Below are positions 1 through 64,000 of a DNA stretch of 64,000 nt, in pieces. Where the stretch lies: contig CAZSLO010000007.1 of assembly GCA_964608025.1 (NCBI GenBank), positions 14,825 through 78,824 of the forward strand, read 5' to 3'. The position numbers and the translations under genes were made by a program. Source of the stretch: an uncultured Dehalococcoidia bacterium. Its GTDB lineage: Bacteria > Chloroflexota > Dehalococcoidia > Lucifugimonadales > CAJWER01. The number at the start of each line of letters is the position of its first letter. Positions within the stretch are counted from its first letter, which is position 1. The notes beneath the pieces are model-generated. The model did no database searches, was not told where the DNA came from, and saw nothing but the letters and a program-made list of their open reading frames with translations.

Positions 1-648
1 CTGGTAGGAGCTTTCCACCAACCCAAGATTGTATTAGCCGATGTCAATACCCTTACCAGTTTGCCCGATCGCGAGCGCAATGCAGGGTGGGCAGAAGCAA
101 TTAAACATGGACTAATTCTTGACGCCACTCTATTCCAAGATTTCGAGGTTGAAGGAGATGCCCTACGGTCCTTAGAAAGAAATATTAGTATTGATATAAT
201 CCAAAGAAGCATCGCTATCAAGGCTAAAGTTGTTACAGCAGACGAAAAAGAAACTTTAGGTCTCAGAATATTACTTAACTACGGCCATACTGTAGGACAT
301 GCGATTGAGACCGTGACCGCATATTCACAATATCTCCACGGCGAAGCAGTAAGCATCGGGATGATGGTAGCAGCCAGGATTAGTGAAAGTATGGGTATCC
401 TGTCAGCCGAAGAAGTTCTCAGGCAACAACGTGTACTTGAAGCATTCCAGTTGCCAATTTCGCTTTCCGATTTCGACATGGATTCTCTTAAGAATGCAAT
501 GAAACTAGACAAAAAGACCGTAGAGGGGTCAATCCGCTGGGTTTTACTAGACGGAATCGGACATGCAGTAACTCGTGAAAATGTACCTGAGAATATGATA
601 GACCAAGCTCTTGATTCTCTGGACAAAGAATCCGATACAAGAGCCTAG
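1..648 (+). CDS. aroB: 3-dehydroquinate synthase, C-terminal part (5' end lies outside the window)
   Basis: Frame 1 is open from base 1 (LVGAFHQPKIVLADVNTL precedes the track ORF). NAGWAEAIKHG, LLNYGHTVGHAIE and HGEAVSIGM match DHQS-family metal/substrate motifs. Confidence 0.85.
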   Translation: MVGAFHQPKIVLADVNTLTSLPDRERNAGWAEAIKHGLILDATLFQDFEVEGDALRSLERNISIDIIQRSIAIKAKVVTADEKETLGLRILLNYGHTVGHAIETVTAYSQYLHGEAVSIGMMVAARISESMGILSAEEVLRQQRVLEAFQLPISLSDFDMDSLKNAMKLDKKTVEGSIRWVLLDGIGHAVTRENVPENMIDQALDSLDKESDTRA

Positions 649-654
649 GATAAC

Positions 655-1485
655 TTGGAATACCTACTTCTTTTCGTAATCGGCCTAGGAACGGGTGTGA
701 TCGGTGCTATCACGGGGACGGGAGGAGGAATCATACTTGCCCCAATCCTCCTTATTTTCTTCGGGCTGGAACCGGCTCTTGGAGCTGGTACCACCCTGAC
801 CCTAGTTTCGGTGAATGGTATCTCCGGTTCTATTTTGTACCTCCGTGAAAAAATCGTCGACATACGAAGCGGACTCATTTTCGCCCTAGCAGCTACACCT
901 GGAGCAATACTAGCCCCCTTTGCCGTCAAGCAGATAGCAGGAGATATATTCAAAATACTATTCGGGTTCCTACTCGTTTCCATCGCAATTTATCTTTTTT
1001 ACAGGTCACTCAAACCCAGCAATGCATCCGTGAAAATGACCAGGGCTGTGGCATTTACAGTTAAACAGCGTCAAATAAACACAGGGACAGAAATATACAC
1101 ATATGAATTCAATCAATCCCTAGCGGCAATGTTTAACTTCTTTCTAGGTTTCGTATCTGCATTCTTCGGAACAGGTGGAGGATTCATTCGTACCCCGATC
1201 CTGGTTACAATTTTTGACTTTCCTGTAAAAATTGCCGTGGCAACTTCTATATTTGCATTGTCTATTTACGCGACAATTGGTGCAGCCGTCCATGTTTATC
1301 TTGGTCATACCGAATGGATACCAACTTTTATAGCGATTGCACCGGGCCTTATCATTGGAAGCCTCATAGGTGTTTACCTCTCGAAGCGAATTAGGAACAT
1401 CTGGACAATAATCATGCTAGGTGGTCTTCTACTTATCATGGGAGTCCAACTGGTATCTACAGGAGCAGCCTGGAGATTCGTGTGA
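655..1485 (+). CDS. TSUP (TauE/SafE-type) family membrane anion exporter
   Basis: 276 aa and polytopic. It has two internal halves, each with a G-rich TGTGGG / FGTGGGF helix typical of the TSUP family. Confidence 0.7.
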   Translation: MEYLLLFVIGLGTGVIGAITGTGGGIILAPILLIFFGLEPALGAGTTLTLVSVNGISGSILYLREKIVDIRSGLIFALAATPGAILAPFAVKQIAGDIFKILFGFLLVSIAIYLFYRSLKPSNASVKMTRAVAFTVKQRQINTGTEIYTYEFNQSLAAMFNFFLGFVSAFFGTGGGFIRTPILVTIFDFPVKIAVATSIFALSIYATIGAAVHVYLGHTEWIPTFIAIAPGLIIGSLIGVYLSKRIRNIWTIIMLGGLLLIMGVQLVSTGAAWRFV

Positions 1486-2744
1486 AAGAGCAAGAAACAA
1501 ATAACAAACCCGGCACCCAAAAGGAGCAGATCACCGGGACCGGGAAAAATCCACTGCCACGATCTTTCCGTTTCAGCCTTTATCCTGAATGCACTACCAG
1601 AACAGGAATGGCAAGGGCCGGCATACTGGAAACACCACATGGTACCGTGGAAACGCCTGCTTTCATGTCGGTTGCTACCCAGGGTTCTGTCAAGGCTCTA
1701 GGTCCGTCAGATCTTCAGGATATAGGTGCACAAATTATACTGGCAAACACCTATCATCTGTACCTCCGACCGGGCATCGGTGTAATCAAGGAATTTGGAG
1801 ACCTACATCAATTCATGGCTTGGAATGGGCCAATACTGACTGACTCAGGTGGCTTCCAGGGCTACAGCCTAGCACATCTACGTAAGCTGAATGAAAACGG
1901 AATTATTTTTAAATCACACTTGGACGGAAGTCTACATGAATTCACGCCAGAGGCTGTGGTAAGGTACCAGCAAGTTTTTGGGGCTGACATCATAATGCCA
2001 CTCGATGTTTGCGAGCCATCTTCAGCCAACAAGATCGCCGTGGAAAAATCACTAGAACGAACCTTGAGATGGGCAACTCGCTCTATTGAAACACACAAAC
2101 GTGATGACCAGGCCCTATTTGGAATCGTGCAGGGCGGTATGTTCCCTGATTTGCGTCAACGCTCAGCAGAAATGACTATTGAGTTAGGATTCTCCGGCTA
2201 TGCCATAGGGGGGCTCAGCGTCGGGGAGACAAAGTCACAGATGCACGATATTGTCAAACTGACAACACCGCTTCTACCAACCGATATGCCCAGGTATTTG
2301 ATGGGCGTGGGATCTCCAGAAGACCTGGTCGAATGCGTAGCTCAGGGCATAGATATGTTTGACTGCGTACTTCCAACACGAATAGCCCGTAACGGTGCCC
2401 TGTTTACGGAAAATGGCCGAATCAACATTGATACCGCGTCATTCCGTTCTGATAACAATCCAATTGACGATAAGTGTGACTGCTATACTTGCCAGACATT
2501 CCCCGCGGCCTATATACACCATCTCTTCCGAGCTAAGGAGTTACTCGCATATAGGCTTGCTACCATCCACAACCTGAGATTCACTATCAGGCTAATGGAG
2601 CATATACGCCAATCCATTATAGAGGGGACATTTGAATCGTTAAGACAATCATTCCATGAACGCTTCAGACCTCCCGATGAACAGACAAGACGTGCACAGA
2701 AGCTAAAATGGTTAAAAGCAGTCGGTAGGGGATCTTTGGACTAG
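1482..2744 (+). CDS. tgt: Queuine tRNA-ribosyltransferase (tRNA-guanine transglycosylase)
   Basis: ARAGILETPHGTVETPAFMSVATQG, LANTYHLYLRPG, TDSGGFQ, GLSVGE and the zinc motif CDCYTC...H are diagnostic Tgt motifs. The GTG start overlaps the upstream stop. Confidence 0.9.
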   Translation: MKEQETNNKPGTQKEQITGTGKNPLPRSFRFSLYPECTTRTGMARAGILETPHGTVETPAFMSVATQGSVKALGPSDLQDIGAQIILANTYHLYLRPGIGVIKEFGDLHQFMAWNGPILTDSGGFQGYSLAHLRKLNENGIIFKSHLDGSLHEFTPEAVVRYQQVFGADIIMPLDVCEPSSANKIAVEKSLERTLRWATRSIETHKRDDQALFGIVQGGMFPDLRQRSAEMTIELGFSGYAIGGLSVGETKSQMHDIVKLTTPLLPTDMPRYLMGVGSPEDLVECVAQGIDMFDCVLPTRIARNGALFTENGRINIDTASFRSDNNPIDDKCDCYTCQTFPAAYIHHLFRAKELLAYRLATIHNLRFTIRLMEHIRQSIIEGTFESLRQSFHERFRPPDEQTRRAQKLKWLKAVGRGSLD

Positions 2745-2778
2745 GTTCAGTTTCATATAAGGTAAACCCTGAGGCCGT

Positions 2779-2800
2779 AAAGTGAAGATCAGTTCACTTT
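2779..2800. terminator. Hairpin between convergent genes (possible bidirectional terminator)
   Basis: Perfect 8-bp inverted repeat AAAGTGAA-gatcag-TTCACTTT followed by T. It lies between the tgt stop and the stop of the minus-strand TPR gene. The stem is AT-rich, so support is weak. Confidence 0.3.
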
Positions 2801-2843
2801 TAAACCCACAAGCCCTGCTTCCACTTCTCTGTTATTGAGATCC

Positions 2844-3422
2844 CTAGCGACCAGCAATCCGGTCAAGTATTGTTTCTATCTCGTTCACGCTCCGGATGTC
2901 ACCAATTTCCCGGTAAAGCTTCAATGCCGACTCTAAATCCTCAATCGCAGATCTGATGTTGCCCATTTCCCTGTGTACAGATGCCCTGTTGCGAAACACT
3001 TCTGGTAAGGTATTCTTCAATTCAATCGACTTATCGAAATCTTCTAGGGCAAGTTCCCAGCGCTCTTGGTGAAAATAAGCTACACCGCGGTAATTGTAAG
3101 CCTTGGCAAATTCCGGCAAAACCCTGATCACCCTATCAAAAGCTGTGATTGCTTCTTCGTATTGAGCAGCACCAAGAAGTTGGACAGCCTGTGTGTAAGG
3201 GAAGAGCATATCAGGTGGTTCGGATGTCGGCTCTGGAGTGGGTGTGGGTTCTGGTGTTGGTGTAGGCAAAGGTACCTGGGTAGGCTCAGGAGTAGGAATA
3301 GCCGTAGGGGTCAGTGTAGGTGAAGGTACAGGAGTAGGCGTTGGTGCTGATCCGAGGGAACAACTTATAACCAACGATAGTATGAATATAACCGCAATAA
3401 TACCAGCAAGCCCCTGAGGCAT
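2844..3422 (-). CDS. Membrane-anchored TPR-repeat protein with a Pro/Thr-rich linker
   Basis: Starting at the internal Met (MPQGLAGIIAVIFILSLVISC), which is preceded by GGAGTGGGG, gives a signal/anchor helix. This is followed by a PTPTPVPSPTLTPT...PEPTPTPEPT linker and then TPR repeats (AYNYRGVAYF, ALEDFDKSIEL). The track ORF extends to 3500. Confidence 0.7.
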   Translation of the reverse strand: MPQGLAGIIAVIFILSLVISCSLGSAPTPTPVPSPTLTPTAIPTPEPTQVPLPTPTPEPTPTPEPTSEPPDMLFPYTQAVQLLGAAQYEEAITAFDRVIRVLPEFAKAYNYRGVAYFHQERWELALEDFDKSIELKNTLPEVFRNRASVHREMGNIRSAIEDLESALKLYREIGDIRSVNEIETILDRIAGR

Positions 3423-3553
3423 CCCCACTCCGATCAAATTGTTATAAAAATAGTACTGGAAATTAGCTACTAGGATAGCATAGTAAAAAGATACCTCCAT
3501 CCCAGATGGAATATCTTGTTTACAAAAATTTAATTTACCAAATAGGAGTAGTT

Positions 3554-4078
3554 GTGATTAGAACTCTAGATGGCAAGACACCCCGAATTCACTCTTCAGC
3601 TTTTGTAAGTGAAACCGCCTACGTAATAGGGGATGTGGATATTGGGGCGGGTTCCAGTATCTGGCCGGGAACGGTAATAAGGGCAGATGCCGGTAGTATT
3701 TCAATCGGCATCAACACTTGTATTCAAGACAACTCAGTGGTCCACGGAGACTCCGATGTTATCATTGGAAATAACGTGGTAATAGGACACAAAGTACTAT
3801 GCCATGCCAAGGTAGTTGGGGACAAATCACTGATAGGAAATGGCGCGACGGTTAACGACGGAGCATTGATCGGCGAAGGCAGCCTTATAGCTTCAGGCGC
3901 TATGGTAATCGAAAATATGGAGATACCACCCGGATCAATGGTAGTAGGTATTCCAGCCCGTGTCAGAGGAACCGTACAGGATAGACACACAGATCTGATT
4001 AGGATGACAGTCGAAGAATATGTTCGGAAGTCCAGGCTCTATAAAACACAGGGCAACCTGGAATCAAGGAACCTTTAA
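3554..4078 (+). CDS. Gamma-class carbonic anhydrase-like / left-handed beta-helix (hexapeptide repeat) protein
   Basis: The GTG at 3554 is preceded by AGGAG. The sequence P.I...AFV...A.VIGDV.IG..SSIWPG.VIRAD and the repeated hexapeptide pattern are typical of the YrdA/PaaY gamma-CA family. Confidence 0.8.
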   Translation: MIRTLDGKTPRIHSSAFVSETAYVIGDVDIGAGSSIWPGTVIRADAGSISIGINTCIQDNSVVHGDSDVIIGNNVVIGHKVLCHAKVVGDKSLIGNGATVNDGALIGEGSLIASGAMVIENMEIPPGSMVVGIPARVRGTVQDRHTDLIRMTVEEYVRKSRLYKTQGNLESRNL

Positions 4079-4094
4079 AAAATCTTGGGCGAGG

Positions 4095-5765
4095 TCACAT
4101 ACGTTCTGGTGCTGCCATTCCCATCAGGTCAAGACATCGAGCGAAGACCACTCTAACTGCATCGACTAACAGAAGCCGCGCTTTGGTGATGGGTAATTCC
4201 TCTCTGTTCTGGGAAACTACCCTACACTGCTGGTAAAAAGGATGGAACGCCTTGGCCAGATCCAAGGAATAGTGTGGCAAAGCCTGGGGTTCCAAGCTAT
4301 CAGCAATCAGCTCGACCACTTCGGGGAACTGCAACATTTTGCGTACGAGTTCAAGCTCAGCCGGATGAGTGAGCAAAGATACATCCCCATCTTCATACAC
4401 AATGCCACGCTCGAGCGCCTCTCTAAAAACTCCCGCGATGCGAGCATGAGCATACTGGATATAGTAGACAGGATTTTCATCAGATTCTCGCTTCGCAAGA
4501 TCAAGGTCAAATTCCATCTGGGAACCAGGTGCTTTTGATAAGAAAAAGAAACGGCAAGCATCGGGCCCTATCTCCTCTACCAATTCCCTCAATGTCACAA
4601 AATCCCCGGTGCGTTTCGATGCACGTACCGTCTCATCTCCACGCTTCAACGTGACCAGTTGATAAATCAGTAGATCCAATCTATCTTGATCAACACCTAA
4701 AGCGGAGGTCAGGGCCTTCATAAATCTGACATGTCCCTGGTGGTCGGCTCCCAGGACATCTATCACACGATCGAATTTACGCTCTAGAAATTTGTTGTAG
4801 TGGTAGGCAACATCTGTCGCAAAATAGGTTGGCGCACCTGTGCTTCTAACAAAAACCTTGTCTTCATCATCTCCATATCCTGATGATCGGAACCAAGTCG
4901 CGCCATCTCGATCAACAAGGTCATTTTGCTTAAGAAGCATCTGCATTACTGCTTCATACTGTCCACGCTCGTAAAGACTACGTTCACTGAACCATACGTC
5001 GTATTCTACGTTCAACAACCGCATATCAGTCTCTATGCCAACCACCATACTCCTGAGACCGATTTCACCAATTTCCCCAGCAGCCTGATCTCTATCCATC
5101 GCTACGAAACGATTGCCCTGATCATCATTTATCTTTTGCGCCAAATCGATCATATACTGGCCCTTATAACCACCCTGAGGAACCTCGGCCTCTTCTCCAA
5201 AAAGCTGTAGGTAACGGGCGAGTAAACTATGGTTGAATGCATCAATCTGGCTACCAGCATCGTTCAGGTAATACTCACGCTGAACATCGTAACCAGCTGC
5301 AGCCAAAACGTTCCCTATGGTACTACCCACAACTGCACCGCGTGCATGGCCAACATGGACAGGTCCAGTTGGATTAACACTTACGAATTCGACCTGTACA
5401 CGAATACCTGAGCCAGTGTCGGAAGTGCCAAAAGTATCTCCGGCCTCACGGATGGCATCAACTTGGGATGCGAGCCATCCTGGGTTGATCTCCACGTTGA
5501 TGAATCCAGGTGGAGCAGTCCATGCACGTAAGACAGGTCCTTTAACTGCCACTCGCGCAACAAGGATCTCCGCAATCGACATGGGATTCATCTTCATCTG
5601 GCTGGCAAGTCTTAAGGGAAGACCAGTTGCAAAATCACCATGTTCAGGCTTCTGAGGTCTCTCTACGACCACTTCCACTTCGGCCACCAAAGGGAGCTCT
5701 TTCGAATCCTGTGCCTCTTCGAGAGCTGTCCTAACAATGTGTTCTATCTCATTACTTATAATCAA
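4095..5765 (-). CDS. argS: Arginine--tRNA ligase
   Basis: 556 aa. Class I HIGH-type motif PTGPVHVGHARG, an Arg-tRNA synthetase N-domain, and the DALR anticodon-binding C-terminus ending in ERM. Confidence 0.93.
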   Translation of the reverse strand: MIISNEIEHIVRTALEEAQDSKELPLVAEVEVVVERPQKPEHGDFATGLPLRLASQMKMNPMSIAEILVARVAVKGPVLRAWTAPPGFINVEINPGWLASQVDAIREAGDTFGTSDTGSGIRVQVEFVSVNPTGPVHVGHARGAVVGSTIGNVLAAAGYDVQREYYLNDAGSQIDAFNHSLLARYLQLFGEEAEVPQGGYKGQYMIDLAQKINDDQGNRFVAMDRDQAAGEIGEIGLRSMVVGIETDMRLLNVEYDVWFSERSLYERGQYEAVMQMLLKQNDLVDRDGATWFRSSGYGDDEDKVFVRSTGAPTYFATDVAYHYNKFLERKFDRVIDVLGADHQGHVRFMKALTSALGVDQDRLDLLIYQLVTLKRGDETVRASKRTGDFVTLRELVEEIGPDACRFFFLSKAPGSQMEFDLDLAKRESDENPVYYIQYAHARIAGVFREALERGIVYEDGDVSLLTHPAELELVRKMLQFPEVVELIADSLEPQALPHYSLDLAKAFHPFYQQCRVVSQNREELPITKARLLLVDAVRVVFARCLDLMGMAAPERM

Positions 5766-5985
5766 CGTGCGTCACACGATACCAGATGCCGGCAACAGGG
5801 CCAACGAAACCCTCCAAGTCTTAAGAAGTCCAGTTGAAGAATGTAATAAATGTGGATATTAATATCTGAACTCACAGCAATCCCGGGTTCAAAATCCGCT
5901 CAATAAACCCGATGGGAAGGATGATCGAAATACAACTAGTACTACTGCCAATATGACACATCCTCCAAATATCTCGGAAATAAAA

Positions 5986-7041
5986 TTAGGCTATCACTTC
6001 TATTTTTGGACCTTTGGCGGGGGCTTCTACAAGAATCTCACCTACAACTGCGGCACTGTTTACTCCACTAATTCTCAATGTATCGATCAACTTATCAACC
6101 TTGGATGGATCGATGCTGATAAGCAATCCTCCAGAAGTCTGGGCATCACAGAGTAAAAGTTTATCCTGCTTTCCCAGGAGTGCATCCCACTTAACATGTG
6201 GATCAGCCGAAACTAAATTACGATTTGTCCCACCAGGAACAATATCTTTTTCCAAAAGTTCTAAACATCCTTCTAGAACCGGAACTGCTTGACAAGATAT
6301 TCTCGCAGAGACTGCACTTGCATTAACCAGTTCCAGTAAATGACCTATTAGTCCAAAGCCAGTTACGTCTACACATCCACTAGCACCCACTTCTAGCATA
6401 GCGTGCGATGCCTCACGGTTAAGGTTCCTCATATACTCGACAGCATTAATGATGATCTCGGGTCGAATTTCGGATTGTTTTGCAGCTGTTGTTATTATCC
6501 CCGTACCAATGGGCTTCGTAAGAATAAGTTTGTCTCCCGGCCTTGCGCCGGCGTTTGTGACCTCTGATTTTGGTTCAATCAGACCAGTTACCGCCATACC
6601 AAACTTGGGTTCCTCATCTTCAATTGTGTGTCCACCTACAATAATCACACCTGCCTCAGTAGCCTTTGAAGAAGCTCCTTTCATGATCTCTCCCAAGATT
6701 TCTATCGGCAAATCTGATGGGAACGCAACTATGTTCAAACCAAGTATAGGCGTCCCGCCCATAGCGTAAACATCCGATACCGCATTAGCCACAGCAATCT
6801 CACCATACGTGAACGGATCGTCCACAATAGGTGGGAAGAAATCGACCGTCTGTACGATAGCTAACTCATCAGTTAGCTTATATACAGCCGCATCGTCACC
6901 CGTAGCAAAACCTACCAGGAGATTCGGATCTGATACTTGGGGCAGCTGGCGCAAGACCTGCGCCAGGTCATCTGGACTTAATTTACCTGTTCAACCTGCA
7001 CAACGTGCAAGAGATGTCAGGCGAACCGGTTGATGCACCAT
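5986..7041 (-). CDS. selD: Selenide, water dikinase (selenophosphate synthetase), selenocysteine-containing form
   Basis: The track ORF (5986..6954) is a SelD lacking its N-terminal active-site loop. Reading upstream in the same frame gives ATG(7041)-MVHQPVRLTSLARCAG-TGA(6993..6991)-TGKLSPDDLAQVLRQLPQV, i.e. the G-x-G-[C/U]-x-x-K-[IL]-S-P loop with TGA at the E. coli Cys17 position. GGAGGA lies 8 nt upstream of the ATG. The total of 351 aa is a normal SelD length. Confidence 0.85.
6946..6966 (-). promoter_or_regulatory. SECIS-like hairpin downstream of the selD UGA
   Basis: Minus strand CUGGCGCA-GGUCU-UGCGCCAG: a perfect 8-bp stem with a GGUCU apical loop, starting 24 nt after the UGA. As I recall, the loop and closing pairs (GCAGGUCUUGC) resemble the E. 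coli fdhF SECIS apex (GCAGGUCUGC). Confidence 0.55.
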
Positions 7042-7144
7042 TGGGTATCCTCCACATTATTTAGGTACGAGTATAACAAACCCTATCCGGAATCGAGCTC
7101 TTAACACCGAGACGATTCTCCTCACATAGCAGTATTATTAAGAC

Positions 7145-7804
7145 ATGAGAATTAAATACAAATTGATAATTGGACTACTGGCATTCACGATCCCGACCGT
7201 AGTTGCCTGTGTTAAACATACCGAAACTCCAGAGGTTCAAGCTCATATCGAGTATGCAAATGGATCAAAATTACAGGATCTAGGAAGCCTCCAGAAGGCA
7301 GGTAACGCTTATTCCAAGGCAATCTCATTGGATCCTAGTTTCGCGGCTGCATATGTAGGACGTGGATATGTCTATCTTGCACACCAGAACCTTGCGTCCG
7401 CCCTCAGGGATTTCGACAAAGCGATCGATCTAGACCCTAATTTATCAGAGGCATACAACTACCGAGGATTGGTGTCCATAGGACTGTCTGATCCAGAACA
7501 GGCAATGCTTGATTTCACCAAAGCAATTGAGATAAATCCCCGGTTTGCTGATACCTACATTAATCGAGCCAGGCTCTATTTTCACCAACGTGATCTCTAC
7601 AGTGCAATCGAAGATATGACCATGGCAATACGGGAAGAACCAGGAAAACCACAATACTACATGGAACGTGCCCAAATTCACCTATTCAACCAAGATATAT
7701 CTGCAGCTACAATAGACCTAGAACAAGTTTTATCACTTACCAAAGATCCTGAAGTGGAACTGGAAGTAAAACGTCAACTAACTCGGATTGGGACTCTCAA
7801 TTGA
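7145..7804 (+). CDS. TPR-repeat lipoprotein
   Basis: Signal peptide with Cys (LLAFTIPTVVAC). Several TPR units follow (AYVGRGYVYL, ALRDFDKAIDLDP, AYNYRGLV, DFTKAIEINP). Confidence 0.75.
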   Translation: MRIKYKLIIGLLAFTIPTVVACVKHTETPEVQAHIEYANGSKLQDLGSLQKAGNAYSKAISLDPSFAAAYVGRGYVYLAHQNLASALRDFDKAIDLDPNLSEAYNYRGLVSIGLSDPEQAMLDFTKAIEINPRFADTYINRARLYFHQRDLYSAIEDMTMAIREEPGKPQYYMERAQIHLFNQDISAATIDLEQVLSLTKDPEVELEVKRQLTRIGTLN

Positions 7805-7968
7805 AAGAAACACAATAGTCCTTTACAAAAAATTTGGACCAGCTCCCTAAAACTCCAGTATATTCAGGCTTCGATCTCACCAACTGGTTCACAACACCAG
7901 TTCAAATAACACAATTAAACAGCTCCCTGTTTGACGTCTCTTCATATAGCTAGATATAGTGATCCTTC

Positions 7969-9258
7969 ATGGCTGGGCTGGACCAGGAACCGAACGAGGT
8001 AGTCGCGTTGCAAAAAAAGGACGCCGGCGCTCTGAGCGACACCACATGGCTAATTCTGATGTCGCTCATGCTTTTCTTACTCCTTTTACCAATATCAAGC
8101 TACGTGGCAGCCCTATCCCTGATAAAACAAGAATGGACACTAAGTAACACCGCGGCCGGCGCCATATACTCAGCCTACCTGGCAGGGTACGTACTTTCAG
8201 CTCTACTTGTAATTCCGCTAACTGACCGAATTGGACCTCGAAATATTCTCCTCGGATCCGCCGTATTATCGATCTTTACCCACATTATGTTCCCGATTTT
8301 TGCCGATGACATATTGATTGCTGTTTTCCTTAGAGCAGCGGCTGGAGTAGGCCTTGTAGGTATCTATATGCCGGGGCTCCGATTGATCGCAGACCGGTTC
8401 AGAGGCAACCGACGTGGTATGGCCATGGGCCTTTATGTAACTGCCCAATACGCAGCAAATAGCTGCTCCCTGGCACTTACAGGTCTACTCATGAATACAT
8501 TTGAATGGAGAGATGCGTATTTATTTGTCGCAATTGGAGCTGTCACCGGAATTCCTTTAGCAATACTTTTGCTCAGGAACCATGGCCAATCAACCCAAGG
8601 CATATCAGGCCGGCTCAACATGTCTGTATTTAGCAATGCTTCGGCCCGTTACCTGATCTTGGGGTACTCCCTCCACGCACTACAACTTTTTGCGGCGCGT
8701 GTCTGGTTACCAGTTTTTCTGGTCGGAGTTCTTATCGGTAAAGGGATTGATCCCGCAAAGGCGACTGTCGATGGGGCAACGATTGGTGGACTCGCATTGC
8801 TCGCCGGATCTGTCGGGCCTTTCATGGGTGGAGCCATCTCAGACAGATGGGGGCGATCAACATCAGCATCGCTGATCTTCGGACTAAGCGGTGGATGTGC
8901 ATTTATTATTGGCTGGACAACCGGATTACCTCTCGGTCTTATTTTCGGACTCAGTGTCATTTACGGGTGGGCTATTGCCGCAGACTCTGCCATATATTCA
9001 ACCGGAATAGTAGAAGTATCTTTACCCTCTACCCTAGGATCCACAATGGCTGTACAAGCATCTATAGGACTTCTTGGAGGGGTAGTAGGACCTATTATGT
9101 TTGGGGGCATCCTAGACATCTCGCCAAATGGTCTCGATTGGCCGATAGCATTCTCATCTCTTGGGTTATTAGCAATTGTCGCGATATGTGGAATGCAACG
9201 AATCCGCTATCTACCTCAAAATAACCTTTTGAAAGAATACGAAAACAATCCAACATAG
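7969..9258 (+). CDS. MFS transporter
   Basis: 429 aa with about 12 hydrophobic helices. It has the MFS loop motif LTDRIGPRN between TM2 and TM3 and a second-half repeat ISDRWGR. Confidence 0.8.
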   Translation: MAGLDQEPNEVVALQKKDAGALSDTTWLILMSLMLFLLLLPISSYVAALSLIKQEWTLSNTAAGAIYSAYLAGYVLSALLVIPLTDRIGPRNILLGSAVLSIFTHIMFPIFADDILIAVFLRAAAGVGLVGIYMPGLRLIADRFRGNRRGMAMGLYVTAQYAANSCSLALTGLLMNTFEWRDAYLFVAIGAVTGIPLAILLLRNHGQSTQGISGRLNMSVFSNASARYLILGYSLHALQLFAARVWLPVFLVGVLIGKGIDPAKATVDGATIGGLALLAGSVGPFMGGAISDRWGRSTSASLIFGLSGGCAFIIGWTTGLPLGLIFGLSVIYGWAIAADSAIYSTGIVEVSLPSTLGSTMAVQASIGLLGGVVGPIMFGGILDISPNGLDWPIAFSSLGLLAIVAICGMQRIRYLPQNNLLKEYENNPT

Positions 9259-9287
9259 ACAGGATCAATTATCTAGAAGGGGAAAAA

Positions 9288-9728
9288 TTGTCAAAAATTA
9301 CAGTTAAAAGCCTAGGTGACATGCAACAACTAGTCGTGACCACCAACCACACCTTCATAGCAGATGAATCAACAAGTGAGGATAATGGCCAAGGTCCAGA
9401 TCCCTATGAACTACTTCTGGCCTCCCTTGGGACTTGAACGGCAATGACAATCCTCCTGTATTCTCGGAGGAATGAATGGCCGGTTGAGAGCGTGACTATC
9501 GAGTGCAGCTATCGCCGTGTCAAAAATAGTGAACCACCCACTGGTGGATCGAATATCGAACCTATAGAAGAAATACATAGTAAAATTACTCTCAGCGGGG
9601 ATCTTTCGAACGATCAGAGGGATCGTCTCGCATACATAGCTGGGAAGTGTCCAATCCAGCGCACTCTCGAATCGAAACCTCGTATGATTAAAGAGATAAA
9701 TGTAGTCCAAACAGAGGAAAGCAAATGA
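9288..9728 (+). CDS. OsmC/Ohr-family peroxiredoxin-like protein with in-frame UGA (predicted selenoprotein)
   Basis: The track ORF 9444..9728 is only the C-terminal two-thirds of an OsmC fold (GKCPIQRTL carries the resolving Cys). The same frame is open upstream: TTG(9288)-SKITVKSLGDMQQLVVTTNHTFIADESTSEDNGQGPDPYELLLASLGT-TGA(9435..9437)-TAMTILLY. The TGA sits exactly where the family has the peroxidatic Cys (P.ELLL.AL..C....). Full length is 146 aa. Confidence 0.75.
9451..9471 (+). promoter_or_regulatory. Candidate SECIS hairpin downstream of the OsmC-like UGA
   Basis: UCCUCC-UGUAUUCUC-GGAGGA: a 6-bp stem starting 13 nt after the UGA. It is weaker than the selD element (no GGUC loop). Confidence 0.35.
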
Positions 9729-10504
9729 ATCAACGTGTTCCAATCCTAGTCTATCACCACGTATATAGGGATGATGATCCTGACCTCAACGGGCCCACCG
9801 GTAATAAAGCTACTGGCAAGATCTCCGAGTCAGAGTTTCGCAGTCACATTTCTTACCTTGCGGAGGGTGGCTGGCAAGTGGTATCAACTACAGATGTGGT
9901 AGATTGGATCGAATATGATAAGCCATTGCCCAAGAAGGCAGTGGTACTACATTTCGACAACGGTTGGCTCGACACCTGGTCGATTTCGATGCCTATCCTG
10001 CGAGATCTAGGAATGACAGGCACTTGCTACGTTATCAGTGAAGGAACAGAAGCAGCCAGCCATGGACTCCCGGCAGCGATCCGCACATCCACAGAAGGGG
10101 CAGTACAAAAAACCTGTATCACATGGCAACAGACTGAAGAACTTCTCGTGGAAGGTTGGGAAATAGGGGCTCATACTGCAACCCATCCTAAACTAGTTGT
10201 GGTCCAGGAAAAAAACGGGGACGAAGCAGTATTGGAAGAGATTAATAGGTCAAATAAAGCCTACGAGGCCAACCTGGGTTTTGTTCCCAAGCATTTTGCA
10301 TACCCCAGTGGATCTCGTAATTATCGAACAGACTCCCTCCTAAAACCCATATATAAATCACTGAGACTCTGGAACTTTAGTAATCCACCAAAATGGTCAT
10401 TTACTAACAAGGCTACTTCACCTCATGCACTTGAATGTCAGAATATCGATAACACTGTCCAGTACAGGGATTTCACACGTATATTCGAAGAGGCAGTTAC
10501 CTAG
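9725..10504 (+). CDS. Polysaccharide deacetylase (NodB-homology) family protein
   Basis: PILVYHHV, HFDNGW and GAHTATHP match NodB-domain motifs. The start forms an ATGA overlap with the OsmC-like stop. Confidence 0.7.
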   Translation: MNQRVPILVYHHVYRDDDPDLNGPTGNKATGKISESEFRSHISYLAEGGWQVVSTTDVVDWIEYDKPLPKKAVVLHFDNGWLDTWSISMPILRDLGMTGTCYVISEGTEAASHGLPAAIRTSTEGAVQKTCITWQQTEELLVEGWEIGAHTATHPKLVVVQEKNGDEAVLEEINRSNKAYEANLGFVPKHFAYPSGSRNYRTDSLLKPIYKSLRLWNFSNPPKWSFTNKATSPHALECQNIDNTVQYRDFTRIFEEAVT

Positions 10505-10596
10505 ACCCATCAGCTATATATATGTAACCGCTGGTTAACCTTACTGTACCCAGAAGGAAGATATAGACCAATCCCAACTAACTTAAAATCAAGTTT

Positions 10597-11100
10597 CTAG
10601 GTATACTGGCCAAACCCCAGTGCACGCCAGTCCAAAAGTATCTGGTTATCGTTAGGGAACGGGAGTGGGGGCAGATCATCAGCATCAAAGAGTGCTACCT
10701 CAGACGCATCGTGCCCAGCATTAAGATGTCCTCCAATGACTACTGCATGGTAAACAACAAGTATTACCGGACTACCTGTCTGAGAATAAACACCTATTAG
10801 TCCTTCTGTCCGAACATCGAGGCCAGTCTCCTCCTTGACTTCCCTGATAGCCCCATCTTCCACAGCCTCACCTCGGTCAACGAATCCGGACGGAAAAGAC
10901 CAGGACCCCAATGCTGGCTCGACCCCTCGTTTAACCATTACCAGTCTCCGGTCAATAGATACTAGTACCACCGCAGCGACCTTAGGATCGAGAAAGATTC
11001 TTCGACCACATTCACCACAGGATAAGTGCGACATCCCGTCGATCATCGTACTAACGAGTCTACCGCCACAAGACTGGCAAAAGTTCATTTCATTTGACAT
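10597..11100 (-). CDS. NUDIX hydrolase with N-terminal zinc ribbon
   Basis: CQSCGGRL...CGECGR zinc ribbon, followed by a Nudix box GSWSFPSGFVDRGEAVEDGAIREVKEETG. The start is taken at the internal Met (MSNEMNF); the track ORF extends to 11169. Confidence 0.8.
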   Translation of the reverse strand: MSNEMNFCQSCGGRLVSTMIDGMSHLSCGECGRRIFLDPKVAAVVLVSIDRRLVMVKRGVEPALGSWSFPSGFVDRGEAVEDGAIREVKEETGLDVRTEGLIGVYSQTGSPVILVVYHAVVIGGHLNAGHDASEVALFDADDLPPLPFPNDNQILLDWRALGFGQYT

Positions 11101-11238
11101 TCTAAACCGCCATTCCACCAAGCTTAACGGTGAAAGTATAAAAGGTATAGATGCGAAGCATTTGACCACAGTTTAATCGCATCTCTATAATCGAGCAGCT
11201 TCAAACCCAATATAAGAACAAACATAAGAGGTGACAAA

Positions 11239-12000
11239 TTGGCCGAACTTAGACCTAACAGGGTGAAGCGTAAGCTGGAAGACGGCGACGTAGCCCTAAT
11301 TGTACAAGGTGAACTCACTCCAGACATGGTCGAATTACTTGGCCCAATTGGATTCGATGGCATTTGGATAGAAGGAGAACATGGGCCGGTTGATTTCGCA
11401 GATATTCGCGATTTCACCAGGGCCGCAGATCTTTGGGGACTGACTTCCGTAGCTCGTGTCAACCTCAATATCCCCGGTGTAATCTACCGTACACTCGACC
11501 AGGGAGCACAGGCAGTAGTTGTACCTCACATCAATACAGCAGCTGAGGCAAGCGCCGTGCTGGATGCAGCCAAGTTCGCTCCAATAGGCTCACGAGGATC
11601 ATATATGAGCCGACAAGGGATTGGGGTCGAAGACTACTATATTAAAGCCAACGACGAAACGATGACAATGATCCTGATCGAAGATATCATCGCGGTTAAT
11701 AATCTTGAAGAGATACTTGCTGTTGACATTGACGTTTTTTATGTTGCACCAGGAGATTTAGCACAAAGCATGGGATATCCTGGCCAACATACCCACCCAG
11801 ACGTCCAACAGACCGTGGACAAAACCATCGCAAGAATAATAGAAGCAGGGAGAGTTGCGGGTGCTTTAGCTACGGATGGCTCTGTTGAAGACTACGTAGA
11901 CAAGGGGGCCCGCCTCATCTCTACTAGCTACAACCAATGGCTCACATCCGGTGCCGAATCTTACCTCGGCAAAGCCAAGACTGCGATCAGTAAACGCTGA
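11239..12000 (+). CDS. HpcH/HpaI-family class II aldolase
   Basis: 253 aa. The GFDGIWIEGEHGP, RVN and VVPHINTAAEA pattern is typical of 2,4-dihydroxyhept-2-enedioate / 2-keto-3-deoxy-sugar-acid aldolases. Confidence 0.8.
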   Translation: MAELRPNRVKRKLEDGDVALIVQGELTPDMVELLGPIGFDGIWIEGEHGPVDFADIRDFTRAADLWGLTSVARVNLNIPGVIYRTLDQGAQAVVVPHINTAAEASAVLDAAKFAPIGSRGSYMSRQGIGVEDYYIKANDETMTMILIEDIIAVNNLEEILAVDIDVFYVAPGDLAQSMGYPGQHTHPDVQQTVDKTIARIIEAGRVAGALATDGSVEDYVDKGARLISTSYNQWLTSGAESYLGKAKTAISKR

Positions 12001-12395
12001 TTGTCACAGTTAAACTGATCCAATACATATCTATTATCTACCGGGATAAGCCCTGTATTTCTCCGGGCATCCCATCACCAATCGCCTCGTAATACTTAGG
12101 CGATGTAAACAGATCGTGGTGTTATATTTTGGAGGTATATCAACATATCTGAAGGCTAAGAAATATTCCCGATACCACATACAAAAATGTGATTTCCTTA
12201 CCTGCCTCAATTTTCACCAAGTCATCTGTTAGCATGACGATGATAATCAAGCCAACCAAGGAGCAGGCAATAACCATTTTTTACATCGTTCGATAAGAAC
12301 TCGCCCACACGGTTCCATTTTTTCGTTCCTGTATTCGACCACTTCTTCTTTCAAAACTATCGATTTAGGAGACTCTCCCGTTTTACTATTCGATC

Positions 12396-13637
12396 ATGAC
12401 GAATTTGACCAATATTATTGAAGAGCATCTTGGTTCCGAATACCGAGAAATCCTGGATAGGATTTCACATAGCGCGACCAAAACAGGCCTGCGTGTTTAC
12501 TTAGTAGGAGGCTCTGTCAGGGATTTAATTCTAGGTTTTACACCTTCCGAGTTGGATCTGGCTGTCTCAGGAGAATCTACCGATCCAATTGGCTCGTTAG
12601 CCACCAGTCTGAGTGGTGTCGTCTATTCAAAATCGGAGTTTGGCACTGCCAAGTTGGATATAGATGGAATAAGACTTGACATGGCGCGTACCAGACGAGA
12701 GAAATACGTCAAACCAGGAGCATTACCAACAGTCGAATTCACTCGGTCAATAGAAGAAGACTTGTCTCGACGAGATTTCACAATTAATGCCATGGCAATT
12801 TCTCTAAACATGGCAACCAGATGGGAACTCATAGATCCGTTTGAAGGAAGTAGAGATTTGGCATCGAAACAAATTCGTGTTCTACACAGAAGAAGCTTTG
12901 TGGACGACGCAACTCGCATTCTTAGAGCAATACGATACGCTACTCGCCTCAGTTTGGATTTAGTACCGGAAACATCAATTCTTATTGAAAATCAACTATC
13001 GTACTTAGGCATGATCCATGGAGATCGGATACGCCACGAACTTATCCGAATTTTCTCGGAAGAAAAACAGGCTGAAATCCTCAATCTCGCGGAAAGCTTA
13101 GGAATATTACGGGCGATCCATCCAAGCCTCGGCCTGAATAATACAATCGTTTCAAAATTGCAGGAATCCTCCCGCCGACCGGGACAAGTGGTGCTAGGAT
13201 CCCTAGCATTCGAAGCTAGTAACCATATGAGATCCAGTCTTAAAAATAGACTCAGCCTATCTGCAAACTGGTCCCGAATAATTGAAGATATTGGACACGT
13301 GAAAACCAAATTTGAACAGTTGAGTGAAAAGAGACTCTCACCTAGCCAAATTTACGGTATCCTATCCCAGTATGACACCCATGCAATAGAAGCCTGTAGT
13401 ATCTCCTGCAAAGATACCAAGATACGAAAGCGACTGGAACTCTATCTACAAAAACTATTGAATACAAGTACTATTATGGACGGCAAAAACATTATCGCAC
13501 TGGGATTATCTGAAGGACCCAATGTAGGAAAACTCCTAAGCCACCTATTGGATGCCAAGCTTGATGGACTAGTCCCTACCCGGGAAGATGAGGAACAATT
13601 TATACTTACCAACATAATTAGAATCTCTCAAGATTAG
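12396..13637 (+). CDS. CCA-adding enzyme / poly(A) polymerase-family tRNA nucleotidyltransferase
   Basis: VYLVGGSVRDLILG...DLDLAV (the Pol-beta nucleotidyltransferase GG..RD...D.D head), RRDFTINAMA, and RILRAIRYATRL. Confidence 0.8.
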   Translation: MTNLTNIIEEHLGSEYREILDRISHSATKTGLRVYLVGGSVRDLILGFTPSELDLAVSGESTDPIGSLATSLSGVVYSKSEFGTAKLDIDGIRLDMARTRREKYVKPGALPTVEFTRSIEEDLSRRDFTINAMAISLNMATRWELIDPFEGSRDLASKQIRVLHRRSFVDDATRILRAIRYATRLSLDLVPETSILIENQLSYLGMIHGDRIRHELIRIFSEEKQAEILNLAESLGILRAIHPSLGLNNTIVSKLQESSRRPGQVVLGSLAFEASNHMRSSLKNRLSLSANWSRIIEDIGHVKTKFEQLSEKRLSPSQIYGILSQYDTHAIEACSISCKDTKIRKRLELYLQKLLNTSTIMDGKNIIALGLSEGPNVGKLLSHLLDAKLDGLVPTREDEEQFILTNIIRISQD

Positions 13638-13804
13638 GCAAGCCGATCTTTAGTCGATTAAATATTGGTTTTGCAAAGCTAAGAATCCCTGCAAAACCAT
13701 TGGCGAATTTATACAGATCTATATGTTGCGTTCCCGCAATAACAAATCCTATCCTGCCGTAACGAAGTTGAGAAAGTCACTTGTGTCAAAAACTAGGAGA
13801 AATA

Positions 13805-16078
13805 ATGGCATCTGTTACTAGTACGTCTACAAAACCACACAAGGTTATAGGTACCCGCCCTGTGCGACACGATGGTGTCCCCAAGGTAACAGGCGAGGCG
13901 AAATACGGTGCAGATATGCACCTGCCAAGAATGCTATTTGGCAAGGTGTTACGCAGCCCACATCCCCACGCGATTATTAAATCGATCAACACCAAACTTG
14001 CTGAAGCACATCCAGATGTACGAGCAGTTGCAACAGCAAAAGACTTAATACCCAAAGAAACTGTGGGCCAAGAGGTAGTATTGGGCGTGACTCAGACTGA
14101 CAATGTACTGGCAAATAGCAAAGTACTCTACAGCGGCCATGCTATCGCTGCAGTTGCCGCAACCAATCCACACGTAGCTGAAGAAGCGCTGTCCCTTATT
14201 GAAGTCGAATATGAAATACTACCAGCGGTAACAACAGTAGAAGAAGCTATGAAACCAGATGCTCCTTGGCTACACGAAGACTGGGCTATTGATAATCCCG
14301 ATCAGATTCCAAACGTAGCTGGACAGGAGAACTACCAATTTGGTGATCTGGCTAACGGCTTCGATTTGGCCGACCTCGTAGTCGAGCGGGAATTCCGTAC
14401 ACAATCTGTCCATCAGGGTTATATCGAACCGCAAAACGCGACCGCCTCTTGGCCACCAGACGACCGTCTGACGATTTGGTGTAGTAGCCAAGGGCATTTC
14501 GGGATCAGGACCAATGTAGCAAGAGTTCTTGGAATATCTGAATCCGAGATTAAGGTTGTCCCAATGGAAATTGGTGGTGGTTTCGGTGGAAAACTAAACG
14601 TCTATCTAGAACCAATTGCAGCCATTTTATCCAAGAAGAGTGGCTGCCCAGTGAAGATGTGGATGACTAGATCCGAAGTCCTAGAAGCAACTGGACCCGC
14701 ATCTGGAAGTTATATCCGGGTGAAGATGGGAGCTACGAGGAAAGGACAAATCACTGGTGCTCAGATCTATTATGCATATGAAGCTGGCGCATATCCAGGC
14801 GCACCTCTTGCAGGTGCGGCAGCAGCGGTCCTAGCACCATATCACATTGAAAATGTTCAGATTGATGCCTTTGATGTCGTCGACAACAAACCAAAAACTT
14901 CTGCTTATCGAGCACCAGGCGCTACCGTAGCAGTGTTCGCTATAGAGAGTCTCATAGACGAGATTGCAGAAAATTTGAACATAGACCCGGTTAAACTGCG
15001 TCTCCAAAACGCTGCCAAAGAAGGTACTCGTCGCGCGGATGGAGTTATGAATGTACGCATCGGCGCACAAGAAGTAATGGAAGCTGTACACGAACACCAA
15101 CACTACTCAGATCCGATTAACGATACGGGTAAAGACGGGCTTTTCGGCCGGGGAATCGCTATGGGTTTCTGTCGAAACAACTCTGGGATGGCATGCGTAG
15201 TAGCAAATGTACTCGATAATGGCAAAATCAGCTTGGTAGAAGGATCCGTAGACATAGGAGGCAGCCGAACTGCTGTCAGCCAGCAATTAGCAGAAGTCCT
15301 GGGAATTCCAGTCATGGATGTTATTCCCCAAGTTGCTGACACCGATACTATTGGATACACATCCAACACTGGGGGTAGTGGTGTCGCCTACAAGTCTGGA
15401 TGGGCCGCTCATGACGCTGCGAACGATATTAAGGACCAACTCATAAAGCGTGTCTCCATGATTTGGGAAGTTCCATCCAAAGACATCGCCTATGTTGACG
15501 GAGCGTTACAGCATAACTCCGATCCAGAACTAAGAATGACATTCAAGGAAATAGCTGCCATTCTCCCAGATACTGGTGGACCCGTGGTCGGGAGGGCAAA
15601 TATCAACCCTGGAGGACTTCACGGCTCTTACGCAGCGAACATAGTAGACGTAGAAGTGGATCCGGAGACTGGCAAGGTAGATATATTGCGGTATACTGCA
15701 TTTCAAGATGCAGGAAAGGCAATTCATCCAAGCTATGTAGAAGGCCAAATACAAGGAGGTACAACCCAGGGAATCGGGTGGGCATTGAACGAAGAGTATT
15801 TCATGAGCTCAGATGGCCGTATGTTGAATACCTCTTTCCTAGATTACAGGATGCCTACGAGTTACGACGTACCAATGATTGAGCCGGTCATTGTCGAGGT
15901 ACCAAGTGCTATGCATCCATTTGGTGTCCGAGGCGTTGGTGAAGCTAACATCGTTCCCCCACCTGCCGCGATCGCAAACGCGATCCACGATGCTACAGGG
16001 ATCAGGATGCGTAATCTACCGATGTCTCCTGGCTCAATATTAAAGACCATACAAGAATCAAATTCTGATATTAGATAA
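13805..16078 (+). CDS. Xanthine dehydrogenase/aldehyde oxidase-family molybdopterin-binding large subunit
   Basis: The ATG at 13805 is preceded by AGGAG. An a/b-hammerhead N-domain (G.ARYGADM, VLRSPHPHA.I) is followed by the Mo-binding domains (GGGFGGK, ayRAPG, GVGE). About 757 aa. Confidence 0.85.
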   Translation: MASVTSTSTKPHKVIGTRPVRHDGVPKVTGEAKYGADMHLPRMLFGKVLRSPHPHAIIKSINTKLAEAHPDVRAVATAKDLIPKETVGQEVVLGVTQTDNVLANSKVLYSGHAIAAVAATNPHVAEEALSLIEVEYEILPAVTTVEEAMKPDAPWLHEDWAIDNPDQIPNVAGQENYQFGDLANGFDLADLVVEREFRTQSVHQGYIEPQNATASWPPDDRLTIWCSSQGHFGIRTNVARVLGISESEIKVVPMEIGGGFGGKLNVYLEPIAAILSKKSGCPVKMWMTRSEVLEATGPASGSYIRVKMGATRKGQITGAQIYYAYEAGAYPGAPLAGAAAAVLAPYHIENVQIDAFDVVDNKPKTSAYRAPGATVAVFAIESLIDEIAENLNIDPVKLRLQNAAKEGTRRADGVMNVRIGAQEVMEAVHEHQHYSDPINDTGKDGLFGRGIAMGFCRNNSGMACVVANVLDNGKISLVEGSVDIGGSRTAVSQQLAEVLGIPVMDVIPQVADTDTIGYTSNTGGSGVAYKSGWAAHDAANDIKDQLIKRVSMIWEVPSKDIAYVDGALQHNSDPELRMTFKEIAAILPDTGGPVVGRANINPGGLHGSYAANIVDVEVDPETGKVDILRYTAFQDAGKAIHPSYVEGQIQGGTTQGIGWALNEEYFMSSDGRMLNTSFLDYRMPTSYDVPMIEPVIVEVPSAMHPFGVRGVGEANIVPPPAAIANAIHDATGIRMRNLPMSPGSILKTIQESNSDIR

Positions 16079-16269
16079 GCATCAATCGAATTGACAGGCA
16101 GCATTTGCCTTCCTACAATTTATAAGTCAGCAGTCTCTTTCTTTTTTAAAGAAGACTGCAATTTTTTTGTGCATGGGTCTTAGGTACAATAGGTAAAGGA
16201 AACGTATAAAGTTGGATCCGGTGGATCCATAGCCCTGATGCTAATAATAATCGCGACACTGGTAAATAT

Positions 16270-17319
16270 ATGTCCGAAGATATAGAAAAAAACATCCCAC
16301 CAACAGAGCCTGGCATTAATCCAGATTCGGACACTGTGGATCAAGAATTCGCTATACAACTAAACGGTGTAACAAAGCAGTTCGGACCTAACATAGCAGT
16401 AAATAATGTTTCTTTTGACGTAAAAAAAGGTGAAGTGGTCGGATTTCTAGGCCCAAACGGGTCTGGTAAAACCACAACAATGAGGCTAATCACGTCATTC
16501 TATACGCCAGATAAAGGGCAAATATCTATAGAAGGCCTAGATAATCAAAAACACGACGTGGAAACCCGACGTATGATTGGCTATCTACCAGAGAATAACC
16601 CCGTTTATGGTGATTTTCTCGTTCACGAATTTCTGGAATTCGTGGCAGATTTACGTGGTTTGTCGGGCCCACAAAGGCGAGTGGACATCGATGAATCCGT
16701 CGAAGAGACCGGTATCCAAGAAGTGTATAACAAGCCCATAAACCAGTGTTCCAAGGGATTTCGCCAACGAGTCGGCCTAGCCGGGTGCATCTTGCACCAC
16801 CCCGACATCCTCATCATGGACGAACCAACAGAGGGTTTAGATCCAAATCAACGGGTCCCAATAAGAGAACTCATAAGAAGCATGGGTGAGCGACGAACTG
16901 TAATGCTTAGTACTCATGTTCTCCAAGAAGTTGAAGAAACCTGTGACAGGCTTTTGATAATTAGCCGTGGCAGGATAGTAGCGAACGGCACAGTGGATGA
17001 ACTGACAACACTGTCACATGGCGAAAGATTGGTTGATCTAGAGGTAGAAGGAGAAAACGTTGAGGCAGCTCTTGCAAACGTGCCTGAAATACGTTCTGTA
17101 CGCCAGTTAGCGCCAGTGGGTGGTAGACAAAAGTTCACTCTGTCAGTCAATCCCGGCGAAGAACACGATGTCCGCCCGCAAATATACACCTTGGCTAAGA
17201 GTAAAGACTGGGTTATCTGGGAACTCCACCAAGAATCAGCCCGCCTAGGGGAAATTTTCCAAACCCTAACAGATGAAGACCAAAGTCCAATACCAGACGT
17301 AAAAGAAGACGAGAACTGA
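16270..17319 (+). CDS. ABC transporter ATP-binding protein (GldA-like, ABC-2 type)
   Basis: Walker A GPNGSGKTT, signature SKGFRQR, Walker B ILIMDEPTEGLD. Confidence 0.9.
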   Translation: MSEDIEKNIPPTEPGINPDSDTVDQEFAIQLNGVTKQFGPNIAVNNVSFDVKKGEVVGFLGPNGSGKTTTMRLITSFYTPDKGQISIEGLDNQKHDVETRRMIGYLPENNPVYGDFLVHEFLEFVADLRGLSGPQRRVDIDESVEETGIQEVYNKPINQCSKGFRQRVGLAGCILHHPDILIMDEPTEGLDPNQRVPIRELIRSMGERRTVMLSTHVLQEVEETCDRLLIISRGRIVANGTVDELTTLSHGERLVDLEVEGENVEAALANVPEIRSVRQLAPVGGRQKFTLSVNPGEEHDVRPQIYTLAKSKDWVIWELHQESARLGEIFQTLTDEDQSPIPDVKEDEN

Positions 17320-17320
17320 T

Positions 17321-19603
17321 ATGCGGACCTTAGTTACCCTAGTACGTAAGGACTTGAAAGGCTATTTCGATCAGCCTACTGGATTCATCCTGCTAGTGAT
17401 TTTCACCGGTGTTGCTTCCTACATGTATTTTAGGACTGCTCTCATGATGCAAGAGGCATCTATGAGGCAACTTTTTACGCTGCTGCCATGGATTCTTGCA
17501 GTATTCGTACCTGCATCTACCATGCGCCTAGTTGCTGAAGAACAAAGAGATGGAACCCTGGAAATATTGCTGACCCAGCCTCTTCGTATCTGGACAGTAC
17601 TGTTTTCTAAGTTCTTGGCAGGTTTACTCTTCGTAAGCACGGGCATAGCCGCCACGATCATCATTCCGATTTCACTTCAAACCGTTGGAGATTTCGACAA
17701 TGGTGCAGTCCTAGCCCAATATATTGGGACCATTTTTCTTACAGCCTCATTTGTCGCTATAGGTCTTTTCACATCAAGCCTTACCCGTAATCAAATAGTA
17801 GCGTTTGTCTTTGGCCTATCTATAATCATGGCCTTGATGGTTGCAGGAATGCCCATCATAACGCTGGCCCTGCCTCCAACCACCGCTGTACTAGTACAAG
17901 ATCTGAGTCCACTGATTCATTTCGATGGAATTGCACGTGGTGTACTAGACTTGAGGGATGTCGTCTACTTCTTGGCACTTATATCCACATTCCTCAGTGC
18001 AACCTATCTTCTCATCAGGGGTAAGAGTGTAAGCCACCGATCTTCCCTTTACAGAAACCTTCAACTTGGTGTTGGGGGCTTAGTAATATTAAGCATCCTG
18101 ATCGGTTGGTCAGGAAGCTCAATAGATGGCAGACTAGATCTTACTGAAGCCAAACTTTTTACTCTTGATGAAGCAACGATCGAACTCTTACAAGACTTGG
18201 ACGACATCGTAACAATCAAATTATTTGTATCTGAAGATCCTCCGGTTCAGGTAGCATTGACTCAACGTGACGTTGAAGATCTATTGGACGACATAGTTAA
18301 CGCCTCGAACGGCAACGTGAAACTCATCAAATACCTGGCAGATAAGGACCAAGAAACTGCTGAGGAAGCAAAGCGCAGTTTCGTACCTCCCATTAATTTT
18401 AGTGAACAGTCAGGTGGAGAATTCAAGGTCAAGATAGGATATCTTGGGCTAGGTATAACTTATGCCAACCGGCAAGAGAACTTACCTTTCATTGAAACAA
18501 CTGATGGCCTTGAATATAGACTAATGGCCAACGTGCGTAGAATGTCTCAGAAAAGACCAAGCACTCTTTCCTTCATGCATGGTCACGGCGAATGGCGCAG
18601 AGACTCGGACCTTCAATCATTTCGAGACCAGCTCGAACGTCATCACACGGTGATGGAAATTGACGCAGACAGGGACGAAGATTTGATGGAAGCAACCTCA
18701 ATAGCTTTTGTTGAAACTGACGTCCTAATCATCCCTGGCGCCACGGAAGAAGTTCCGCCGTGGGTACTAGCCTCTATCGATGAATTCTTAGCTGAGGGCG
18801 GGAAACTCCTGATGCTCGTCGATTCACTAGATGTGGACGACAGGGCTTTGCGAGCAACAAAGGCGAACACACGTCTAAGTGGTTGGCTGGCGGATTATGG
18901 GGTGCTCATCCAGGATAACGTCGTGTTCGACACACGATCCCATGAAACCCTGACTTTCAACACCCAGTTCGGTAGTGTTGAACTTAACTATCCTTATTGG
19001 CCAAGAGTCCAGACCCAGGAGCAGGCGATTTCGGGAGGCGTTAGCAGCGTTGTATTCCCTTGGTCTAGTTCAATAGAAATTAGCGACCCTGTTGGTGAAT
19101 CTATAGATACACAGATTAATCCAATCGTGATGACCACGGAATTCGCTGCTATCGACAATTCTTTTAGAGATTTGACACCACGGTCTCCAACTCTGGAGGA
19201 ATACACCGAGGAAGAACTTGGGGAAAAGATACTAGCGGTCGCAGTTACAGGCACACGCTGTTCATATTACAAGCCAGATTGTGAGAAAAACCTTGAGAAC
19301 ACATTCCGCATGATAGTCGCCTCCGACTCAATGTGGATAACAGAAAAAATGGCCAACGGTTTTCCTGAACATCTAGTGCTTGCAGTGAACTGGATTGACT
19401 GGTTGAGCCAAGAAGACCAACTGGCAGCTATCAGATCCAAGGGTACGGTAATTCGCCAGCTTGTTTTTACTTCCGACATCCAGAGAAACATCATCAGGTA
19501 CGGAAATGTGTTCGGCATTCCTGCTTTATTAATTATATTTGGATTGGTTCGCTTCATTATGCGCCGCCAAACCACAAGGAAGGTGTACCAGATTGAGCGG
19601 TAG
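17321..19603 (+). CDS. ABC-2 permease fused to a GldG-like extracytoplasmic domain
   Basis: 760 aa. The N-terminal ~230 aa are a six-helix ABC-2 permease, followed by a large soluble domain and a C-terminal anchor helix, as in GldF-GldG fusions. It starts 1 nt after the ATPase stop. Confidence 0.7.
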   Translation: MRTLVTLVRKDLKGYFDQPTGFILLVIFTGVASYMYFRTALMMQEASMRQLFTLLPWILAVFVPASTMRLVAEEQRDGTLEILLTQPLRIWTVLFSKFLAGLLFVSTGIAATIIIPISLQTVGDFDNGAVLAQYIGTIFLTASFVAIGLFTSSLTRNQIVAFVFGLSIIMALMVAGMPIITLALPPTTAVLVQDLSPLIHFDGIARGVLDLRDVVYFLALISTFLSATYLLIRGKSVSHRSSLYRNLQLGVGGLVILSILIGWSGSSIDGRLDLTEAKLFTLDEATIELLQDLDDIVTIKLFVSEDPPVQVALTQRDVEDLLDDIVNASNGNVKLIKYLADKDQETAEEAKRSFVPPINFSEQSGGEFKVKIGYLGLGITYANRQENLPFIETTDGLEYRLMANVRRMSQKRPSTLSFMHGHGEWRRDSDLQSFRDQLERHHTVMEIDADRDEDLMEATSIAFVETDVLIIPGATEEVPPWVLASIDEFLAEGGKLLMLVDSLDVDDRALRATKANTRLSGWLADYGVLIQDNVVFDTRSHETLTFNTQFGSVELNYPYWPRVQTQEQAISGGVSSVVFPWSSSIEISDPVGESIDTQINPIVMTTEFAAIDNSFRDLTPRSPTLEEYTEEELGEKILAVAVTGTRCSYYKPDCEKNLENTFRMIVASDSMWITEKMANGFPEHLVLAVNWIDWLSQEDQLAAIRSKGTVIRQLVFTSDIQRNIIRYGNVFGIPALLIIFGLVRFIMRRQTTRKVYQIER

Positions 19604-20570
19604 GTACGTTGGACTTGTCCTAGTGATAGTAATCGTGCTCGGAATCATGGGCATCGGGTTCAGGCTGCTTTCTGTTGAGGGAGAGGGAATTAAGCGCCTT
19701 GGAAACGTAAGCCAGTTGGATCCATCTGTTATTGACCGTGTAGTTATGAGAGACGCAGAAAAACAAACGGTAATAAGAAAAATAGGTGAAAATTGGTGGG
19801 TCGATGCTTACCCGGCAGTAGATCTCAGGATGGAAACTCTTTGGGAAACTGCCTCGAGGATCGGTGACGCTGAATTGATAGCCACTAATTCCACCAATCA
19901 TGACTTGATGGGTGTCCATCCTGACAATCAGACAGTCGTGGAATTCTGGAACACTGGTGAGGTAGTTGAACGATTCATAGTAGGTGACAAACAATTCGCG
20001 CCTGTTGGAGAACGCGTTATAACTCCCTGGACATCAACTGTGAGACTTTGCTACATAAGGCGTCCAGATGGAATAGAAGTATACTCAATATTCTGTGAAT
20101 TCCCTGAGCCTTTTGGTACAGACGCGAACTATTGGAAGGATCCGATCATCGCAGCTGTTCCACCCGACGAGATTGAGTCAGTTACCTTTACATATGCTGA
20201 CAGATCGTTCACCCTTAGGCTAATCAATTCAGCCTGGGTTGTAGAAACAGACTCTGGTATTGAGCCAGCAGACGTAGAGGCTGTTACCCTCCTACTTTTT
20301 GAATTCCGACAGCTTGTAACTCGGGATTTCCCAACAGAAGATGAAGCTTCTGACCTAAACTGGGATGAGCCGCATGCAGTAATATCTATAAATGTCAAAG
20401 AGGGCTCAAGTGCTAACGGAGTTCTCCTTATGTTTCTACAGAAAGATCGGGACCCAGAGTTCTATGTAAGGGATCCTCAAAAAGCCTGGTCATACTTCCT
20501 CGACGAAACTGCGTCTACCAATATCCTAAAATTCAGCACAGACTTTATCCAAGTGCCAACCGGTGAATAA
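19593..20570 (+). CDS. DUF4340-like membrane-anchored protein (partner of GldG-type ABC systems)
   Basis: N-terminal anchor helix (VGLVLVIVIVLGIMGIGF) followed by a soluble repeat domain. Its position after a GldA/GldFG-like pair is the usual DUF4340 context. The start is uncertain: the track ORF begins at 19539, and TTG 19593 gives a short overlap. Confidence 0.55.
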   Translation: MSGRYVGLVLVIVIVLGIMGIGFRLLSVEGEGIKRLGNVSQLDPSVIDRVVMRDAEKQTVIRKIGENWWVDAYPAVDLRMETLWETASRIGDAELIATNSTNHDLMGVHPDNQTVVEFWNTGEVVERFIVGDKQFAPVGERVITPWTSTVRLCYIRRPDGIEVYSIFCEFPEPFGTDANYWKDPIIAAVPPDEIESVTFTYADRSFTLRLINSAWVVETDSGIEPADVEAVTLLLFEFRQLVTRDFPTEDEASDLNWDEPHAVISINVKEGSSANGVLLMFLQKDRDPEFYVRDPQKAWSYFLDETASTNILKFSTDFIQVPTGE

Positions 20571-20620
20571 AGGCTAACTGCAGCCCAACTGCAAACTGCA
20601 TTTCTCCCATTAGCGAATAG

Positions 20621-21607
20621 ATGAAGAAACTCCTAGACATATCCTCGCAACCAGCTTATTTAACAATAATTGCCCTCTTATTGATTATAACGGGCATGGC
20701 CTGTGATCCACCTACTCCCACAGTAGAACCCACCCCAACGGTAGATAATTCTAAGATGTCACGTATAGCTTTCGTTTCCAAACGGGATGGGGATTGGGAA
20801 ATTTACTTAATGAACGCTGATGGTACGGACCAAAGAAATATAACGAACAATCCCGCATTTGATAGCCATCCTTCTTGGTCACCAGATGGTTCTCAAATCG
20901 TTTTCTTCTCTGATAGGGACGGAGACCGAGAGATCTACATCATGAATTCAGATGGTTCTGATGTCACACAGCTTACTTCCAACTCAGGATCCGACCATAT
21001 GCCGGCTCTTTCTCACGATGGCAATAAAATCGCATTTGTTTCAGACAGGGATGGAAGACTGAATCTCTGGGTCATGGACACAGACGGATCCTCCCCACAA
21101 AATATAACTCCAAAAAAAGTAAACACTCGATGGCCGGCTTGGTCCCCTGATGACAAATCTGTCATTTTCGAGCACAAAGCTAATATCTTCTCAGTGAATA
21201 TCGATGACCTTAGCCAAAACAGGATTGTTAGAAATAGAACCGACATGGACGGGTATTTCGTAGGTTGGCCAAGCTGGGCTCCGGATGGACATAGGATCGC
21301 TTTGACTATTCGCTTTGGGATGAAAGGCAGACCCCCAACCCTATACACCATGGCATCAGGAGGTGAAGACATACAACCATTACAGCGAAAACCTAGCAAT
21401 CGTAAAGAAGAACGACCGAGCTACTCACCTGACGGGAATTTCTTGTCCTATTCATCGTTGGAAACAGGTGTAGAGCCTGATGTTTACGTAGTGGAGATTA
21501 GTACTAATAAACGTATCCGACTAACAGACAACCCAGCTTTAGACGGGTTTCCTGTCTGGGAACCGAAAGGCTACGTACCCGAATATCCGCAGCAGCCCAC
21601 GGACTGA
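20621..21607 (+). CDS. TolB-like PD40/WD40 beta-propeller lipoprotein
   Basis: Lipobox-like ITGMAC plus a PT linker. Repeated PD40 units follow (P.WSPDGS.I.F.SDRDGD.EIY.MN.DGS). Confidence 0.8.
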   Translation: MKKLLDISSQPAYLTIIALLLIITGMACDPPTPTVEPTPTVDNSKMSRIAFVSKRDGDWEIYLMNADGTDQRNITNNPAFDSHPSWSPDGSQIVFFSDRDGDREIYIMNSDGSDVTQLTSNSGSDHMPALSHDGNKIAFVSDRDGRLNLWVMDTDGSSPQNITPKKVNTRWPAWSPDDKSVIFEHKANIFSVNIDDLSQNRIVRNRTDMDGYFVGWPSWAPDGHRIALTIRFGMKGRPPTLYTMASGGEDIQPLQRKPSNRKEERPSYSPDGNFLSYSSLETGVEPDVYVVEISTNKRIRLTDNPALDGFPVWEPKGYVPEYPQQPTD

Positions 21608-21634
21608 CCTAAGAAGACACGGGCAAACCAATAA

Positions 21635-22618
21635 TCAAGTGTGGTGCATTTCGTAATGTGTCTTTAGGAGATCGATCCCAAAGTCATGTTCAATGTCTCG
21701 CCACACGGAATGAATGTGGTTAGCCATATTCTGTATATTGTCATATTCTACAACGAATGTAGGCCCGTGCAATCTATAGTAATGCGGCTGATCATGGTAC
21801 TGTGAACCAGCCCAGGCAAAATGAATAGAACCAATACCACCTGCTTCTATTCTCGACATTGCATTAGCTGCCAAGTCAGAGGATTGCTTATCAACATAAA
21901 GCCTAATTAACCGAACTAGCAACTGGCGCTGATCCGAGGTCATCGAGTCGACGGGCAGGCCTAGCTTATTCTCAAGTTCAACTCTAGGGCTAGACCTTGT
22001 AATGATGTCAGAAGGGGTAACAGGATAGATAGTTGCCAGTTCCCGTTGATCCTTGTCTAGGCTTAATAGTAGTTTCCGACCCAAGTCTTCTTCGTCCTGT
22101 AAGATCCGTAAACCTTTCTCAGGACCGCTCTTGACTTCTGCAGGGTTTGCGCCGAAGAAAGAGGGAGTCGAGGTAACATTATCTCCCCGGACAATTGTAT
22201 AGTTGAGCGACAGGTGGTGTCCTTCAGTACGCCAACCCCATGGACCCTCTCCAGTGGGGTCTCCGAAGATTGCATGGTAGTACAAACCAGGATCTCGGTC
22301 GAAGCGAGTCGCGCCCTCAAGCTCCTCTACCCTACCTAAGATACTCTCATGGGCAATTATAGACCTGGCCTTTTTCAAACCGATTGAGCTCAGGCCTGTG
22401 GTCATCAAGGTGTCCGCGGCATCAAGTTGGGTGCTATTCAATTCTCCTCGCTTGATCCCACCCCGAACCTTCGGTATATAGTGCCACTTGAGTCGCTCAG
22501 CCGATTCGAATTCAAAGGTAGCATTTTCGAGTAGTCTGGGAGACAGTGAAGGAAGGAATACTCGCGCCGCATCTTTCATTGCACGTGCTGTCAAGGATGC
22601 GGTCATTACTGTAGCCAT
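21635..22618 (-). CDS. DUF3500 family protein
   Basis: HFAWAGS...PHYYRLHGPTFVVEYDNIQNMANHIHSVWRD matches my recollection of the conserved DUF3500 C-terminal block. Function unknown. Confidence 0.65.
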   Translation of the reverse strand: MATVMTASLTARAMKDAARVFLPSLSPRLLENATFEFESAERLKWHYIPKVRGGIKRGELNSTQLDAADTLMTTGLSSIGLKKARSIIAHESILGRVEELEGATRFDRDPGLYYHAIFGDPTGEGPWGWRTEGHHLSLNYTIVRGDNVTSTPSFFGANPAEVKSGPEKGLRILQDEEDLGRKLLLSLDKDQRELATIYPVTPSDIITRSSPRVELENKLGLPVDSMTSDQRQLLVRLIRLYVDKQSSDLAANAMSRIEAGGIGSIHFAWAGSQYHDQPHYYRLHGPTFVVEYDNIQNMANHIHSVWRDIEHDFGIDLLKTHYEMHHT

Positions 22619-22917
22619 TGCTATTCCTCCTACGCTACGATCCGGAACAAGATGAGTATAGCGCGAGCATCACACCATGTCATGCATCCGTGGTGAGCTT
22701 GATATTTGATGACATTTTGGGAACAGCAATGGTATGCTCGAATCAACATTAATGGTGAAATGGTCATCCTGTTGGTCAGCAGCATGACAGATGGAATCAT
22801 TTTGCCGTCTCGTTATATTACAGCGATGTCAAAAATTTTACTTCCCAAAAGAATATTCCTAACACTTAGCTGGTAATACGCCGTGTCGAGCCAACAATTA
22901 ATAAATAGGAGGGTAAT

Positions 22918-23361
22918 GTGATCGAAGAAGGTATTGGAACCATAGTATCGCTACAAATCAGCGTCACTCACAGGGTAGCCTCAAAGAAAATTGAAGAAGC
23001 AAAATTTATTGAAGGATATGGAATAGAGGGAGATAGACATGCATCCGCTAGGATAGAGCGACAAGGTTACCAAGTCTTGATTATGGACCAGGAAACACTA
23101 AACGAGTTCGAACTTGGTCCCGGAATCATTAAAGAACAGATCACTACATCAGGAATCGATGTCGGAGCAATGCAACCGGGCCAACAACTCTCTATTGGCG
23201 ACGAAGTGGTAATAAAGATTTCTCAAGATGCGGTACCGTGTTCACGGCTGGACGAAATTCTTGCGGGACTTCAAAACAAGCTAGTAGGTAGACGTGGCAA
23301 ACTTGCATCTATAGTGATAGGGGGCACCGTACGGGTTGGGGATCCCGCTCAACTTATATAG
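22918..23361 (+). CDS. MOSC domain protein
   Basis: 147 aa. G.EGDRHA, Q.LIMD.ETL and the conserved Cys in AVPCSRL fit a MOSC beta-barrel. AGGAGGG precedes the GTG start. Confidence 0.7.
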   Translation: MIEEGIGTIVSLQISVTHRVASKKIEEAKFIEGYGIEGDRHASARIERQGYQVLIMDQETLNEFELGPGIIKEQITTSGIDVGAMQPGQQLSIGDEVVIKISQDAVPCSRLDEILAGLQNKLVGRRGKLASIVIGGTVRVGDPAQLI

Positions 23362-23500
23362 CTAAATCCCTTTATTTATCATATTGAGACGAAATTCTAA
23401 CAACTAAATCTACATTTAAGACAATCCCCCTAACAACAAGATATCAAACTAGGATAAATCGCAACTGATCCTCTAAAAGTCCTGACAGAAAGAAGTTACT

Positions 23501-24499
23501 TTGAAAAGACTCGTTATCACAGGCCCCAGGCAAGTAAGATTTGAAGACGTGCCTATACCCAAATGTCCACCCAACGGTGTTCTTGTTAAAGCGATGGCAT
23601 CCGCTATCAGTACAGGAACCGAGATCAGGGTGTACAGATGGCTTCCTGTTGACGAAGAAGGAAAGATGTTGCACGCAGGAATGCCATTCCCTGATGGGCC
23701 AACAGAAAACGGCTACTCAATGGTAGGGGAAATCGTTGATACAGGAGCAGGTGTTTCTAAATTCTCTGTCGGGGATCGAGTATTTCTCGGTGGTACCCAC
23801 AAGCAATACGATATAGCACTCTCTGAGGATGTTATTAAGATCCCTGATAGTATCCCGACTGACCAAGCTGTATTGTTAAATCTGCTCGGTGTCGCTCATA
23901 TCGCGCTTAGGACAGGCACCCCTAACCCAGGTGAGAATGTGGCAGTAGTCGGCCTGGGAGTTATTGGTCAATCGGTTTTGGCATGGTGCCGAGCATTCGG
24001 AATCCAAACTATTGGGATCGACCTGGACGGCTCAAGGCTTGAAATTGCTAAATCAATGGGAGCGCACGCCGCAATCAGCCCTACTGACAACAATTTCCAA
24101 TCAAGCTTAGACGATGTTTTCGGGGGAAATGGCGCAGACCTGGTCATCGAGGCCGCATCTACCTGGAAAGCTATTCAAACTAGCATGGACATAGCTCGCA
24201 AGGATGGTAAGGTAGTTATTATCGCCCGACACACAGACCAACCCCACTACAACCTAGTCGGGCATCCTTATCTTTCAAAGCGCCTGACACTCAAAACCGC
24301 TTACGGATACGAAGAAAAAGGACAAAGATGGGACCGTGATCATTGTGTCCAACTCGCGATCGACATGTTGAGTCGAGGAGAGTTGACAATCGCCCCAATG
24401 ATCACCCACCGTATATCATGGCAAGAGCTTCCTGAAATTTACAAGCGCCTGGATGAAGGTGACCCTGGAATCCTTGGTGTTATCGTGGACTGGACCTAG
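23501..24499 (+). CDS. Zinc-type medium-chain alcohol dehydrogenase/reductase (MDR)
   Basis: GroES-like N-domain and a Rossmann GLGVIG motif. 332 aa. Confidence 0.85.
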   Translation: MKRLVITGPRQVRFEDVPIPKCPPNGVLVKAMASAISTGTEIRVYRWLPVDEEGKMLHAGMPFPDGPTENGYSMVGEIVDTGAGVSKFSVGDRVFLGGTHKQYDIALSEDVIKIPDSIPTDQAVLLNLLGVAHIALRTGTPNPGENVAVVGLGVIGQSVLAWCRAFGIQTIGIDLDGSRLEIAKSMGAHAAISPTDNNFQSSLDDVFGGNGADLVIEAASTWKAIQTSMDIARKDGKVVIIARHTDQPHYNLVGHPYLSKRLTLKTAYGYEEKGQRWDRDHCVQLAIDMLSRGELTIAPMITHRISWQELPEIYKRLDEGDPGILGVIVDWT

Positions 24500-24600
24500 A
24501 GAACTATAGATGACTACTATCTAGCCAAGTCCTTGCTGGGATCAGGCATATAAGATTTCCCGATGACCGGTATTTTGAAGTTATATCCAGGAGAGTTTAA

Positions 24601-25653
24601 ATGGCAAATAGCAACATATCTGGACAAGTGCAAACCGTACTAGGTCCGGTAAGCCCAGAAAATCTCGGCCCGACGACCACGCACGAACACCTACTTATAG
24701 ATTTCACTTGTATGTTCGATCCTCCTAAAGAGGCGAGCGAGCGATTCAAGGCTTTCGCCCCAGTCACACTCGAAAATCTAGGCTGGATACGATACAACCC
24801 GTTCCGTAATAAGGATAATTTGGAAGTTTTGGATCAAGATCTCGCTATCCATGAGATCCTACAATTCAAAGCACAAGGAGGTGGTACTGTTGTCGATGCG
24901 ACTACTTTTGGGATCGGGCGGGATCCCAAGGCTCTCACACGTATCTCAAGATTGACAGGTGTCAACGTTGTGATGGGAGCCGGATTCTATGTGGATGCTG
25001 TCCACCCTGACGATATGGACGATATGACAGACACGGAGCTTGGAGACGAGATTATCACTCAACTCTCCACTGGCGTAGATAACACCGACATAAAGGCAGG
25101 CATCATCGGAGAACTTGGCTGCTCGTGGCCGCTTACAGAAAACGAACGTAAGGTTCTTGCTGGAGGAGCTCGCGCACAGGTGTCCACTGGTGCGGCAATC
25201 TTGATTCACCCGGGCAGAAACATCCAGGCACCGTTTGAGATTATAGATGTATTGGCGGAATCGGGTGCGGATCCTGAGAAAATCATTATGGGCCACATTG
25301 ACAGGACTGTCCTGGAAAAAGATGCACTCTTAAAGCTCGCCGAGCGAGGGACTTACTTGGAATACGACCTGTTTGGTATGGAAACTTCATACTATGCTCT
25401 TAGCGATATTGATTTGCCTAGCGACGCTCAACGTATAGGCTTCATCAAGCTATTAATTGAAGCTGGATTCGCCGATCGCATAGTGTTGGCACATGACGTT
25501 TTCGCTAAGAGCAGGCTTACAAAATATGGCGGGCCTGGAATTGGACACATCCTGGAAAATATTGTTCCGCGCATGTTAGAGGCTGGTATATCGGAAAACG
25601 ACATAAATAAAATGACTGTCCAAAATCCGGCACGCATACTGCCATTCTCATAG
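24601..25653 (+). CDS. Phosphotriesterase-homology (PHP/PLL-type amidohydrolase) protein
   Basis: TTTHEHLLIDF is the HxH metal site. The (beta/alpha)8 pattern includes ILIHPG, MGHID and LAHD metal ligands. Confidence 0.85.
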   Translation: MANSNISGQVQTVLGPVSPENLGPTTTHEHLLIDFTCMFDPPKEASERFKAFAPVTLENLGWIRYNPFRNKDNLEVLDQDLAIHEILQFKAQGGGTVVDATTFGIGRDPKALTRISRLTGVNVVMGAGFYVDAVHPDDMDDMTDTELGDEIITQLSTGVDNTDIKAGIIGELGCSWPLTENERKVLAGGARAQVSTGAAILIHPGRNIQAPFEIIDVLAESGADPEKIIMGHIDRTVLEKDALLKLAERGTYLEYDLFGMETSYYALSDIDLPSDAQRIGFIKLLIEAGFADRIVLAHDVFAKSRLTKYGGPGIGHILENIVPRMLEAGISENDINKMTVQNPARILPFS

Positions 25654-25668
25654 CTAGAAAGAGGTATC

Positions 25669-26136
25669 ATGAAAACTCCTGAAGACAAACTCAAGGATCT
25701 TGGAATTATCCTGCCCCAGGCTCAATCCCCAGTGGCAAACTATGTCTCAGCTGTCCAATCAGGGCAATTAATGTTCCTTGCCGGGGCTGGCCCAGCACCA
25801 TTACCAGACGGGACCATGCCAAAGGGAAAACTCGGCCTAGACTTCACGGTCGAGGAAGGATATGAACACGCAAGATCAGTCGGGCTAATTCAAATCACCA
25901 GGATGAAAGAAGAACTAGGTGATCTAAGTAGAGTAAAGCAAATCGTTAAACTACTAGCGATGGTCAACTGTATCCCAGACTTCAATCAACATCCCGCCGT
26001 GGTAAACGGCTGTTCGGATATTTTAGTCGAGGTTTTCGGAGAAGAAGGTCGTCACGCCAGGTCTGCCGTAGGAATGAGCAATTTACCGTTCAGCATACCA
26101 GTTGAAATAGAGATGATTATCGAAATTAGGGATTGA
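25669..26136 (+). CDS. RidA/YjgF/TdcF-family protein (copy 1 of a tandem pair)
   Basis: PVANYV, a C-terminal GRHARSAVGMSNLP..IPVEIEMIIEI block, and 155 aa. Confidence 0.8.
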   Translation: MKTPEDKLKDLGIILPQAQSPVANYVSAVQSGQLMFLAGAGPAPLPDGTMPKGKLGLDFTVEEGYEHARSVGLIQITRMKEELGDLSRVKQIVKLLAMVNCIPDFNQHPAVVNGCSDILVEVFGEEGRHARSAVGMSNLPFSIPVEIEMIIEIRD

Positions 26137-26221
26137 GGCATAAGCGAGTCACTCTGGTTTTTCATCATAGGAATACGAACCAGATAATTATTCAGCATAT
26201 CAACAATAGGAGCAAAAGCAA

Positions 26222-26689
26222 TTGGGAACCATCGAAGAACGTATAGCAAATCTTGGGTACAACTTGCCTAATGCCTCAGCCCCAGTAGCCAACTACGTAT
26301 CTACAGTTCGTGTCGAGACTGCAGGCCTAGTTTTCACTTCCGGCCATGTCCCACGCAATCCGGATGGCAGTTTCATCACAGGGCGTCTGGGGAAGGATAT
26401 GTCCACCGAAGCAGGTTACGAGGCCGCTAAAAATGTTGCGATTTCCATCCTAAGTTCCCTAAAAACAGAGATAGGTGACCTCGACCAGGTTGAAAGAGTG
26501 GTTAAGGTACTTTGCATGATCAATTCTACCCCGGAGTTCACCGACCACCCATCAGTGGCAAACGGAGCTTCCGATTTAATGGTAGAGATATTTGGAGACA
26601 AGGGACGACACGCTCGATCAGCAGTCGGCATGGCATCTCTCCCGGCGAACGTACCAGTTGAAATAGAGATGGTTATCCAAGTTCGTTAA
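26222..26689 (+). CDS. RidA/YjgF/TdcF-family protein (copy 2 of a tandem pair)
   Basis: Same length and architecture as copy 1. It shares PVANYVS, GDL..V...VK.L.M.N, GRHARSAVGM and VPVEIEM. AGGAG lies upstream of the TTG start. Confidence 0.8.
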   Translation: MGTIEERIANLGYNLPNASAPVANYVSTVRVETAGLVFTSGHVPRNPDGSFITGRLGKDMSTEAGYEAAKNVAISILSSLKTEIGDLDQVERVVKVLCMINSTPEFTDHPSVANGASDLMVEIFGDKGRHARSAVGMASLPANVPVEIEMVIQVR

Positions 26690-26711
26690 ATGCTCGAATC
26701 AGTGCATCAAC

Positions 26712-27707
26712 ATGTCGGATGAGATGAGAATAGGATTAATCGGCTGTGGCCGTCACGGGCTAGGCAATTTGGCGCCTGCCCTTGATTCTGTTCCAGATGC
26801 ACGCATAGTTGCATGTGCAGACGATGACGAAATGGCGGCCAGGGATGGACAAGAAACGCTTGGGCTGAATCGACCATACCTTGATTACCGCGAAATGTTA
26901 AATACCGAAGATCTAGACGCTGTCATAGTTGCTGTACCTCATTTCCTGCTCAAGGATATCTCAGTAGCTGTATTAGAGTCAGGGAAACATCTATTCGTAG
27001 AGAAGCCAATGGCTCTAAACCCAGTTGATGGTGAAATTATGGCGAAAACTGCCCGTGAATCCGGAGTTTCGTTGATGGTTGGTTTCTGTCAACGCTATTC
27101 GGAAGGGCGTCTTAGAATGAAATCATTGATAGATAGCGGGGTTATCGGTGAGATTACTGCCGTAACAGCGGCAAAGGGCAATCCTCCTCTCACCGGATGG
27201 CTTGCAGATCCTATTAAGGGTGGCGGAGAATTACACTGGCTAGGTGTACACATCACAGATCAAGTTATTTGGATCACAGGTTCACACCCTGAGCGCGTAT
27301 ATGGTGAAATCAGGTGGCACCCTACTACATCGGCCGATGAAACAACGATATTCACCATGCGTATGCAGTCCGGTGTAATAGCCAGCATAACTTGCTCCCA
27401 AAACGTGTCTGGAAGACTCGACTACGTTTCGGTCGAAGGTACGGCTGGCCGTATACGTTCAGACTGGCCATCAGAAGTAGTTGAGGTGGTCAGTGAAATC
27501 CTCCCGGAATACAAACATCCTACTACAATACGACCCATAGAACCGCTCTACAGCAGTATGTATCAACACGAGATGAATGACTGGGTATCGGGGTTAAGGA
27601 ACGGCAATCCACCCAAGATCACCTCTTCAGATGGAATCACAGTACTCAAAGTCATTGATGCCGTCTTTGAATCCAACCAATCCGGAATCCCTATCGATAT
27701 TTCCTAA
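26712..27707 (+). CDS. Gfo/Idh/MocA-family NAD(P)-dependent oxidoreductase
   Basis: IGLIGCGRHG Rossmann start and the EKP motif (LFVEKPMA). Confidence 0.85.
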   Translation: MSDEMRIGLIGCGRHGLGNLAPALDSVPDARIVACADDDEMAARDGQETLGLNRPYLDYREMLNTEDLDAVIVAVPHFLLKDISVAVLESGKHLFVEKPMALNPVDGEIMAKTARESGVSLMVGFCQRYSEGRLRMKSLIDSGVIGEITAVTAAKGNPPLTGWLADPIKGGGELHWLGVHITDQVIWITGSHPERVYGEIRWHPTTSADETTIFTMRMQSGVIASITCSQNVSGRLDYVSVEGTAGRIRSDWPSEVVEVVSEILPEYKHPTTIRPIEPLYSSMYQHEMNDWVSGLRNGNPPKITSSDGITVLKVIDAVFESNQSGIPIDIS

Positions 27708-27791
27708 CTCCATCAATCCTGTCCGAGGTATATTATTCTACGGACAAATAACCAATATCTGCTTGAGTAATTCTTCTCAAGGAGTCGCGTC

Positions 27792-28472
27792 ATGATAGGA
27801 CAAATAGCCCTCGTTGGTGGTGATGAATTCAGGGCAGGCTGCCAGTCGATGGATAGAATAATTCTTCAATCAACTGGTACATATCGTCCAAAAGTTCTAA
27901 TTTTACCAACCGCTGCTGCAGAGCAAAATCCATATAAAGCAGCCTCTAAGGGCAAATCCTACTTCAGCAACCTTGGTGCAGAAACTGGAGCCCTGTTGGT
28001 ATTAGATAGAGAGAACGCTGGCGATCCCACATTTGTATCTCGGATTGGGGAGGCCGATCTAATCTACTTCACCGGGGGAGATCCAGAACTTTTGTTGAAT
28101 GTTCTAACGGGTTCAAAGTTATTCGAAGCAGTAAAACATGCCGTAGAGGGTGGTTCGGTCCTAGCTGGATCTAGTGCCGGAGCAATGGTGTTGGGATCTT
28201 GGATGAATTACCAAGGATGGAAAAGCGGACTCGGACTACTTGAAAACATAGCTATACTCCCACACCACGAAAAAAGTGATCCAAGAAAAGTCTCAGCCCA
28301 ACTTGAAGAGTCACTACCAAAAGGAGGTACAGCGCTTGGTATAGATGCAGGTGTTGCGTGCCTTGGAAGCAGCCAAGACTGGAAAGTTGTGGGTAATGGT
28401 TCCGTGATACTCTACGCCGATAGGACTTGGAATAGATACCACACAGGGGAGTCCATACCAATTACCACATAA
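27792..28472 (+). CDS. Peptidase S51 / cyanophycinase-like type-1 glutamine-amidotransferase-fold protein
   Basis: ILPTAA, IYFTGGDP and the nucleophile elbow GSSAGAMVLG. Confidence 0.65.
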   Translation: MIGQIALVGGDEFRAGCQSMDRIILQSTGTYRPKVLILPTAAAEQNPYKAASKGKSYFSNLGAETGALLVLDRENAGDPTFVSRIGEADLIYFTGGDPELLLNVLTGSKLFEAVKHAVEGGSVLAGSSAGAMVLGSWMNYQGWKSGLGLLENIAILPHHEKSDPRKVSAQLEESLPKGGTALGIDAGVACLGSSQDWKVVGNGSVILYADRTWNRYHTGESIPITT

Positions 28473-28494
28473 TTACAAACCTAAGGAGTCCACA

Positions 28495-29349
28495 ATGATC
28501 TTGTTCAGTCCCCCCATACAGTTACCTGAGACAATTGACGATCATGCAGATTTTCTAGAAAAAGTAGAATCATTCCAAGCAAACACGATAAGTACATCTA
28601 CCCCAGCAGAATGGACAGATCAAGACGCAGAAAACTCCCGTAAATTTCTAGATAGTAACGACATCCGTGTCGGCGAATTCAGTACATTCCATTGGGGCTT
28701 TGATCATCAGGATGCCTCAGAGCGAAGTGCGGCCCTAGAACATTACAAACGCATGATAAGACATGGTGTGATCATGGGCGCACATTGTGTCGGTTTCTCA
28801 ACTTACGGAGACCGGGGAATGCCAGGTATGTGGTCAGATTCCACATGGACACGTTGTTTGGATGCAATTACACGGATAGCAGAAGAGGCTGAGAACGCCA
28901 AGATTGACATCGCTGCCCACCCACACGCCATGGCACCTCTTTGTTCAGTTGATAGATATGTAGAGATGTTAACCCACGTGGATTCAGCCAGGCTAAAAGT
29001 CTTGATCGACATAGTGAACCTCACTTGGCCACAGAGGATCTTCAACACAACTGACCTGGTCAATGAGGTCTTTGACAGCTTAGGTCATGCAATAGTTGCG
29101 TTACACGCCAAAGATGTCATTATTTCAGGTGGTAGTGGGGTAAGCGCCGCCAAAGGCATGGGGGTAATACATGTCGACGAGGCGGTACCCGGTACCGGAT
29201 TCATGGACTTCGAAACTATCCTGAACAGATTGGATATGCTAAAACAAGACATCACAATTAACGTAGAACACTTTGATTATAACGACACCCGAGAAGGCCA
29301 ATCCTATATTCAAGGGATAGCCGATAGATCCGGAATTACTTTTAAATAA
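28495..29349 (+). CDS. Sugar-phosphate isomerase/epimerase (xylose-isomerase-like TIM barrel) family protein
   Basis: 284 aa. Pattern of conserved H/D/E metal ligands (AAHPH, LHAKD, NVEH) typical of the IolE/AP-endonuclease-2 fold. AAGGAG RBS. Confidence 0.65.
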   Translation: MILFSPPIQLPETIDDHADFLEKVESFQANTISTSTPAEWTDQDAENSRKFLDSNDIRVGEFSTFHWGFDHQDASERSAALEHYKRMIRHGVIMGAHCVGFSTYGDRGMPGMWSDSTWTRCLDAITRIAEEAENAKIDIAAHPHAMAPLCSVDRYVEMLTHVDSARLKVLIDIVNLTWPQRIFNTTDLVNEVFDSLGHAIVALHAKDVIISGGSGVSAAKGMGVIHVDEAVPGTGFMDFETILNRLDMLKQDITINVEHFDYNDTREGQSYIQGIADRSGITFK

Positions 29350-29504
29350 ACACTGTATCCTAGGAATGACAATAGGATCCTATCTACAAGATGCCTGGAC
29401 TTATCATGAGATCTGGTTGCGTTTAGGACTAATCCAATCTCTACTGGGATATTTTTTACAGTCATCACACAAGAAAAGACGCATGGCCAGGGCATAATTG
29501 CCGA

Positions 29505-30275
29505 ATGAGACTTAATAACAAGATAGCTTTAATAACGGGAGCAGGGTCCGGAATTGGTAAAGCAACCGCTATTAGATTTGCCACAGAAGGAGCTTCTGTG
29601 GCAGTCGTAGATTTATCTAAGACTGATGCACAAAAAACAGTTTCCAAGATTGAGAATTTGGGTGGAAAGGCAATCGCGATCTCAGGAGACGTTTCGATTG
29701 GTGTAGATGCTGAATCTATGGTCTCTAGTACTGTGGATGTTTTTAATCGTCTAGATATCTTGATAAACAGCGCAGGTGTTACCGCGCGTAACGCTCTCTC
29801 ACCCGGGTCCAATCCCGAAGAGATCTGGGACAGGGTCTTGGAAGTTAACTTGAAAGGCACATATCTTATTTCATCGTACGCAGTAAAAAATATGCAAAAG
29901 GGCAATGGAGGTTCGATCGTAAATCTGTCGTCAATAATGGGATTAGTTGGTTACCCAGCAGGGATTGGTGGAGGGTTAAATCCATACCCTCCATCCAAGG
30001 GTGGAGTGATACAACTCACCAAGAATATGGCGATAGATTTTGCCAAGGACAACATCCGGGTAAACTGTCTCTGTCCTGGATTTGTAGAGACCGATCTGAC
30101 TAAATCGCTTACCGAAGATCCTAAGATCCGGGAAAGCCTTGAGAACCGTCATCCAATCGGCAGGCTTGGCAAACCTGAAGAAATCGCTTCCGCTGCACTT
30201 TACCTCTCATCCGACGAGGCTTCATATATCACTGGGGTGTCTTTAGCGGTCGATGGTGGCTACACTGCTCAGTAA
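29505..30275 (+). CDS. Classical short-chain dehydrogenase/reductase
   Basis: TGAGSGIG, NSAG and the Y...K active site (YPPSKGG). 256 aa. Confidence 0.9.
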   Translation: MRLNNKIALITGAGSGIGKATAIRFATEGASVAVVDLSKTDAQKTVSKIENLGGKAIAISGDVSIGVDAESMVSSTVDVFNRLDILINSAGVTARNALSPGSNPEEIWDRVLEVNLKGTYLISSYAVKNMQKGNGGSIVNLSSIMGLVGYPAGIGGGLNPYPPSKGGVIQLTKNMAIDFAKDNIRVNCLCPGFVETDLTKSLTEDPKIRESLENRHPIGRLGKPEEIASAALYLSSDEASYITGVSLAVDGGYTAQ

Positions 30276-30313
30276 CATGTGAGAAATTAAGTTATACCTG
30301 ACGTTTCCGAACC

Positions 30314-31057
30314 TTAACTATCTCGCAATTCAAACTGAATAACCCTACTCATCCAAACTTCCCGATGTATCGAGTCTAAGGCTGACTTACCAGGCCGATT
30401 TACGGCCAGCCTACGTGGAAGGATTTCAATACCTGAACGGGTTATATACCCACACTTTTTTGTGAAGGACAGAAGAGTTTGTCGTTCTCCACCCATTAGC
30501 ACGTAATCAAGAGTTCTTTGATGTGGAGAAAATACATTCTCTGTCACACTACAAACCTTGCTAAATAGCTCCAGCATTAGCCTTTCACGGCTACGCTCAA
30601 AGCGACGTTGGGAAGAACCACCCTTCCGGTGCCGATTTTTGACATATCGTGAGCCTGATTTTGACGCTATTAGCTTACCTTCCTTGATAACTCCAACTGC
30701 ATACTGTCCTAGACGAAGTAATACTACCCCCACAATCACAGGACGTTCGAGCAAATCGAGCATAGGACCAATATCTACACCTTCTTCATCAGAGTTTTCC
30801 TGTAAAGGAAATGGGGGTATCACTACCGTGGCAAACTTATCTCCATAAAATATTGCCGCGCCGGTCCCTAGGTCTGGAGACCCAGCAATCACATTGGTTG
30901 ATATGCCGATAGGAGAAAGAGATGTGGGAGTAATAGATGAGAGATACAAAGTACGACCATACTTTGGAGAGTCCCTGAAATCAGAGAGCTCCTCCCTTAG
31001 CTGCTGGCGACTGGCCCAAGAACGACCGACAATTTCCATGATCCTAGATTCAGACAC
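30314..31057 (-). CDS. Vms1/ANKZF1-like release-factor-fold protein (acVLRF1-type putative peptidyl-tRNA hydrolase)
   Basis: VGVVLLRLGQYAVGV...SKSGSRYVKNRHRKGGSSQRRFERSRERL parallels the eRF1/Vms1 catalytic loop (eRF1 KKHGRGGQSALRFARLR) with GSSQ in place of GGQ. Its size and taxonomic context fit the actinobacterial/chloroflexal VLRF1 clade. Confidence 0.6.
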   Translation of the reverse strand: MSESRIMEIVGRSWASRQQLREELSDFRDSPKYGRTLYLSSITPTSLSPIGISTNVIAGSPDLGTGAAIFYGDKFATVVIPPFPLQENSDEEGVDIGPMLDLLERPVIVGVVLLRLGQYAVGVIKEGKLIASKSGSRYVKNRHRKGGSSQRRFERSRERLMLELFSKVCSVTENVFSPHQRTLDYVLMGGERQTLLSFTKKCGYITRSGIEILPRRLAVNRPGKSALDSIHREVWMSRVIQFELRDS

Positions 31058-31058
31058 C

Positions 31059-32135
31059 TCAGCTTACTGAAAATTCCCGTACAAAATCTTCGTCTAGTTC
31101 CAATCCCAGCCCTGGCTTTTCTGTAAGATTTATTCGCCCGGATAAAACCTCGAAAGAAGGACTATACAACTTTGACCAAATCTGGTTCGGTTCTACATCA
31201 GGGGTTGTAGAAACCATTAATCCATTAGGCACCGCTCCAACCAAGTGCGCATTTATTTCAGGAAACTGAGCACCATGTGGAGCGATATATACCTGGTGGC
31301 CATTTGCCAACGCGGCTATCCTCATCAGACCAGTAAATCCTCCTCCTATGATGATATCGGTCTGTATTACTTGTATGCCTCCTTCAATTATTAGTCTACG
31401 TACACCATAGATAGTGGCTTCTCCCTCTCCTCCCGCCACCAATGCTGTGGTAGCTTCACGTATCATCCTATAGTAGGCAGTCTCATCATCAGCGCGTACT
31501 GGCTCCTCTATCCAATAGAGTTCATAAGGCGCAAAACTACGAGCCATTTCGGCAGCCACTTCGCCAGTCCACATACGATGTGCGTCGATCATCAGTTTTT
31601 TATTCGGGCCTAGGGCTTCTCTTGAGAGCCTTACCATATCGAGTGCTTGCACTGGATCAGGATCAACTAGGTGAAATTTGACCGCATCAAATCCGAGAGC
31701 AGCATGCTTTTTGACTAAACTTGCACAAACCTCTGGCGATAGATCCGCCTGGTATCCTATCCCATCTGCATACGCCTCAACACTGTCGCCATGTCCTCCG
31801 AGAAGTCTCCATACGGGCTCGCCACAAGATTTTCCGTAAATATCCCAAAGTGCTATATCAATAGCACCAATCGAACTCATCCCAGCCTGACCGGGTCCCC
31901 GAAATCTCCAGACATGATCATACATCCGCTGCCATAGAAAAGAGGTCCGACGTGGATCTTCTCCAACAATTAATGAAGACATCTTCCGAATGAGATCCGG
32001 ATCCCCTCCTCTACCTAATCCTACAAGACCATTACTAGTGTGGATCAATACTATGGGCCAGTCCCGCATGGCTCCATCTTCCGAAGGACCCCATCTATGA
32101 CGTATCGTAATTGGTTCTACCTTTGTTATCTTCAT
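31059..32135 (-). CDS. Enolase-superfamily enzyme (mandelate racemase/muconate lactonizing enzyme family, probable acid-sugar dehydratase)
   Basis: The start is taken at MKITKVEPITIRH, the usual MR/MLE N-terminus. Metal-ligand pattern KLMIDAH...WIEEP...TDI. The track ORF extends to 32315 but would overlap rpiB. Confidence 0.85.
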   Translation of the reverse strand: MKITKVEPITIRHRWGPSEDGAMRDWPIVLIHTSNGLVGLGRGGDPDLIRKMSSLIVGEDPRRTSFLWQRMYDHVWRFRGPGQAGMSSIGAIDIALWDIYGKSCGEPVWRLLGGHGDSVEAYADGIGYQADLSPEVCASLVKKHAALGFDAVKFHLVDPDPVQALDMVRLSREALGPNKKLMIDAHRMWTGEVAAEMARSFAPYELYWIEEPVRADDETAYYRMIREATTALVAGGEGEATIYGVRRLIIEGGIQVIQTDIIIGGGFTGLMRIAALANGHQVYIAPHGAQFPEINAHLVGAVPNGLMVSTTPDVEPNQIWSKLYSPSFEVLSGRINLTEKPGLGLELDEDFVREFSVS

Positions 32136-32210
32136 TTTTTGTTCCAGGGTTTGACTGTTGCCAATTCGGATTTTACACTGCACCACGAAGTCATGATAGG
32201 CAGGCATAAA

Positions 32211-32681
32211 ATGCGAATCGCGATTGGCGCAGATCACGCCGGATTTCCTATGAAGCAGCCCCTTGTAAATCATCTCGAATCTATGGGCCATAACGTAATG
32301 GATATCGGAGCCCATGAACTAGATCCTAAAGACGATTATCCAGATTTTGCAGAAGCTGTCACTAAGAAATTACTTATAGGGGACGCTGAACGAGGCATAC
32401 TAGTCTGTGGTAGTGGAGTCGGTGCGAGTGTGGCAGCCAATAAAGTTAGGGGCATCAGGGCAAGCGTTTGCCATGACAAGTATTCAGCTCAACAGGGAGT
32501 AGAGCACGACGACATCAACGTATTATGTATCGGAGGTCGTGTGGTAGATGAGAAGTTGGCGATGGATTTAGTTTCAGCCTTCGTAGATGCGTCATTCACA
32601 GGTGAAGCACGTCACAAAAGACGCCTTCTCAAGGTTTTGGCCATGGAAGCAGCCATGTATTCCGAGAGCGATTCTACGTGA
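32211..32681 (+). CDS. rpiB: Ribose-5-phosphate isomerase B / sugar-phosphate isomerase RpiB-LacA-LacB family
   Basis: MRIAIGADHAGF, ILVCGSGVGASVAANK and RASVCHD are RpiB hallmarks. The start is taken at the internal Met; the track ORF starts at 32040. Confidence 0.85.
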   Translation: MRIAIGADHAGFPMKQPLVNHLESMGHNVMDIGAHELDPKDDYPDFAEAVTKKLLIGDAERGILVCGSGVGASVAANKVRGIRASVCHDKYSAQQGVEHDDINVLCIGGRVVDEKLAMDLVSAFVDASFTGEARHKRRLLKVLAMEAAMYSESDST

Positions 32682-32877
32682 TGGTTAGAATCTTATAAAT
32701 TGTCCCCTGACCAGAGGATAATCAAAATAACTCTTTAACCTCAATTACCTGAAAGTGAAATCGGGTTGCGTTAACTAAAAAGTTATTATGTTGTATAACC
32801 CTCAGTAAAGATAGGTGATTGGTGCCAAAAGAAGATAGTGTGTGATCGATTCCGGAAACTAGTCTTATAAATAAATC

Positions 32878-33375
32878 CTAAGCGTACTCCGTCCCCATCA
32901 AGCAAGCCACCATCCGTCCGGTACTATCAGCCTCGTTGAATGCATCAGATACTCGACTCGCATCTTCATCGGTCTCAACTAAATAGTAATTGATTCCCCA
33001 AGCGTTTAGTATCGGCTCAGTATAACGAGCAGCAGAGTCCTTGGTAATACCATGTCTAGTCCATCCCCGATAGCCAATCATCAACACCAAGGGTATTTCA
33101 ATATCTAAGCCAAGCCCACGAATAGAGTCTCCGGATTCAAACATACCAGTATTTTGAATCATAACTACGGGTTTTTTACCCCCTACCCAGAGTCCAGCAG
33201 CGATAGCTAAGCTTTCACCTTCCCGGCAAATTGGAACTATCTTTATGGATTGATCCAAGACCATCTGGTCATACATAAAGTTGGTCTCGCTGTCAGGAAG
33301 CCAGACAACATGAGTAACATCATTCTGTTGAAGTTGACTAATAATCGCCAAGGGCGACAGGCTAGAATCTTCCAT
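32878..33375 (-). CDS. Thiamine-diphosphate N-terminal (PYR) domain protein, sulfopyruvate/phosphonopyruvate decarboxylase alpha-subunit-like
   Basis: VVWLPDSE, REGESLAIAAGLW.GGKKPVVMIQNTG and MIGYRG match ComD-type alpha subunits. The start is taken at MEDSS. Confidence 0.6.
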   Translation of the reverse strand: MEDSSLSPLAIISQLQQNDVTHVVWLPDSETNFMYDQMVLDQSIKIVPICREGESLAIAAGLWVGGKKPVVMIQNTGMFESGDSIRGLGLDIEIPLVLMIGYRGWTRHGITKDSAARYTEPILNAWGINYYLVETDEDASRVSDAFNEADSTGRMVACLMGTEYA

Positions 33376-33441
33376 TTGAACTCCTAAAGATGCGTTCCAT
33401 ATGGTAGATATTTTAAGATTGGGACAACTGGCGGTCAATGT

Positions 33442-33933
33442 TTGAATGTAATGACTAAACTAAATCCCAATAGTATCAATGTCCTTCCCGAGCTGATCGA
33501 CTCCCCTGTTGGGGTAGCTTTGACTTCTGCACTAGACACGGAACTGAATGAAATTTACCCTGAGGAAGAGTCGAGATACCCCGATATCACAGGCAATGAG
33601 GTTATGGAACCTCTTGGCGGATTCTTAGTAGCTTATCTTGGAGAAGATCATATAGGGTGCGGTGCAATACGCCGTATCGGGGATTTGGATGCGGAAATCA
33701 AACGCATTTACGTGAAAAAACAGTTCCGAGGTATGGGTGTAGGTAGAATCCTGTTAGATTCTCTCGAAGCAGAATCGCGGCACCTCGGTGTATCCCGCCT
33801 TGTCCTAGAGACTGGAAATAGACTGCCCCATGCCCTGGCACTTTATCGAAAGGCCGGATTTATAGAAATTCCCAGGTTCGGTAATTACCTTAATTCTCCA
33901 CTTAGCATTTGCATGGAAAAGATTCTCCGATAA
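33442..33933 (+). CDS. GNAT-family N-acetyltransferase
   Basis: Acetyl-CoA motif A, RGMGVGRILL, and the C-terminal Y.K.GF. Confidence 0.85.
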   Translation: MNVMTKLNPNSINVLPELIDSPVGVALTSALDTELNEIYPEEESRYPDITGNEVMEPLGGFLVAYLGEDHIGCGAIRRIGDLDAEIKRIYVKKQFRGMGVGRILLDSLEAESRHLGVSRLVLETGNRLPHALALYRKAGFIEIPRFGNYLNSPLSICMEKILR

Positions 33934-33935
33934 CT

Positions 33936-34523
33936 ATGAGTCCAAGTGATATAGTTCGTCTTGAAGAAAAGGATCTGATCCAATTGGGACCCATAAAAAA
34001 AACGATCAAATGTCCGCACTGCGACCAAGAGAATTATACCGACGTTCGCTTCTGTGAACGATGCGAGATACCCCTCGGAGGAAGCAGGATCGTTCCACGA
34101 CCCGATTTGTCTATGGCAAATTTAACCACCAGAATCATCGCAAAAATCATAGATCTACCATTTACCGCAGCTTCGATTATATTGGCAGGGCAGATCCCGA
34201 ATTCTATCAATTGGTCTGAAGTAATTCAGTTGTCTCTCATCCTTGTCGGGGCATTCGGGATGATCACCCAAGCAATTTTGTTGTCAACAGATGGACAAAC
34301 GATTGGCAAGAAGTTTATGAACCTCAAAATCGTCAGCGTGAGTACAAACCGCAATGGTGGCTTCGTAACAAACGTAGTAATGAGGGCCATTGTAAACGGT
34401 CTGCTTTCTTTTACTGTCGTTTATTTTGTAATAGATTGCGCCTTTATGTTCTTCAGTAACCGGCTTTGCCTACACGACTACATAGCTGGTACAAAAGTAG
34501 TGAAAATAACTCAAACTCGGTGA
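33936..34523 (+). CDS. RDD-family membrane protein with N-terminal zinc ribbon
   Basis: CPHCDQEN...CERCE zinc ribbon. RDD-type helices follow, with R..AKIID and GQTIGKKFMNLKIV. Confidence 0.65.
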   Translation: MSPSDIVRLEEKDLIQLGPIKKTIKCPHCDQENYTDVRFCERCEIPLGGSRIVPRPDLSMANLTTRIIAKIIDLPFTAASIILAGQIPNSINWSEVIQLSLILVGAFGMITQAILLSTDGQTIGKKFMNLKIVSVSTNRNGGFVTNVVMRAIVNGLLSFTVVYFVIDCAFMFFSNRLCLHDYIAGTKVVKITQTR

Positions 34524-34619
34524 TAGTGACCTTATTCCCAGTTTAGTTCCGAGTTTGAACCCTATGTTGGTTCAAATCCATTATCTCTATAAAATAGAAC
34601 CCCTAAGGGAGAAACTAAT

Positions 34620-35858
34620 ATGAAACTTATCCTCAAAGCTGATCACATAATAGACGGAACTGTACCGTCTTATGATGTTTCGGAAAGAGACGCGGTACTT
34701 ATTGAAGACGGTAGAATTATCGCAATAGAAAAATCTGAGGTCTTTGGATCAACCCCGGACGCTGAGGTAATAACCGTTCCGGGAGGAACTATCCTCCCAG
34801 GATTTATCGAAGTCCACTCCCACATGCATTGCAGCGCAAGCCCAAGCGCCTTTGAAGATCTCGTGAACGACTCCCGTAACGAATTAATCATGAGGTCTGT
34901 CGAGTCAGTCCGCATGGCACTCTTATCAGGTGTAACTACAATGCGTGACCTGGGAAGTCGGAACGAAATAGCCTTCGACATAAAAAACGCTATCAACACA
35001 GGAATTATACCAGGACCACATCTCTTAGTAACTGGAACGCCCATAACGACTACCGGTGGCCATTGTCATATGTTCGGTACAGAGGCTGACACCCTTGAAG
35101 AGGCCGTCACAGCAGTACGAAACCAGGTCAAGCTGGGTGCAGACTGGATCAAGATCATGTCCACTGGTGGCAGGTTCACACCCCGAACCAACCCAAAGAT
35201 GCCACAGTACACAACCGAGATCCTTAAGGCAGTTGTGCAAGATGCGGAGAGACTCGGTATAAAGGTTGCAGCGCATTGCCATGGTGCATTGGGTGTAAAA
35301 AATTGCGTCGATGCAGGGGTGCACAATCTCATACATGCTACATGGATGTCATCTGATCCGGGGAGCGGATACGATTACGATCCAGACGTAGCAGACCAAA
35401 TCGCAGAAAAGAATATCTATGTAGATCCGACTATAGCAACTGGAGCCTTAAGAGAAGAACGAGATCCAGGTTGGCTTGCAAGGACACTAGAAGGCGCTTT
35501 CGACGATCTAGACCGTAGGTACGAGATCCTTCGAGATATGTGGGACAGGGGAGTCAAGTTTGTGACAGGCTTAGATTCGGGAATGAATTACATGGAATTT
35601 GGTGACTACGCCTGGGTACCAAGACTCATGGTGGAAAAACTTGGTATTTCCCCAACGGACGCTATAGTGTGCGGTACACGAATCTCTGCAGAATGCCTAG
35701 GAATTATTGAAGAAACAGGTACCGTTGAGCCTGGTAAAAGAGCAGACATAGTTATCGTGAAAGGGAACGCATCTGAGGATATAAAAGCCCTCCATAACGT
35801 AGACACGATAATCAAGTCAGGCATGGTGATTAAAAAAGCAGGGTCGACAAAGTTTTAA
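34620..35858 (+). CDS. Amidohydrolase-superfamily metal-dependent hydrolase
   Basis: PGFIEVHSHM is the HxH site. Also KIMSTGG, AAHCHG, H at NLIHAT and a late D (TGLDSG). 412 aa. Confidence 0.85.
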   Translation: MKLILKADHIIDGTVPSYDVSERDAVLIEDGRIIAIEKSEVFGSTPDAEVITVPGGTILPGFIEVHSHMHCSASPSAFEDLVNDSRNELIMRSVESVRMALLSGVTTMRDLGSRNEIAFDIKNAINTGIIPGPHLLVTGTPITTTGGHCHMFGTEADTLEEAVTAVRNQVKLGADWIKIMSTGGRFTPRTNPKMPQYTTEILKAVVQDAERLGIKVAAHCHGALGVKNCVDAGVHNLIHATWMSSDPGSGYDYDPDVADQIAEKNIYVDPTIATGALREERDPGWLARTLEGAFDDLDRRYEILRDMWDRGVKFVTGLDSGMNYMEFGDYAWVPRLMVEKLGISPTDAIVCGTRISAECLGIIEETGTVEPGKRADIVIVKGNASEDIKALHNVDTIIKSGMVIKKAGSTKF

Positions 35859-35909
35859 ACCTTAAGATATCTATATGATCTTGCCTAAATTGAGGAGGCA
35901 TTTTTAGTC

Positions 35910-36395
35910 ATGAATTCAGAAGTCCAGATGTACTGGAACTATATCTCGGAATCCATAGAACGTCTTCTGAAAACCCTAGACAACATGAGTGAGGAACAAA
36001 TCAATGTGCGGCTTACCAACTCAGCAAACAGTCTATTTGTTTTAGGTGTTCACACTTTGGGAAACGTAGAAGAGAATTGCCTCGAGGTCTTGTGCGGTCA
36101 GGAAGTAGGGCGTAACCGGGATGCGGAGTTTTTGGATAGAGGCACTCGTGATTCAGTTACCAATCTATGGAAAGATCTGCAAGACCCATTAATCATGGCA
36201 CTTGACACCCTAACTCCAGAATCACTAGATAAGATTTACGACCATCCCCGCCGGGTAGGCTGTAGCGGACGGGAGATACTTTTGTTGACTTCTAGGCACG
36301 CCGCAGAACACATGGGACAGGCTGAAATCACAAAAGACTTATTGCTCGCACAAAAAATCAACCTTGGTCCGGGTCCAATTGTTACTGAGCAATAA
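35910..36395 (+). CDS. DinB-family four-helix-bundle protein
   Basis: 161 aa. Spaced His residues (GVHTLGN ... SRHAAEHMGQ) are typical of DinB/YfiT metal sites. Confidence 0.7.
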   Translation: MNSEVQMYWNYISESIERLLKTLDNMSEEQINVRLTNSANSLFVLGVHTLGNVEENCLEVLCGQEVGRNRDAEFLDRGTRDSVTNLWKDLQDPLIMALDTLTPESLDKIYDHPRRVGCSGREILLLTSRHAAEHMGQAEITKDLLLAQKINLGPGPIVTEQ

Positions 36396-36404
36396 TATAG
36401 TGCC

Positions 36405-37760
36405 ATGTTAAACGCCGGTACATTTGCCTTAAATATCACCCCTGACCGCCCCCTCTACCTTCAAGGCTATGGGAATCGAACACACCCCTCAACGGGTAAT
36501 TTGGATCCACTGGAAGCCCGAGTAATCGTATTCGACGACGGCACTACACAGGCAGCAATTATATCAGTGGATCTGATTGGACTTGATGCCACATCGGTAA
36601 CTCGAATTCGTAAGGCAGCGGCATTAGCCAGTCCCGTTCCCGAGGAAAATGTGATGGTTGTCTGCTCACACACCCACTCAGGCCCAGCTGTGCAAACCCT
36701 TGGTGATTCTCCAGTCGACAAGGCGTACATCCACTGGCTTGAACAAGCACTTGGAAGTGCTGTCGGAGAAGCTTCGAATTCAATGGTGCCGGTGACCCTT
36801 GCAGTAGGAGAAGGCTCTGTCAAATTCAACGTGAACAGGAGGCTACGCCGATCAGACGGTTCAGTAGGGGGACCCAATCCATTTGGAGCCGTCGACCACC
36901 GGGTCCGCGTATTGCGACTTGACCCAGCATCTGTACCTTCGGATGCCGGAGGCCTCGGTAATACAAATCTACCGAAAGTAGATCCAGTGGCTATCTTATT
37001 CTCTTTCGCTTGCCACCCCACGGTTCTAATGGGCAGCAATTACAGATACAGTAGTGACTACCCGGGTTCTGCCAGGCGTTTCATAGAAACTGCATATGGT
37101 GGGAAAGGTTTCATAGCCACCTTCCTACCGGGATGTTTCGGCAATATTCGACCTCACCTGGTGACACCCGACGGTGCCTTCAGATCCGGTACGGACCATG
37201 AGCTTACAGTCCTCGGACGTATACTTGGAACTGAGGTTGTCCAGGTTGCAGAGGGTTTGATCGGAGACCCTGTCGATGACATAGCCATGGGAAGTCGCAA
37301 AATTAGCCTGCCATATTCCCACGTACCCAGCGAGACTGAGCTGATGGCAGTGCCACCAGATGATAAACGCCGTCGCTGGTGGGCCGATAATCTTCTAGAC
37401 GAAATCAAGAGGAACGGACACCTTCGTGATCATGATACAGGGGAAGTTACCGTACTCCGAATCGGTAGCCATTGGATCGCTACAACGCCTGGAGAAACAC
37501 TGATTGAGATCGGATGGTCAATTGAAAGCGGTCTTGCAGAACTTGGTATCGCTAAACCTGCAGATGGAGACATGACATTAGCGCTGGGATACTCCAATGG
37601 AAACTCCGGTTACTTGTGTACCAGTTCTGCTATCCAAGAGGGTGGTTATGAGCCAGCCAAAGCTTATTTTTACTACCTGCATCCAGGACCCTTTGCGCCA
37701 GAGATAGAACAAATTCTCACGAGCACTGTCCTGGATCTTGCGAAAGGGTTAACCAATTGA
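36405..37760 (+). CDS. Neutral/alkaline ceramidase-like hydrolase
   Basis: LQGYGNR...L.ARVIVFDDG...ISVDLIG...NVMVVCSHTHSGP reproduces the neutral-ceramidase N-terminal zinc-site block (..SATHTHSGP..). Confidence 0.65.
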   Translation: MLNAGTFALNITPDRPLYLQGYGNRTHPSTGNLDPLEARVIVFDDGTTQAAIISVDLIGLDATSVTRIRKAAALASPVPEENVMVVCSHTHSGPAVQTLGDSPVDKAYIHWLEQALGSAVGEASNSMVPVTLAVGEGSVKFNVNRRLRRSDGSVGGPNPFGAVDHRVRVLRLDPASVPSDAGGLGNTNLPKVDPVAILFSFACHPTVLMGSNYRYSSDYPGSARRFIETAYGGKGFIATFLPGCFGNIRPHLVTPDGAFRSGTDHELTVLGRILGTEVVQVAEGLIGDPVDDIAMGSRKISLPYSHVPSETELMAVPPDDKRRRWWADNLLDEIKRNGHLRDHDTGEVTVLRIGSHWIATTPGETLIEIGWSIESGLAELGIAKPADGDMTLALGYSNGNSGYLCTSSAIQEGGYEPAKAYFYYLHPGPFAPEIEQILTSTVLDLAKGLTN

Positions 37761-39760
37761 ATATCCCAAGGAACGAGATCGATTCTTCACTGGAAATTCT
37801 GCTCCGCTACGAAAATAAAATGGAACCTCACTTGCAAGCTAGTCCAGCTTTACTTATAGACCTGGCTGACGAAAATAATTCCCCTTGGAAACAGTTTCTT
37901 TTATCAAATGACGGTTTAGCGATAACAATTGAACAGGCCCTGAAAATATCGAGACAAGAAGCTGTGACACCTCTGAAAACCATAGCTTCTACAAAAGTCC
38001 TAGTCGAAAAATTCGAATCCTCCTTGCAATCCAATTCCATATTGGAACTCCAAGCCTATGTGGGGTCCCGGTCATATATACCTGCTTACGTCAGATCTAG
38101 ATCGGATATTAAGGCTACTACTGGGGAAATAGACACTTCTCTCGCAATCACAGCAATAGCCAAGGAATGGCATCATTTAGGCACAGAAAATGCATTCAAG
38201 GACTGGCCACATGGGATAGAGCAACACTGGTATGAATTTCTTATCAATGGCGGAATTTCAGCGGAATCTGCGAGGTGCGTGCCGAACCAAATAAGGGATG
38301 CCGTGACTAGCCTCGTGGATTACCATGCATCCCAGATGTACGCACAACCTGTGCCAGAAGCTGATGTTATAGAACGATACAAATTCGTTTTCACTGCTCC
38401 CGATATAAAGACAGCGCTCAAGACTGTACTCGATACCTATGCGATTCGGCTTCGCATAGATCCTGAGCAGATAGAGCCATTTTTACGAAACCTGTCGCCA
38501 AAAGAAATACTGGAACGTTTCCGGAAGATAAGAGACTGGATGGGAACTGTCTACATATACGACATGGTGATAACGACTAAGCTGGCAGAGTACCTTTCAC
38601 AACCCGGTGACTTTGATCCTCTTCTAACAGAGATCGATAGGCTGTCTAAAGAGACAACAAAAGGGAATTTCCGTCCGGACAATCCCCTACAACGAGACAT
38701 TGAATTCCGTCGATTTCTAAATGAATACACAAAACATAACGCCGTAAACAAGAGATTGCCTTACCTAAACGAACCGAGCCGGGCACTATACGGGAAGTTC
38801 GAGCAACTTCAATTGCTACCTCCACAAGAGGATGAAAATCCTACGCTATCAGCTGAACATAGACATGAAGCCAAGCGTGTGGCCTACGAGGCAAATGAAC
38901 TACTATCCTTTCTAAAACGAATGCGTGAATGTACAGATAGAACCATCGTTGTCGTGGGCAACGATCGGTATGGACGACAATGGATTGTAGAACCGTTGGA
39001 AGATTTTCTCGATGATGGTTTCGTACTCAGGTACGATCGTTCACCATCGCATATGTCCACCCCGCTGGACGTCGGAAGGTCTAGACAAAGTGAGATTAAT
39101 CTCGATGATAGAGGGCCCTGGACATCGGATATCTTCCCACGTGAGTTTGTGCGATGGCTTGGAAAAGTCATGCCCCACGTGGTTATCGCAGATACAATGA
39201 GCCCCAACAAGAATAGTGAAGGGCTAATGCGAATACCGAGATCTAACCACTCTTATGCGAACTGGTTTATCGCATTCAATGATGTCAGAACAGATGGCAA
39301 CTTCCAGTCATTCGCCAACAATACATTTCTCCCCAAGAACCACTTAGAGGAAGTTGTTAAATGGCATGAGTACGTTGGACTACGCCGCCAGCTACTAGAC
39401 TGGATCGACCGTGGTGAGACCTACAGAATGGCGACCTGGTCACCTGAACCTACCGAAATGGTTAAATTCGGCGAGAGTGTAGTCCCATACATAGAACCAA
39501 AATTAACTGGCGACCGACCAATGGTAGTATTCGCAAACCCAGTCTACTACAACCCTGAGAACCTTCCAGAAGAAATCTCTGACACAAACGCATATTATTT
39601 TGACGGTCCCGAGCGTATAGTCCAAGAAGAAATTCTACTTGGTTTCGGGAATCACGGCTTCGAGACCAGATTGAAGGGCACTACTACAGCGCAATTCGTT
39701 AGTGCTGTCCAGGGCGAGATCACGACACAAATATCCAAGAGTTTTCACCAAAAGGGTTGA
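37757..39760 (+). CDS. Large hypothetical protein (667 aa), no family recognised
   Basis: Long uninterrupted ORF with no signal peptide or TM helix. The TTG start overlaps the ceramidase-like stop (TTGA); an alternative start is the Met at MEPHLQ. The C-terminal half alternates hydrophobic strand-like runs (TIVVVGND, HVVIADTM, MVVFANP). Confidence 0.6.
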   Translation: MNIPRNEIDSSLEILLRYENKMEPHLQASPALLIDLADENNSPWKQFLLSNDGLAITIEQALKISRQEAVTPLKTIASTKVLVEKFESSLQSNSILELQAYVGSRSYIPAYVRSRSDIKATTGEIDTSLAITAIAKEWHHLGTENAFKDWPHGIEQHWYEFLINGGISAESARCVPNQIRDAVTSLVDYHASQMYAQPVPEADVIERYKFVFTAPDIKTALKTVLDTYAIRLRIDPEQIEPFLRNLSPKEILERFRKIRDWMGTVYIYDMVITTKLAEYLSQPGDFDPLLTEIDRLSKETTKGNFRPDNPLQRDIEFRRFLNEYTKHNAVNKRLPYLNEPSRALYGKFEQLQLLPPQEDENPTLSAEHRHEAKRVAYEANELLSFLKRMRECTDRTIVVVGNDRYGRQWIVEPLEDFLDDGFVLRYDRSPSHMSTPLDVGRSRQSEINLDDRGPWTSDIFPREFVRWLGKVMPHVVIADTMSPNKNSEGLMRIPRSNHSYANWFIAFNDVRTDGNFQSFANNTFLPKNHLEEVVKWHEYVGLRRQLLDWIDRGETYRMATWSPEPTEMVKFGESVVPYIEPKLTGDRPMVVFANPVYYNPENLPEEISDTNAYYFDGPERIVQEEILLGFGNHGFETRLKGTTTAQFVSAVQGEITTQISKSFHQKG

Positions 39761-39815
39761 CTAAGCAAAGAACCTAGGCTATAAGAGTCTCTTATTACGT
39801 AAGGTTATAAATTCC

Positions 39816-40841
39816 ATGGCCACCTACATTGCACGTAGACTTTTCCTAGCTTTCTTCACCTTTTGGGTAATATCAGTTGCGTCCTTCGTTATTATTGAAC
39901 TGCCCGAAGGTGACACAATTGACCGCATGTTCGATCGGACTACCCGCACGCACTCGGAGGCAATCGCCATAGAGATGCTTGCGGAGCTACGTCTCCAACT
40001 AGGCCTCGATCAACCGAAACACGTCAGATACAGCAAGTGGATGTGGGAACTTCTTCAAGGCAATTTAGGCCAGACCATGGTGCCATACGGTGGGTTTGGC
40101 AATCAGCGTCCTGTAAAGGAAGTTATTGGAGATCGACTATTCACCACAATCGCCTTAACTGGTTTTACCATACTGGTCACCTGGACGTTCGCGATCCCTG
40201 TTGGAATATATTCTGCAGTACGGCAACACTCTGTAGGAGACTATATTTTCACTTTCGTAGGCTTTACCGGCCTGGCAGTACCAGACTTCCTTCTTGGCCT
40301 AGTTCTAATGTACATCGCCTTCGCCTATTTTGATCAGAGTGTGGGAGGACTCTTCTCAGCAGACTATGCGGGTTCAGATTGGTTTGAAGGTACATTCAAT
40401 TGGGCAAAGTTATCCGACATGATCAACCACCTGTGGATTCCTGCTGTGGTACTGGGCACCTCGGGTACTGCTAGTCTTATCCGAATCATGCGTAACAATC
40501 TGCTGGATGAGCTTGGTAAGCCATACGTCATCACAGCCAGAGCAAAGGGTTCGGTATCGTGGAAAGTTATCCTCAAATACCCAGTTCGAGTCGCGATTAA
40601 CCCTATGGTTAGCACGATTGGTTACCTGCTCCCTTCCCTTGTAGGTGGCAGCGTTATCGTCTCTGTCGTACTCAGCCTACCAACCCTAGGGCCAGTTCTA
40701 CTCGAGGCTATCACCCAAGAAGACACTTATACAGCAGGACCTATCATACTAATGCTAGGCGCACTAACCGTCATAGGGACACTTATATCCGACATATTAC
40801 TGGCTGTCGTAGATCCAAGAATAAAGTACGTCCAATCGTAG
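39816..40841 (+). CDS. ABC peptide/nickel-type permease (DppB/OppB family), paralogue 1
   Basis: N-terminal YIARRL....F helix, the binding-protein-dependent transport EAA-type loop (ARAKG.S...ILKYPVR.A) and a C-terminal DILLAVVDPRIKY. Confidence 0.9.
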   Translation: MATYIARRLFLAFFTFWVISVASFVIIELPEGDTIDRMFDRTTRTHSEAIAIEMLAELRLQLGLDQPKHVRYSKWMWELLQGNLGQTMVPYGGFGNQRPVKEVIGDRLFTTIALTGFTILVTWTFAIPVGIYSAVRQHSVGDYIFTFVGFTGLAVPDFLLGLVLMYIAFAYFDQSVGGLFSADYAGSDWFEGTFNWAKLSDMINHLWIPAVVLGTSGTASLIRIMRNNLLDELGKPYVITARAKGSVSWKVILKYPVRVAINPMVSTIGYLLPSLVGGSVIVSVVLSLPTLGPVLLEAITQEDTYTAGPIILMLGALTVIGTLISDILLAVVDPRIKYVQS

Positions 40842-40865
40842 AATACTAACTTGATTACTTATATC

Positions 40866-41148
40866 GTGCAGCGCATTGTCATGGCCTTCATGACGGTCAT
40901 GGCAATATCAGTCATAGCCTTCATAATCATCGAACTGCCCTAATATGACTCCGTCGCGAGAGCATGGATCAGTATATGACCGTGGGTTCTACCCAACACA
41001 ATCCCGAAATTGTGGCCCATTGGAGAGCATATTTCGGTATAGACAGACCACAGCACATACATTATTGGCAGGATTTATAGTCTTGATAACTGGTGTCCTG
41101 ACAGTCGTCGGTACACTAGTATCAGATATACTCCTAACTAGATCGTAA
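40866..41148 (+). pseudogene. Decayed remnant of a further DppB-type permease paralogue
   Basis: Three fragments are present in different frames and separated by stops. They are an N-terminal helix (VQRIVMAFMTVMAISVIAFIIIELP-stop), a piece matching YLGLDQPQYVRYLKW (YFGIDRPQHIHYW), and the C-terminal helix (LAGFIVLITGVLTVVGTLVSDILL). About 250 central codons are missing. Confidence 0.75.
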
Positions 41149-41241
41149 ATACACCAATTCCGAAAAATTGTTCGCACAATAAGTACGGTATGTACTGCCC
41201 CTAGCTTGGTTTTGGTATGATCCAAGGTGCAATAATTTATC

Positions 41242-44200
41242 TCACTTCCAATCCCTTGCTGTTGGCAAAGGATGAGTAATTGGGATACTTTCTATATATT
41301 GAGCGACCACATTAAATGTGCCTTCTTTGCGTGATACGAAACCTTGTATCTTCAGCACAGGATTCTTAATAACGGCCTGAAAAAGCTCGAAGACTTTTGG
41401 CCATACCACCAGTGATATATGGCCAAATTCATCCTCGAGTGTTATGAATACTGCTTTAGAGCTTGGATGCTGTCTCCGAATCACCAGTCCAGCTACTGTT
41501 ACCTTTGCACCATTTTCTAAGCCAAGTATATCTTGACTCGATACCACATCTGGCAAGTCTTCACGCAAATATGTCATAAAATGGTTTGTGGGATGGATAC
41601 CCATCGTGCGGTACTCATTTAACATAATTTCCCAGTCGGTAATCAATGGAAGCTGTCCCATATCTTGTTCGACTGGGAACCCTAATGTCTTTTGAGCACC
41701 ATCCGGCTGATATAGAAGTCCAACTTCCCATAGAGCCGTACGTCGGTCTGAAACCATCGAGTCGAAAGCTCCAGCTGTGACCAAATTCTCAACATCATCT
41801 CGGTGGAGTCCACTACGATTCATCGTATCTGAAAGGCTATTGAAGTTCCCTCCCCTATCTCTTTCTTGAATTATTTCACCTATTTTGGATTCACCCAGAC
41901 CATCCACTTCCATAAACCCAAGTCTGAAAGTTTCATCGTCCACGATTGTGCATTTGGCTATACTATGGTTTATATCCGGATTTAATACTTGGATGCCATG
42001 ACGATTGGCATCCTCCTTAAGCGTCTCAAGATTGTAGAACCCCATCGGCTGTTGATTAAAAATCGCAACGTAAAACTCAAGTGGATAATGATATTTGAGC
42101 CACGACATCTGGTAAGCCGTAATTCCAAAAGCATAGGCATGTGATTCTGGAAACATATACTGCCCAGAGAATTTTCCGAATACCTTCCTCGCCACATCTT
42201 CTGATACACCATTGCCAGAAGCTCCATCTCTAAATTTTTCCCAGTATTTTTTAAGTACGCCGTGGTTGTTCTTACGTCCAAAGGCTCTTCGTAAATTATC
42301 ACCATCTTTATAAGTTAATCCTGCAACTTCTACCGCCAGTTCGTTGACTTGATCCTGGTAGAGAATTATGCCCAGAGTGCGTTCCAATGCTTTACGCTCT
42401 CTAGGATGATCATAATCCCACTCCATTTTCTTGCGATAACGCTCGATAAACTGGCTGACTCCATGATTGATCCCAACTCCCGGTCGAACAGCAGCAACTT
42501 CATAGGCCATCTCCGTAAAACTATTGGGTTTTAGTCGCACAACTGTCTGCATCTGGGCTGGTGACTCAATCTGAAATATACCTATTGTGTCGGCCTTGTG
42601 AATCGAGTCATATACATTTTGATCATCACTTATCATTGACAGGTCGATGAATTTACCCGTTCTCTCTTCGACCAACTCCAAGGTCTCGTGCATCTGTGAT
42701 AGAGCACCAAGACCCAAGAAATCTATTTTCACGAAGCCAGCATCCGCAATACTGTCTTTGTCCCACTGGCAAATGTATCTATTATCCAATCCTCCAGGCT
42801 GGATAGGAACCATGTCCATAATCGGCTTATCACTAATGACCATCCCGCTTGAATGTTGCATAAGATATTTCGGGAACCCTTGCAATTCAGACACCATCCC
42901 AATTAGCGTATCCCAAACCGGTACGTCAATCTTATGCCTGAAATCCGGAAGAGTTTCCATTTCAGATTTCAAGCTATTGCCATGGCTACTATCTACTCTC
43001 TTAGCCAACTTATCGACATCCTCTAAGGGAATGCCCAGTGCCTTTCCAAGATCCCGTATACAACCCTTCATTTTATATGTGGCAATCGCACCAGTGAGTA
43101 CAGATCTTTCCCATCCATACTTATCATGGATGCGCTTTATGGTTTCTTCACGTATATCACGTGGAAAGTCGATATCTATATCAGGGATATTTCCAATACT
43201 CTCGTTTAGGAATCGATCAAGGGCAAGTTCATATTTAAGAGGATCTATGTGCGAGAGACCAATTAAATATCCTACTAGCATTGATACTGACGAACCGCGT
43301 CCACGTCCGGGAGGTCGTTCTTCCAAGGGTATCTCTGGATCACTATGCCCAAGATTTATCATCACTTCACGAGCTATCTTTATCACCTCGTAGTAGATCA
43401 AGAAGAATCCGGACAGTCCATGCATTTTGATCAGTCGAAATTCCTCATCAAGCCTTTCTCTCACATCAGGGCGCATCAACCCATATTTGCGAACAGCTGC
43501 ATCTTCACAAATCTGTTCTAAATAACTCTGAGCCGTGTGTTCAGGTGGAAGATCGCTGTATCCTGGAAAGCTGTAACCAAGCTTCGTTTCTAAATTAAAT
43601 GTGCACCGGTTAGCTATCAAAAATGTATTGTTAACTGCTTCAGGTAGGTCCTGAAATAAAACATCCATTTCCTCTCTAGATCTCAAGTAGAAATTTGAGT
43701 TAGCACGTCGTTCCCGATGTGTTTCTTCGAGTGTCTTATTGTGCTTAATGGCTACTAGTAGATCCTGAAGCCTGTGTCGCTCAGGAAGGTGATAGTGGAC
43801 GTTATTGGTCGCTACAACAGGAACACCAAGAGTACGTGCTAGCTGTACTAAACGTTTATTTCGTAGCGTATCTCCATATATTAGGTTTTGCTGTAACTCA
43901 ACAAATACACTTGCAGTTCCAAACCAATCTATGTAATTGCTAATCTCTGCTTCAGCATCTTTAGTCCTTGCCTCGCTCACAAGGCGAGGCACACTGCCCT
44001 TAGCACAGCCCGTTAGCAATATAAGTCCTTCTGAATACTCCTTCAGTAATACTGGATTAAGCTTGGGATCCATCCTCTCCCCATCTAAACCCATCCGAGA
44101 TGCTGTCATCAAATTACAGAGGTTCGAGTATCCTTGGCGAGTCTCTGCCAAGAGTGTCAAATGGGATCCATTTGAGAGGGTTATCTCGGCGCCTGTGATC

Positions 44201-44385
44201 GGATGGATATGGATGCTATTGGCAAGTCGCGAGAATTCCATTGCCCCACTCAGGTTATCGTGATCAGTGAGTGCCAATGCTGGATATCCAAGTTCATCAG
44301 CACGAATAAGAAGCTCTTCCAGAGATGAGGCACCCTCTTGGAATGAATAGTTACTGTGGCAGTGAAGTTCAACGTAGGGCATCAT
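41242..44385 (-). CDS. dnaE2: Error-prone DNA polymerase III alpha-type subunit DnaE2 (ImuC)
   Basis: 1047 aa. PHP domain start YVELHCHSNYSFQEGAS, a Pol III alpha core (PDIDIDF), and an OB-fold C-terminus. It lies directly downstream of imuB, as in mutasome cassettes. Confidence 0.9.
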   Translation of the reverse strand: MMPYVELHCHSNYSFQEGASSLEELLIRADELGYPALALTDHDNLSGAMEFSRLANSIHIHPITGAEITLSNGSHLTLLAETRQGYSNLCNLMTASRMGLDGERMDPKLNPVLLKEYSEGLILLTGCAKGSVPRLVSEARTKDAEAEISNYIDWFGTASVFVELQQNLIYGDTLRNKRLVQLARTLGVPVVATNNVHYHLPERHRLQDLLVAIKHNKTLEETHRERRANSNFYLRSREEMDVLFQDLPEAVNNTFLIANRCTFNLETKLGYSFPGYSDLPPEHTAQSYLEQICEDAAVRKYGLMRPDVRERLDEEFRLIKMHGLSGFFLIYYEVIKIAREVMINLGHSDPEIPLEERPPGRGRGSSVSMLVGYLIGLSHIDPLKYELALDRFLNESIGNIPDIDIDFPRDIREETIKRIHDKYGWERSVLTGAIATYKMKGCIRDLGKALGIPLEDVDKLAKRVDSSHGNSLKSEMETLPDFRHKIDVPVWDTLIGMVSELQGFPKYLMQHSSGMVISDKPIMDMVPIQPGGLDNRYICQWDKDSIADAGFVKIDFLGLGALSQMHETLELVEERTGKFIDLSMISDDQNVYDSIHKADTIGIFQIESPAQMQTVVRLKPNSFTEMAYEVAAVRPGVGINHGVSQFIERYRKKMEWDYDHPRERKALERTLGIILYQDQVNELAVEVAGLTYKDGDNLRRAFGRKNNHGVLKKYWEKFRDGASGNGVSEDVARKVFGKFSGQYMFPESHAYAFGITAYQMSWLKYHYPLEFYVAIFNQQPMGFYNLETLKEDANRHGIQVLNPDINHSIAKCTIVDDETFRLGFMEVDGLGESKIGEIIQERDRGGNFNSLSDTMNRSGLHRDDVENLVTAGAFDSMVSDRRTALWEVGLLYQPDGAQKTLGFPVEQDMGQLPLITDWEIMLNEYRTMGIHPTNHFMTYLREDLPDVVSSQDILGLENGAKVTVAGLVIRRQHPSSKAVFITLEDEFGHISLVVWPKVFELFQAVIKNPVLKIQGFVSRKEGTFNVVAQYIESIPITHPLPTARDWK

Positions 44386-44687
44386 AGGCCAAGTAGTGGT
44401 CTATGATGCTGTTTATACCAGGTCCCATTAGCCAAGTCTCGGAATATAACAATCAGTGTTTCGTTATCAATACATACCTGGTAATAGCGCCTGGCAATTG
44501 AATTGGGTCTCCACCATTCATCAACTATTTCCCACATATCTTGTATCGAGATCACACTAAACCTTTGTCCACGTGAAATAATCGCGGTGGGCCTGTGTTC
44601 TCTAGTCTCTTCCACTTGAATCAGTTCTGGCTTATTTAAGGGGCGAATTCGACCAAGGCCTGTCTTCTTTCCGGTATTCTCGACCAC
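44382..44687 (-). CDS. ImuB C-terminal-domain-like small protein (separate ORF in the -1 frame relative to imuB)
   Basis: DEWWRPNSIARRYYQVCIDNETLIVIFRDLANGTWY resembles the (PE)WW...RDY(F/Y).V....G..LW.FR..... W block I recall at the C-terminus of full-length ImuB proteins. It overlaps imuB by 52 nt and forms an ATGA overlap with dnaE2. Confidence 0.5.
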   Translation of the reverse strand: MVENTGKKTGLGRIRPLNKPELIQVEETREHRPTAIISRGQRFSVISIQDMWEIVDEWWRPNSIARRYYQVCIDNETLIVIFRDLANGTWYKQHHRPLLGL

Positions 44688-45817
44688 GGCTCTACATCCA
44701 CCACCTTGTAAACTGGGGGTCTCATTCTTAAGCGTGTCCTGAGCTGATGCATAACATCACGAAGTTGCTCCTGTTTGCGTACTTCATCAAGAAGATTCGA
44801 TTGAATTCCAGTTTCTCCTGAGGTTTCGCAAACCGTAATACGTATATCCTCTAAGGGCCCTGCTATCTCGATCCCTTGCAGAGCATTTTTCAATACCAAG
44901 AACGCCGATTTACCTTTGTTAACGGGATTTTTAAAAACCAGTTTCTTCGACCATGGTGTCCGATTAAGGATATTCGACTGAATAAAAATAGACTGGACAT
45001 ATTTACCGGAGAGGCTTGGATGGGCAAATAACCGACTCAAAAGCAATTCTATTGCAGGAAATATATTGAAAATTGAGGTAGTAGGAACAGGAAAAGTGAG
45101 TAAGTCAGTCACAATATCAGGTCGCTTTGAGGGAACCACCGGATCGTTATCAAATCCATTCGACAATTCCCAGGCCACCCGGCCCTGTGGGCCGAATTGA
45201 GCCTGCATGGACCCAATCGATAGAGTTGCTATCTGGCCCATGGTGTGAAGGCCGAAGTCATGTAAACGTGATCGTTTCTCCCATGACAAAGGTAATAGAT
45301 CGATTGGGATTCTCTTAAGAAAGCTAGCTACATCATCCGGAACTAAGATTGTTCTTCCAGGCTTACTGGTAACAGCCGCAATGTAGGCTGGGTACTTCGA
45401 TTTTGCTAGTCCAAGACGAGCACCAAAACGAGATGGTACTACTCCAAGCAAGGTTTCTATGATTTCCTGATCGCTACCGTAAATACCTTCAGTTCCTTCC
45501 ATATCTAAAAAAACGCAACCTAGTTTCCCATTCTCGACAACTGGGCTCTTTTCGAAAAGAGCCTTCAGGAAGTTATCGAATATATTTTGATAGTAAACCT
45601 CGTCCGATTCGATAAAAGTCGCATTTTTACAACGAGACAGTGCCTCTTGCAGAGACATTCCGACCGAAACACCCTTGACTTCCGAAGAAAAATCGAGGAT
45701 CGAAGAAATCCCTTTAATCCGGGAGGTAACCAGAATCGGCTTGCCTTGCAGGCTCGGATTCCTATGTATCTCCGCCTTCACCGGCAAATGCGTGATCAAC
45801 ACACAAACGACCTTCAT
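44636..45817 (-). CDS. imuB: ImuB, catalytically inactive Y-family polymerase-like mutasome subunit (lacks the usual C-terminal module)
   Basis: Y-family fold (LDMEGTEGIYG, little-finger region), but the N-terminal catalytic DxD is replaced (VCVLITHLP), as in ImuB. It lies upstream of dnaE2. Its 393 aa is shorter than typical ImuB. Confidence 0.8.
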   Translation of the reverse strand: MKVVCVLITHLPVKAEIHRNPSLQGKPILVTSRIKGISSILDFSSEVKGVSVGMSLQEALSRCKNATFIESDEVYYQNIFDNFLKALFEKSPVVENGKLGCVFLDMEGTEGIYGSDQEIIETLLGVVPSRFGARLGLAKSKYPAYIAAVTSKPGRTILVPDDVASFLKRIPIDLLPLSWEKRSRLHDFGLHTMGQIATLSIGSMQAQFGPQGRVAWELSNGFDNDPVVPSKRPDIVTDLLTFPVPTTSIFNIFPAIELLLSRLFAHPSLSGKYVQSIFIQSNILNRTPWSKKLVFKNPVNKGKSAFLVLKNALQGIEIAGPLEDIRITVCETSGETGIQSNLLDEVRKQEQLRDVMHQLRTRLRMRPPVYKVVDVEPWSRIPERRQALVEFAP

Positions 45818-45843
45818 CAGGTATAGGATGTCCTTTCTTTATT

Positions 45844-45857
45844 AGTACATTAGTTCT
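45844..45857. promoter_or_regulatory. Candidate LexA (SOS) box upstream of imuB
   Basis: AGTAC-ATTA-GTTCT (minus strand AGAAC-TAAT-GTACT) has one mismatch to the Gram-positive-type palindrome AGAAC-N4-GTTCT. It lies 27-40 nt upstream of the imuB ATG. Confidence 0.45.
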
Positions 45858-46113
45858 ATTTATGGTAATCTCTCTTACTTTGATTTTCAAGGGTATTGAT
45901 AGGAATTCCGAGCTGGTTTTTCCTTAGTCTAGGTTCAACCTATGGCTAACAGAATAGCTTCGTCAAAAAAGGTAAATCAGTATGCACACTCGCAGTTTTG
46001 GTCGTATTGTATGAAGTAATATCTAACAATACAGATCTAGACACTGCTTCAATCCACATAAGTAATAACGATTCGAACAGGGAAAATAATTACAGGACAC
46101 CCGTAGGAAAAGA

Positions 46114-48945
46114 GTGATTCGAACCATAAATCCACAACGCCTTATACGATCAACCTACTTGGGGATTAACTTATTAGCCCTCTGTATATCCACACTACTC
46201 GGATGTGACATGCTGACCACAACAGAAGAAACCGCTAGTTTATGCGTGGAACTAAACTCAAAACCTGTCTCGAATAAATTATCAGTAAAGATATCTCCGG
46301 TTAATAAACTACTCCTACTGGGTACATCTATAAACCTGCAAGCGAAGGCAGGGCCAGCGCCGGGAAGCTGCAGTTGGTCAAGCAGCGACAACACTGTCCT
46401 ACTCATCACCGAGTCATTTTCGCAAAACGACACTTCAGTCACCAATATCAAAACCAAAGGCATAGGTACTGCGACCATAACTATCAAGTACACAACGAAA
46501 CTGGGGGAGATCATTACAGACTCGATTGAGTTGACTGTGATCGATCTTGATATTGATGTACTGGGAATCCCTGATGCCGACGAGGAATCCGTGGGAGCAT
46601 TTTTACCCTTCAGCGGAGGTACCGACTCCATAAGAGAACTCACATTTAGGGCAATTCTAGGCAATGTCGTAGGCAAAATTACCCTGGACTCCAAATCTGG
46701 CGCTGACAAGATCCGGCTCTGGAGCAATGCGTCTAAAACTAAGCGCATTCAAACACCAACTCAATTTAATCCTACGGAATTACCTAGATCTCTGTTTGTA
46801 GAAGGCATAGAGCCTACCGTCGGCTCACGCGAGATCGAACTAAGCCTTACGATCAAGTCCGATTATGGACAAATATCCGATTCAATAAAGCTGTCCGTCG
46901 TACGCATCGATCTAGACGTCGACAGTGATCGTGATGGAATCGTGCATGACGATAGCGATGAGTCTGGAGAAAATGAGTGGACAGAAACCCAGGGTGCAAT
47001 GTTCATGGTCAATTACGACAACGATGATGGTGACCAAGACGGGCTTCCAGACGCAATATACTTCGATGTAAATGGCCTCCCTATATCTGAGGATTTCATC
47101 GTGAACGGCCCAAATGACACCAAGGATCTCACGGAGGTCGTCGTCCGGATTCACGGTATCGATACTAACGATCTTAAGGCTGTCAACTTACACGTACCGA
47201 AACTTGACCACATCAAGGGAATTCACATGTTCGATGCTATAGAGCAGGGAAGAATCTCTTTCTGGGGTGGTCCGAACGAAAGTAACTTAGCAACTGATCT
47301 CACAAAATACCTCGTAGCCGGAGGAAAAACTACGTTCGGGATCGAGGGTCTTTTCTTCAGATACACTGCGCCTGAAGCGTATGGTGGTATCTTTGAGGAT
47401 GGTTATTCCGGCGAATTAGAACTTGAACTAACTGCCACAGGACCCAAAGGTACATCATTAGGTTCCGACCAAGTTTTGCTGCGCGTTGCACCATTCATAA
47501 TTCTCCCTAACACTCAGGACGCAGTCGAAATATGGGGCCGTGATTTGAATCTCGAAGACTTTAGATCAACACTTCAGGACATCGTTGCACTTCACCATTA
47601 CCAATCCGGGGAAGACCAATGGACCCAAGACCACATAGAGATAGGGTACACTCAGGCGCCAGGCAGACCAAAGACACACATAGTGCTCCAGCTACCAAGA
47701 GCACGGCTAGCCAACGAAGGTATAGAAGACGCCACCCCACAGTGGCCTAGGGAACATTTACTTGGACGTAATCAAGGCCTATTCCGGTTCTGGAATTTCC
47801 ATATGACCAAGGGACTCAATGCAGGAGATTACGGTGGCAACATAGAACTAATGCCACCTACCCAAGAATGGCCGCTCGGACGCATCCTGGTAGGAAATAC
47901 TATAAGTCCACCTCTACTAAAATTTCTCCAGGACCAACGAGTACAAGATCCATTCCAGATTAGTACCGAATGGCTGCGTGTAGGACATGTCGACGAAGTA
48001 CTGGCTTTCGTGCCCGATGAAAATCAGTGGAGCCTCGTGATCGCAGATCCTATTCAGGCCAAAAGTCTTCTGGCCCCTCTTGAAGAAGATGCCGTTTTCT
48101 TCAAGAGGGGCCAAGTAAGCCGCGGATATTATTTCTCCGCATCACCCAAGAGTTCCAAAACAACACTTGTTGACTCTGCAAATACCAACTTCAGGCACTC
48201 CCGGTGGGAATTCGCTAAGTATATACGCATCTACGACGGGACAGGTGCTGGTCAAGTAGCAAGAATAAGCTCTAAAGACAGCGGGATACTGACCATAGAC
48301 AAGGTATGGCAAACACCTACAAAAGCTGCTGATTTAGGTTACAAAGGTCCAGCAGAGTCGACTGCATCTATTAATGGACAACTTGATTCCATTAGCATCC
48401 CACCTAGTGGTCAATGGTTCAACATTCCAGACGATACTAGTCGATATCTACTCATAGAAGATACTCTATTCTGGATCGATGGCATTGGACAAGAGGTCCC
48501 TGCTGTTATCAGTGTCCACGAAATACTTAACGACTCTCTCCTATGGGATTTGAACGATATAGCAGCGTACAAGATAAAAGATATCGTGGACCGGATAGAC
48601 AGCATCTCGGGGGATGACATCAACGTAATACGCGTTCCAGATTTCTTTATGGGATCATTCTCTGATAAAGGCGATGCGATTGAAGACGCATTCACATTCG
48701 CACCGGCCCTAGCAAATCTTCAAGTAGCCGGGGGGTGGGTTTTTTCCTCCGAGAGGTACGGCCCACAAAACCTAGACGGCAACGACGTTCTTCAACATGG
48801 TTTCGCAACCTTGATATCGAGTTCAGTCCATACTATCGATGGCTGGGATAGGTACCACAGATGGACAGGTAACGTACACTGTTTCACTTACGTAAAGAGA
48901 GAGCCTTTTGAATTCAACTGGTGGTCTCATATTTCTGAAAGATAA
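46114..48945 (+). CDS. Exported protein-arginine deiminase (PAD)-like lipoprotein with N-terminal Ig-like (Big_2) domain
   Basis: GTG start after AGGAAAAGA. Signal peptide plus lipobox (ISTLLGC). A Big_2-like domain follows (GTSINLQA...SWSSSDNTVL...GIGTATITI). The PAD middle-domain-like region has DVDSDRDG, MVNYDNDDGDQDG and RVAPFIILPNTQ. The PAD catalytic domain has WTQDHIEIGY, EWPLGRILVG, WLRVGHVDEVLAFVP and GNVHCFTYVKREPFEFNWW. Confidence 0.75.
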   Translation: MIRTINPQRLIRSTYLGINLLALCISTLLGCDMLTTTEETASLCVELNSKPVSNKLSVKISPVNKLLLLGTSINLQAKAGPAPGSCSWSSSDNTVLLITESFSQNDTSVTNIKTKGIGTATITIKYTTKLGEIITDSIELTVIDLDIDVLGIPDADEESVGAFLPFSGGTDSIRELTFRAILGNVVGKITLDSKSGADKIRLWSNASKTKRIQTPTQFNPTELPRSLFVEGIEPTVGSREIELSLTIKSDYGQISDSIKLSVVRIDLDVDSDRDGIVHDDSDESGENEWTETQGAMFMVNYDNDDGDQDGLPDAIYFDVNGLPISEDFIVNGPNDTKDLTEVVVRIHGIDTNDLKAVNLHVPKLDHIKGIHMFDAIEQGRISFWGGPNESNLATDLTKYLVAGGKTTFGIEGLFFRYTAPEAYGGIFEDGYSGELELELTATGPKGTSLGSDQVLLRVAPFIILPNTQDAVEIWGRDLNLEDFRSTLQDIVALHHYQSGEDQWTQDHIEIGYTQAPGRPKTHIVLQLPRARLANEGIEDATPQWPREHLLGRNQGLFRFWNFHMTKGLNAGDYGGNIELMPPTQEWPLGRILVGNTISPPLLKFLQDQRVQDPFQISTEWLRVGHVDEVLAFVPDENQWSLVIADPIQAKSLLAPLEEDAVFFKRGQVSRGYYFSASPKSSKTTLVDSANTNFRHSRWEFAKYIRIYDGTGAGQVARISSKDSGILTIDKVWQTPTKAADLGYKGPAESTASINGQLDSISIPPSGQWFNIPDDTSRYLLIEDTLFWIDGIGQEVPAVISVHEILNDSLLWDLNDIAAYKIKDIVDRIDSISGDDINVIRVPDFFMGSFSDKGDAIEDAFTFAPALANLQVAGGWVFSSERYGPQNLDGNDVLQHGFATLISSSVHTIDGWDRYHRWTGNVHCFTYVKREPFEFNWWSHISER

Positions 48946-49020
48946 CTAGATCAACCTTGACGAGGATACCAGTCGTCAATATAGTGCAGGCAATTCGATC
49001 TCTATATCTACTATAAGGGT

Positions 49021-50028
49021 ATGCACATGGTTCCTTACATAGTTCGTCGCATCTTACTATCGATGTTCACTATCTGGGCGATCTCTCTGCTGGCTTTCGT
49101 CATCATCGAATTACCACCTGGAGACCAGGTTGATCGTTTCAAGGAGATCACAGAAAGTAGACGGGAAGTGCCAGACCCGGAAAAGATAGAAGCCCTCCGG
49201 AGCTACTTGGGATTAGACCAGCCACAATACGTCCGATACCTCAAATGGATGGTTAACCTGGCACAGGGTGACCTGGGACTATCATTCCAGTATCGACGAG
49301 AAGTCGACATGCCTGTAAAACAGCTGCTAGAAAACCGCCTGTGGCTAACAGTCGCACTCACCGGATTCACGGTACTGGTCACCTGGACCTTCGCGATACC
49401 GGTTGGTATTTACTCCGCTGTCCGCCAACACTCGGTTGGCGACTATGTCTTTACGTTCCTCGGATTCACCGGTATCGCTGTGCCAGATTTCCTTCTAGGA
49501 CTGGTATTAATGTATGTAGCATTCGCATATTTCGATATGAGTGTCGGTGGACTCAATTCATCCGATTATGCAAACTCCCCCTGGAATTCAGCACGACTCC
49601 GAGATCTGCTAAATCATCTTTGGATACCCGCCATCGTACTCGGTACATCTGGAACTGCTGGCCTGATCAGGGTGATGCGTAACAACCTGCTTGACGAGCT
49701 AGGAAAACCCTACGTGGCCACTGCCAGGGCAAAGGGATTAACATCTGTCAAAGCTATATTGAAATACCCGGTAAGAGTGGCAATCAATCCACTCATCAGC
49801 ACTGTAGGGTACCTGTTGCCAGCACTGGTAAGCGGAAGCATTATCGTTTCTGTAGTACTTAGCCTGCCCACACTGGGACCGCTGTTGCTCGAGGCAATCC
49901 TAACTGAGGACGTTTTCCTTGCAGGATTCATCATCCTGATGGCAGGTGTGCTGACGGTAGTTGGCACACTGATCTCGGATATCTTACTTGCAGTGGTAGA
50001 CCCAAGGATTAAATACACGGCCGAATAG
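49021..50028 (+). CDS. ABC peptide/nickel-type permease (DppB/OppB family), paralogue 2
   Basis: Collinear with paralogue 1 and shares long identical runs (LVTWTFAIPVGIYSAVRQHSVGDY, AVPDFLLGLVLMY, RVMRNNLLDELGKPYV). Ends DILLAVVDPRIKY. Confidence 0.9.
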   Translation: MHMVPYIVRRILLSMFTIWAISLLAFVIIELPPGDQVDRFKEITESRREVPDPEKIEALRSYLGLDQPQYVRYLKWMVNLAQGDLGLSFQYRREVDMPVKQLLENRLWLTVALTGFTVLVTWTFAIPVGIYSAVRQHSVGDYVFTFLGFTGIAVPDFLLGLVLMYVAFAYFDMSVGGLNSSDYANSPWNSARLRDLLNHLWIPAIVLGTSGTAGLIRVMRNNLLDELGKPYVATARAKGLTSVKAILKYPVRVAINPLISTVGYLLPALVSGSIIVSVVLSLPTLGPLLLEAILTEDVFLAGFIILMAGVLTVVGTLISDILLAVVDPRIKYTAE

Positions 50029-50123
50029 GGATTGAGATACAGTGTTCAAGATCGTTAGAAATTTTGGGTTGATTTCCTATTATCCGGTGCATTTGGTATA
50101 CCAGTTTCCTACATACAATAAGA

Positions 50124-50654
50124 GTGCATCATTCCTTCACTCCAGCCAGTGTTTCAAAACAAACATGGGAACGTCAGATGCAAATTCCTCTACCTCTTAA
50201 CGATGATACTGACTACGGATTTTGCTTCGCCTGCGGCCCACTTAATCCCTCAGGGCTCCGTCTTCGATTCAAACATGATAGGGATCAAATCGTTACTGAA
50301 TATACGCCCAACCAAGAACATCAGGGCTTCCCTGGTTATCTGCACGGAGGTGTAATATCGGCTCTGCTAGATGAGGTTATGAGCCGGGTATCTTTACTTG
50401 ACAATATATGGACAATGACAGCACGCATAGATGTCCGCTACCGGCAACCCATACCGACAAGTCACTCAATCAAAGCGTTTGCGAAGCGGCGAAACAAACG
50501 GCTAAATATCTTCGAAACTATCGGCTGGATAGAACTACCTGATGGCTCAGTCGCGGCAGAGGCAATCGGAACATTCATACCCGTTAAAAAAGATGATCTT
50601 GCCAAGATGGGTGAAGGTTATCCAATACTAGCCAAAAAGTGGATGGTCAGCTAA
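50124..50654 (+). CDS. PaaI/YbgC-type hotdog-fold thioesterase
   Basis: CFACGP.NP.GL...F and GY.HGG..SALLDE are typical of PaaI-family thioesterases. The start may instead be the Met at 50178 (MQIPLPL). Confidence 0.7.
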   Translation: MHHSFTPASVSKQTWERQMQIPLPLNDDTDYGFCFACGPLNPSGLRLRFKHDRDQIVTEYTPNQEHQGFPGYLHGGVISALLDEVMSRVSLLDNIWTMTARIDVRYRQPIPTSHSIKAFAKRRNKRLNIFETIGWIELPDGSVAAEAIGTFIPVKKDDLAKMGEGYPILAKKWMVS

Positions 50655-50888
50655 CAATAGAATATGTAAACCTGCACCGCTTTTTGATAAATATCCACGA
50701 CGGTAAGCAATCTAATCTCCTAAAACAGTGCGTATACCATCCGCCACGATCAATTCTTCATCTTCAAACATTATGTGTGCAGTAATGGACAAGGTGTCAT
50801 CTCCACGCGTGACTCCCCTAACTCCGATCCTTGGTTCACCGTCTAACAATTCTTGTGCTACTTGTCCCGTATTCAATAATGAAACGCC

Positions 50889-51656
50889 TTACATCATCAA
50901 GTCGCCCCCATTGATATCAAACGCAACTCCGGTCATGTAGGAAGCTCTATCCGAAGCAATGAATCCAACAAGCTCTGCCACCTCCCAAGGTTCACCTAAC
51001 CTTGGAATCGGGAAACTTTCAGCATATTGCTTAGTACGATCATCGCTAATCGTGGTACGGACCATCTCAGTGTCTATGAGCCCTGGACAAACTGCGTTGA
51101 CTGTAATCCCATTCGCCGCCTCTTCTTTCGCAAGATGCCGCGTCAATCCAAGTATCCCGGCCTTGGCAGCTGTATAGTGGGAGCCACCTATAGTGCTGTA
51201 CTGACGTCCTGCACTGGACGAGAAATTCACAATCCGTCCCCATCCGGAATCACGCATTGGCCTGAGTACAGCTCTGGAACATAAATAGGTACTTTTCAAA
51301 TTAGCGTCTACAACAAGATCCCACTCATCCTCTTCTATATCAATCAGGCGGGTTGGACGTAGAATCCCCGCGTTGTTTACCAATATATGTATCTCGCCAA
51401 AGAGATCAATCGCGGTTTTAATCATTATGTCCACATCAGATTTCGACGTCACATCTCCAACCGAAAAATCAACATTGGCACCTGCAACACGAAGATCACG
51501 CACAGTTTCTTCAGCCGAAATCTGGTTAATATCGTTTATTAAAATATTGGCGCCCCGGGAAGCAAGTAAATTAGAAACAGCCCTACCCATTCCCTGCCCT
51601 GCCCCAGTAACAATAGCAGTTTTCCCATTAAGCTCAGTCGAAAAATCCATTTCCAT
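50889..51656 (-). CDS. Classical SDR (FabG-like 3-oxoacyl reductase family)
   Basis: TGAGQGMG, NNAG, S...Y..AK catalytic set and PGLIDT. 255 aa. Confidence 0.9.
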   Translation of the reverse strand: MEMDFSTELNGKTAIVTGAGQGMGRAVSNLLASRGANILINDINQISAEETVRDLRVAGANVDFSVGDVTSKSDVDIMIKTAIDLFGEIHILVNNAGILRPTRLIDIEEDEWDLVVDANLKSTYLCSRAVLRPMRDSGWGRIVNFSSSAGRQYSTIGGSHYTAAKAGILGLTRHLAKEEAANGITVNAVCPGLIDTEMVRTTISDDRTKQYAESFPIPRLGEPWEVAELVGFIASDRASYMTGVAFDINGGDLMM

Positions 51657-51662
51657 ATCTCT

Positions 51663-52850
51663 CTATATCACACCAAGTTTTTTACCAGCCTCACAGAAAA
51701 CTGATATCGCCTTATCAAGATGTTCAGTTGTGTGAGAGGCAGATAGTTGAACACGTATACGTGCCTCACCTCTTGGCACAACCGGGAAGCTAAATCCTAC
51801 TACAAAGATACCTCTTTTATTGACTGCCTGTGCAAGTTCAACAGTCTTAATTTCATCACGGAGCATGATCGGTACTATTGGATGTTTACCAGGGATAATA
51901 TCAAAGCCCAGTGCAGACATTTCAGATCGGAAATATCTAGTGTTCTCCCAAAGTGTTTCACGAAGACTGGGCGTGGTTTTTACAATCTCAAGAGCCTTCA
52001 ATGCACCGGTAACGATAGGAGGAGCAAGGGTGTTGGAAAATAGATACGGTCTAGATCGTTGCCTTAGAAATTCTATTATCTCTTTCTTTCCCGTGGTGAA
52101 ACCGCCAGATGCTCCTCCCAATGCCTTGCCCATTGTACTTGTGAGAATATCAATGCGGTCCATTACACCCATCTCATCAGGACTCCCCAGGCCGTTAGGA
52201 CCCAAGAATCCTGTCGCATGCGAGTCATCAACCATCACAAGAGCATCATACTTATCGGCAAGATCACAAATATCTGCGAGAGGCGCGATATCACCTTGCA
52301 TGCTAAAAACACCATCTGTGGCGATCATGCGAAACCTGGCAGAACTGGTCTCTTTAAGCTTCTCCTCCAAATCAACCATATCAGAGTGCTTAAAAACCTT
52401 GCGCTGTGCCCGACAAAGACGCACCCCATCGATGATTGAGGCATGGTTGAGTGCATCGCTAATGATTGCATCTTCCGCACTTAGAATAGTTTCGAAAAGA
52501 CCAGCGTTTGCATCAAAACAGGATGTATATAAAATAGTGTCTTCTGTTCCAAACCAGCCTGTCAATTCCTGTTCTAGGGTTTTATGTATATCCTGAGTCC
52601 CACAGATAAATCGAACCGAAGCCATTCCAAAACCAAATTGTTTGAGGCCATCTATTACAGCCTGCTCTACTATTGGACTGTCGGCTAATCCAAGGTAATT
52701 ATTGGCACAGAAGTTGATCATCTCACCTTGACTAGTATCAACATTAGAACCCTGGGCGGTCTTAATAATCTTCTCATCCTTATACAAACCGCTATCTCGG
52801 ATTACCTGAAGTTCCTTTTCAAGCCATGGCCGTATTTTTGTATATGTCAA
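51663..52850 (-). CDS. kbl: Glycine C-acetyltransferase (2-amino-3-ketobutyrate CoA ligase)
   Basis: Alpha-oxoamine synthase family. NNYLGL, DALNHASIIDG, DDSHATG and STMGKALGG (PLP lysine). 395 aa. Confidence 0.85.
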   Translation of the reverse strand: MTYTKIRPWLEKELQVIRDSGLYKDEKIIKTAQGSNVDTSQGEMINFCANNYLGLADSPIVEQAVIDGLKQFGFGMASVRFICGTQDIHKTLEQELTGWFGTEDTILYTSCFDANAGLFETILSAEDAIISDALNHASIIDGVRLCRAQRKVFKHSDMVDLEEKLKETSSARFRMIATDGVFSMQGDIAPLADICDLADKYDALVMVDDSHATGFLGPNGLGSPDEMGVMDRIDILTSTMGKALGGASGGFTTGKKEIIEFLRQRSRPYLFSNTLAPPIVTGALKALEIVKTTPSLRETLWENTRYFRSEMSALGFDIIPGKHPIVPIMLRDEIKTVELAQAVNKRGIFVVGFSFPVVPRGEARIRVQLSASHTTEHLDKAISVFCEAGKKLGVI

Positions 52851-53032
52851 TTAATACTCTCCAATATCGTCGACATTTCCATCTATTCGTAGCATATTAG
52901 ACCCATCTAGCATCTTATGCTCGAGATTATCGGCTTGGCACCTAAGTGTCAATATTCTTTGTCTAGATATGAGATTAGCTGTGCTACTATATCCCTATAT
53001 TTGGTTAATCACGCTACGAGGAGGTAGCGACC

Positions 53033-54031
53033 GTGGATAAAGAAGTAAAAAAGATCTACGAAGACTCCGTTGTTATAGATGGGCTCAATGTTAGTAATTG
53101 GGAAAGCCCCTCTGTCTACAACAGTCTTCATTCGGGAAATGTAACCGCCATTAACGCGACTATTGCTGTTTGGGAACACTATACCGAGGCCATAGACAAT
53201 ATCTCCCAGTGGTTGAAGCGGTTTAGGGAAAGATCAGATACGGTGAGCCCGGTAAATTCTGTACAAGACATCCTAGACGCGAAGAAAAACGGGAAAACCG
53301 GTGTTATTTTTGGATGGCAAAATGCAACACCAATTGAAAACGACCTCGATAGGCTAGACCTCTTCTACAAGTTAGGTGTTAGGATCATACAGGTAACGTA
53401 CAACGAGAGAAACTTGCTGGGCAATGGATGTTGGGAACGCAATGATGAAGGTCTAAGCAATTTTGGCATAGACGCTGTGAAAGAAATGAACCGTCTCGGC
53501 ATATTGATAGATCTATCCCACGTCGGTGACCAAACAACACTAGATACCATTGAGCTATCTGAATACCCTGTGGCATGTACTCACGCCAATGCTCGATCGT
53601 TCGTAGACAACCGGCGGAATAAGACCGACGATGCATTAAAGTTACTCGCAGACAAAGGCGGTGTGGTTGGAGCCACTGCCTGGCCACCTTTCCTACGTAA
53701 TGGTTGGGAGTCAACACTATCCGATTTTGGAGACGCTATTGAGGACATGGTCGAACGGGTTGGGGTCAACCACGTAGGTGTAGGTACTGACTACACCCAA
53801 GATCAGTCAAAAGAATGGTTTGATGTACTGATGTCCCAACAAGGAACTAAGTTCTTACCAAGGAGACTCGAATACCCGGAGGTACCCACTCATCCTCCAG
53901 GGATTGAAACACCTGACAAGATGTCAAACATAGCAGCAGAATTGTCAGACCGTGGATTCACCGAATCAGATGTGTCCAAGATCCTAGGAGGGAATTGGCT
54001 ACGTTTGTTAGGCCAAGTTTGGCACGATTAG
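53033..54031 (+). CDS. Membrane (renal)-type dipeptidase, peptidase family M19
   Basis: GAGGAGG RBS followed by GTG. VIDG.N, Y..GVR..Q.TYN..N, DLSHV, CTHAN and GTDY are M19 metal/substrate motifs. Confidence 0.85.
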   Translation: MDKEVKKIYEDSVVIDGLNVSNWESPSVYNSLHSGNVTAINATIAVWEHYTEAIDNISQWLKRFRERSDTVSPVNSVQDILDAKKNGKTGVIFGWQNATPIENDLDRLDLFYKLGVRIIQVTYNERNLLGNGCWERNDEGLSNFGIDAVKEMNRLGILIDLSHVGDQTTLDTIELSEYPVACTHANARSFVDNRRNKTDDALKLLADKGGVVGATAWPPFLRNGWESTLSDFGDAIEDMVERVGVNHVGVGTDYTQDQSKEWFDVLMSQQGTKFLPRRLEYPEVPTHPPGIETPDKMSNIAAELSDRGFTESDVSKILGGNWLRLLGQVWHD

Positions 54032-54095
54032 CAACATTTTATTGCTAGCAATTGGACGTGCGTCTTATTGGGAAAGGCCTGACAACTTGATCTCC

Positions 54096-55328
54096 CTAAT
54101 GTATCGCTGCGGCAATCGCGGCCGCGCGTTCGTTCACAAGCTTGTTATTGTTAAAACGGCTTAGCCCGAAAGACTTTATCAACTCCGGAGTTTTGCCAGT
54201 TATAATCAACTGAGCCGTAGTTTTTCCCGACGCGGGTGCAGCCTTGAATCCCCATGTACCCCACCCGCAGTTCAGCAAAAAACCATCAATACCATCAACA
54301 AACCCGATGATCGGGGCATAGTCAGGTGTCATATCACAAAGGCCAGCCCACTGGCGCATGATGTTTATGTCACGTAGATCTGGTAATAGTTCCAATGTGT
54401 TCGTTGCAAGTTCATGCAGCATATCTAGGGTTGAACGCTGACTGTAGGTAGAATATGGATCTACAGGCCCGCCAATCACAAGTTCCCCACGATCAGTCTG
54501 ATATACATAAACGTGTAAATCTGCGGATGAAATGGTGGTGTGGACAAACGGTTTTACAGGTTCGGTTACACAGGCTTGAAGAGGGAAGGTATTGATAGGT
54601 ATATTCAACCCCACCATCTTTGCAATAGTCGAACTCCATCCTGCAGTGGCATTAACCACAATGCCGGTTGCAATAGGACCCGATGATGTTTCGACTCCTG
54701 TAACCCGATCCCCGTCGCAAGTAATACCCGTAACCTCTGTGAAAGGGTGTATCTCCACTCCAGCCCGATCAGCTCCTCTGGCAAATCCCCATACGACGGC
54801 ATCGTGTCGCACAACGCCGGCTGGAGGATGATAGAGTGCTGCCATTATCGGCAACGATTTCCCAGCTCGAAGATCGATCTGCGGAACTAGTTCCTTGATC
54901 TCTTCTGGGCTGATGATACGACTATCTACATCTAGTAACTGGTTGAATTCCGCACGTAGCCGTAACCAGTAAACAGAGGATTCAGTGTGTCCAATGTCAA
55001 GACGCCCCATATCGTCAAATAAAAGGTTGAATTCAAGTTCGCTCCCAAGATTTTGGTACAACTTGTGACTTTCTCGAAAGAAGGGTATTGCTTCCGCGGT
55101 CAAGTAGTTAGACCTAATTATTGCCGTGCTGCGTGCGCTCGCACCACCTCCCAAATATCCTTTATCTAGGACTGCTACTCGTAAATTTTTGTCCATCTGT
55201 CCGAGATAGTATGCGATGGACAAACCATGTACGCCTCCTCCTATGATTACCACATCATAACTACCCTTCAAAGAGGGCTTACCCCACATCCTATTCTTGC
55301 GAAATAATTGCAGCATTGAGCAAATCAC
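54096..55328 (-). CDS. mgdA: N-methylglutamate dehydrogenase subunit A (sarcosine oxidase beta-subunit-like FAD oxidoreductase)
   Basis: YDVVIIGGGVHGLSIAYYL dinucleotide fold, 410 aa, SoxB-like throughout. ATGA overlap with the upstream gamma-like gene. The subunit name is inferred from cluster context. Confidence 0.8.
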   Translation of the reverse strand: MICSMLQLFRKNRMWGKPSLKGSYDVVIIGGGVHGLSIAYYLGQMDKNLRVAVLDKGYLGGGASARSTAIIRSNYLTAEAIPFFRESHKLYQNLGSELEFNLLFDDMGRLDIGHTESSVYWLRLRAEFNQLLDVDSRIISPEEIKELVPQIDLRAGKSLPIMAALYHPPAGVVRHDAVVWGFARGADRAGVEIHPFTEVTGITCDGDRVTGVETSSGPIATGIVVNATAGWSSTIAKMVGLNIPINTFPLQACVTEPVKPFVHTTISSADLHVYVYQTDRGELVIGGPVDPYSTYSQRSTLDMLHELATNTLELLPDLRDINIMRQWAGLCDMTPDYAPIIGFVDGIDGFLLNCGWGTWGFKAAPASGKTTAQLIITGKTPELIKSFGLSRFNNNKLVNERAAAIAAAIH

Positions 55329-56038
55329 ATAGATCGTTTGAGAATTGAAAGAGAGTCCATACCAACTGGAACAATTTTGAATCGATGTCCGGCCTCTATT
55401 AGAGTCTCCCAGATATATTCCCCATAACTCCGGTCGACATATATGTCATAGCTTGGTAAATCAGCCAGGTCATAGCGAATCAGCGTCCCATGTACCTGCG
55501 AGATATTGCCTTGTGTGCAACTCGTGTTTACGAAATCACGTGGATCTGTGTTTAGCTCGGTGACTGAATCAAGTATACGGGAAGCTGATGGTCCTATTAG
55601 CCTGATCCCGATCATAACAGAGGTAATGTCTACAACATGTGCACATATTTCCCCGGCATCTGCCATAATACCAGCCACGGCCTGAGATTGATTGGGTTCT
55701 GTGATCAATATAGCTTCATCATGAGCCAACCTAGCCATAAGTATGTCACCGATTCCCGAATCCTCAGTGAACCGCATCAACGCAACATTTCCGACTTCAG
55801 TAACACCTTCTTGCTTTAATCCATTCAATAAATATCTATCAATTTGACCATGTAAAATGAGTTTGCCAGAAGGACCAATATCCGAAATGCCTACACCACT
55901 ACGAACTCTTTCCACTTCCTTATCTGCAGAAGTGTAATAGACAGGCTGTTGCCACCCAAAACGCTCTGCCATATGCGCGTTTAGCGCTATATGTGTGTGG
56001 TGGAGTGCACTTAGACCAATCGGGTTGAAACTAGTCAT
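55325..56038 (-). CDS. mgdD: N-methylglutamate dehydrogenase subunit D (sarcosine oxidase gamma-subunit-like)
   Basis: 237 aa with a GcvT-like fold signature (SDIGPSGKLILHG). It sits between the alpha- and beta-like genes. Confidence 0.65.
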   Translation of the reverse strand: MTSFNPIGLSALHHTHIALNAHMAERFGWQQPVYYTSADKEVERVRSGVGISDIGPSGKLILHGQIDRYLLNGLKQEGVTEVGNVALMRFTEDSGIGDILMARLAHDEAILITEPNQSQAVAGIMADAGEICAHVVDITSVMIGIRLIGPSASRILDSVTELNTDPRDFVNTSCTQGNISQVHGTLIRYDLADLPSYDIYVDRSYGEYIWETLIEAGHRFKIVPVGMDSLSILKRSM

Positions 56039-56039
56039 A

Positions 56040-59006
56040 TTACTGCCTCAGTCTCTTTCCATCTGGATCATAGAAAGATGTCGTCACTACTTCAGCAGGA
56101 TATGTCGTTCCATTAGTCCTAATATGAATAGTATTACCCTGTCCAGCAAGATCTGTAGGTACCCAGCAAAATCCAAAGCCTTTCCCTATTGTCGGACTCA
56201 ATCTAGAACTGGTGACGCGTCCAATTGGAGCCAGGCCAGATACTACTGCGTCTCCATCATGTGGAATAGCATCACCCTTCATCACGAATCCAACCAACCG
56301 ATTTGGCATTGGACGATCTCTAGCAGCTAGAAGAGCACCACGTCCAATGAAATCTTCCTTCTCAAATTTCACTACCCATTCCATACCACTATCAATTGGA
56401 TTGCTCACCATATCAGTGTCTTGATTTGGGATAATGTGCATCTTTTCCAGTCTGAGAATCCTCTGTGTTTCAGTGCCGAAAGGTGTTATCCCATAATCCT
56501 TGCCTGCATCCATGATTGAATCCCACATGAATTCACCATACTCTGCCGGGAAATGTAATTCCCAACCAGTTTCACCAACGAATCCAATCCGTAACATCAG
56601 GGTCTGAATACCCGCTACGTCACCAAACTTAACCCTCATATAACGAAATCCATCGGTAGAAAGATCCAAATCGGTCAGTTTCTCTAAAGTTTCCCTGGCC
56701 CTAGGACCTGCTACATTTATCACGCCATATCCAGCAGTTACGTTAGTTACATGAGCACATATTTTCTCTCCAGCCATCCACCACTTAAACCATTCTTCGA
56801 TAGCTTCCACACTGGCAGTCGAAGTTGTGACAAAATACCTGTCCTCTGCCAACCGTGCTACCGTACCATCGTCCATAATAGTGCCGTTATCAGCACAAAG
56901 GACTCCATACCTAACTCGTCCAATTCTTAGATTCGAGAAATAGTGCGTATAAAGACGATCGAGCAAAACTGGTGCATCTTTACCCTGGACTTCTAACTTG
57001 CCTAGTGTACTTACATCGATTATCCCAACACCATTCCGTACTGCATGAGCTTCCTCCTGGGCAGATCCATAAAGACGGGGCCTCTGCCATACATTAGAAT
57101 CGATCATCTCGGCTCCTAACTCCTTATGTTTTCGGTCCATGGGAGTCAGTTTTGTAGGCCTATGTATGGGCCCTGCAAGAGTACCAAGGCTAACTGGTTT
57201 TACTGGAGGGCGTGATGTAGTAGATCCCAGGTCAGCAACACTCTGGCCGCTGTGTTTTGCTGCGATATCAACAAAGGTCTTATGACACATCTTGCCTTGG
57301 CATGGGCCCATAGTAACAGTGCTGTACCGTTTCAAAGTCTGAATGTCTTCAAATCCTTCATCTACTCCAGTGGTAATATCCCTAGCAGTCACATCCTCAC
57401 AAAAGCAGACGAATTGTTTTGCTCCAAGGACATTTTCCAAAGGAGGAGATGAAAGTCTCTGGTTATTCCTATAATTATCCTCACGTTCCGTAAGTTTTGT
57501 TTTGTAATCTGATAACTGGGAATCTATCCTGGGAACATTAGGTCTATTAGCTGCCTCTATCCCAGCAATATGACCTTGAAGGATCGCGATACCCGCATCA
57601 TGGAATCCAGTCATATCCCCCACCGCAAAAATGCCGTCAGGTAGATCGGCAGCAACGTTCAGGCCGAGGGCATCCTCGTACTTAGATCCAGCACCAAGTT
57701 GATGAATTAGCGCTGCGGCGGGCTGAAACCCCCCAGACATTGCTATGATATCGGCGTCAAACTGTCGCTCCACAGTCGTGATTTGTCCGTTCTCCAACTT
57801 TGCGACCACACCACCAACCACCCTCTTCACACCCTCTGCACGAACAATGCCATGACTAGGTAAAATAAGGACTCCTGAATCTCTTAGCTGTGTGGCCGCT
57901 TCCAAATGATCTGGGAAGCCTGGCCTAGTGTCTGTCAAAACTACTATCCTCATCCCAGCAGATATCATATCCAAAGCAGCTTGATACCCATGATCATTGG
58001 TAGTAGAGACGATAGCCACTTTGCCAGGTTTAACACCATATAAATGGATTAATCTCTGTAAACCAGTAGCAAGCATCACGCCAGGTAAATCGTTACGATC
58101 AAATGTCAGTGGTGTTTCATATGAACCAGTGGCCACCACCACAGAATTAGCTCTAAGCCTAATCATGGATGAGCCCTGATTAATTCCGAGTAATTTGCCT
58201 TCATAAAGTCCAAAAGCCGTGGCATCCCCGATGACTTCAATATCCTCGTTGGACTCGATTCTTTGCGCAAGCGACCTAGATGATTGCTGTCCTGATTCAG
58301 TATCCAGATCCGGGGCATCGATCCTTGTACATGGGTCGTAGAGTAAATGTCCTCCCAGAGTAGGCTGGTCATCTACTAAAGTGACCTGTACGCCTGATTC
58401 CGCCGCCGCTAAAGCGGCAGACATTCCAGCAGGGCCACCTCCTACTACTGCAACCTCGGTGTGTCTATATTCGTGGTTACTTGTTATGGCAACAGGCTCT
58501 CTGGGCACAGGTCCGAGCCCAGCTATCCTACGTATTATTGGCCGCACAATTTTCCACAATAACTTTGGGGTATGAAATGTCTTGTAGTAAAAACCTATCG
58601 GCATAAGCCTGTCGAATTTATCTAGAATAGATAAAGCATCCCGCTCTTGAGAAGGCCAAGCATTCTGGTGCTTTACACGCATTCCTGGCTCGACTCGTGT
58701 CGTACAGGCCCGTACGTTAGGTTTTCCATCTACAGTCATCAAGCAGTTGGCGCAATTACCAGCCACACATAGAAGACCACGAGCCCTGTGATACTTAAAA
58801 CTACGAGTAAATATCCTTACGCCCGAGGCATATAGAGCTGAGGCTATAGTGTCACCGCCAAAGGCCCGGTACTGTTTTCCATTAAAATCAAACTGGGCCT
58901 GATCCGATTCTCCAACCAGATAGTGTGATTCCCCAGAAAGTCGATCTTGGTTTGATAACCTTGTCAAATTAAGAATCGGCCTCCCCGGGCCACATAGTCG
59001 AATCAA
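56040..59006 (-). CDS. mgdC: N-methylglutamate dehydrogenase subunit C (sarcosine oxidase alpha-subunit-like)
   Basis: About 975-988 aa. F.F.G....AF.GDTIASAL N-terminus, VAVVGGGPAGMSAAL NAD/FAD fold, and a C-terminal GcvT/folate-binding domain. A TTG at 58967 just after the delta stop is an alternative start that avoids the 38-nt overlap. Confidence 0.88.
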   Translation of the reverse strand: MIRLCGPGRPILNLTRLSNQDRLSGESHYLVGESDQAQFDFNGKQYRAFGGDTIASALYASGVRIFTRSFKYHRARGLLCVAGNCANCLMTVDGKPNVRACTTRVEPGMRVKHQNAWPSQERDALSILDKFDRLMPIGFYYKTFHTPKLLWKIVRPIIRRIAGLGPVPREPVAITSNHEYRHTEVAVVGGGPAGMSAALAAAESGVQVTLVDDQPTLGGHLLYDPCTRIDAPDLDTESGQQSSRSLAQRIESNEDIEVIGDATAFGLYEGKLLGINQGSSMIRLRANSVVVATGSYETPLTFDRNDLPGVMLATGLQRLIHLYGVKPGKVAIVSTTNDHGYQAALDMISAGMRIVVLTDTRPGFPDHLEAATQLRDSGVLILPSHGIVRAEGVKRVVGGVVAKLENGQITTVERQFDADIIAMSGGFQPAAALIHQLGAGSKYEDALGLNVAADLPDGIFAVGDMTGFHDAGIAILQGHIAGIEAANRPNVPRIDSQLSDYKTKLTEREDNYRNNQRLSSPPLENVLGAKQFVCFCEDVTARDITTGVDEGFEDIQTLKRYSTVTMGPCQGKMCHKTFVDIAAKHSGQSVADLGSTTSRPPVKPVSLGTLAGPIHRPTKLTPMDRKHKELGAEMIDSNVWQRPRLYGSAQEEAHAVRNGVGIIDVSTLGKLEVQGKDAPVLLDRLYTHYFSNLRIGRVRYGVLCADNGTIMDDGTVARLAEDRYFVTTSTASVEAIEEWFKWWMAGEKICAHVTNVTAGYGVINVAGPRARETLEKLTDLDLSTDGFRYMRVKFGDVAGIQTLMLRIGFVGETGWELHFPAEYGEFMWDSIMDAGKDYGITPFGTETQRILRLEKMHIIPNQDTDMVSNPIDSGMEWVVKFEKEDFIGRGALLAARDRPMPNRLVGFVMKGDAIPHDGDAVVSGLAPIGRVTSSRLSPTIGKGFGFCWVPTDLAGQGNTIHIRTNGTTYPAEVVTTSFYDPDGKRLRQ

Positions 59007-59232
59007 TCCTGTTTGTTGTAGTGTCCCGTTCTGCTAAAAACCATTTACGACATCCAAGGCCGTGGTACCACCACTCCTGCTGATCACCAGCAACATTGCC
59101 CCTAGCGTAAAAGTATTTCATCCAAATTCCAGTTTCAGCATCCGGCGCCGGACGCTGAACGACCTCGCCGCCGAATCTAAATTCGTATACGTTTCGATCA
59201 CCACAATTAGGACAATTAACTAGAAAAGACAT
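58969..59232 (-). CDS. mgdB: N-methylglutamate dehydrogenase subunit B (sarcosine oxidase delta-subunit-like)
   Basis: 87 aa. CPNCG.R...EF..GGE zinc-ribbon start typical of SoxD. Confidence 0.8.
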   Translation of the reverse strand: MSFLVNCPNCGDRNVYEFRFGGEVVQRPAPDAETGIWMKYFYARGNVAGDQQEWWYHGLGCRKWFLAERDTTTNRIDSTMWPGEADS

Positions 59233-59238
59233 GGCTTC

Positions 59239-60597
59239 CTAAAACATCGTAAGATATCGGTCAATTTCCCACTGGGTTACTTGCTTATGATATTCGTTCC
59301 ACTCAGCCTCTTTGATATCCACGAATTCATCATATATAGGTCCAAGTGCTTCTTGAACCACTACATCTCTGCGAAGCTCTGAAACAGCCTCGTTTAGGCT
59401 CTGTGGCAACATTCGTATGCCTCTACGCTTGATCTCATCAAGACCCAGTTCGTACATGTTGCCGAGATTCGCTTTACCCGGATCAATTTTGTTCCTAACT
59501 CCATCCAATCCCGCCGATACATATGCAGCAAACGCCAAGTACGGATTACAGGCAGCAGATACCGTACGATCTTCCAAGTGACCTGGGCCTGCAGTACGAA
59601 GCATTTGTGTCCTGTTGTTATCCCCATATGATATGAATGCAGGGGTCCATGTAAAACCAGACTGCGTACCAAGAAGTCCCTCTCCGATCTGAAGCCTTTT
59701 GTAGCAATTCACTGTTGGTGAATTGATGGCACATAGGGCAGGGGCATGAGCGAATATCCCACCAATAAAATAGTATGCGAATTCCGATAATCCAAGTCCT
59801 TGTTCATCTTCCTCGTCAAGAAACAAATTTTTGCCAGAGGCAGCTTCTTCTATATGGAAATGGACATGTCCGCCACTACCAGTCCGGTCTGAAAAAGGCT
59901 TGGCCATATGAGTCGCAATTGCTCCATATCGCTGTGCATACTGGCTAGTCATCATCTTGAAAAATGTATAGCGATCCGCAGTAGTCAGTGCATCGCTATA
60001 TACGAAATTGACCTCATATTGTCCATTTGCATCCTCGTGGTCAGATTGGTAGGCATCCCATCCAATCCTAGACATCCCGTCCATCAGATCTTTAAGATAG
60101 TCCATAACATTTGAGATGCCCTTGAAGTCATAGCACGGCTTCGCCAATGAATCCACGTTGCTAGGATCCCAAACATCTATTGAGCCATCGGCATTCCTAG
60201 TAACTAAGAAATGTTCGGGCTCTATGCCTACATGAAATGTATATCCTTCATCTCTAATGTTCCCGAGCACTCTTTTAAGGTTTTGTCTCACGCAGTAAGG
60301 ATGTACCTTGTCATCCACATAAAGGTCGCTAGCAAACCTGGCGACACCATCCCGCCAAGGTGTTGGAGTGTAACTATCAAGGTCGATCTTCGCCATCATG
60401 TCATGGGAATGAGGTCCCTGACCCAGGCCCCAGAGAGCCGCACCAGCAAAACCCGCACCATCATCAATGACATCATCAAGGTGAGATGCGGGAACCATCT
60501 TGACCTTAGGGGAGCCGTGTATATCCACAAACTGGGCAAGAATATATTCCACGCCATCAGCATCCATTTTGTTCCGTATTTCATCTCGAGTAGTCAT
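59239..60597 (-). CDS. gmaS: Gamma-glutamylmethylamide synthetase (type III glutamine-synthetase-like)
   Basis: 452 aa, GS fold (FVDIHG..K, GIEPEHF, H.HF.I). Its position between the mgs and mgd genes defines the NMG pathway cluster. Confidence 0.8.
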   Translation of the reverse strand: MTTRDEIRNKMDADGVEYILAQFVDIHGSPKVKMVPASHLDDVIDDGAGFAGAALWGLGQGPHSHDMMAKIDLDSYTPTPWRDGVARFASDLYVDDKVHPYCVRQNLKRVLGNIRDEGYTFHVGIEPEHFLVTRNADGSIDVWDPSNVDSLAKPCYDFKGISNVMDYLKDLMDGMSRIGWDAYQSDHEDANGQYEVNFVYSDALTTADRYTFFKMMTSQYAQRYGAIATHMAKPFSDRTGSGGHVHFHIEEAASGKNLFLDEEDEQGLGLSEFAYYFIGGIFAHAPALCAINSPTVNCYKRLQIGEGLLGTQSGFTWTPAFISYGDNNRTQMLRTAGPGHLEDRTVSAACNPYLAFAAYVSAGLDGVRNKIDPGKANLGNMYELGLDEIKRRGIRMLPQSLNEAVSELRRDVVVQEALGPIYDEFVDIKEAEWNEYHKQVTQWEIDRYLTMF

Positions 60598-60705
60598 TTT
60601 GGAGGTTCCTCCATATAGTTTCGGCCGACCGAAAAACTCACCCTACCAGAATATAACGTACAAACCACCAAGATTTTACCCCAAAAGATCTTCCAGTTGA
60701 GAGCA

Positions 60706-62007
60706 CTATTCACCGAATACCTTATTGGTACCAACCAATGGAATATTCGCCATGGCAGACGCCTCTATAGTTAAGGCAGCTAAATCTTCCGGCTCGAGAC
60801 TATGAACATCGCTTTTACCAAGAGATCGCGTCAACAAAGCCATTTCCATCGTCATTGAATTTATAAAATTCGCGACCCTTTCAGCCCCTTCATTGGGATC
60901 AAGACGCTTGGTTAATTCAGGATCCTGGGTCGTGATTCCAACAGGACATTTACCCGTATGGCAATGTCTACAGTAGCCAGCCGGCACACCCACTTCATTT
61001 TCATAATCTGATTCAGGTGTGTCTTTATTACAATTTAAGGCTATTAGTGCAGAGATTCCTATCGCGACAGCATCGGCTCCAAGTGCAAGTGCCTTTGCTG
61101 CGTCGGCACCTCCTCTTATTCCACCCGAAGCAATTAAACTAACTGTTCCATAGAGCCCGAGCTCTCGCAGTGCCTCTCGAGCCATAACTATCGCAGGGAC
61201 CGTTGGTATTCCGCTATGGTCCAACAGGACTTCTGCTGATGCACCGGTACCAGCAACCATGCTATCGACCACGATTGCATCAGCACCAGCTTTCGCAGCA
61301 AGTTTGACATCATCTGTAACACGGCAAGCACCAAGTTTCACATGTATTGGTATTTTGTGATCAGTCGCCTCTCGTAATTGGTCGATTTTCATTGCCAGGT
61401 CATCGGGTCCTAGCCAATCAGGATGGCGAGCAGGGCTGCGCTGATCAATACCGGTTGGAAGATCTCGCATTTCAGCAATTTCATCGAGCACCTTCACCCC
61501 CATAAGCATACCGCCAGTTCCAGGTTTGGCACCCTGACCTACTACGATTTCTACAGCTTGAGCCTGGACTAGATGATGAGGATTGAATCCATAGCGGCTG
61601 GGCAATACCTGATAAATCAAATTGTCAGAGGCGTCCCTCTCAGCTTGCAACATACCGCCATCACCAGTACAACTCGCTGTTCCAACAAGTGCGGCTCCTT
61701 TGCCGAGTGCCGTCTTGGCATTAGCTGAGAGCGCACCGTAACTCATACCAGAAATATAGATCGGCGTTTCAAGCCGAAGCGGGTTCTCTGCATACCTCGC
61801 GCCTATTATGGTGCCTGTTTCACACTTCTCTTTGTATCCCTCCAGGGGGAAGCGAGTAAGACCGGTAGAGAGAAAGGTCAAGTCGTCAAAGTGAGTAACT
61901 TTTTGAAACGTGCTGAATCCTCGAATCCTGTAACGACCCAATTCTGCCTTCGCATGAATATCGTCGATGACCCATGGGGTCATGATATGGCTGTTTTGAT
62001 CTACCAT
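60706..62007 (-). CDS. mgsC: N-methylglutamate synthase subunit C (glutamate synthase FMN-binding domain-like)
   Basis: GltB domain-2 motifs: GAKPGTGG, ASGGIRGG, and the Fe-S-like C..C.TG.CP cluster. Confidence 0.85.
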   Translation of the reverse strand: MVDQNSHIMTPWVIDDIHAKAELGRYRIRGFSTFQKVTHFDDLTFLSTGLTRFPLEGYKEKCETGTIIGARYAENPLRLETPIYISGMSYGALSANAKTALGKGAALVGTASCTGDGGMLQAERDASDNLIYQVLPSRYGFNPHHLVQAQAVEIVVGQGAKPGTGGMLMGVKVLDEIAEMRDLPTGIDQRSPARHPDWLGPDDLAMKIDQLREATDHKIPIHVKLGACRVTDDVKLAAKAGADAIVVDSMVAGTGASAEVLLDHSGIPTVPAIVMAREALRELGLYGTVSLIASGGIRGGADAAKALALGADAVAIGISALIALNCNKDTPESDYENEVGVPAGYCRHCHTGKCPVGITTQDPELTKRLDPNEGAERVANFINSMTMEMALLTRSLGKSDVHSLEPEDLAALTIEASAMANIPLVGTNKVFGE

Positions 62008-62690
62008 CAGAAGGCAGTCTTTTCTAATCGTTCAAGCGAATCTAGGTGATAAAGTTTCTTCGCTGATACAATCTTTGTGAAATGGGGACGCTGAGAGGTT
62101 CCGTTTCGATCCAATATATCCCACAACCGAATTAACTCATCCTCCGTTACATCCTCTACCCGGGCATCATTACCAAGCGAGCCGTAACTGCCCCCTACAT
62201 ATATAACCCCTTCATAAATTGAATCCCCTACTGCATCGCCTGCGTTCCCGCAAACAATTATCTCACCTTTCTGCATCATAAATCCTGTCAGAAATCCCGA
62301 GTCTCCTCCTATGATTAACCTGCCACCCTTCATAGAAATACCAGCACGTGCGCCCGCATTGCCTCCGACATAAATCTCACCACCTCGCATAGACGCAGCT
62401 ACAGATGCACCTGCATCTTGGGATAAGCTTATCTTACCGCTCATCAAGTTTTCCCCAAGAGCCCAACCTGCATTCCCTTCAATCACAACCTCGGGGCCAT
62501 CCAAGAGACTAGCGGAGTAGTATCCTACACTGCCAACAATATTTATTTTGCAAGACTCCAGGATTCCCACACCAATATTATGCCGGGCCTGGGGATTAAG
62601 GATCGTGATTTCTGAACCCGCGTCCGCTAACCGCTTAAGTTCCTGGTTCAACTCTCGTGTAGTAAGCTTATTAGCGTCTAAAGTATCCAA
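62007..62690 (-). CDS. mgsB: N-methylglutamate synthase subunit B (GXGXG-motif glutamate synthase C-terminal domain-like)
   Basis: Beta-helix repeats with G.AG...G..M.GG.I.V.G.AG. 227 aa. Confidence 0.85.
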   Translation of the reverse strand: MDTLDANKLTTRELNQELKRLADAGSEITILNPQARHNIGVGILESCKINIVGSVGYYSASLLDGPEVVIEGNAGWALGENLMSGKISLSQDAGASVAASMRGGEIYVGGNAGARAGISMKGGRLIIGGDSGFLTGFMMQKGEIIVCGNAGDAVGDSIYEGVIYVGGSYGSLGNDARVEDVTEDELIRLWDILDRNGTSQRPHFTKIVSAKKLYHLDSLERLEKTAF

Positions 62691-63589
62691 GTAATAACCT
62701 CTGACTGCTGAGGTTCGATACGATCGATCTCATCTTCGAACACGCTACGTAGAGCTATCTCTTCGGATGCAACAGCTACTACATCCTCTGTCTCCATTGT
62801 CACAAGTGGCTTGGCAGACCATTGATCTTTCGCGTAACCAATTCCATCCCTAGTCGATACAAGGTATGTAAACGTGCCATCGAGATCATCAAGTGAAGCT
62901 TTAAGCGCATTTTCCAGGCTCTCACCATTGGCCATCTTATCAGCCAAATAAACAGCAATCAGTTCCGAATCATTGTGGGTCAGGAAATGATGTCCATTAT
63001 CTTCATATCGCCGTTTCATCTTGTGATAGTTCGTTAACTGACCATTGTGGACTACAGTCACATCTGGAAATGGATAGGCCCAGAATGGATGCGCGTGGCT
63101 TATATCAACAACGCTCTCAGTCGCCATCCGCACGTGACCTATCCCATGAGTCCCTGTTAGATTGGCAAGGTGATGCTTCGCATTCATATCCGATGCAGTA
63201 CCGACATCCTTTACGATCTCAGAAGATTCCCCAATACTGTGAATAATGACCCCAGGGATTGCCAACAGAGTCTCCGCCAATAATTGGGTCGAACCTTCGT
63301 AGTTAACCGACAGCCTGATAAATCCATCCTCAATATCTGAAGATACTACAAGGGCATCACATCTGGCCAGCTCATCATTAACTTGTTTTAACGAATCCTG
63401 AAGTGGTCTCGCATCAGTCCAAATGCGTACTATCAAGTCAGCTTCACTATGCTCACCGGCAACGGTAAATCCGGTAGAATCCCGACCACGATGTGCTAGG
63501 GAATCTAACATCCTGACCAAATCTCGTCCAATCGGGGCGGGGCGATCAACCGACGCCTTCTTATGAACGATACCGCTAATACCACACAT
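62678..63589 (-). CDS. mgsA: N-methylglutamate synthase subunit A (class II glutamine amidotransferase-like)
   Basis: The start is taken at the ATG giving MCGISGIV, because the Ntn-type amidotransferase needs Cys at position 2. GAGG lies 8 nt upstream. The track ORF starts 6 nt earlier at a TTG. Confidence 0.85.
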   Translation of the reverse strand: MCGISGIVHKKASVDRPAPIGRDLVRMLDSLAHRGRDSTGFTVAGEHSEADLIVRIWTDARPLQDSLKQVNDELARCDALVVSSDIEDGFIRLSVNYEGSTQLLAETLLAIPGVIIHSIGESSEIVKDVGTASDMNAKHHLANLTGTHGIGHVRMATESVVDISHAHPFWAYPFPDVTVVHNGQLTNYHKMKRRYEDNGHHFLTHNDSELIAVYLADKMANGESLENALKASLDDLDGTFTYLVSTRDGIGYAKDQWSAKPLVTMETEDVVAVASEEIALRSVFEDEIDRIEPQQSEVITWIL

Positions 63590-63611
63590 TGACAAAACCT
63601 CATATTGAGAA

Positions 63612-63640
63612 AAGCGCCAGCCTTAGGATGGCCGGCGCTT
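63612..63640 (-). terminator. GC-rich hairpin followed by a T-rich tract (intrinsic terminator or leader structure ahead of mgsA)
   Basis: Minus strand AAGCGCCGGCC-AUCCUAA-GGCUGGCGCUU (10 bp plus one mismatch) followed by UUCUCAAU. It ends about 22 nt before the mgsA ATG and lies about 260 nt after the stop of the upstream partial permease gene. Confidence 0.4.
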
Positions 63641-63900
63641 CAAGTACACCGTTCAATATAGCAAATGGAATATACCATCTGCAATGTTACCTACCCTTTA
63701 CTTACGAAATCCTCTCGATTAGTGAACTGTTCTTCACTATCAAGCTATGTCCCCTCGATACTTTTATTTACGATCACAAAATAGTCCTCGATCGATCATT
63801 CCAGGAACTACAATCCAACCTACAAATTAGGAGATCTACTGGCAAACCTACACTTGCCCATTATTTATGTATTGAATTTGTTCCTGCTTTATTGCCAATA

Positions 63901-64000
63901 TCACTGACGCGTAAATTTGATCCTTGGGTCTACAGCCGCAAGCAAAACGTCGGATATCAACGTACCAATCGCAGTTAACGTGCCCAACATTAAGATTATG
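63901..64000 (-). CDS. ABC peptide/nickel-type permease (DppB family), 3' end only (gene continues beyond the window)
   Basis: The minus-strand frame open to the window edge reads IILMLGTLTAIGTLISDVLLAAVDPRIKFTRQ-stop. This is the same C-terminal helix and DPRIKY tail as paralogues 1 and 2. It is too short to appear in the ORF track. Confidence 0.7.
   Translation of the reverse strand, partial: IILMLGTLTAIGTLISDVLLAAVDPRIKFTRQ

Follow-up and report, generated by a model that had tools for sequence, protein, structure and literature searches.

The selD gene on the minus strand of this stretch of DNA (64 kb from an open-ocean SAR202/Dehalococcoidia bacterium, analysed in full and called the window from here on) raises the question of whether an in-frame TGA close to its 5' end stops translation or is read as an amino acid. 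In the mechanical list of open reading frames the gene begins at TTG 6954 and encodes 322 amino acids. The sequence-only reading had noticed that the six-frame track cuts SelD at this point and that the same frame continues upstream, across the TGA, to an ATG preceded by GGAGGA. It had proposed that selD itself encodes a selenoprotein, and it expected standard gene callers to mis-annotate it. Reading and translation of the minus strand confirmed each of these coordinates (Table 1), and the expected mis-annotation has occurred, as the public gene calls in four ENA assemblies also give 322 residues from TTG 6954. Between the ATG and the TGA lie 16 sense codons, MVHQPVRLTSLARCAG, and the TGA is followed by TGKLSPDDLAQVLRQL, translated as TGKLSPDDL, after which the frame remains open as far as the stop codon. 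Our preferred answer, to which we give a probability of about 0.9, is that the TGA is decoded and that the product of this gene is a selenoprotein, with selenocysteine (Sec) placed at catalytic residue 17 by means of the UGA and a SECIS hairpin. A promoter and terminator scan of positions 5700..7250 gave nothing beyond expectation near the gene start.

Table 1. Features of the selD locus, in coordinates of the window
Feature	Position	Strand	Description	Basis
Full selD coding sequence (predicted)	5986..7041	minus	351 aa, Sec at residue 17, stop codon 5988..5986	Translation, profiles and structure alignments
Shine-Dalgarno-like GGAGGA	7053..7048	minus	6 nt 5' of the ATG	Direct sequence reading
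Proposed true start, ATG	7041..7039	minus		Direct reading; codon -16 is most often Met among relatives
In-frame UGA, predicted Sec codon	6993..6991	minus	Residue 17	Aligned with E. coli Cys17; TGA in relatives
Putative SECIS hairpin, register A	6966..6946	minus	8-bp stem CUGGCGCA/UGCGCCAG, apical loop GGUCU	Fold, recoding control, covariation, bSECIS model
Overlapping alternative hairpin, register B	6971..6953	minus	AUGACCU-GGCGC-AGGUCUU, 6/7 pairs in the window	
TTG used as start by ORF and gene callers	6954..6952	minus	Inside the SECIS hairpin; yields the 322-aa product	

For the profile tools, a cysteine was placed at residue 17 of the 351-residue product. This extended product scored 381.4 bits against TIGR00476 (selD; cut-off 125) over residues 7-314 of 351 and 351.2 bits against NF002098 (cut-off 299); the public gene call carries Pfam AIRS and AIRS_C annotations. 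Escherichia coli SelD (PDB 3u0o) aligned over residues 4-344 with E = 1e-75, the window stretch qpvrltslarcagCtgklspddl lying over the catalytic loop with U17 exactly on C17 and K20 on K20. The SelD of Aquifex aeolicus (2yye) aligned over 334 residues with E = 2e-71, the same loop included. The sequence-only reading had rebuilt this loop across the UGA, had put the UGA at the position of Cys17 and had named an alignment of the 351-residue product as a check; both placements hold, and the N-terminal extension matches the SelD loop of the E. coli and A. aeolicus enzymes. Since the UGA falls on Cys17 and a lysine on Lys20, the extension can be taken as a real SelD active-site loop instead of a chance ORF. 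By homology, the 351-residue product is a full-length SelD (selenide, water dikinase, or selenophosphate synthetase), and ATP-dependent synthesis of selenophosphate would be its activity.

The codon at this position was followed in related genomes. A scan of species-representative genomes gave 80 selD loci, 78 of them from Dehalococcoidia, SAR202 or other Chloroflexota MAGs and the other two from a KSB1 MAG and an Actinomycetota MAG. The homologous codon is TGA in all 78 Chloroflexota relatives, which share 48-73% SelD identity with the window, and TGT in the KSB1 and Actinomycetota relatives. Four independent metagenome assemblies (biosamples SAMN05991682, SAMN05991696, SAMN05991717 and SAMN05991724) also contain the TGA with its flanks, differing at 0-1 positions over 200 nt, and this recurrence of the TGA together with its upstream sequence excludes a sequencing error. 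That selD is a pseudogene, or a Cys-type (TGT/TGC) gene damaged in sequencing or assembly, is a negligible prospect, for although TGA lies one base away from TGT or TGC and TGT is indeed the codon in relatives of other phyla, the same TGA stands in the four sample assemblies and in every one of these divergent species-level relatives, and the gene is otherwise intact, with the profile score of a full-length SelD.

Codon conservation around the UGA was computed over 79 distinct sequences. From codon -10 to codon +17 the protein is conserved and synonymous variation is present: leucine -9 is the single residue at its position and is written with six codons, threonine -8 is kept in 78 of the 79 sequences with five codons, glycine -1 is invariant with three codons, and lysine +3 is invariant as well. 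Protein conservation begins at about codon -11/-12 and is lost further upstream, where the start codons lie. Judged by this substitution pattern, purifying selection acts at the protein level on the codons 5' of the UGA, and their conservation as protein combined with synonymous variation argues that ribosomes read through the TGA across the whole clade. Elsewhere in the window TGA serves as an ordinary stop, as at the end of argS (4097..4095); because it still terminates ordinary genes, the decoding in selD would be a site-specific recoding and no change of the genetic code.

These data bear directly on the opposite answer to the question, namely that the TGA is a real stop, that functional SelD is N-terminally truncated and starts at TTG 6954 or later, and that the 16 upstream codons form a chance or vestigial ORF. 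The gene callers chose precisely this 322-residue product, and the Sec machinery was not found in the window, as described below. However, such a protein would be deprived of the catalytic loop from Sec/Cys17 to Lys20, which aligns perfectly across the TGA, and a chance or vestigial ORF is hard to reconcile with purifying selection on codons -10 to -1 in 79 sequences and with an arrangement retained in 78 of 78 relatives. Moreover, a conserved hairpin encloses the TTG, and the sequence read shows no ribosome-binding site ahead of it. We therefore consider truncation extremely unlikely.

On the 3' side of the UGA, the hairpin described in the sequence-only reading, a perfect 8-bp stem with a GGUCU loop 24 nt past the UGA, was recovered both in the sequence and by folding. 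Its eight Watson-Crick pairs are uninterrupted, the loop begins 32 nt past the UGA, and the isolated hairpin folds at -13.6 kcal/mol. As the hairpin lies inside coding sequence, synonymous recoding is the proper null, and we compared it with recodings that kept the same peptide and drew their codons from the window's own usage. The folding energy was -14.5 kcal/mol for the 36-nt region and averaged -5.5 kcal/mol for 300 such recodings, none of which was as stable (0/300). The 59 distinct versions of this region among relatives gave a mean z of -3.0, a value that may be inflated by applying the codon table of the window to GC-richer relatives. With a dinucleotide shuffle of a 76-nt stretch, the fold was no better than the shuffles (z = -0.09).

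The hairpin was also set against the bSECIS model of bSECISearch, with the criteria taken as quoted in PMC13188914. The model places an apical loop of 3-9 nt (5 nt in the window) on an upper stem of 4-16 bp (8 bp), with 16-37 nt between UGA and loop (32 nt), a G within the first two loop positions in a G[G|U] pattern (GGU at the start of the loop) and a free energy of -7.5 kcal/mol or lower, which the value given above satisfies (PMC13188914). The window hairpin thus agrees with the model on 5 of 5 points. On the ungapped alignment of the 79 sequences, the helix at 6966..6946 is 80.7% paired, versus 23.6-47.4% in controls whose pairing partners were slid one to three columns away. Two-sided changes occur at five of its eight pairs, for example G-C to U-A in two relatives (L025 and L037), and the covariation score exceeded those of 500 of 500 shuffles and of all slid controls. 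As far as an alignment can tell, the hairpin is kept by compensatory and synonymous-site changes. Rfam at gathering thresholds gave zero matches over the whole window, and a permissive Rfam scan of 6880..7080 returned a chance match to MIR168 (E = 2.4) and no SECIS family. The proposal that the product of selD is a selenoprotein is upheld by these results taken with the preceding ones: TGA in 78 of 78 relatives, selection upstream of it, agreement with the bSECIS model and covariation in the stem.

Incorporation of Sec would further require its own machinery, of which SelB is regarded as the signature (PMC1794560). ARAGORN found zero tRNA genes, and thus no tRNA-Sec, in the 64-kb window; in the selD flanks of the 80 scanned loci (L001-L080) it found tRNA-Asn, tRNA-Gly and tRNA-Met only, and again no tRNA-Sec. 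SelA, SelB, YbbB, YqeB and YqeC were absent from NCBIfam and Pfam scans of 30 large ORFs of the window. Motif searches for selA and selB over the window and related loci gave no match, and neither did tblastn with possibly inexact E. coli SelA and SelB queries in 626 kb. Altogether, neither the window nor the DNA around selD in 84 related loci (about 560 kb) yielded a selenium gene besides selD, which indicates that in this lineage selD is unclustered with other sel genes. A crude screen of the whole window for in-frame TGA junctions, run without homology support, left selD as the sole convincing candidate. That TGA-interrupted genes occur genome-wide, as the sequence-only reading had expected, is a reasonable prediction. 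Published gene counts for the group lend indirect support to the presence of Sec machinery. One of the relatives (L007, contig MPND01000002) belongs to SAR202 cluster bacterium bin90, the selD of which has the same TGA, and the COG counts for bin90 in Table S4 of PMC5649159 list SelB (COG3276) once, SelA (COG1921) three times and SelD once; every other SAR202 bin in that table is also listed with SelB, SelA and SelD (PMC5649159). This listing for related bins suggests that selA, selB and selC lie elsewhere in the source genome.

It could still be that the UGA is decoded as something other than Sec, either as Cys carried on tRNA-Sec or as Trp or Cys through near-cognate read-through, and that the hairpin is a read-through stimulator only. 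The open ocean is poor in selenium, and neither selA nor selC turned up in the window or in the selD flanks of relatives, both of which would suit a decoding of this kind. Against it stand the SelB-type apical G-G-U loop with a spacing that conforms to the bSECIS model, the listing of SelB for every SAR202 bin of PMC5649159, and the location of the codon at the catalytic Sec/Cys site, which many SelD proteins are already known to fill with Sec (PMC1794560). Decoding as an amino acid other than Sec is consequently highly unlikely, and we return to Sec insertion as the preferred reading.

The relatives differ in the position of the hairpin. In 47 sequences, the window included, it occupies nt 27-47, with numbering from the U of the UGA (register A). 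In 30 more distant sequences the register-A hairpin cannot form (mean 4.8/8 pairs), and a 7-bp hairpin is found six nt upstream instead, at nt 22-40, with a mean of 6.96/7 pairs (register B). Both registers have a 5-nt loop with the consensus GGUNC, and their loops lie 32 or 26 nt from the UGA, each distance within the bSECIS range. Register B shows covariation of its own: pair 23-39 is A-U in 16 sequences and G-C in 12 with zero mismatches, the alternatives being GAA..UUG and GAG..CUG at synonymous sites, and at pair 26-36 a change from C-G to U-A goes alongside a change from Gln-Val to Glu-Ile. In each register group the GU-bearing loop sits on the better-formed hairpin. On a rough neighbour-joining tree of SelD, from which the SECIS-encoding residues were left out, each register is typical of certain clades, and the two switch back and forth several times.

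The existence of two registers opens the possibility that Sec is inserted in the window with the upstream hairpin at 6971..6953 as the working element, or with two conformers alternating. Thirty relatives have the upstream register only, with the same GGUNC loop, and both hairpins can form in many register-A relatives, L007 even having 7/7 register-B pairs. In the window itself, however, the upstream version is interrupted by a U-U mismatch and its loop, GGCGC, has no GU, and its seven-position pairing is worth -3.3 kcal/mol (-7.9 kcal/mol for the best fold of that stretch) versus -13.6 kcal/mol for register A; the association of the GU loop with the better-formed hairpin in each group also speaks against it. 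As register B is weaker in the window, mismatched and devoid of GU, we take 6966..6946 as the working element and regard a role for the upstream hairpin as unlikely.

In the preferred reading, translation would begin at ATG 7041, and SelB-GTP-Sec-tRNA(Sec), tethered to the register-A hairpin, would put selenocysteine at the UGA. Both the binding of SelB to this hairpin and the actual insertion of selenium at residue 17 are predictions from the features described above. Residue 17 would then hold the catalytic position of CAG-U-TGK, the glycine-rich N-terminal loop, and the invariant lysine equivalent to E. coli Lys20 follows three residues later. SelD is expected to make selenophosphate, which SelA needs for Sec-tRNA(Sec). 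Because the product of SelD is needed for Sec-tRNA(Sec), we propose that selD depends on its own product.

Two features may be novelties of this lineage: the two-register SECIS, and a cysteine three residues before Sec (C-x-x-U), which is present in 72 of the 79 sequences within the local motif C-A-G-U-T-G-K. It is tempting to speculate that on at least three occasions the SAR202 selD SECIS has shifted between clades, by exactly two codons, and that the quasi-palindromic codon run GAC-CUG-GUN/GCN-CAG-GUN-CUG served to rebuild the same stem and GGUNC loop, so that the RNA dictates residues +10, +14 and +15 of the protein. In combination with the lineage-typical C-x-x-U, which could form a protective selenenylsulfide in an aerobe, Sec-SelD would then be the gene that upholds the entire trait of Sec decoding in a bacterial group that ranks among the most abundant of the dark ocean. 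We hold this joint interpretation tentatively, at a little less than even odds.

The public 322-residue call drops the catalytic loop and hides the predicted Sec decoding of the UGA in the source genome and in 78 related species-level genomes. If the preferred reading is correct, SAR202 would require selenium and the Sec machinery, and should hold more selenoprotein genes that standard callers split or shorten. Selenium goes unmentioned in the two main SAR202 genome papers. The 79 aligned SECIS elements, with their two registers and synonymous-site covariation, would make a clean example on which to train detection of bacterial SECIS elements. Few bacterial selenoproteins are as widespread as SelD, which ranks second (PMC1794560, PMC13188914). 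A count from 2006 gave 38 Sec-SelD genes, and three selenoproteins in Chloroflexi (PMC1794560), and a 2026 review suggests that in marine bacteria, which seldom have FdhA, SelD may sustain the Sec trait (PMC13188914).

Sec-containing SelD is therefore already well known; the window selD is a further example, and knowledge of the SelD mechanism is unchanged by it. The Sec-SelD proteins described earlier (A. aeolicus, 2yye/2zod, and the set of PMC1794560) belong to the same enzyme family, with the same catalytic position recoded by UGA, and in other bacteria, too, a SECIS hairpin lies in the coding region right after the UGA. The window gene differs from this known set in its lineage, SAR202/Dehalococcoidia, and in its loop, which reads C-A-G-U-T-G-K compared with S-S-G-C-A-A-K in the deposited A. 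aeolicus chain. With E. coli SelD (3u0o) it has in common the loop RLT..(G/C)AG-[C/U]-x-x-K-(I/L)-SP and the motifs DDAAVY and AMGG, but the E. coli enzyme has Cys17 (TGC/TGT type) and needs no SECIS. The second cysteine of the loop is at +2 in E. coli SelD and the two Cys-type relatives, in contrast to -3 in the 72 sequences with C-x-x-U.

The sequence-only reading had called the apex of the hairpin fdhF-like. The E. coli fdhF SECIS used for comparison was confirmed in 5419 of 5426 E. coli genomes, where it lies within fdhF with 100% identity. Both elements are hairpins in coding sequence on the 3' side of a UGA, and GCA-GGUC-UGC of fdhF corresponds to GCA-GGUCU-UGC of the window, with a shared octamer, GCAGGUCU, and a stack of G-C, C-G and A-U pairs closing on GGUC. 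To this extent the description was apt, but it fails beyond the octamer: the loop has 5 nt in the window and 4 nt in fdhF, the unbroken 8-bp stem of the window is missing the bulged U in the 5' arm of the fdhF element, and the loop starts 32 nt past the UGA in contrast to 18 nt in fdhF. In E. coli the bulged U is required in the SECIS, and the spacing between UGA and hairpin follows a strict rule; in view of this spacing rule, the window SECIS would probably not serve E. coli SelB. From the general bSECIS model, in comparison, the window element departs nowhere, and its family spans two registers 6 nt apart that are both in range. On sequence grounds, the window element is a putative SECIS that fits the general bacterial model and would work like that of fdhF, while standing outside the E. 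coli subtype.

In SAR202 bacteria the SECIS hairpin of selD occurs in two registers spaced 6 nt (two codons) apart, as seen in the window (6934..6993, minus strand) and at the homologous positions of the relatives' selD loci (L001-L080), with a GGUNC loop common to both. The downstream register is used in 47 sequences and the upstream one in 30. In a rough SelD tree each register is typical of particular clades, with several switches between them. Many relatives with the upstream register carry a tRNA-Asn(GTT) gene on the upstream side of selD; the window and its closest relatives lack this gene.

The organism itself was found again in four separate metagenome samples at 99.5-99.9% nucleotide identity (L081-L084, ENA assemblies from biosamples SAMN05991682, SAMN05991696, SAMN05991717 and SAMN05991724), and in each of these the selD gene call is the truncated 322-aa product.

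Features in the window and, for the tRNA gene, in relatives
Feature	Position	Strand	Remark
Cys14 codon of selD	7000..7002	-	TGT
Molybdenum hydroxylase large subunit	13781..16078	+	xanthine dehydrogenase / 4-hydroxybenzoyl-CoA reductase family
343-aa ORF	19539..20570	+	no match; scanned against Pfam only
161-aa ORF	35910..36395	+	no match; scanned against NCBIfam only
667-aa ORF	37757..39760	+	no match in NCBIfam and Pfam
Error-prone DnaE2-type polymerase and adjoining weak Pol IV/ImuB-like gene	41242..45817	-	
943-aa protein with PAD domain	46114..48945	+	
Sarcosine-oxidase beta- and alpha-family genes, type III glutamine synthetase, GltB-like protein	54096..62007	-	cluster
tRNA-Asn(GTT)	about 100-1700 nt upstream of selD, usually no more than a few hundred nt		L033, L038, L039, L046, L047, L050, L052-L054, L058, L065, L071

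No tRNA genes were found anywhere in the 64-kb window (1..64000), and a search of the same span against Rfam gave no match at gathering thresholds. The molybdenum hydroxylase large subunit gene lies 7 kb from selD; neither YqeB nor YqeC, which mark the selenium-cofactor trait, was seen within the 64-kb window. The DnaE2-type polymerase matches NF004225 with 863 bits, and together with its Pol IV/ImuB-like neighbour it looks like a damage-inducible mutagenesis cassette. The sarcosine-oxidase cluster would fit with the breakdown of methylated amines in SAR202. Pfam PAD (protein-arginine deiminase, PF03068), an uncommon domain among bacteria, covers residues 450-659 of the 943-aa protein with 188 bits, and an NCBIfam scan of this protein gave no match. 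The 667-aa ORF follows a neutral-ceramidase-like gene and overlaps that gene's stop by 4 nt.

A Cys residue stands three positions N-terminal to the predicted Sec, in a C-A-G-U motif, in 72 of the 79 SAR202 SelD sequences, and this residue (Cys14) may act as the resolving Cys for a selenenylsulfide. The arrangement differs from that of E. coli SelD and of the two Cys-type relatives, in which the second Cys is found at +2 (C-x-C).

Follow-up and report, generated by a model that had tools for sequence, protein, structure and literature searches.

The gene at 9288-9728 of the window (the whole stretch of Dehalococcoidia DNA that was analysed, 64,000 nucleotides in length) very probably encodes a full-length, 146-residue redox protein of the OsmC/YhfA type in which the in-frame UGA at 9435-9437 is decoded as selenocysteine (Sec50). 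We place the probability of this reading at roughly 0.9. The UGA forms a Sec/Cys pair with the first conserved cysteine of homologous proteins, it is conserved among relatives, the coding sequence is under purifying selection on both of its sides, a SECIS-like structure follows it, and the fold is that of OsmC. The gene and its immediate surroundings comprise the following features.

9277..9282, plus strand: Shine-Dalgarno-like AAGGGG, read from the sequence, with the TTG start 5 nt downstream.
9288..9728, plus strand: complete coding sequence of the predicted OsmC-like selenoprotein, 146 codons including Sec50, then a TGA stop.
9435..9437, plus strand: predicted Sec-encoding UGA, codon 50, aligned with Cys in homologues.
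9648..9650, plus strand: Cys121 (TGT), the presumed resolving cysteine, within GKCPIQRTL and present in 80/80 genomes.
9725..10504, plus strand: polysaccharide-deacetylase-family gene (PF01522, E=9.5e-20).

The frame running from TTG 9288 to the TGA at 9726-9728 contains one internal in-frame TGA, at 9435-9437, and is free of other stops and of frameshifts. It translates as ...GQGPDPYELLLASLGT*TAMTILLYSRR...IAGKCPIQRTL..., and both sequence and translation bear out an earlier note on this DNA, which had described an open frame from this TTG with a UGA at that position and a retained second cysteine in GKCPIQRTL. The ORF as called spans only 9444-9728 and yields 94 aa. As a start codon, TTG 9288 is backed by relatives L003-L006, all of which have ATG at the corresponding codon. 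The length of 146 aa, which the note had considered typical of the family, falls within the 130-155 aa of the full-length homologues (there is one outlier of 241 aa). The proposed coupling to a polysaccharide-deacetylase-family gene is likewise found, as the ATG at 9725 overlaps the TGA stop in the form ATGA and the downstream product matches PF01522. Adjacency of the two genes is kept in all relatives examined, with the 4-nt overlap in most. When window positions 7145-12000 were compared with the Dehalococcoidia relatives L001 (7764-12478) and L002 (426-4463), the gene order TPR, MFS, OsmC(U), deacetylase, NUDIX (on the minus strand) and HpcH/HpaI aldolase proved to be conserved to about 60% protein identity.

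The identity of the residue that homologues carry at the UGA column is of particular importance. Among 5.8 billion proteins searched, 30 homologues emerged, 25 of them full-length, and every one of these 25 has Cys at the column, within the motif LG[TAS]C[TIV]xxT. For the five homologues most similar to the window protein (61-97% identical), the annotation gives proteins of 87-94 aa with the Met two codons past the UGA as their start. In the DNA, each of the five contigs has the same in-frame TGA, and upstream of it lies a conserved block of 49-50 codons that is called as a separate small ORF. The earlier note had reasoned that homologues consistently starting at the downstream Met and lacking the N-terminal segment, or a want of Cys-aligned homologues, would speak for a disrupted gene. 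Homologues annotated with that start do exist, these five, but their DNA holds the TGA together with a selected N-terminal segment.

A scan of one genome per species, with a 7-sequence alignment as the query, gave 80 loci in which the codon at the column was assigned by alignment. This codon is TGC in 53 genomes, TGT in 14, TGA in 13 and nothing else in any, whereas the second cysteine is present in all 80. Thus the placement of the UGA at the conserved first Cys of the family, as originally proposed, holds on alignment to the Cys homologues (67/80 genomes with Cys, 13/80 with TGA), and Cys-aligned homologues are plentiful (67/80 genomes and 25/25 full-length database matches). All 13 TGA genomes are Dehalococcoidia/Chloroflexota MAGs. 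Altogether, the in-frame TGA is conserved in 18 Sec-form sequences, those of the window and 17 relatives, from independent assemblies, and the TGA-bearing relatives reach down to about 40% protein identity. The gene is mis-called as an ORF of 49-50 aa plus one of 87-94 aa, both in the window and in all public relatives examined. As a side observation, the aligned region of a few loci holds one surplus stop: there are two stops in the Sec form L021 (6001-6429), and each of five Cys forms (L039, L045, L056, L062 and L074) has one. These are probably natural stop codons within the C-terminal tail of the alignment.

Selection was compared on the two sides of the TGA in five lineages, the upstream part consisting of 49 codons. 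Comparisons of close lineages gave a dN/dS of 0.12-0.22 for the part before the TGA and of 0.16-0.39 for the part after it; for distant pairs, pS is about 0.8 (saturated) and pN about 0.25 on both sides. From the dN/dS and pN/pS values it follows that the codons before the UGA are translated in the same frame and selected for the protein they encode.

A stem-loop lies just downstream of the UGA, inside the coding sequence, and consists of the following parts.

9439..9482, plus strand: bSECIS-like stem-loop, MFE -17.4 kcal/mol.
9439-9442 / 9479-9482, plus strand: lower stem.
9451-9456 / 9466-9471, plus strand: upper stem of 6 bp, UCCUCC / GGAGGA, beginning 13 nt after the UGA.
9457-9465, plus strand: apical loop of 9 nt starting UGU..., UGUAUUCUC.

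[quoted passage not shown] The 6-bp hairpin that the earlier note had noticed 13 nt downstream of the UGA is indeed present as UCCUCC/GGAGGA and, between 9451 and 9471, agrees with the model in all four respects, having a 6-bp stem, a 9-nt loop, a 19-nt spacing and an MFE of -8.0 kcal/mol for the upper stem alone (-17.4 kcal/mol for the full element). Taken singly, the fold of the window hairpin is not significant (z = -1.16; 27/200 shuffles fold as well), and an Rfam scan of the window gave no match. Across relatives, the hairpin is highly non-random, though not in the window sequence alone. All 18 Sec forms have a stem-loop 13-17 nt past the UGA (mean MFE -19.8 kcal/mol, mean z -3.0), in contrast to the 67 Cys forms, which show no such fold (mean MFE -9.9 kcal/mol, mean z +0.2). 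The bSECIS criteria are passed by 17/18 Sec forms, with a spacing of 19-20 nt, versus 2/67 Cys forms. A Mann-Whitney test of folding in Sec versus Cys forms gives p ~1e-9, an optimistic value since the sequences are related yet counted as independent.

The codons that make up the stem also appear to be frozen. In the main clade of 15 sequences, Leu+6 is CTC in 15/15, Leu+7 is CTG in 15/15, Arg+10 is CGG in 14/15 and Arg+11 is AGG in 15/15, all of them at six-fold degenerate sites, while free variation is seen in the loop codons (+8 and +9) and in the Leu and Arg codons at other positions. Since the main-clade stem is invariant, no compensatory changes occur within that clade. A second group of Dehalococcoidia Sec forms, L023, L028 and L030, has hairpins of differing sequence. 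[quoted passage not shown]

Of the 47 long open frames in the window, 16 terminate in TGA, that of the OsmC gene itself among them, and therefore the genetic code is standard. Beyond the OsmC gene and selD, no further TGA-interrupted gene was found in the 64 kb. The selD locus has the following features.

5986..7041, minus strand: selD (selenide, water dikinase), itself Sec-containing, with ATG at 7041.
6993-6991, minus strand: TGA encoding Sec17 of SelD, N-terminus ...LARCAG-U-TGKLSPDDL.
6966-6946, minus strand: hairpin with an 8-bp stem and a GGUCU loop, 32 nt past the UGA.

Read through, the selD product scores 381 bits on TIGR00476 (cutoff 125). The mechanical ORF begins at TTG 6954 and omits the catalytic N-terminus. 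The same TGA is found in the selD of the close relative L008. The presence of selD 2.4 kb away, which the earlier note had taken to be coherent with a Sec reading, is thereby confirmed at 7041-5986 on the minus strand, in a gene that is itself Sec-dependent. Adjacency to selD was considered as a functional link and rejected, as only L008, the closest relative, keeps it and L001, L002 and L013-L018 do not. The 64-kb window and the flanks of related loci yielded neither selA nor selB, and ARAGORN found no tRNA-Sec in the window or in 17 related loci. The ORF pair at 36405-37760 and 37757-39760 on the plus strand (451 and 667 aa) resembles selA and selB in size, but neither identity holds: for the first ORF there is only a weak ceramidase-like match, and for the second no match to any NCBIfam family. 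Counts of 46-49 selenoproteins have been recorded for Dehalococcoidia MAGs, which rank among the known bacteria richest in such proteins.

With U read as C, the window protein matches Pfam OsmC (PF02566) over aa 33-131, with 56.2 bits (gathering threshold 27.5) and E=4.8e-15, and the match therefore spans the UGA. Profile alignment to E. coli OsmC (the sequence used is identical to that of 1QWI) pairs U50 with Cys59, C121 with Cys125 and E41 with Glu50. An AlphaFold model of the Cys homologue P0004, which is 51% identical to the window protein, has a pLDDT of 82.5 and the OsmC topology: beta-1 to beta-3, alpha-1 (residues 39-61), beta-4, beta-5, a kinked alpha-2 and beta-6. In this model, the Sec/Cys column lies in the middle of alpha-1 and the second cysteine at the kink of alpha-2, so that the 94-aa ORF, as called, would have its start within a helix. 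Judged on the same model, that ORF is without beta-1 to beta-3, in keeping with the earlier view that it lacks the N-terminal part of the fold. A fold search with the P0004 model retrieved only OsmC/Ohr/YhfA structures, the top matches being of the YhfA type.

In Ohr and OsmC, the first cysteine is peroxidatic and the second resolving, with a lipoyl-dependent regeneration step. Both cysteines are also kept in the YhfA-type branch, an uncharacterised group from which the catalytic Arg and Glu of Ohr/OsmC are reportedly missing. The window protein belongs to this YhfA/COG1765-type branch. Its Glu41 is invariant and aligned with Glu50 of OsmC, although the equivalence to the catalytic Glu is uncertain, and no conserved Arg was seen in the N-terminal strands. 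The description of the lost residue as the peroxidatic cysteine is thus right as regards position, U50 being aligned with Cys59 of E. coli OsmC, but as regards function it draws on positional homology only. By homology and position, the window protein may be a peroxidase.

Several other explanations of the internal TGA deserve consideration. The TGA could be a true stop codon by which an ancestral OsmC gene with Cys was inactivated, leaving a nonsense-disrupted pseudogene, and gene callers do end a frame there and list the 94-aa ORF separately. The same TGA is nevertheless found at the same codon in 18 sequences down to about 40% protein identity, and the many independent assemblies from which the relatives' TGAs come argue against an assembly artefact. 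Purifying selection is equal on the two sides of the TGA, and since the upstream segment is selected like the downstream one, a pseudogene is excluded; the gene also lacks other stops and frameshifts, and the Sec forms share a hairpin of their own, conserved at the level of synonymous sites. The pseudogene reading is effectively refuted by this conservation, and we regard it as extremely improbable. It is also conceivable that the UGA ends a peptide of 49 aa and that the 94-aa ORF is translated separately from ATG 9444, giving two chains or a truncated OsmC domain. An in-frame ATG does stand two codons past the TGA, and public annotations list ORFs of 49-50 aa and 87-94 aa, but the Met in question is the conserved Met of the TAMT motif, which is found in the Cys forms too. 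Such a split would interrupt helix alpha-1 and remove the catalytic residue, and it would leave unexplained both a TGA that is always aligned to Cys and a frozen hairpin. A split gene is accordingly very unlikely.

UGA has been reassigned in some bacterial lineages, and the codon could in principle stand here for one of the standard amino acids (Cys, Trp or Gly), through reassignment of the code or near-cognate suppression. Such lineages and the fact that no tRNA-Sec is seen in the window speak for this possibility. Against it, TGA serves as a regular stop in 16/47 long frames and as the stop of the OsmC gene itself, and only two genes in 64 kb have an internal TGA, in both cases at a catalytic Cys position. 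The hairpin moreover fits the bSECIS model and selD is present, so that insertion of a standard amino acid has, in our estimate, very little probability.

Decoding of the UGA as Sec could proceed as follows, by analogy with known bacterial selenoproteins. The hairpin, 19 nt downstream and within the coding sequence, would act as a bacterial SECIS, recruiting SelB and Sec-tRNA(Sec), such that the ribosome would insert Sec instead of terminating. Selenophosphate for Sec synthesis would be provided by SelD, encoded 2.4 kb away and itself dependent on Sec. In the folded protein, Sec50 would occupy the place of the peroxidatic Cys of OsmC/Ohr within the long helix alpha-1, and Cys121 that of the resolving Cys at the alpha-2 kink. 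The selenolate may then attack a hydroperoxide or a similar oxidant, Cys121 may resolve the resulting selenenic acid to a selenenylsulfide, and a dithiol reductant, possibly lipoyl-dependent as in OsmC/Ohr, may reduce the latter.

OsmC-like selenoproteins have been catalogued before, with the motif UxxT: the 2005 survey of the Sargasso Sea contains 3 such sequences and the 2008 GOS survey 5, which bears out the statement of the earlier note that marine surveys had reported them. They are also listed in the Olavius symbiont study of 2007 and in reviews of 2022 and 2026. A Sargasso sequence, from that paper's supplement, reads ...AGIGF-U-LLTQL...QGCFAENL. The window protein shares with this family (NF041052) the superfamily (COG1765/PF02566), the catalytic column, the second Cys, a bSECIS just past the UGA and a marine bacterial origin. 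It differs in its motif, which is U-T-A-M-T (Thr at +1 and +4, Met at +3) against the U-L-L-T of the Sargasso protein and does not conform to UxxT, and at the second site, with GKCPIQRTL against QGCFAENL. The NF041052 model, which has a cutoff of 95 bits, gives 32.2 bits for the window protein, 48.1 for the L001 Sec form and 157.4 for the Sargasso protein; two close Cys forms score 36 and 63 bits. The best BLASTP segment between the window and Sargasso proteins has 25% identity over 57 residues, with U aligned to U. The Sargasso protein occupies a separate long branch in a rough neighbour-joining tree that carries no support values. The window protein is therefore of the same kind as the published OsmC-like selenoproteins, but it lies outside the curated family NF041052 and in a different clade.

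Among solved structures, the OsmC domain of 9wo1 is nearest (E=1.3e-23 with the single sequence and 2.8e-53 with the profile), and it carries Cys at both redox positions. This domain and the homologues bearing 'LG(A/T/S)CTAMT...(R/K)CPVHRT' agree with the window protein in length, motifs and the two redox positions. 9wo1 and the Cys homologues, however, have Cys where the window has Sec and are without the downstream hairpin, and 9wo1, at 400 aa, has an additional region at its N-terminus. A literature search on this two-domain type of OsmC protein gave nothing useful. The best structural matches to the modelled homologue are E. coli YhfA (1ML8), 1LQL, 2PN2 and 2ONF, which have the two conserved cysteines; these YhfA-type structures are 18-24% identical in structural alignments and have no Sec. 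E. coli OsmC (1QWI) and Ohr have the same fold as the window protein, with redox positions that align with U50 and C121, and may, by analogy, share the two-step redox chemistry proposed above. Their identity to the window protein is about 20% or less, and the catalytic Arg is not evident in the latter. None of the NCBIfam OsmC and Ohr models was reached by the window protein.

The distribution of Sec and Cys forms has some bearing on the history of the gene. In the neighbour-joining tree (rough and without support values), the Dehalococcoidia Sec forms fall into two groups with Cys forms nested among them, namely L012 1539-1967 (P0004) and L032 at about 2072. This pattern suggests that Sec and Cys may have been switched repeatedly within the Dehalococcoidia. 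With about even odds, we propose that the Dehalococcoidia proteins constitute a second, uncatalogued lineage of OsmC-fold selenoproteins that would have acquired Sec independently of NF041052 though in the same catalytic column, with multiple Sec/Cys exchanges and with a SECIS remodelled from UCCUCC/GGAGGA to GCGGC/GCCGC while the 19-nt spacing was kept. If this is true, it would provide a natural series of Sec/Cys exchanges that could be used to work out the function of the YhfA-type OsmC proteins, with closely related Sec and Cys forms available for comparison. A second, distant branch of the OsmC fold with Sec at the catalytic position also supports a catalytic redox role in YhfA-type proteins, while knowledge of Sec decoding and of OsmC chemistry is unchanged by the finding. 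There is a practical consequence as well. NCBI's dedicated selenoprotein model (NF041052) misses the Dehalococcoidia clade and gene callers split its members, a systematic mis-calling in marine Dehalococcoidia, which are rich in selenoproteins. Widening the model would mend this systematic error.

Finally, the species to which the window belongs seems to be missing from the species-representative genome set. The best match to the OsmC protein in that set is only 60% identical, and contigs from TARA and other marine metagenomes encode proteins with 87-97% identity to it.

Follow-up and report, generated by a model that had tools for sequence, protein, structure and literature searches.

A conserved Dehalococcoidia locus carries lone DppB-type permease paralogues around a PAD-like lipoprotein gene

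The 64-kb stretch of uncultured Dehalococcoidia DNA analyzed here (the window) was shown to hold a copy of a Dehalococcoidia locus that is conserved and has been inherited vertically. The ancestral gene order of this cluster is amidohydrolase, ceramidase-like gene, P1, P2, PAD-like lipoprotein, P3 (and P3'), and thioesterase, in which P1, P2, and P3 denote paralogue groups within a clade of DppB/OppB-type ABC permease subunits that is restricted to Dehalococcoidia. The same cluster was found at 13 further loci, 14 when the window is counted. These loci represent at least five lineages, whose GC contents range from 38 to 66%, and the gene order is repeated in L004-L008, L083-85, L092-94, L109, and L002. 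SDR, baeRF-like, and RDD genes are common to the upstream regions, placing the cluster at the same chromosomal locus across relatives. The initial annotation had described one arrangement, a large unusual protein followed by a lone permease, as occurring twice within 10 kb. This is literally correct but misleading, since the two apparent modules are the halves of a single ancestral cluster that has been interrupted. The unit at the locus is instead an array of one to four B-type paralogues flanking the PAD gene, and such lone, conserved B-type subunits beside a PAD in these marine bacteria suggest an unusual way of assembling a peptide ABC importer. The features are listed in Table 1; the coordinates of the 667-aa, P1, PAD, and P3 ORFs were confirmed, as were the spacings of 55 nt between the 667-aa gene and P1 and 75 nt between the PAD gene and P3.

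Table 1. Positions of the cluster genes and associated features in the window
Feature	Position	Strand	Evidence
Amidohydrolase (Xaa-Pro-dipeptidase-like), first conserved cluster gene	34620..35858	+	PF01979, 1.6e-39
DinB-superfamily protein	35910..36395	+	PF07609, PF04978, PF12867
Neutral-ceramidase-like amidase, cytoplasmic	36405..37760	+	PF04734, 3e-12
667-aa protein, conserved unnamed family	37757..39760	+	134 homologues
P1, intact DppB/OppB-type permease, 341 aa	39816..40841	+	PF00528 96.9 bits, PF19300
P2 pseudogene	40851..41148	+	tblastn vs L004 P2, 81% identity overall
Translesion-polymerase cassette	41242..45817	-	full DnaE domain set, PF00817, NF004225
PAD-like lipoprotein, 943 aa	46114..48945	+	PF03068 188.7 bits, PF08527
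P3, intact DppB/OppB-type permease, 335 aa	49021..50028	+	PF00528 99.6 bits, PF19300
PaaI/4HBT-like hotdog thioesterase, 176 aa, last conserved cluster gene	50124..50654	+	TIGR00369 20.4 bits (below cut-off)
Further permease of same clade, C-terminal end, gene leaves window	63904..64000	-	tblastn

Remodeling in the window lineage makes the locus resemble two independent pairs of a large protein and a permease: DinB and 667-aa genes lie upstream, P2 is decayed, and the stretch from P2 to the PAD gene holds a Y-family-polymerase/dnaE2 cassette on the opposite strand. The decayed permease copy noted earlier downstream of P1 proved to be a P2 pseudogene, recently inactivated in this lineage. It keeps codons 1 to 72 and 303 to 326, with approximately 230 codons deleted, and has an in-frame stop and a change of frame near codon 38. 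In tblastn its three pieces were 74%, 83%, and 96% identical to L004 P2; the overall identity was 81%, compared with 53 to 65% for all other paralogue groups. Within the cassette are three ORFs, encoding an ImuB-like Y-family polymerase (393 aa), a 101-aa product, and an error-prone DnaE2 (1,047 aa; error-prone DNA polymerase model, 863 bits); no other cluster locus has the cassette between P2 and the PAD gene. The DinB gene occupies its position only in the window; L004-L008 gave no match to it, and in those genomes the amidohydrolase gene either adjoins the ceramidase-like gene or is set apart from it by unmatched sequence alone. Promoter and terminator scans gave results at chance level.

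The amidohydrolase lacks a signal peptide, and its best NCBIfam match was a Caulobacter-type Xaa-Pro dipeptidase at 235 bits, under the 500-bit cutoff. Its orthologues (62 to 73% identity) occupy the equivalent position in L004-L008, L083, L092, and L093, a position held in L109 by an Amidohydro_1 gene. The ceramidase-like amidase lacks a hydrophobic N terminus, and its orthologues (67 to 68% identity) lie immediately 5' of P1 in L004-L008. The thioesterase assigned earlier downstream of P3 was upheld by a weak hotdog match and by its L083 orthologue, which matches PF03061 (23.2 bits; cutoff, 20.6); a thioesterase ends the cluster in L004-L008, L083, L092, L093, and L109.

The 667-aa protein, whose gene overlaps the 3' end of the ceramidase-like gene by 4 nt, had been called an ORFan; the searches gave 134 homologues, about 674 aa long, with E values down to 5e-204, most of them in unrelated contexts. 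Pfam and NCBIfam searches returned no match. Its AlphaFold2 model (mean pLDDT of 85) consists of an N-terminal half that is all alpha and a C-terminal alpha/beta domain and matched no PDB fold (best E value of 0.04, TM of ≤0.2). The protein has neither a signal peptide nor a transmembrane segment. The gene is missing from the locus in the five closest genomes (L004-L008), one of which has a homologue about 500 kb away, and elsewhere it lies 5' of a permease array only in L002, with an FG-GAP lipoprotein gene intervening. It is not a binding protein: it is cytoplasmic and lacks the fold of one, and the locus does not conserve its gene. Of the recurring two-gene module proposed initially, the pairing of the 667-aa gene with a permease was thus lost, being absent at L004-L008; the neighborhood comparison retained the PAD–permease linkage, in 14 loci of at least five lineages.

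P1 and P3 are 69% identical to each other, and both exceeded the gathering scores of PF00528 and PF19300, in agreement with the DppB-type identity first proposed. Their scores are under every NCBIfam equivalog cutoff (e.g., 131 to 146 bits for DppB, against 590). The PDB sequence matches of P1 were B-type chains only: Escherichia coli DppB (8z1v) and OppB (8z21) and Mycobacterium tuberculosis OppB (8j5q_B) and DppB (8wd9_B). With these DppBCDF/OppBCDF-type importers (E. coli DppBCDF 8z1v and OppB 8z21, M. tuberculosis OppABCD 8j5q and DppABCD 8wd9), of which they match only the B chains, P1 and P3 share PF00528, the EAA coupling loop, six hydrophobic segments, and the N-terminal domain PF19300, which is B specific. 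The locus differs in having one to four tandem B-type paralogues instead of genes for DppC/OppC, DppD/F, and a family-5 binding protein. Tblastn of all 64 kb with Devosia DppC, DppD/F, and SBP queries and Pfam scans of 34 of the larger ORFs detected neither a DppC-type permease nor an oligo_HPY-type ATPase nor a family-5 binding protein in the window, in line with the initial annotation, which saw no such gene following either permease. Phylogenetically, the B-only clade is monophyletic (bootstrap, 100/100), with bootstraps of 99/100 for P1 and 100/100 each for P2 and P3, and is nested among permeases of canonical SBP-B-C(-D-F) operons; such operons contain all relatives of ≤50% identity and most of those up to 59%. 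P1 orthologues are 79 to 87% identical, and those of P3, which lie 3' of the PAD gene in L004-L008, are 87 to 89% identical.

Only 13 positions are clade specific, and the flanks of the EAA loop (KPYVVTARAKG...KYPVRVAINP) are conserved in the clade. The six residues following ARAKG are fixed inside each paralogue group and differ between groups. P1 has a W-type loop (ARAKG-SVSWKVIL) and P3 a non-W loop (ARAKG-LTSVKAIL), a distinction that is, as it stands, a sequence pattern; to our knowledge, E. coli DppB has no Trp at the W-type position. Arrays with at least two copies contain exactly one W-type copy plus non-W copies, the counter-case being L009, where two W-type copies flank a GGT-like gene. 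At the same loop positions, variants seen in Dehalococcoidia DppC match the P-[A/L/M]-[K/R] residues of P2 and P3.

We lean, with some reservation, toward the permeases being functional B-type subunits, paired with one another or with themselves, their ATPases and binding proteins being encoded elsewhere. The intact copies would then be the transmembrane subunits of peptide-type ABC importers, docking nucleotide-binding subunits via the conserved EAA loop, and ATPases and family-5 binding proteins would be supplied from elsewhere in the genome. ATPases already appear to be encoded elsewhere for canonical operons of the same genomes, as L014, L019, L021, and L073 have SBP-B-C without an ATPase within 10 kb. 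MsiK of Streptomyces and MsmK of Streptococcus are unlinked, shared ATPases of ABC importers, and their systems resemble these SBP-B-C operons in having transmembrane genes without an ATPase gene. Both membrane subunits and the binding protein are encoded together in the MsiK/MsmK systems; the window locus also lacks the second subunit type and the binding protein. The second membrane subunit would most likely be not DppC but a further B-type paralogue, with P1 (W-type loop) pairing with P2 or P3 (DppC-like loop residues). P1 is the only permease at the locus in one GC-38% lineage (L083-85, L092, L093), so heterodimers would there require a partner elsewhere or a homodimer, with P1 pairing with itself. 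MetNI, ModBC, and Art(QN)2, Type I ABC importers of other families, have homodimeric membrane subunits, and in these one permease gene serves both translocator halves, as the lone P1 would need. Within the Dpp/Opp (PepT) family, no homodimeric member is known to us. The substrates would probably be peptides or amides, acted on outside the cell by the surface PAD-like enzyme and, once imported, by the cytoplasmic amidohydrolase, ceramidase-like amidase, and thioesterase.

A less probable but serious alternative is that these are ordinary B-C heterodimers with scattered genes, each lone B pairing with a DppC encoded elsewhere, perhaps one C shared by interchangeable B paralogues. ABC parts are dispersed in the class (L046 has SBP-C, SBP-C, and SBP-B-C; L074 has SBP-B and SBP-B-C), ATPases are missing from several SBP-B-C operons, and every solved family member matched was a B chain from a B-C system. 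Against this, no DppC lay within 10 kb of any of about 40 clade members examined, the tandem B copies are only 18 to 80 nt apart, the layout expected of co-assembling subunits, and the coupling loops of P2 and P3 carry DppC-like residues.

The PAD-like lipoprotein was also considered as a partner. Its lipobox reads LLGC, and a lipobox is present in every orthologue with a readable N terminus; together with the PAD domain match this bore out its earlier naming as a PAD-like lipoprotein, and it is predicted to be membrane anchored and to face outward. It aligns to residues 132 to 686 of human PAD2 and keeps the QD, GHVDE, and VHC motifs, which we take to provide the catalytic Asp, His/Asp, and Cys, respectively. 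At an E value of ≤1e-20, it yielded only 26 sequence clusters in a collection of 5.8 billion proteins. Cummings et al. (2022, PMC8826395) reported PADI in only 0.76% of bacterial species. Those homologues similarly have PAD_M and catalytic PAD domains with putative catalytic motifs kept; the main text of that paper names no Chloroflexi member, lipoprotein signal, or operon, and the window subfamily differs in being a lipoprotein with about 120 extra residues between catalytic motifs and in its gene linkage to ABC permeases. Every locus found to encode a PAD of ≥49% identity (14/14, window included) links it to a lone DppB-type permease; homologues of ≤46% identity have no permease beside them. 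The link is thus limited to a single PAD subfamily and, for the most part, to one syntenic locus, and inherited synteny could explain part of its conservation.

It is improbable that a large neighbor (the PAD or the 667-aa protein) takes the place of the binding protein and works directly with a single, perhaps homodimeric permease. The PAD does lie on the membrane face where a binding protein would be, adjoins a B copy throughout its subfamily, and stands beside exactly one B in the GC-38% lineage. However, it retains the putative catalytic motifs of an enzyme, has no PF00496 match, and is short or unconserved where it does not align to PAD2, and the 667-aa protein fails on the grounds given above. 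Moreover, there is no PAD near most of the clade permeases (L009-L013, L086-89, L107-108, and the window-end copy), and the clade-specific outer-face changes are common to all members, PAD linked or not.

Least probable is that the permeases are nonfunctional relics of broken dpp/opp operons, a suggestion that stands for the decayed P2 copy only: although that copy is clearly a pseudogene and split or frameshifted copies occur in L002, L005, L007, and L012, where frameshifts in long-read MAGs may be assembly errors, dN/dS is 0.03 to 0.13 across P1, P2, and P3 (P1, 0.06 to 0.13; P3, 0.06 to 0.09), and comparisons with the window gave saturated dS and a dN of 0.07 to 0.10, so that relic status is rejected for the intact permeases. 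All family motifs are retained, and across genomes of 38 to 66% GC the B proteins are more conserved (79 to 89% identity) than the PAD (49 to 64%) and the neighboring enzymes (52 to 73%), P2 being 90% identical between 39%-GC and 66%-GC genomes.

The window also ends in a further permease copy, missed by the initial annotation, that is 72 to 86% identical by tblastn to the last 28 to 32 residues of clade members. The next genes on its strand encode GATase, GXGXG, and glutamate-synthase-like domains.

The two intact permeases of the window, permease 1 and permease 2, are 69% identical, and both matched BPD_transp_1 (PF00528; 96.9 and 99.6 bits against a gathering cutoff of 26.4) and the B-specific N-terminal domain PF19300 (29.9 and 29.6 bits; cutoff, 23.8). 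The OppC_N domain of C subunits (PF12911) was matched by neither in Pfam, and their matches in the PDB were B chains only (E. coli DppB and OppB and M. tuberculosis OppB and DppB). On these matches, both are predicted to be DppB/OppB-type subunits of PepT family ABC importers. They could not be assigned as orthologs of a named permease (E. coli DppB, OppB, NikB, and GsiC or Opp1B to Opp4B), every NCBIfam equivalog score being below its cutoff; the best match was Opp4B, with 216 to 228 bits against 450, and DppB scored 131 to 146 bits against 590.

Coordinates of features in the window and in related loci (L numbers)
Location	Feature	Coordinates	Strand	Content
Window	ABC-2 type system	16270-20570		ATPase and 760-aa ABC-2 permease/ABC_transp_aux (GldG-like) fusion
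Window	667-aa protein	37757-39760	+	ORF
Window	Permease 1 (P1)	39816-40841	+	
Window	Broken permease copy	40851-41148	+	
Window	Polymerase cassette	41242-45817	-	DnaE2 and ImuB-like ORFs
Window	PAD-like lipoprotein (PAD), 943 aa	46114-48945	+	PAD_M and PAD domains
Window	Permease 2 (P3)	49021-50028	+	
Window	N-methylglutamate-pathway-like gene set	54096-63595	-	
Window	Fourth permease copy, cut by window end	63904-64000	-	Found by tblastn
L014-L017	SBP-B-C operon portion	~7500-9950	+	812-aa protein
L014-L017	Second 812-aa copy	~14400-16900	-	
L046	SBP-DppC units	130-12124		
L074	SBP-DppB unit	7878-16106		
L104	Distant PAD homolog region	4302-10214		

The ORF calls bore out the gene coordinates of the initial annotation, with permease 1 starting 55 nt past the 667-aa gene and permease 2 starting 75 nt past the PAD gene, and a broken permease copy does lie directly after permease 1. 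The thioesterase placed after permease 2 was upheld in part: a plus-strand ORF of 176 aa is present there and is PaaI/4HBT-like, but the match of the window protein is weak (TIGR00369, 20.4 bits; cutoff, 36.6), and its L083 ortholog matched PF03061 with 23.2 bits (cutoff, 20.6). The reported lack of transporter partners beside the permeases was likewise confirmed by tblastn of the whole window and by Pfam analysis of 34 of the larger ORFs. A DppC/OppC-type gene was found neither in the window nor less than 10 kb from any clade member (tblastn with Devosia DppC, in agreement with the Pfam neighbor lists), no DppD/DppF-type ATPase (ABC_tran plus oligo_HPY) was found in the window with Devosia DppD/F or adjoining the permeases, and no family-5 substrate-binding protein (SBP; PF00496) was found in the window with the Devosia SBP or in Pfam among the scanned proteins. 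The nearest family-5 SBP gene to a clade locus was unlinked, about 6 kb downstream in L083. The ATPases near the permeases belonged only to an ABC-2 system in the window and to ABC-2 or ABC_membrane exporters at other loci; the genes downstream of the permeases in L004, L006, and L008 and those near L009 and L012 were considered as the missing ATPase partners and rejected on this account. The ABC-2 type system of the window is unrelated to the Dpp-type permeases, and the ORF that follows its fusion gene has a weak DUF4340 match, below the cutoff. Promoter and terminator scans between 34 and 51 kb gave counts at the level of shuffled sequence and were uninformative on cotranscription.

A genome scan with one genome per species identified 79 loci encoding relatives of permease 1, which were mapped by tblastn with DppB, DppC, DppD/F, SBP, and the neighboring genes of the window. 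Relatives of 50% identity or less were all located in SBP-B-C-D-F or SBP-B-C operons, as were most of those up to 59%; the relatives in canonical operons were from Anaerolineae, Caldilineae, Devosia, and other Dehalococcoidia. Relatives of at least 65% identity were from Dehalococcoidia MAGs only, and none had a DppC, a Dpp-type ATPase, or an SBP gene within 10 kb. These close relatives form a single clade (bootstrap, 100/100) with the subgroups P1 (99), P2 (100), and P3 (100), plus others, and this B-only clade is strongly conserved, tandemly amplified, and abundant in ocean metagenomes. The data are best explained by an expansion, specific to Dehalococcoidia, of partnerless B-type subunits that would still be coupled to ATPases and would work, by a putative mechanism, with partners encoded elsewhere. 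The Dpp/Opp-type importers matched among solved structures all have a B-C membrane pair, two ATPases, and an SBP, and to our knowledge the same composition holds for every known importer of this type. The B-only clade would mean either a B-B form of the Dpp/Opp family or importers built from scattered genes. A search of the published literature on orphan permeases, SAR202 ABC paralogs, and PAD in Chloroflexi found nothing relevant.

Gene arrangements at loci of the permease clade (P3', extra P3 copy; B, clade permease)
Locus	GC (%)	Arrangement
L004-L008 (five genomes; same locus as window)	64-66	amidohydrolase, ceramidase-like, P1, P2, PAD, P3, (P3'), thioesterase
L083-L085, L092, L093	38	amidohydrolase, P1, PAD, thioesterase
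L109	39	amidohydrolase, P1, P2, PAD, thioesterase
L002	64	674-aa protein, FG-GAP lipoprotein, four B copies, PAD
L094 (short contig)	64	B, B, PAD
L009, L012		lone B near GGT-like gene
L010		lone B near FG-GAP lipoprotein and transglutaminase-like gene
L107, L108		lone B near PTE and Amidohydro_2 genes
L086-L089		lone B near glycosyltransferase gene and unknown 253-aa gene

The two pairs of a large protein and a lone permease had been read as a possible recurring two-gene module, a reading that comparison of the loci upheld only in part. The loci carrying PAD and permeases have upstream genes in common (SDR, baeRF-like, and RDD) and therefore represent one orthologous chromosomal locus. The broken permease copy of the window, which has a stop and frame change near codon 38 and a deletion of codons 73 to 302, was 81% identical to P2 of L004 and 53 to 65% identical to the other paralog groups (tblastn), identifying it as the P2 ortholog. 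Only in the window is P2 separated from PAD by the Y-family-polymerase/dnaE2 cassette, a DinB gene in the cluster is likewise confined to the window, and the 667-aa gene was found upstream of the array in the window and L002 only. Since these genes are peculiar to the window (apart from the 667-aa gene in L002), the apparent modules are the two ends of a single interrupted cluster. The cassette, which was not at this position in any of 13 related loci, encodes an error-prone DnaE2 of 1,047 aa and a Y-family ImuB-like ORF of 393 aa, the latter overlapping a 101-aa ORF without a family match; together (about 494 aa) these two may be one frameshifted imuB, and no imuA-like gene was evident. Across the syntenic orthologous loci (window, L004 to L008, L083, and L109), the GC content ranged from 38 to 66% (window, 46%), so that a single gene neighborhood differs very widely in composition, and the permeases were still 79 to 90% identical.

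The other reading in the initial annotation, that the permeases are stranded relics, fits the P2 pseudogene only. Among L004 to L008, dN/dS was 0.06 to 0.13 for P1, 0.03 to 0.06 for P2, and 0.06 to 0.09 for P3, and in comparisons with the window, dS was saturated and dN was 0.07 to 0.10. Identity across loci was 79 to 89% for the permeases versus 49 to 64% for PAD, 62 to 73% for the amidohydrolase, and 52 to 69% for the thioesterase, and P2 was 90% identical between a 39%-GC and a 66%-GC genome. Only 13 positions were specific to the clade relative to 65 canonical B sequences, and all family motifs were retained. Low dN/dS, conservation above that of the neighbors, and the intact motifs together argue against decay of the remaining copies.

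The 667-aa protein had been called an ORFan, which is not the case, as 134 homologs of about 674 aa were found, and this family appears to be uncharacterized. No Pfam or NCBIfam model matched it, no signal peptide or transmembrane segment was predicted, and its confident AlphaFold2 model (pLDDT, 85) gave no significant fold match and no SBP structure in the PDB. Without a Pfam match, a signal peptide, or a binding-protein fold match, the idea that it is a hidden family-5 SBP was rejected. Its homologs lie elsewhere in unrelated contexts (L001 and L091); in the L006 genome the gene is about 500 kb from the cluster, and the family also occurs in genomes of about 6 Mb, beside AP_endonuc_2 and BKACE genes (L001). 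Thus, of the conserved adjacency proposed initially, the link of PAD to the permeases is real and kept across loci, whereas that of the 667-aa protein is not. Large proteins upstream of B in other loci were also considered as its relatives and rejected: the 613-aa protein of L009 and the 812-aa protein of L014 to L017 are unrelated to it and to each other. The latter, which lacks a Pfam match, is encoded in canonical SBP-B-C operons of related Dehalococcoidia, between a 941-aa SBP and DppB, and a second copy (71 to 80% identical) lies a few kilobases downstream on the opposite strand.

The 943-aa protein matched the PAD catalytic domain PF03068 with 188.7 bits (cutoff, 25), and its residues 258 to 941 aligned to residues 132 to 686 of human PAD2. 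The motifs WTQDH, GHVDE, and NVHC correspond to QDE, GHVDE, and EVHC of PAD2, and we take their QD, GHVDE, and VHC to be the catalytic residues (Asp, His/Asp, and Cys). The protein is therefore predicted to be a protein-arginine deiminase-like enzyme of the pentein fold. A lipoprotein signal ending in LLGC is present at its N terminus, and all PAD orthologs with a readable N terminus have a lipobox. About 120 extra residues separate the GHVDE and VHC motifs in the window protein and its orthologs (L002, L004 to L008, L083, L092 to L094, and L109), and an N-terminal extension of about 210 aa is found in the window, L083, and L002 and absent from L004 to L008. Despite the export signal, PAD was rejected as a hidden family-5 SBP because residues 258 to 941 align to PAD2, and its extension was rejected as part of an SBP because the L004 to L008 orthologs lack it; neither PAD nor the 667-aa protein is a disguised binding protein. 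The subfamily is small (26 clusters at an E value of 1e-20 or less). At every locus where PAD was at least 49% identical, a gene of the permease clade directly adjoined it; homologs of 27 to 46% identity had no such gene alongside. A more distant homolog (L104; 39% identity) follows two isochorismatase-family genes near a lone, divergently oriented family-5 SBP gene, with no permease there. Chloroflexi are not mentioned in the main text of a survey of bacterial PADI (PMC8826395).

The EAA-type coupling loop is conserved across the clade as KPYV(V/I)TARAKG...KYPVRVAINP, with invariant flanks, and the six residues following ARAKG are fixed within each paralog group and different between groups: LPEWKV in canonical B, xxSW(R/K)L in P1 (VxKWRL in the GC-38/39% lineages), V(H/P)PAK(V/I) in P2, and LRP(L/M)RA in P3 (LTSVKA in the window). 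Every PAD-linked array with at least two copies had exactly one W-type copy (P1), the rest being non-W. B and C permease subunits are homologous to each other, and the P2 and P3 residues, as aligned, resemble the variants of Dehalococcoidia DppC at the same positions (such as GPLRI, SQLRI, and SQGRI). The partnerless B-type subunits probably pair among themselves, and from the loop residues we infer that P1 would stand in as the "B" subunit and either P2 or P3 as the "C" subunit, which would also account for the window bearing the loss of P2 with P1 and P3 kept. Counter to this pairing, P1 is alone at the locus in the GC-38% lineage, and L009 has two W-type copies. That the permeases stay linked to a PAD-like lipoprotein, which is rare in bacteria, suggests that arginine in dissolved peptides is modified outside the cell as part of nitrogen or carbon scavenging, which we put forward as a testable hypothesis. 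A more direct role, in which the translocator of an importer without DppC would be made up of B paralogs with differentiated coupling loops (P1 with P2/P3, or just P1) and PAD would work directly with it, modifying arginine-containing peptides and passing them on, seems to us quite improbable; if true, enzyme-coupled uptake would replace, or stand beside, the classical SBP.

The preferred reading, of B-type subunits with partners encoded elsewhere, can be set beside other transporters of the class. In the same genomes, SBP-B-C operons occur without ATPase genes within 10 kb (L014, L019, L021, and L073), and other Dehalococcoidia have SBP-C and SBP-B units without a second permease (L046 and L074), so that dispersed ABC parts are a feature of the class. 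In L046, two tandem SBP-DppC units without DppB precede a full SBP-B-C set, and L074 has an SBP-DppB unit without DppC; incomplete transporter units are thus not confined to the clade studied here. If the genes are scattered, predicting transporters and their substrates from operons would be unreliable in uncultured marine Dehalococcoidia.

The other clade members are single, among hydrolase and other enzyme genes, and the same habit is seen just outside the clade, where a lone B gene accompanies S51 peptidase and BNR genes (L033) or PhyH and methylmalonyl-CoA mutase genes (L051). The partnerless copy at the window end lies 308 nt upstream of a minus-strand set encoding GATase-like, GXGXG, and glutamate-synthase-like subunits, sarcosine-oxidase-like alpha, gamma, and beta subunits, and a type III glutamine-synthetase-like protein (TIGR03105; 553 bits, above the cutoff), a set that we take to resemble the N-methylglutamate pathway for methylamine use.

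What the first reader, a model, noticed from the sequence alone, without database searches (positions are those of the whole stretch)
46114..48945. Exported vertebrate/cyanobacterial-type protein-arginine deiminase (PAD) homologue with an intact catalytic set
**Seen in the sequence.** The 943-aa ORF aligns by eye with human PAD4, as I remember it, across the middle and catalytic domains:
- DVDSDRDG...AMFMVNYDNDDGDQDG vs DADRDG...AILLVNCDRDN (acidic calcium-site-like region)
- RVAPFIILPNTQ vs RVAPWIMTPNTQ
- WTQDHIEIGY vs WMQDEMEIGY (Asp350, codon at 47629)
- EWPLGRILVG vs EYPLGRILFG
- WLRVGHVDEVLAFVP vs WLSVGHVDEFLSFVP (His471 and Asp473, codons at 47986 and 47992)
- GNVHCFTYVKREPFEFNWW vs GEVHCGTNVRRKPFSFKWW (Cys645, codon at 48880)

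The N-terminus is different from the animal enzymes. It has a signal peptide with lipobox LLGC, then a Big_2-type Ig domain. The segment between the GHVDE motif and the C-terminal lobe looks roughly 100+ residues longer than in PAD4.

**Established knowledge.** This PAD family is essentially a vertebrate family. Bacterial homologues are sporadic, notably in cyanobacteria, which have been proposed as the donors to animals. Their physiological role in bacteria is unknown.

**Inference.** An extracytoplasmic, lipid-anchored PAD in a marine heterotroph would act on external protein or peptide arginine (or another guanidino substrate). It could feed the adjacent permease.
Basis: partly seen in the sequence, partly recalled or inferred. 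Interest (0 to 1): 0.8.

Follow-up and report, generated by a model that had tools for sequence, protein, structure and literature searches.

The report
Surface-anchored bacterial arginine deiminase, new clade
This gene from a marine Dehalococcoidia bacterium encodes a membrane-tethered, outward-facing relative of the human enzymes that convert protein arginine to citrulline; it belongs to a large, unstudied microbial branch of that family with an extra 130-residue subdomain and sits among peptide-transporter genes, which suggests a role in harvesting nitrogen from external peptides.

Summary
ORF 46114-48945 (943 aa) is a real PAD-family protein: Pfam PAD E=2.3e-55, human PAD2 E=2.8e-32, and a confident model (pLDDT 92.7) that matches PAD4 by Foldseek (E=1.6e-41). 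The catalytic Asp506/His625/Asp627/Cys923 lie at the stated codons. The lipobox (Cys31) recurs in most full-length relatives.

It is not the vertebrate/cyanobacterial type. It has no PAD_N domain and no Ca2 site, and it falls in a separate clade (100% NJ bootstrap). That clade is defined by a ~130-residue all-beta insert (res 664-795) with no Pfam or PDB sequence match. The insert is absent from the published PADI sequence sets I checked. At least 139 clusters (50% identity) carry it, including one annotated Woesearchaeota, often as the C-terminal module of very large proteins.

In 11 of 12 Dehalococcoidia loci examined the gene lies among OppB-type peptide permease paralogues, and most also carry a dipeptidase-like amidohydrolase. 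Two distant relatives sit beside family-5 peptide-binding proteins.

Best reading: a calcium-binding, surface-tethered peptidyl-arginine deiminase linked to peptide uptake. Activity and substrate are untested. This is a new variant of a known kind, of moderate interest.

The parts
46105..46108 (+). Shine-Dalgarno-like AGGA, 5 nt upstream of the GTG start
   Evidence: Read directly from the sequence. The region is conserved in 91%-identical metagenome contigs.
46114..46206 (+). Lipoprotein signal peptide (residues 1-31): n-region with R3/R9/R12, hydrophobic core, lipobox L-L-G-C31
   Evidence: Fits a PROSITE-like lipobox pattern. A homologous hydrophobic segment plus (L/V)(A/T)(S/G)C is present in most full-length relatives. 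Some gene callers start at Met33 (ATG 46210) and lose it. A 943-aa call also exists.
46231..46533 (+). N-terminal module 1 (residues ~40-140): all-beta, Big_2-like Ig domain (weak support)
   Evidence: No Pfam hit. A profile of 4 relatives gives only weak PDB hits, all to Big-type Ig domains: SbsB E=0.025, 'Bacterial Ig-like domain group 2' E=0.2, LigB, intimin.
46534..46899 (+). N-terminal module 2 (residues 141-262): PAD_M-like repeat domain lacking the acidic loop
   Evidence: phmmer/jackhmmer find the same ~120-aa unit in tandem in giant relatives. Iteration pulls in the genuine PAD_M domain. No Pfam family.
46900..47457 (+). PAD_M-type Ig-like calcium-binding domain (residues 263-448)
   Evidence: Pfam PAD_M 25.4 bits against cutoff 24.8. 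Acidic ligands D270/D272/D274 and N300/D302/D304/D335/D338 align with PAD2 Ca6 and Ca3-5 residues. Modelled at high confidence.
47458..48102 (+). PAD catalytic domain, first part (residues 449-663). Contains W503, Q505, D506 (47629), E509, R529, E578, H625 (47986), D627 (47992)
   Evidence: Pfam PAD stretch 450-659. Residue mapping to human PADI2. Invariant in the 23-sequence family alignment.
48103..48498 (+). Clade-specific ~130-residue all-beta insert subdomain (residues 664-795), motif Y-[IV]-R-I-Y-x-G-x-G-A-G-Q-[VI]-A
   Evidence: - Absent from the classical PAD P0026 and from 13 reference PADIs.
- Most 10-residue pLDDT blocks across it average above 90, with two dips of about 82-86.
- No Pfam hit in 26 diverse copies and no PDB sequence hit with a profile.
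- Present in 162 of 174 collected proteins.
- The motif is absent from all supplementary sequence files of PMC8826395.
48499..48945 (+). PAD catalytic domain, C-terminal part (residues 796-943) with the nucleophile C923 (48880) in H-C-F-T-Y, plus stop codon
   Evidence: Second Pfam/PDB matched stretch 859-941. C923 is invariant. Phe in place of Gly after the Cys is specific to the close Dehalococcoidia subclade.
49021..50028 (+). OppB/DppB-type ABC permease, 76 nt downstream on the same strand (conserved neighbour)
   Evidence: Pfam BPD_transp_1_N + BPD_transp_1. NCBIfam best match Opp4B at 1.5e-67, below the cutoff. Orthologues follow the PAD gene in 10 of 12 Dehalococcoidia loci.
39816..40841 (+). 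Second OppB-type permease paralogue (69% identical to 49021-50028), the conserved upstream neighbour
   Evidence: In other loci it lies directly upstream of the PAD gene. In L005 the permease stop and the PAD start are 2 nt apart.
34620..35858 (+). Amidohydrolase-superfamily dipeptidase-like gene, conserved member of the neighbourhood
   Evidence: Pfam Amidohydro_1. NCBIfam 'Xaa-Pro dipeptidase' (Caulobacter type) 1.1e-69, below the cutoff. 62-73% identical orthologues lie upstream in 10 of the 12 Dehalococcoidia loci.
50124..50654 (+). Hotdog-fold thioesterase-like gene, conserved at the downstream end of the cluster
   Evidence: Weak 4HBT/hotdog hits. 52-69% identical orthologues occupy the same position in the related loci.

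Best explanation
**What it is.** The gene encodes a lipoprotein. It would be exported, lipid-modified at Cys31 and tethered to the outer face of the cytoplasmic membrane of a marine Dehalococcoidia cell. By established knowledge this is a single-membrane lineage. Behind the anchor come two Ig-like spacer modules, then a PAD_M calcium-binding domain, then a PAD catalytic domain.

**Proposed chemistry (inferred).** Cys923 attacks the guanidinium carbon of a peptide-bound arginine. Asp506 and Asp627 hold the guanidinium and His625 assists. This releases ammonium and leaves citrulline. The active-site Ca1 site and the PAD_M acidic cluster are retained. The Ca2 'switch' of animal enzymes is absent. 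Seawater calcium (~10 mM) would therefore keep the enzyme loaded.

**Family placement.** The enzyme belongs to a distinct, largely uncharacterised clade of extracytoplasmic PADs. The clade is defined by a ~130-residue beta-rich insert in the catalytic domain, whose role is unknown. It might act as a substrate-binding lid.

**Proposed physiological role (inferred).** The enzyme deiminates arginine residues of external peptides or proteins. That would harvest ammonium and/or remove positive charge, coupled to uptake through the co-located Opp-type permeases and to intracellular peptidases.

**Shown versus inferred.** Shown: family membership, fold, intact catalytic residues, lipobox, clade separation, conserved synteny. 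Inferred: activity, peptidyl-arginine as substrate, calcium dependence, the link to nitrogen or peptide acquisition.
For: **Family and fold**
- Pfam PAD E=2.3e-55 and marginal PAD_M.
- PDB phmmer hits are PADs only.
- AF2 pLDDT 92.7. Foldseek PAD4 E=1.6e-41, TM 0.64/0.70.

**Residues**
- Catalytic D506/H625/D627/C923 and W503 are invariant.
- Ca1 ligands Q505/E509/E578 are retained, as are PAD_M ligands N300/D302/D304/D335/D338.
- R529 aligns with PAD4 Arg372.

**Export**
- The lipobox is shared across the family.
- More distant clade members carry signal peptides or TM anchors and typical extracellular modules such as PKD, FlgD_ig, PA14 and Big_2.
- In an archaeal contig the PAD gene is followed by a Peptidase_A8 (LspA-like) gene.

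**Peptide link**
- 11 of 12 Dehalococcoidia loci place the gene among OppB-type permeases. In 10 of the 12 it also lies downstream of a dipeptidase-like amidohydrolase.
- Relatives at ~40% identity sit beside SBP_bac_5, OppB and OppC genes in different arrangements.

**Precedent**
- Bacterial PF03068 enzymes are catalytically active: cyanobacterial PADI (PMC8826395) and the Streptomyces citrulassin PAD (bioRxiv 10.1101/2020.07.16.207027).
Against: - There are no activity or expression data.
- The permease genes are all OppB-type paralogues. No OppC, ATPase or binding protein lies in the Dehalococcoidia cluster, so a working transporter is not demonstrated.
- Several clade members, and one Dehalococcoidia locus (L016), have no transporter neighbours.
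- Residues that contact the substrate backbone in PAD4 are variable across the clade. The Arg372 position is Y, R or H.
- The HCFTY motif and the insert could change specificity.
- I could not obtain model coordinates. The catalytic geometry and the position of the insert relative to the active site are therefore unverified.
- The tree is neighbour-joining only, with 13 references.
Confidence: 0.55

Rival explanations
1. Same fold and chemistry, different substrate. The enzyme hydrolyses a free small guanidino compound outside the cell (L-arginine, agmatine, guanidino acids from marine dissolved organic matter), not peptide-bound arginine. It would release ammonium for uptake.
For: - The clade carries a unique insert.
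- The Dehalococcoidia subclade replaces Gly-Thr-Asn after the catalytic Cys with Phe-Thr-Tyr.
- The position of PAD4 Arg372 is variable in the clade.
- From my own knowledge, other members of the guanidino-modifying superfamily act on small molecules and have a bulky residue after the Cys.
Against: - All sequence and fold similarity is to peptidyl-arginine deiminases. There is no hit to agmatine or arginine deiminase models.
- The neighbours are peptide-type (family 5 / Opp) transport genes and a dipeptidase-like gene, not amino-acid or polyamine transporters.
Confidence: 0.2
2. A tailoring or remodelling enzyme. It citrullinates a specific secreted peptide (e.g. a RiPP) or the cell's own surface or S-layer proteins. 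Alternatively it detoxifies arginine-rich antimicrobial peptides. It would not serve nutrition.
For: - The only bacterial PF03068 PAD with a proven role modifies a lasso peptide encoded elsewhere in the genome (bioRxiv 10.1101/2020.07.16.207027).
- Many clade members are C-terminal modules of giant repeat proteins.
- One protein with the same repeats ends in a toxin-deaminase domain instead. That hints at effector-like uses of this architecture.
Against: - No RiPP, immunity or S-layer gene is conserved next to the Dehalococcoidia gene.
- What is conserved is permease and peptidase-like genes.
- The window protein is a modest 943-aa lipoprotein, not a giant repeat protein.
Confidence: 0.17
3. 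Translation starts at Met33 (ATG 46210), as some gene callers chose. The enzyme would then be cytoplasmic and modify intracellular proteins.
For: The 91%-identical relative P0001 was called as 911 aa starting at that Met.
Against: - The upstream 32 codons are open and conserved.
- They encode a canonical lipobox that recurs at the equivalent place in relatives only 40-65% identical.
- An AGGA precedes the GTG.
- Other callers give 943 aa.
Confidence: 0.05
4. A catalytically dead binding protein or adhesin derived from a PAD.
For: Inactive PAD paralogues exist in animals: PAD6 appears among the hits as 'inactive protein-arginine deiminase type-6'.
Against: The full catalytic tetrad plus the Ca1 ligands are invariant across the family. 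133 of 139 clade representatives keep the His-Cys motif.
Confidence: 0.03

Closest known systems
Animal PAD1-4 and three-domain cyanobacterial PADI (Pfam PAD_N + PAD_M + PAD; Clade Ai of Cummings et al. 2021, PMC8826395)
   Same: - Same catalytic domain fold and the same Asp/His/Asp/Cys tetrad.
- Same Trp before the catalytic Asp.
- Ca1 ligands and the PAD_M acidic cluster are retained.
- The PAD_M-PAD_C linker motif RVAPxIxxPNT resembles the animal form.
   Different: - No PAD_N.
- Ca2 site and the D389 switch are lost.
- ~130-residue insert in the catalytic domain.
- Two extra N-terminal Ig-like modules.
- Lipoprotein export instead of a cytosolic or nuclear location.
- Separate clade in the NJ tree.
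Two-domain actinobacterial/fungal PADIs, including the Streptomyces albulus PAD that citrullinates the lasso peptide citrulassin A
   Same: - PAD_M + PAD_C core without PAD_N, and no Ca2 site.
- At least some have N-terminal export signals. The Nocardia brasiliensis sequence in the published alignment begins with a lipobox-like ...ALSGC.
- Bacterial origin.
   Different: - Lacks their His-rich linker motif: ILPNTQ here against THHH/LHNH.
- Carries the insert, which they lack.
- They form their own 100%-supported clade.
- Genomic context here is peptide permeases.
Porphyromonas gingivalis PPAD (Pfam PF04371, PAD_porph)
   Same: Works alike in outline. It is a cell-surface-attached bacterial peptidyl-arginine deiminase acting on external peptides and releasing ammonia. 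It belongs to the same guanidino-modifying superfamily and uses Cys chemistry (established knowledge; for the family distinction).
   Different: A different family. There is no PF04371 hit at E<=1. PPAD is calcium-independent, is exported by the type IX system and lacks a PAD_M domain.

Membership tests
PAD family (Pfam PF03068, protein-arginine deiminase) | Catalytic-domain HMM match above the curated threshold | tested here: met
   188.7 bits against cutoff 25, E=2.3e-55, in two stretches split by the insert.
PAD family (Pfam PF03068, protein-arginine deiminase) | Catalytic Asp-His-Asp-Cys tetrad (PAD4 D350/H471/D473/C645) | tested here: met
   D506/H625/D627/C923 align with PADI2 D351/H471/D473/C647. 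They are invariant in 23 close relatives and nearly so in 30 clade members.
PAD family (Pfam PF03068, protein-arginine deiminase) | PAD-type alpha/beta-propeller fold that superposes on solved PADs | tested here: met
   Model pLDDT 92.7. Foldseek PAD4 8r8u_A E=1.6e-41, TMq 0.64, TMt 0.70. Residue-level geometry could not be checked because no coordinates were returned.
PAD family (Pfam PF03068, protein-arginine deiminase) | PAD_M Ig-like calcium-binding middle domain | tested here: met
   PF08527 25.4 bits against cutoff 24.8, so marginal. Ligand positions N300/D302/D304/D335/D338 and D270/D272/D274 are conserved.
PAD family (Pfam PF03068, protein-arginine deiminase) | Calcium-dependent conversion of peptidyl-arginine to citrulline | not testable with these tools
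   Needs enzyme assays.
Three-domain animal/cyanobacterial PADI (Clade Ai, PMC8826395) | N-terminal PAD_N domain | tested here: not met
   No PF08526 hit at E<=1 in the window protein, nor in any of 50 clade members. The preceding module is a PAD_M-like repeat.
Three-domain animal/cyanobacterial PADI (Clade Ai, PMC8826395) | Ca2 site and calcium-switch residue (PADI2 E352, D370, S371, D389) | tested here: not met
   The corresponding residues are H507, Q526, L527 and N553.
Three-domain animal/cyanobacterial PADI (Clade Ai, PMC8826395) | Phylogenetic placement inside the animal+cyanobacterial clade | tested here: not met
   NJ tree, 44 taxa, 501 columns, 100 bootstraps. The animal+cyanobacterial clade has 96% support and excludes it. 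The insert clade has 100% support. NJ only; a maximum-likelihood tree was not run.
Two-domain actinobacterial/fungal PADI (PMC8826395) | His-rich linker motif at PADI2 300-302, and clade membership | tested here: not met
   The linker is APFIILPNTQ. The actinobacterial+fungal clade has 100% support and excludes it.
PPAD / agmatine deiminase (Pfam PF04371) | HMM match | tested here: not met
   No hit at E<=1.
Bacterial lipoprotein | Basic n-region, hydrophobic core, lipobox [LVI][ASTVIL][GAS]C within ~35 residues | tested here: met
   R3/R9/R12, core 16-30, L-L-G-C31. The pattern matches here and in 14 of 23 relatives.
Bacterial lipoprotein | Processing by Lgt/LspA and lipid attachment in the host | not tested
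   Host genome not searched.
Big_2 bacterial Ig-like domain (Pfam PF02368) | HMM match for residues ~40-140 | tested here: inconclusive
   No Pfam hit. A 4-sequence profile gives only weak PDB hits, all Big-type Ig domains (E=0.025-1.2).

The most novel reading that the evidence does not exclude
The insert-bearing clade is an unrecognised, widespread system of extracellular citrullination in environmental bacteria and archaea. In abundant mesopelagic Dehalococcoidia (SAR202-like), a seawater-calcium-loaded, surface-tethered PAD strips ammonium from, and neutralises, arginine residues of dissolved proteins and peptides before Opp-type uptake. The new beta-rich subdomain would act as the substrate-capturing element. 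This would add an unknown step to marine organic-nitrogen cycling.
Probability: 0.25. Interest if true: 0.7.

Novelty: new variant of a known kind. Interest (0 to 1): 0.55.

Why it matters
PAD enzymes matter in human disease, and their evolutionary origin is debated. The published surveys I read (PMC8826395 and bioRxiv 10.1101/2020.07.16.207027) did not include this branch:

- The insert motif is absent from the sequence sets of PMC8826395.
- I found no paper linking PADs with SAR202. The only Chloroflexi co-mentions were incidental.
- The single member for which a source gives a name is annotated 'hypothetical protein'.

What the branch adds:

- At least 139 clusters at 50% identity. All members examined carry export signals. 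The PAD module is always C-terminal. Archaeal members are present.
- It therefore widens the picture of where and how citrullination is used. It also supplies an additional lineage for any tree that bears on the cyanobacteria-to-animal transfer hypothesis.

For ocean microbiology, a surface deiminase repeatedly encoded beside peptide-transport genes gives a concrete hypothesis. The organisms are Dehalococcoidia, and TARA mesopelagic reads match this protein's cluster. The hypothesis concerns how they access nitrogen in dissolved protein, and enzyme assays can test it. The conserved insert is a new structural element on a drug-target fold.

Tried and rejected
- **Genome scan with the single protein.** It found no relatives. 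Repeating it with the family alignment worked.
- **First AF2 run.** The full length with 23 close sequences was unusable: pLDDT 48.8. Nothing structural is claimed for residues 1-257 beyond mostly beta strands.
- **Insert.** No Pfam hit in the window copy or in 26 diverse copies. No PDB sequence hit with a profile. A resemblance of the Gly-rich hairpin to KOW/SH3-like motifs is by eye only, so I do not claim it.
- **The 667-aa ORF upstream of the permease (37757-39760).** I considered it as the missing solute-binding protein and rejected that. It has no signal peptide and no SBP_bac_5 or other Pfam, NCBIfam or PDB match.
- **PPAD/agmatine-deiminase identity.** Rejected.
- **Promoter/terminator scan around the gene.** It gave nothing above shuffled expectation.
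- **Source contig look-up by exact protein.** It failed, so the organism is inferred from relatives only.
- **NCBIfam.** It has no model for the protein.


Full report
**1. The observation**

The ORF is real: 46114..48945, plus strand, GTG start, 943 codons.

They correspond to D506 (47629), H625 (47986), D627 (47992) and C923 (48880).

Homology to protein-arginine deiminases is unambiguous:
- Pfam PAD (PF03068) scores 188.7 bits against a cutoff of 25 (E=2.3e-55). PAD_M (PF08527) just passes, at 25.4 against 24.8.
- phmmer against all PDB sequences returns only PAD1/2/3/4/6. The best hit is human PAD2 at E=2.8e-32.
- No PPAD or agmatine-deiminase model matches at E<=1.
- NCBIfam has no model for this protein.

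**2. Structure**

A first AF2 run on the full length with 23 close homologues failed (pLDDT 48.8). A second run covered residues 258-943 with a 50-sequence alignment that included distant relatives. It gave pLDDT 92.7 and pTM 0.91.

**3. Residue-level comparison**

I aligned the protein with labelled reference PADIs copied from Supplementary File 6 of Cummings et al. 2021 (PMC8826395). The list of PADI2 calcium ligands is partly from my memory of the PAD2 and PAD4 structure papers and partly confirmed by the text of PMC8826395.

| Feature (PADI2 numbering) | Window protein | Status |
|---|---|---|
| Catalytic D351/H471/D473/C647 | D506/H625/D627/C923 | kept; invariant or nearly so in the clade |
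| W348 | W503 | kept |
| Ca1: Q350/E354/E412 | Q505/E509/E578 | kept |
| PAD_M acidic ligands (Ca3-5) | N300/D302/D304/D335/D338 | kept |
| Ca6-type ligands | D270/D272/D274 | kept |
| Ca2: E352/D370/S371 | H507/Q526/L527 | lost |
| Switch residue D389 | N553 | lost here; D, N or G in the clade |

Other points from the same alignment:
- The PAD_M-PAD_C linker reads RVAPFIILPNTQ. This is close to the animal RIAPWIMTPN and unlike the His-rich actinobacterial/fungal version.
- After the catalytic Cys, the close Dehalococcoidia subclade has Phe-Thr-Tyr. Almost all other PADs have Gly-Thr-Asn.

**4. The extra length is a discrete insert**

His625 to Cys923 spans 298 residues, against 176 in PADI2. 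Projection onto a classical 603-aa bacterial PAD (P0026) places about 130 extra residues at 664-795.

- In the model the insert is mostly beta. Most 10-residue pLDDT blocks across it average above 90, with two dips of about 82-86.
- It carries a conserved Gly-rich hairpin, Y-[IV]-R-I-Y-x-G-x-G-A-G-Q-[VI]-A.
- It has no Pfam match, either in the window copy or in 26 diverse copies.
- A profile of it finds nothing in PDB sequences.
It hits none of the 13 reference PADIs.
- The motif does not occur in any of the supplementary sequence files of PMC8826395.

**5. The N-terminal 262 residues**

- *Residues 1-31* form a lipoprotein signal peptide: R3/R9/R12, a hydrophobic core, then L-L-G-C31.
  - The same design (for example ...LALASCH...LVLGCQ) is present in most full-length relatives.
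  - An AGGA lies 5 nt before the GTG.
  - The segment is conserved in 91%-identical marine contigs.
  - An identical 943-aa product is recorded from an NCBI-derived contig.
  - Some gene callers started the 91% relative at Met33 and thereby removed the signal.
- *Residues ~40-140* have the by-eye look of a Big_2 domain. Pfam does not detect it. A small profile gives only weak PDB hits, all to Big-type Ig domains (E=0.025-1.2).
- *Residues 141-262* are a repeat module.
  - phmmer finds the same unit up to about ten times in tandem in a 2,941-aa protein.
  - jackhmmer iteration merges it with the PAD_M domain itself.
  - It is therefore a PAD_M-like Ig domain that has lost the acidic loop. It is not PAD_N.

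**6. Who has it**

A word-indexed search found 26 homologues. A pattern scan of one genome per species found 12 loci in Dehalococcoidia MAGs and one in an Actinomycetota MAG.

The window's flanking genes share order with those Dehalococcoidia loci and 62-88% amino-acid identity. Members of the protein's 90% cluster come from TARA mesopelagic samples. The window is therefore from a marine Dehalococcoidia. 'SAR202-like' is my inference.

An exhaustive HMMER search of 1.84 billion cluster representatives gave these counts:

| E-value threshold | Matching clusters |
|---|---|
| <=1e-3 | 1,937 |
| <=1e-10 | 1,062 |
| <=1e-30 | 204 |

Of the 150 best, 139 carry the insert:
- Median length is 955 aa, and 60 exceed 1,000 aa.
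- In 98% the PAD module is C-terminal.
- 133 keep the His-Cys motif.

Members examined carry signal peptides or TM anchors and extracellular-type modules.

Two members lie on archaeal contigs, which carry Nop10, eIF2-alpha, eIF1A, L37e and S8e genes. One of the two is annotated Candidatus Woesearchaeota, 'hypothetical protein'.

**7. Phylogeny**

I built a neighbour-joining tree with 44 taxa, 501 columns with at most 20% gaps, Kimura distances and 100 bootstraps, rooted on the Arthrospira outgroup used by Cummings et al..

| Clade | Bootstrap |
|---|---|
| Insert-bearing sequences | 100% |
| Animal + three-domain cyanobacterial | 96% |
| Actinobacterial + fungal | 100% |
| Insert clade + (animal, cyanobacterial, proteobacterial, P0026), apart from actinobacterial/fungal | 96% |

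This is a rough method with few references. It is still enough to reject placement inside the vertebrate/cyanobacterial clade.

**8. Genomic context**

In the 12 Dehalococcoidia loci examined (L005-L007, L009-L017) the usual order is:

RDD protein – amidohydrolase (NCBIfam 'Xaa-Pro dipeptidase', Caulobacter type, 1e-69, below cutoff) – ceramidase-like – one or two OppB-type permeases – (small gene) – PAD – one or two more OppB-type permeases – hotdog-fold protein.

- 11 of the 12 loci have OppB-type permeases next to the PAD gene, and 10 of the 12 have the amidohydrolase upstream. L016 has no permease.
- In L005 the upstream permease and the PAD gene are 2 nt apart.
- In the window an ImuB/DnaE2 cassette (41242-45817, minus strand) sits between the upstream permease and the PAD gene. 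The 91% relative also has ImuB next to the PAD gene.
- No OppC, ATPase or binding-protein gene is in these clusters.
- Two relatives at about 40% identity lie next to SBP_bac_5 genes. In one case OppB and OppC are there too, in a different arrangement.
- Other relatives have unrelated neighbours.

The recurrent link to family-5 (peptide-type) ABC importer parts is the main functional clue.

**9. Mechanism proposed**

- *Shown:* PAD fold; intact nucleophile and acid/base set; retained Ca1 and PAD_M acidic sites; lipobox; clade identity; synteny.
- *Inferred from established knowledge:*
  - Chloroflexota have a single membrane, so the lipoprotein faces the outside.
  - Seawater holds about 10 mM Ca2+, which is above the sub-millimolar to millimolar requirement of animal PADs.
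  - PAD chemistry releases ammonium and yields a neutral ureido group.
- *Inference:* the enzyme deiminates arginine residues of external peptides or proteins, coupled to Opp-type uptake and intracellular peptidases. That would provide nitrogen or make cationic peptides transportable.

Rivals:
- A small-guanidine substrate.
- Tailoring of a specific secreted peptide or surface protein, by analogy with the Streptomyces citrulassin PAD.
- A cytoplasmic enzyme translated from Met33.
- A dead enzyme.

**10. Comparison with what is known, and novelty**

Bacterial PF03068 PADs are known:
- 295 species in PMC8826395.
- 837 proteins in bioRxiv 10.1101/2020.07.16.207027, mainly Actinobacteria, Cyanobacteria and Proteobacteria.

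Export is probably not unique either. The Nocardia sequence in the published alignment starts with a lipobox-like signal.

What is new is the clade:
- The insert subdomain.
- The PAD_M-like repeat modules.
- Its size in metagenomes, and archaeal members.
- Its presence in marine Dehalococcoidia with conserved peptide-permease synteny.

Full-text searches found no paper linking PADs with SAR202. The only Chloroflexi co-mentions were incidental. I rate it a new variant of a known kind, with interest about 0.55.

Noticed in passing
window 41242-45817 (- strand): A mutagenesis cassette: a small DUF6504-like ORF (44382-44687), an ImuB-like Y-family polymerase (44636-45817) and DnaE2 (41242-44385). 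It sits between the upstream permease and the PAD gene. The other Dehalococcoidia loci lack it there and have a second permease plus a small gene instead. The 91%-identical marine contig L003 also has ImuB next to the PAD gene.
   Followed up: partly
window 39816-40841 and 49021-50028; L001 5359-7419 and 10230-12320: Tandem arrays of two to four OppB/DppB-type ABC permease paralogues (65-88% identical to each other). No OppC-type partner, ATPase or solute-binding gene lies in the cluster. This is an unusual 'permease-only' arrangement conserved in Dehalococcoidia MAGs.
   Followed up: partly
window 54096-63595 (- strand): A gene set with the domain content of the N-methylglutamate (methylamine utilisation) pathway: DAO/SoxB-like, GCV_T/SoxG-like, SoxA-like, glutamine-synthetase-like, Glu_synthase, GXGXG and class-II GATase ORFs.
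   Followed up: partly
window 37757-39760 (+): A 667-aa ORF with no Pfam, NCBIfam or PDB sequence match and no signal peptide. A 48%-identical homologue lies upstream of the permeases in L017. Function unknown.
   Followed up: partly
P0117 (2,941 aa, metagenome protein found): A giant protein made of ten or more tandem PAD_M-like repeats, alternating between short forms and long forms that carry the acidic loop. It ends in a BURPS668_1122-type toxin deaminase domain rather than a PAD catalytic domain. The PAD_M-like module is thus a general extracellular repeat, also used in a polymorphic-toxin-like architecture.
   Followed up: partly
L024 7001-9951 (GCA_018303205.1, Candidatus Woesearchaeota) and L022 (GCA_029263715.1): Insert-type PAD genes on archaeal contigs. 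In L024 the PAD gene is followed 33 nt later by a Peptidase_A8 (lipoprotein signal peptidase-like) gene. An S-layer protein gene is nearby.
   Followed up: no
window 46114-46210; P0001: Gene callers disagree on the start. The 91% relative was called from Met33 (911 aa), which deletes the signal peptide. Several other relatives are called with long, probably spurious N-terminal extensions upstream of the lipobox.
   Followed up: yes
window 50889-54031: An SDR (50889-51656, -) and a glycine C-acetyltransferase (Kbl; 51663-52850, -; NCBIfam 610 bits against cutoff 460) look like a threonine-degradation pair. They are followed by an M19 membrane dipeptidase (53033-54031, +).
   Followed up: no
Supplementary File 6 of PMC8826395: The Nocardia brasiliensis PADI begins MAYRRFCLLAGVAAVALSGC, a lipobox-like signal. 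Several fungal PADIs begin with signal-peptide-like segments. The term 'signal peptide' does not occur in the paper's main text, so export of the two-domain PADIs does not appear to be discussed there.
   Followed up: no
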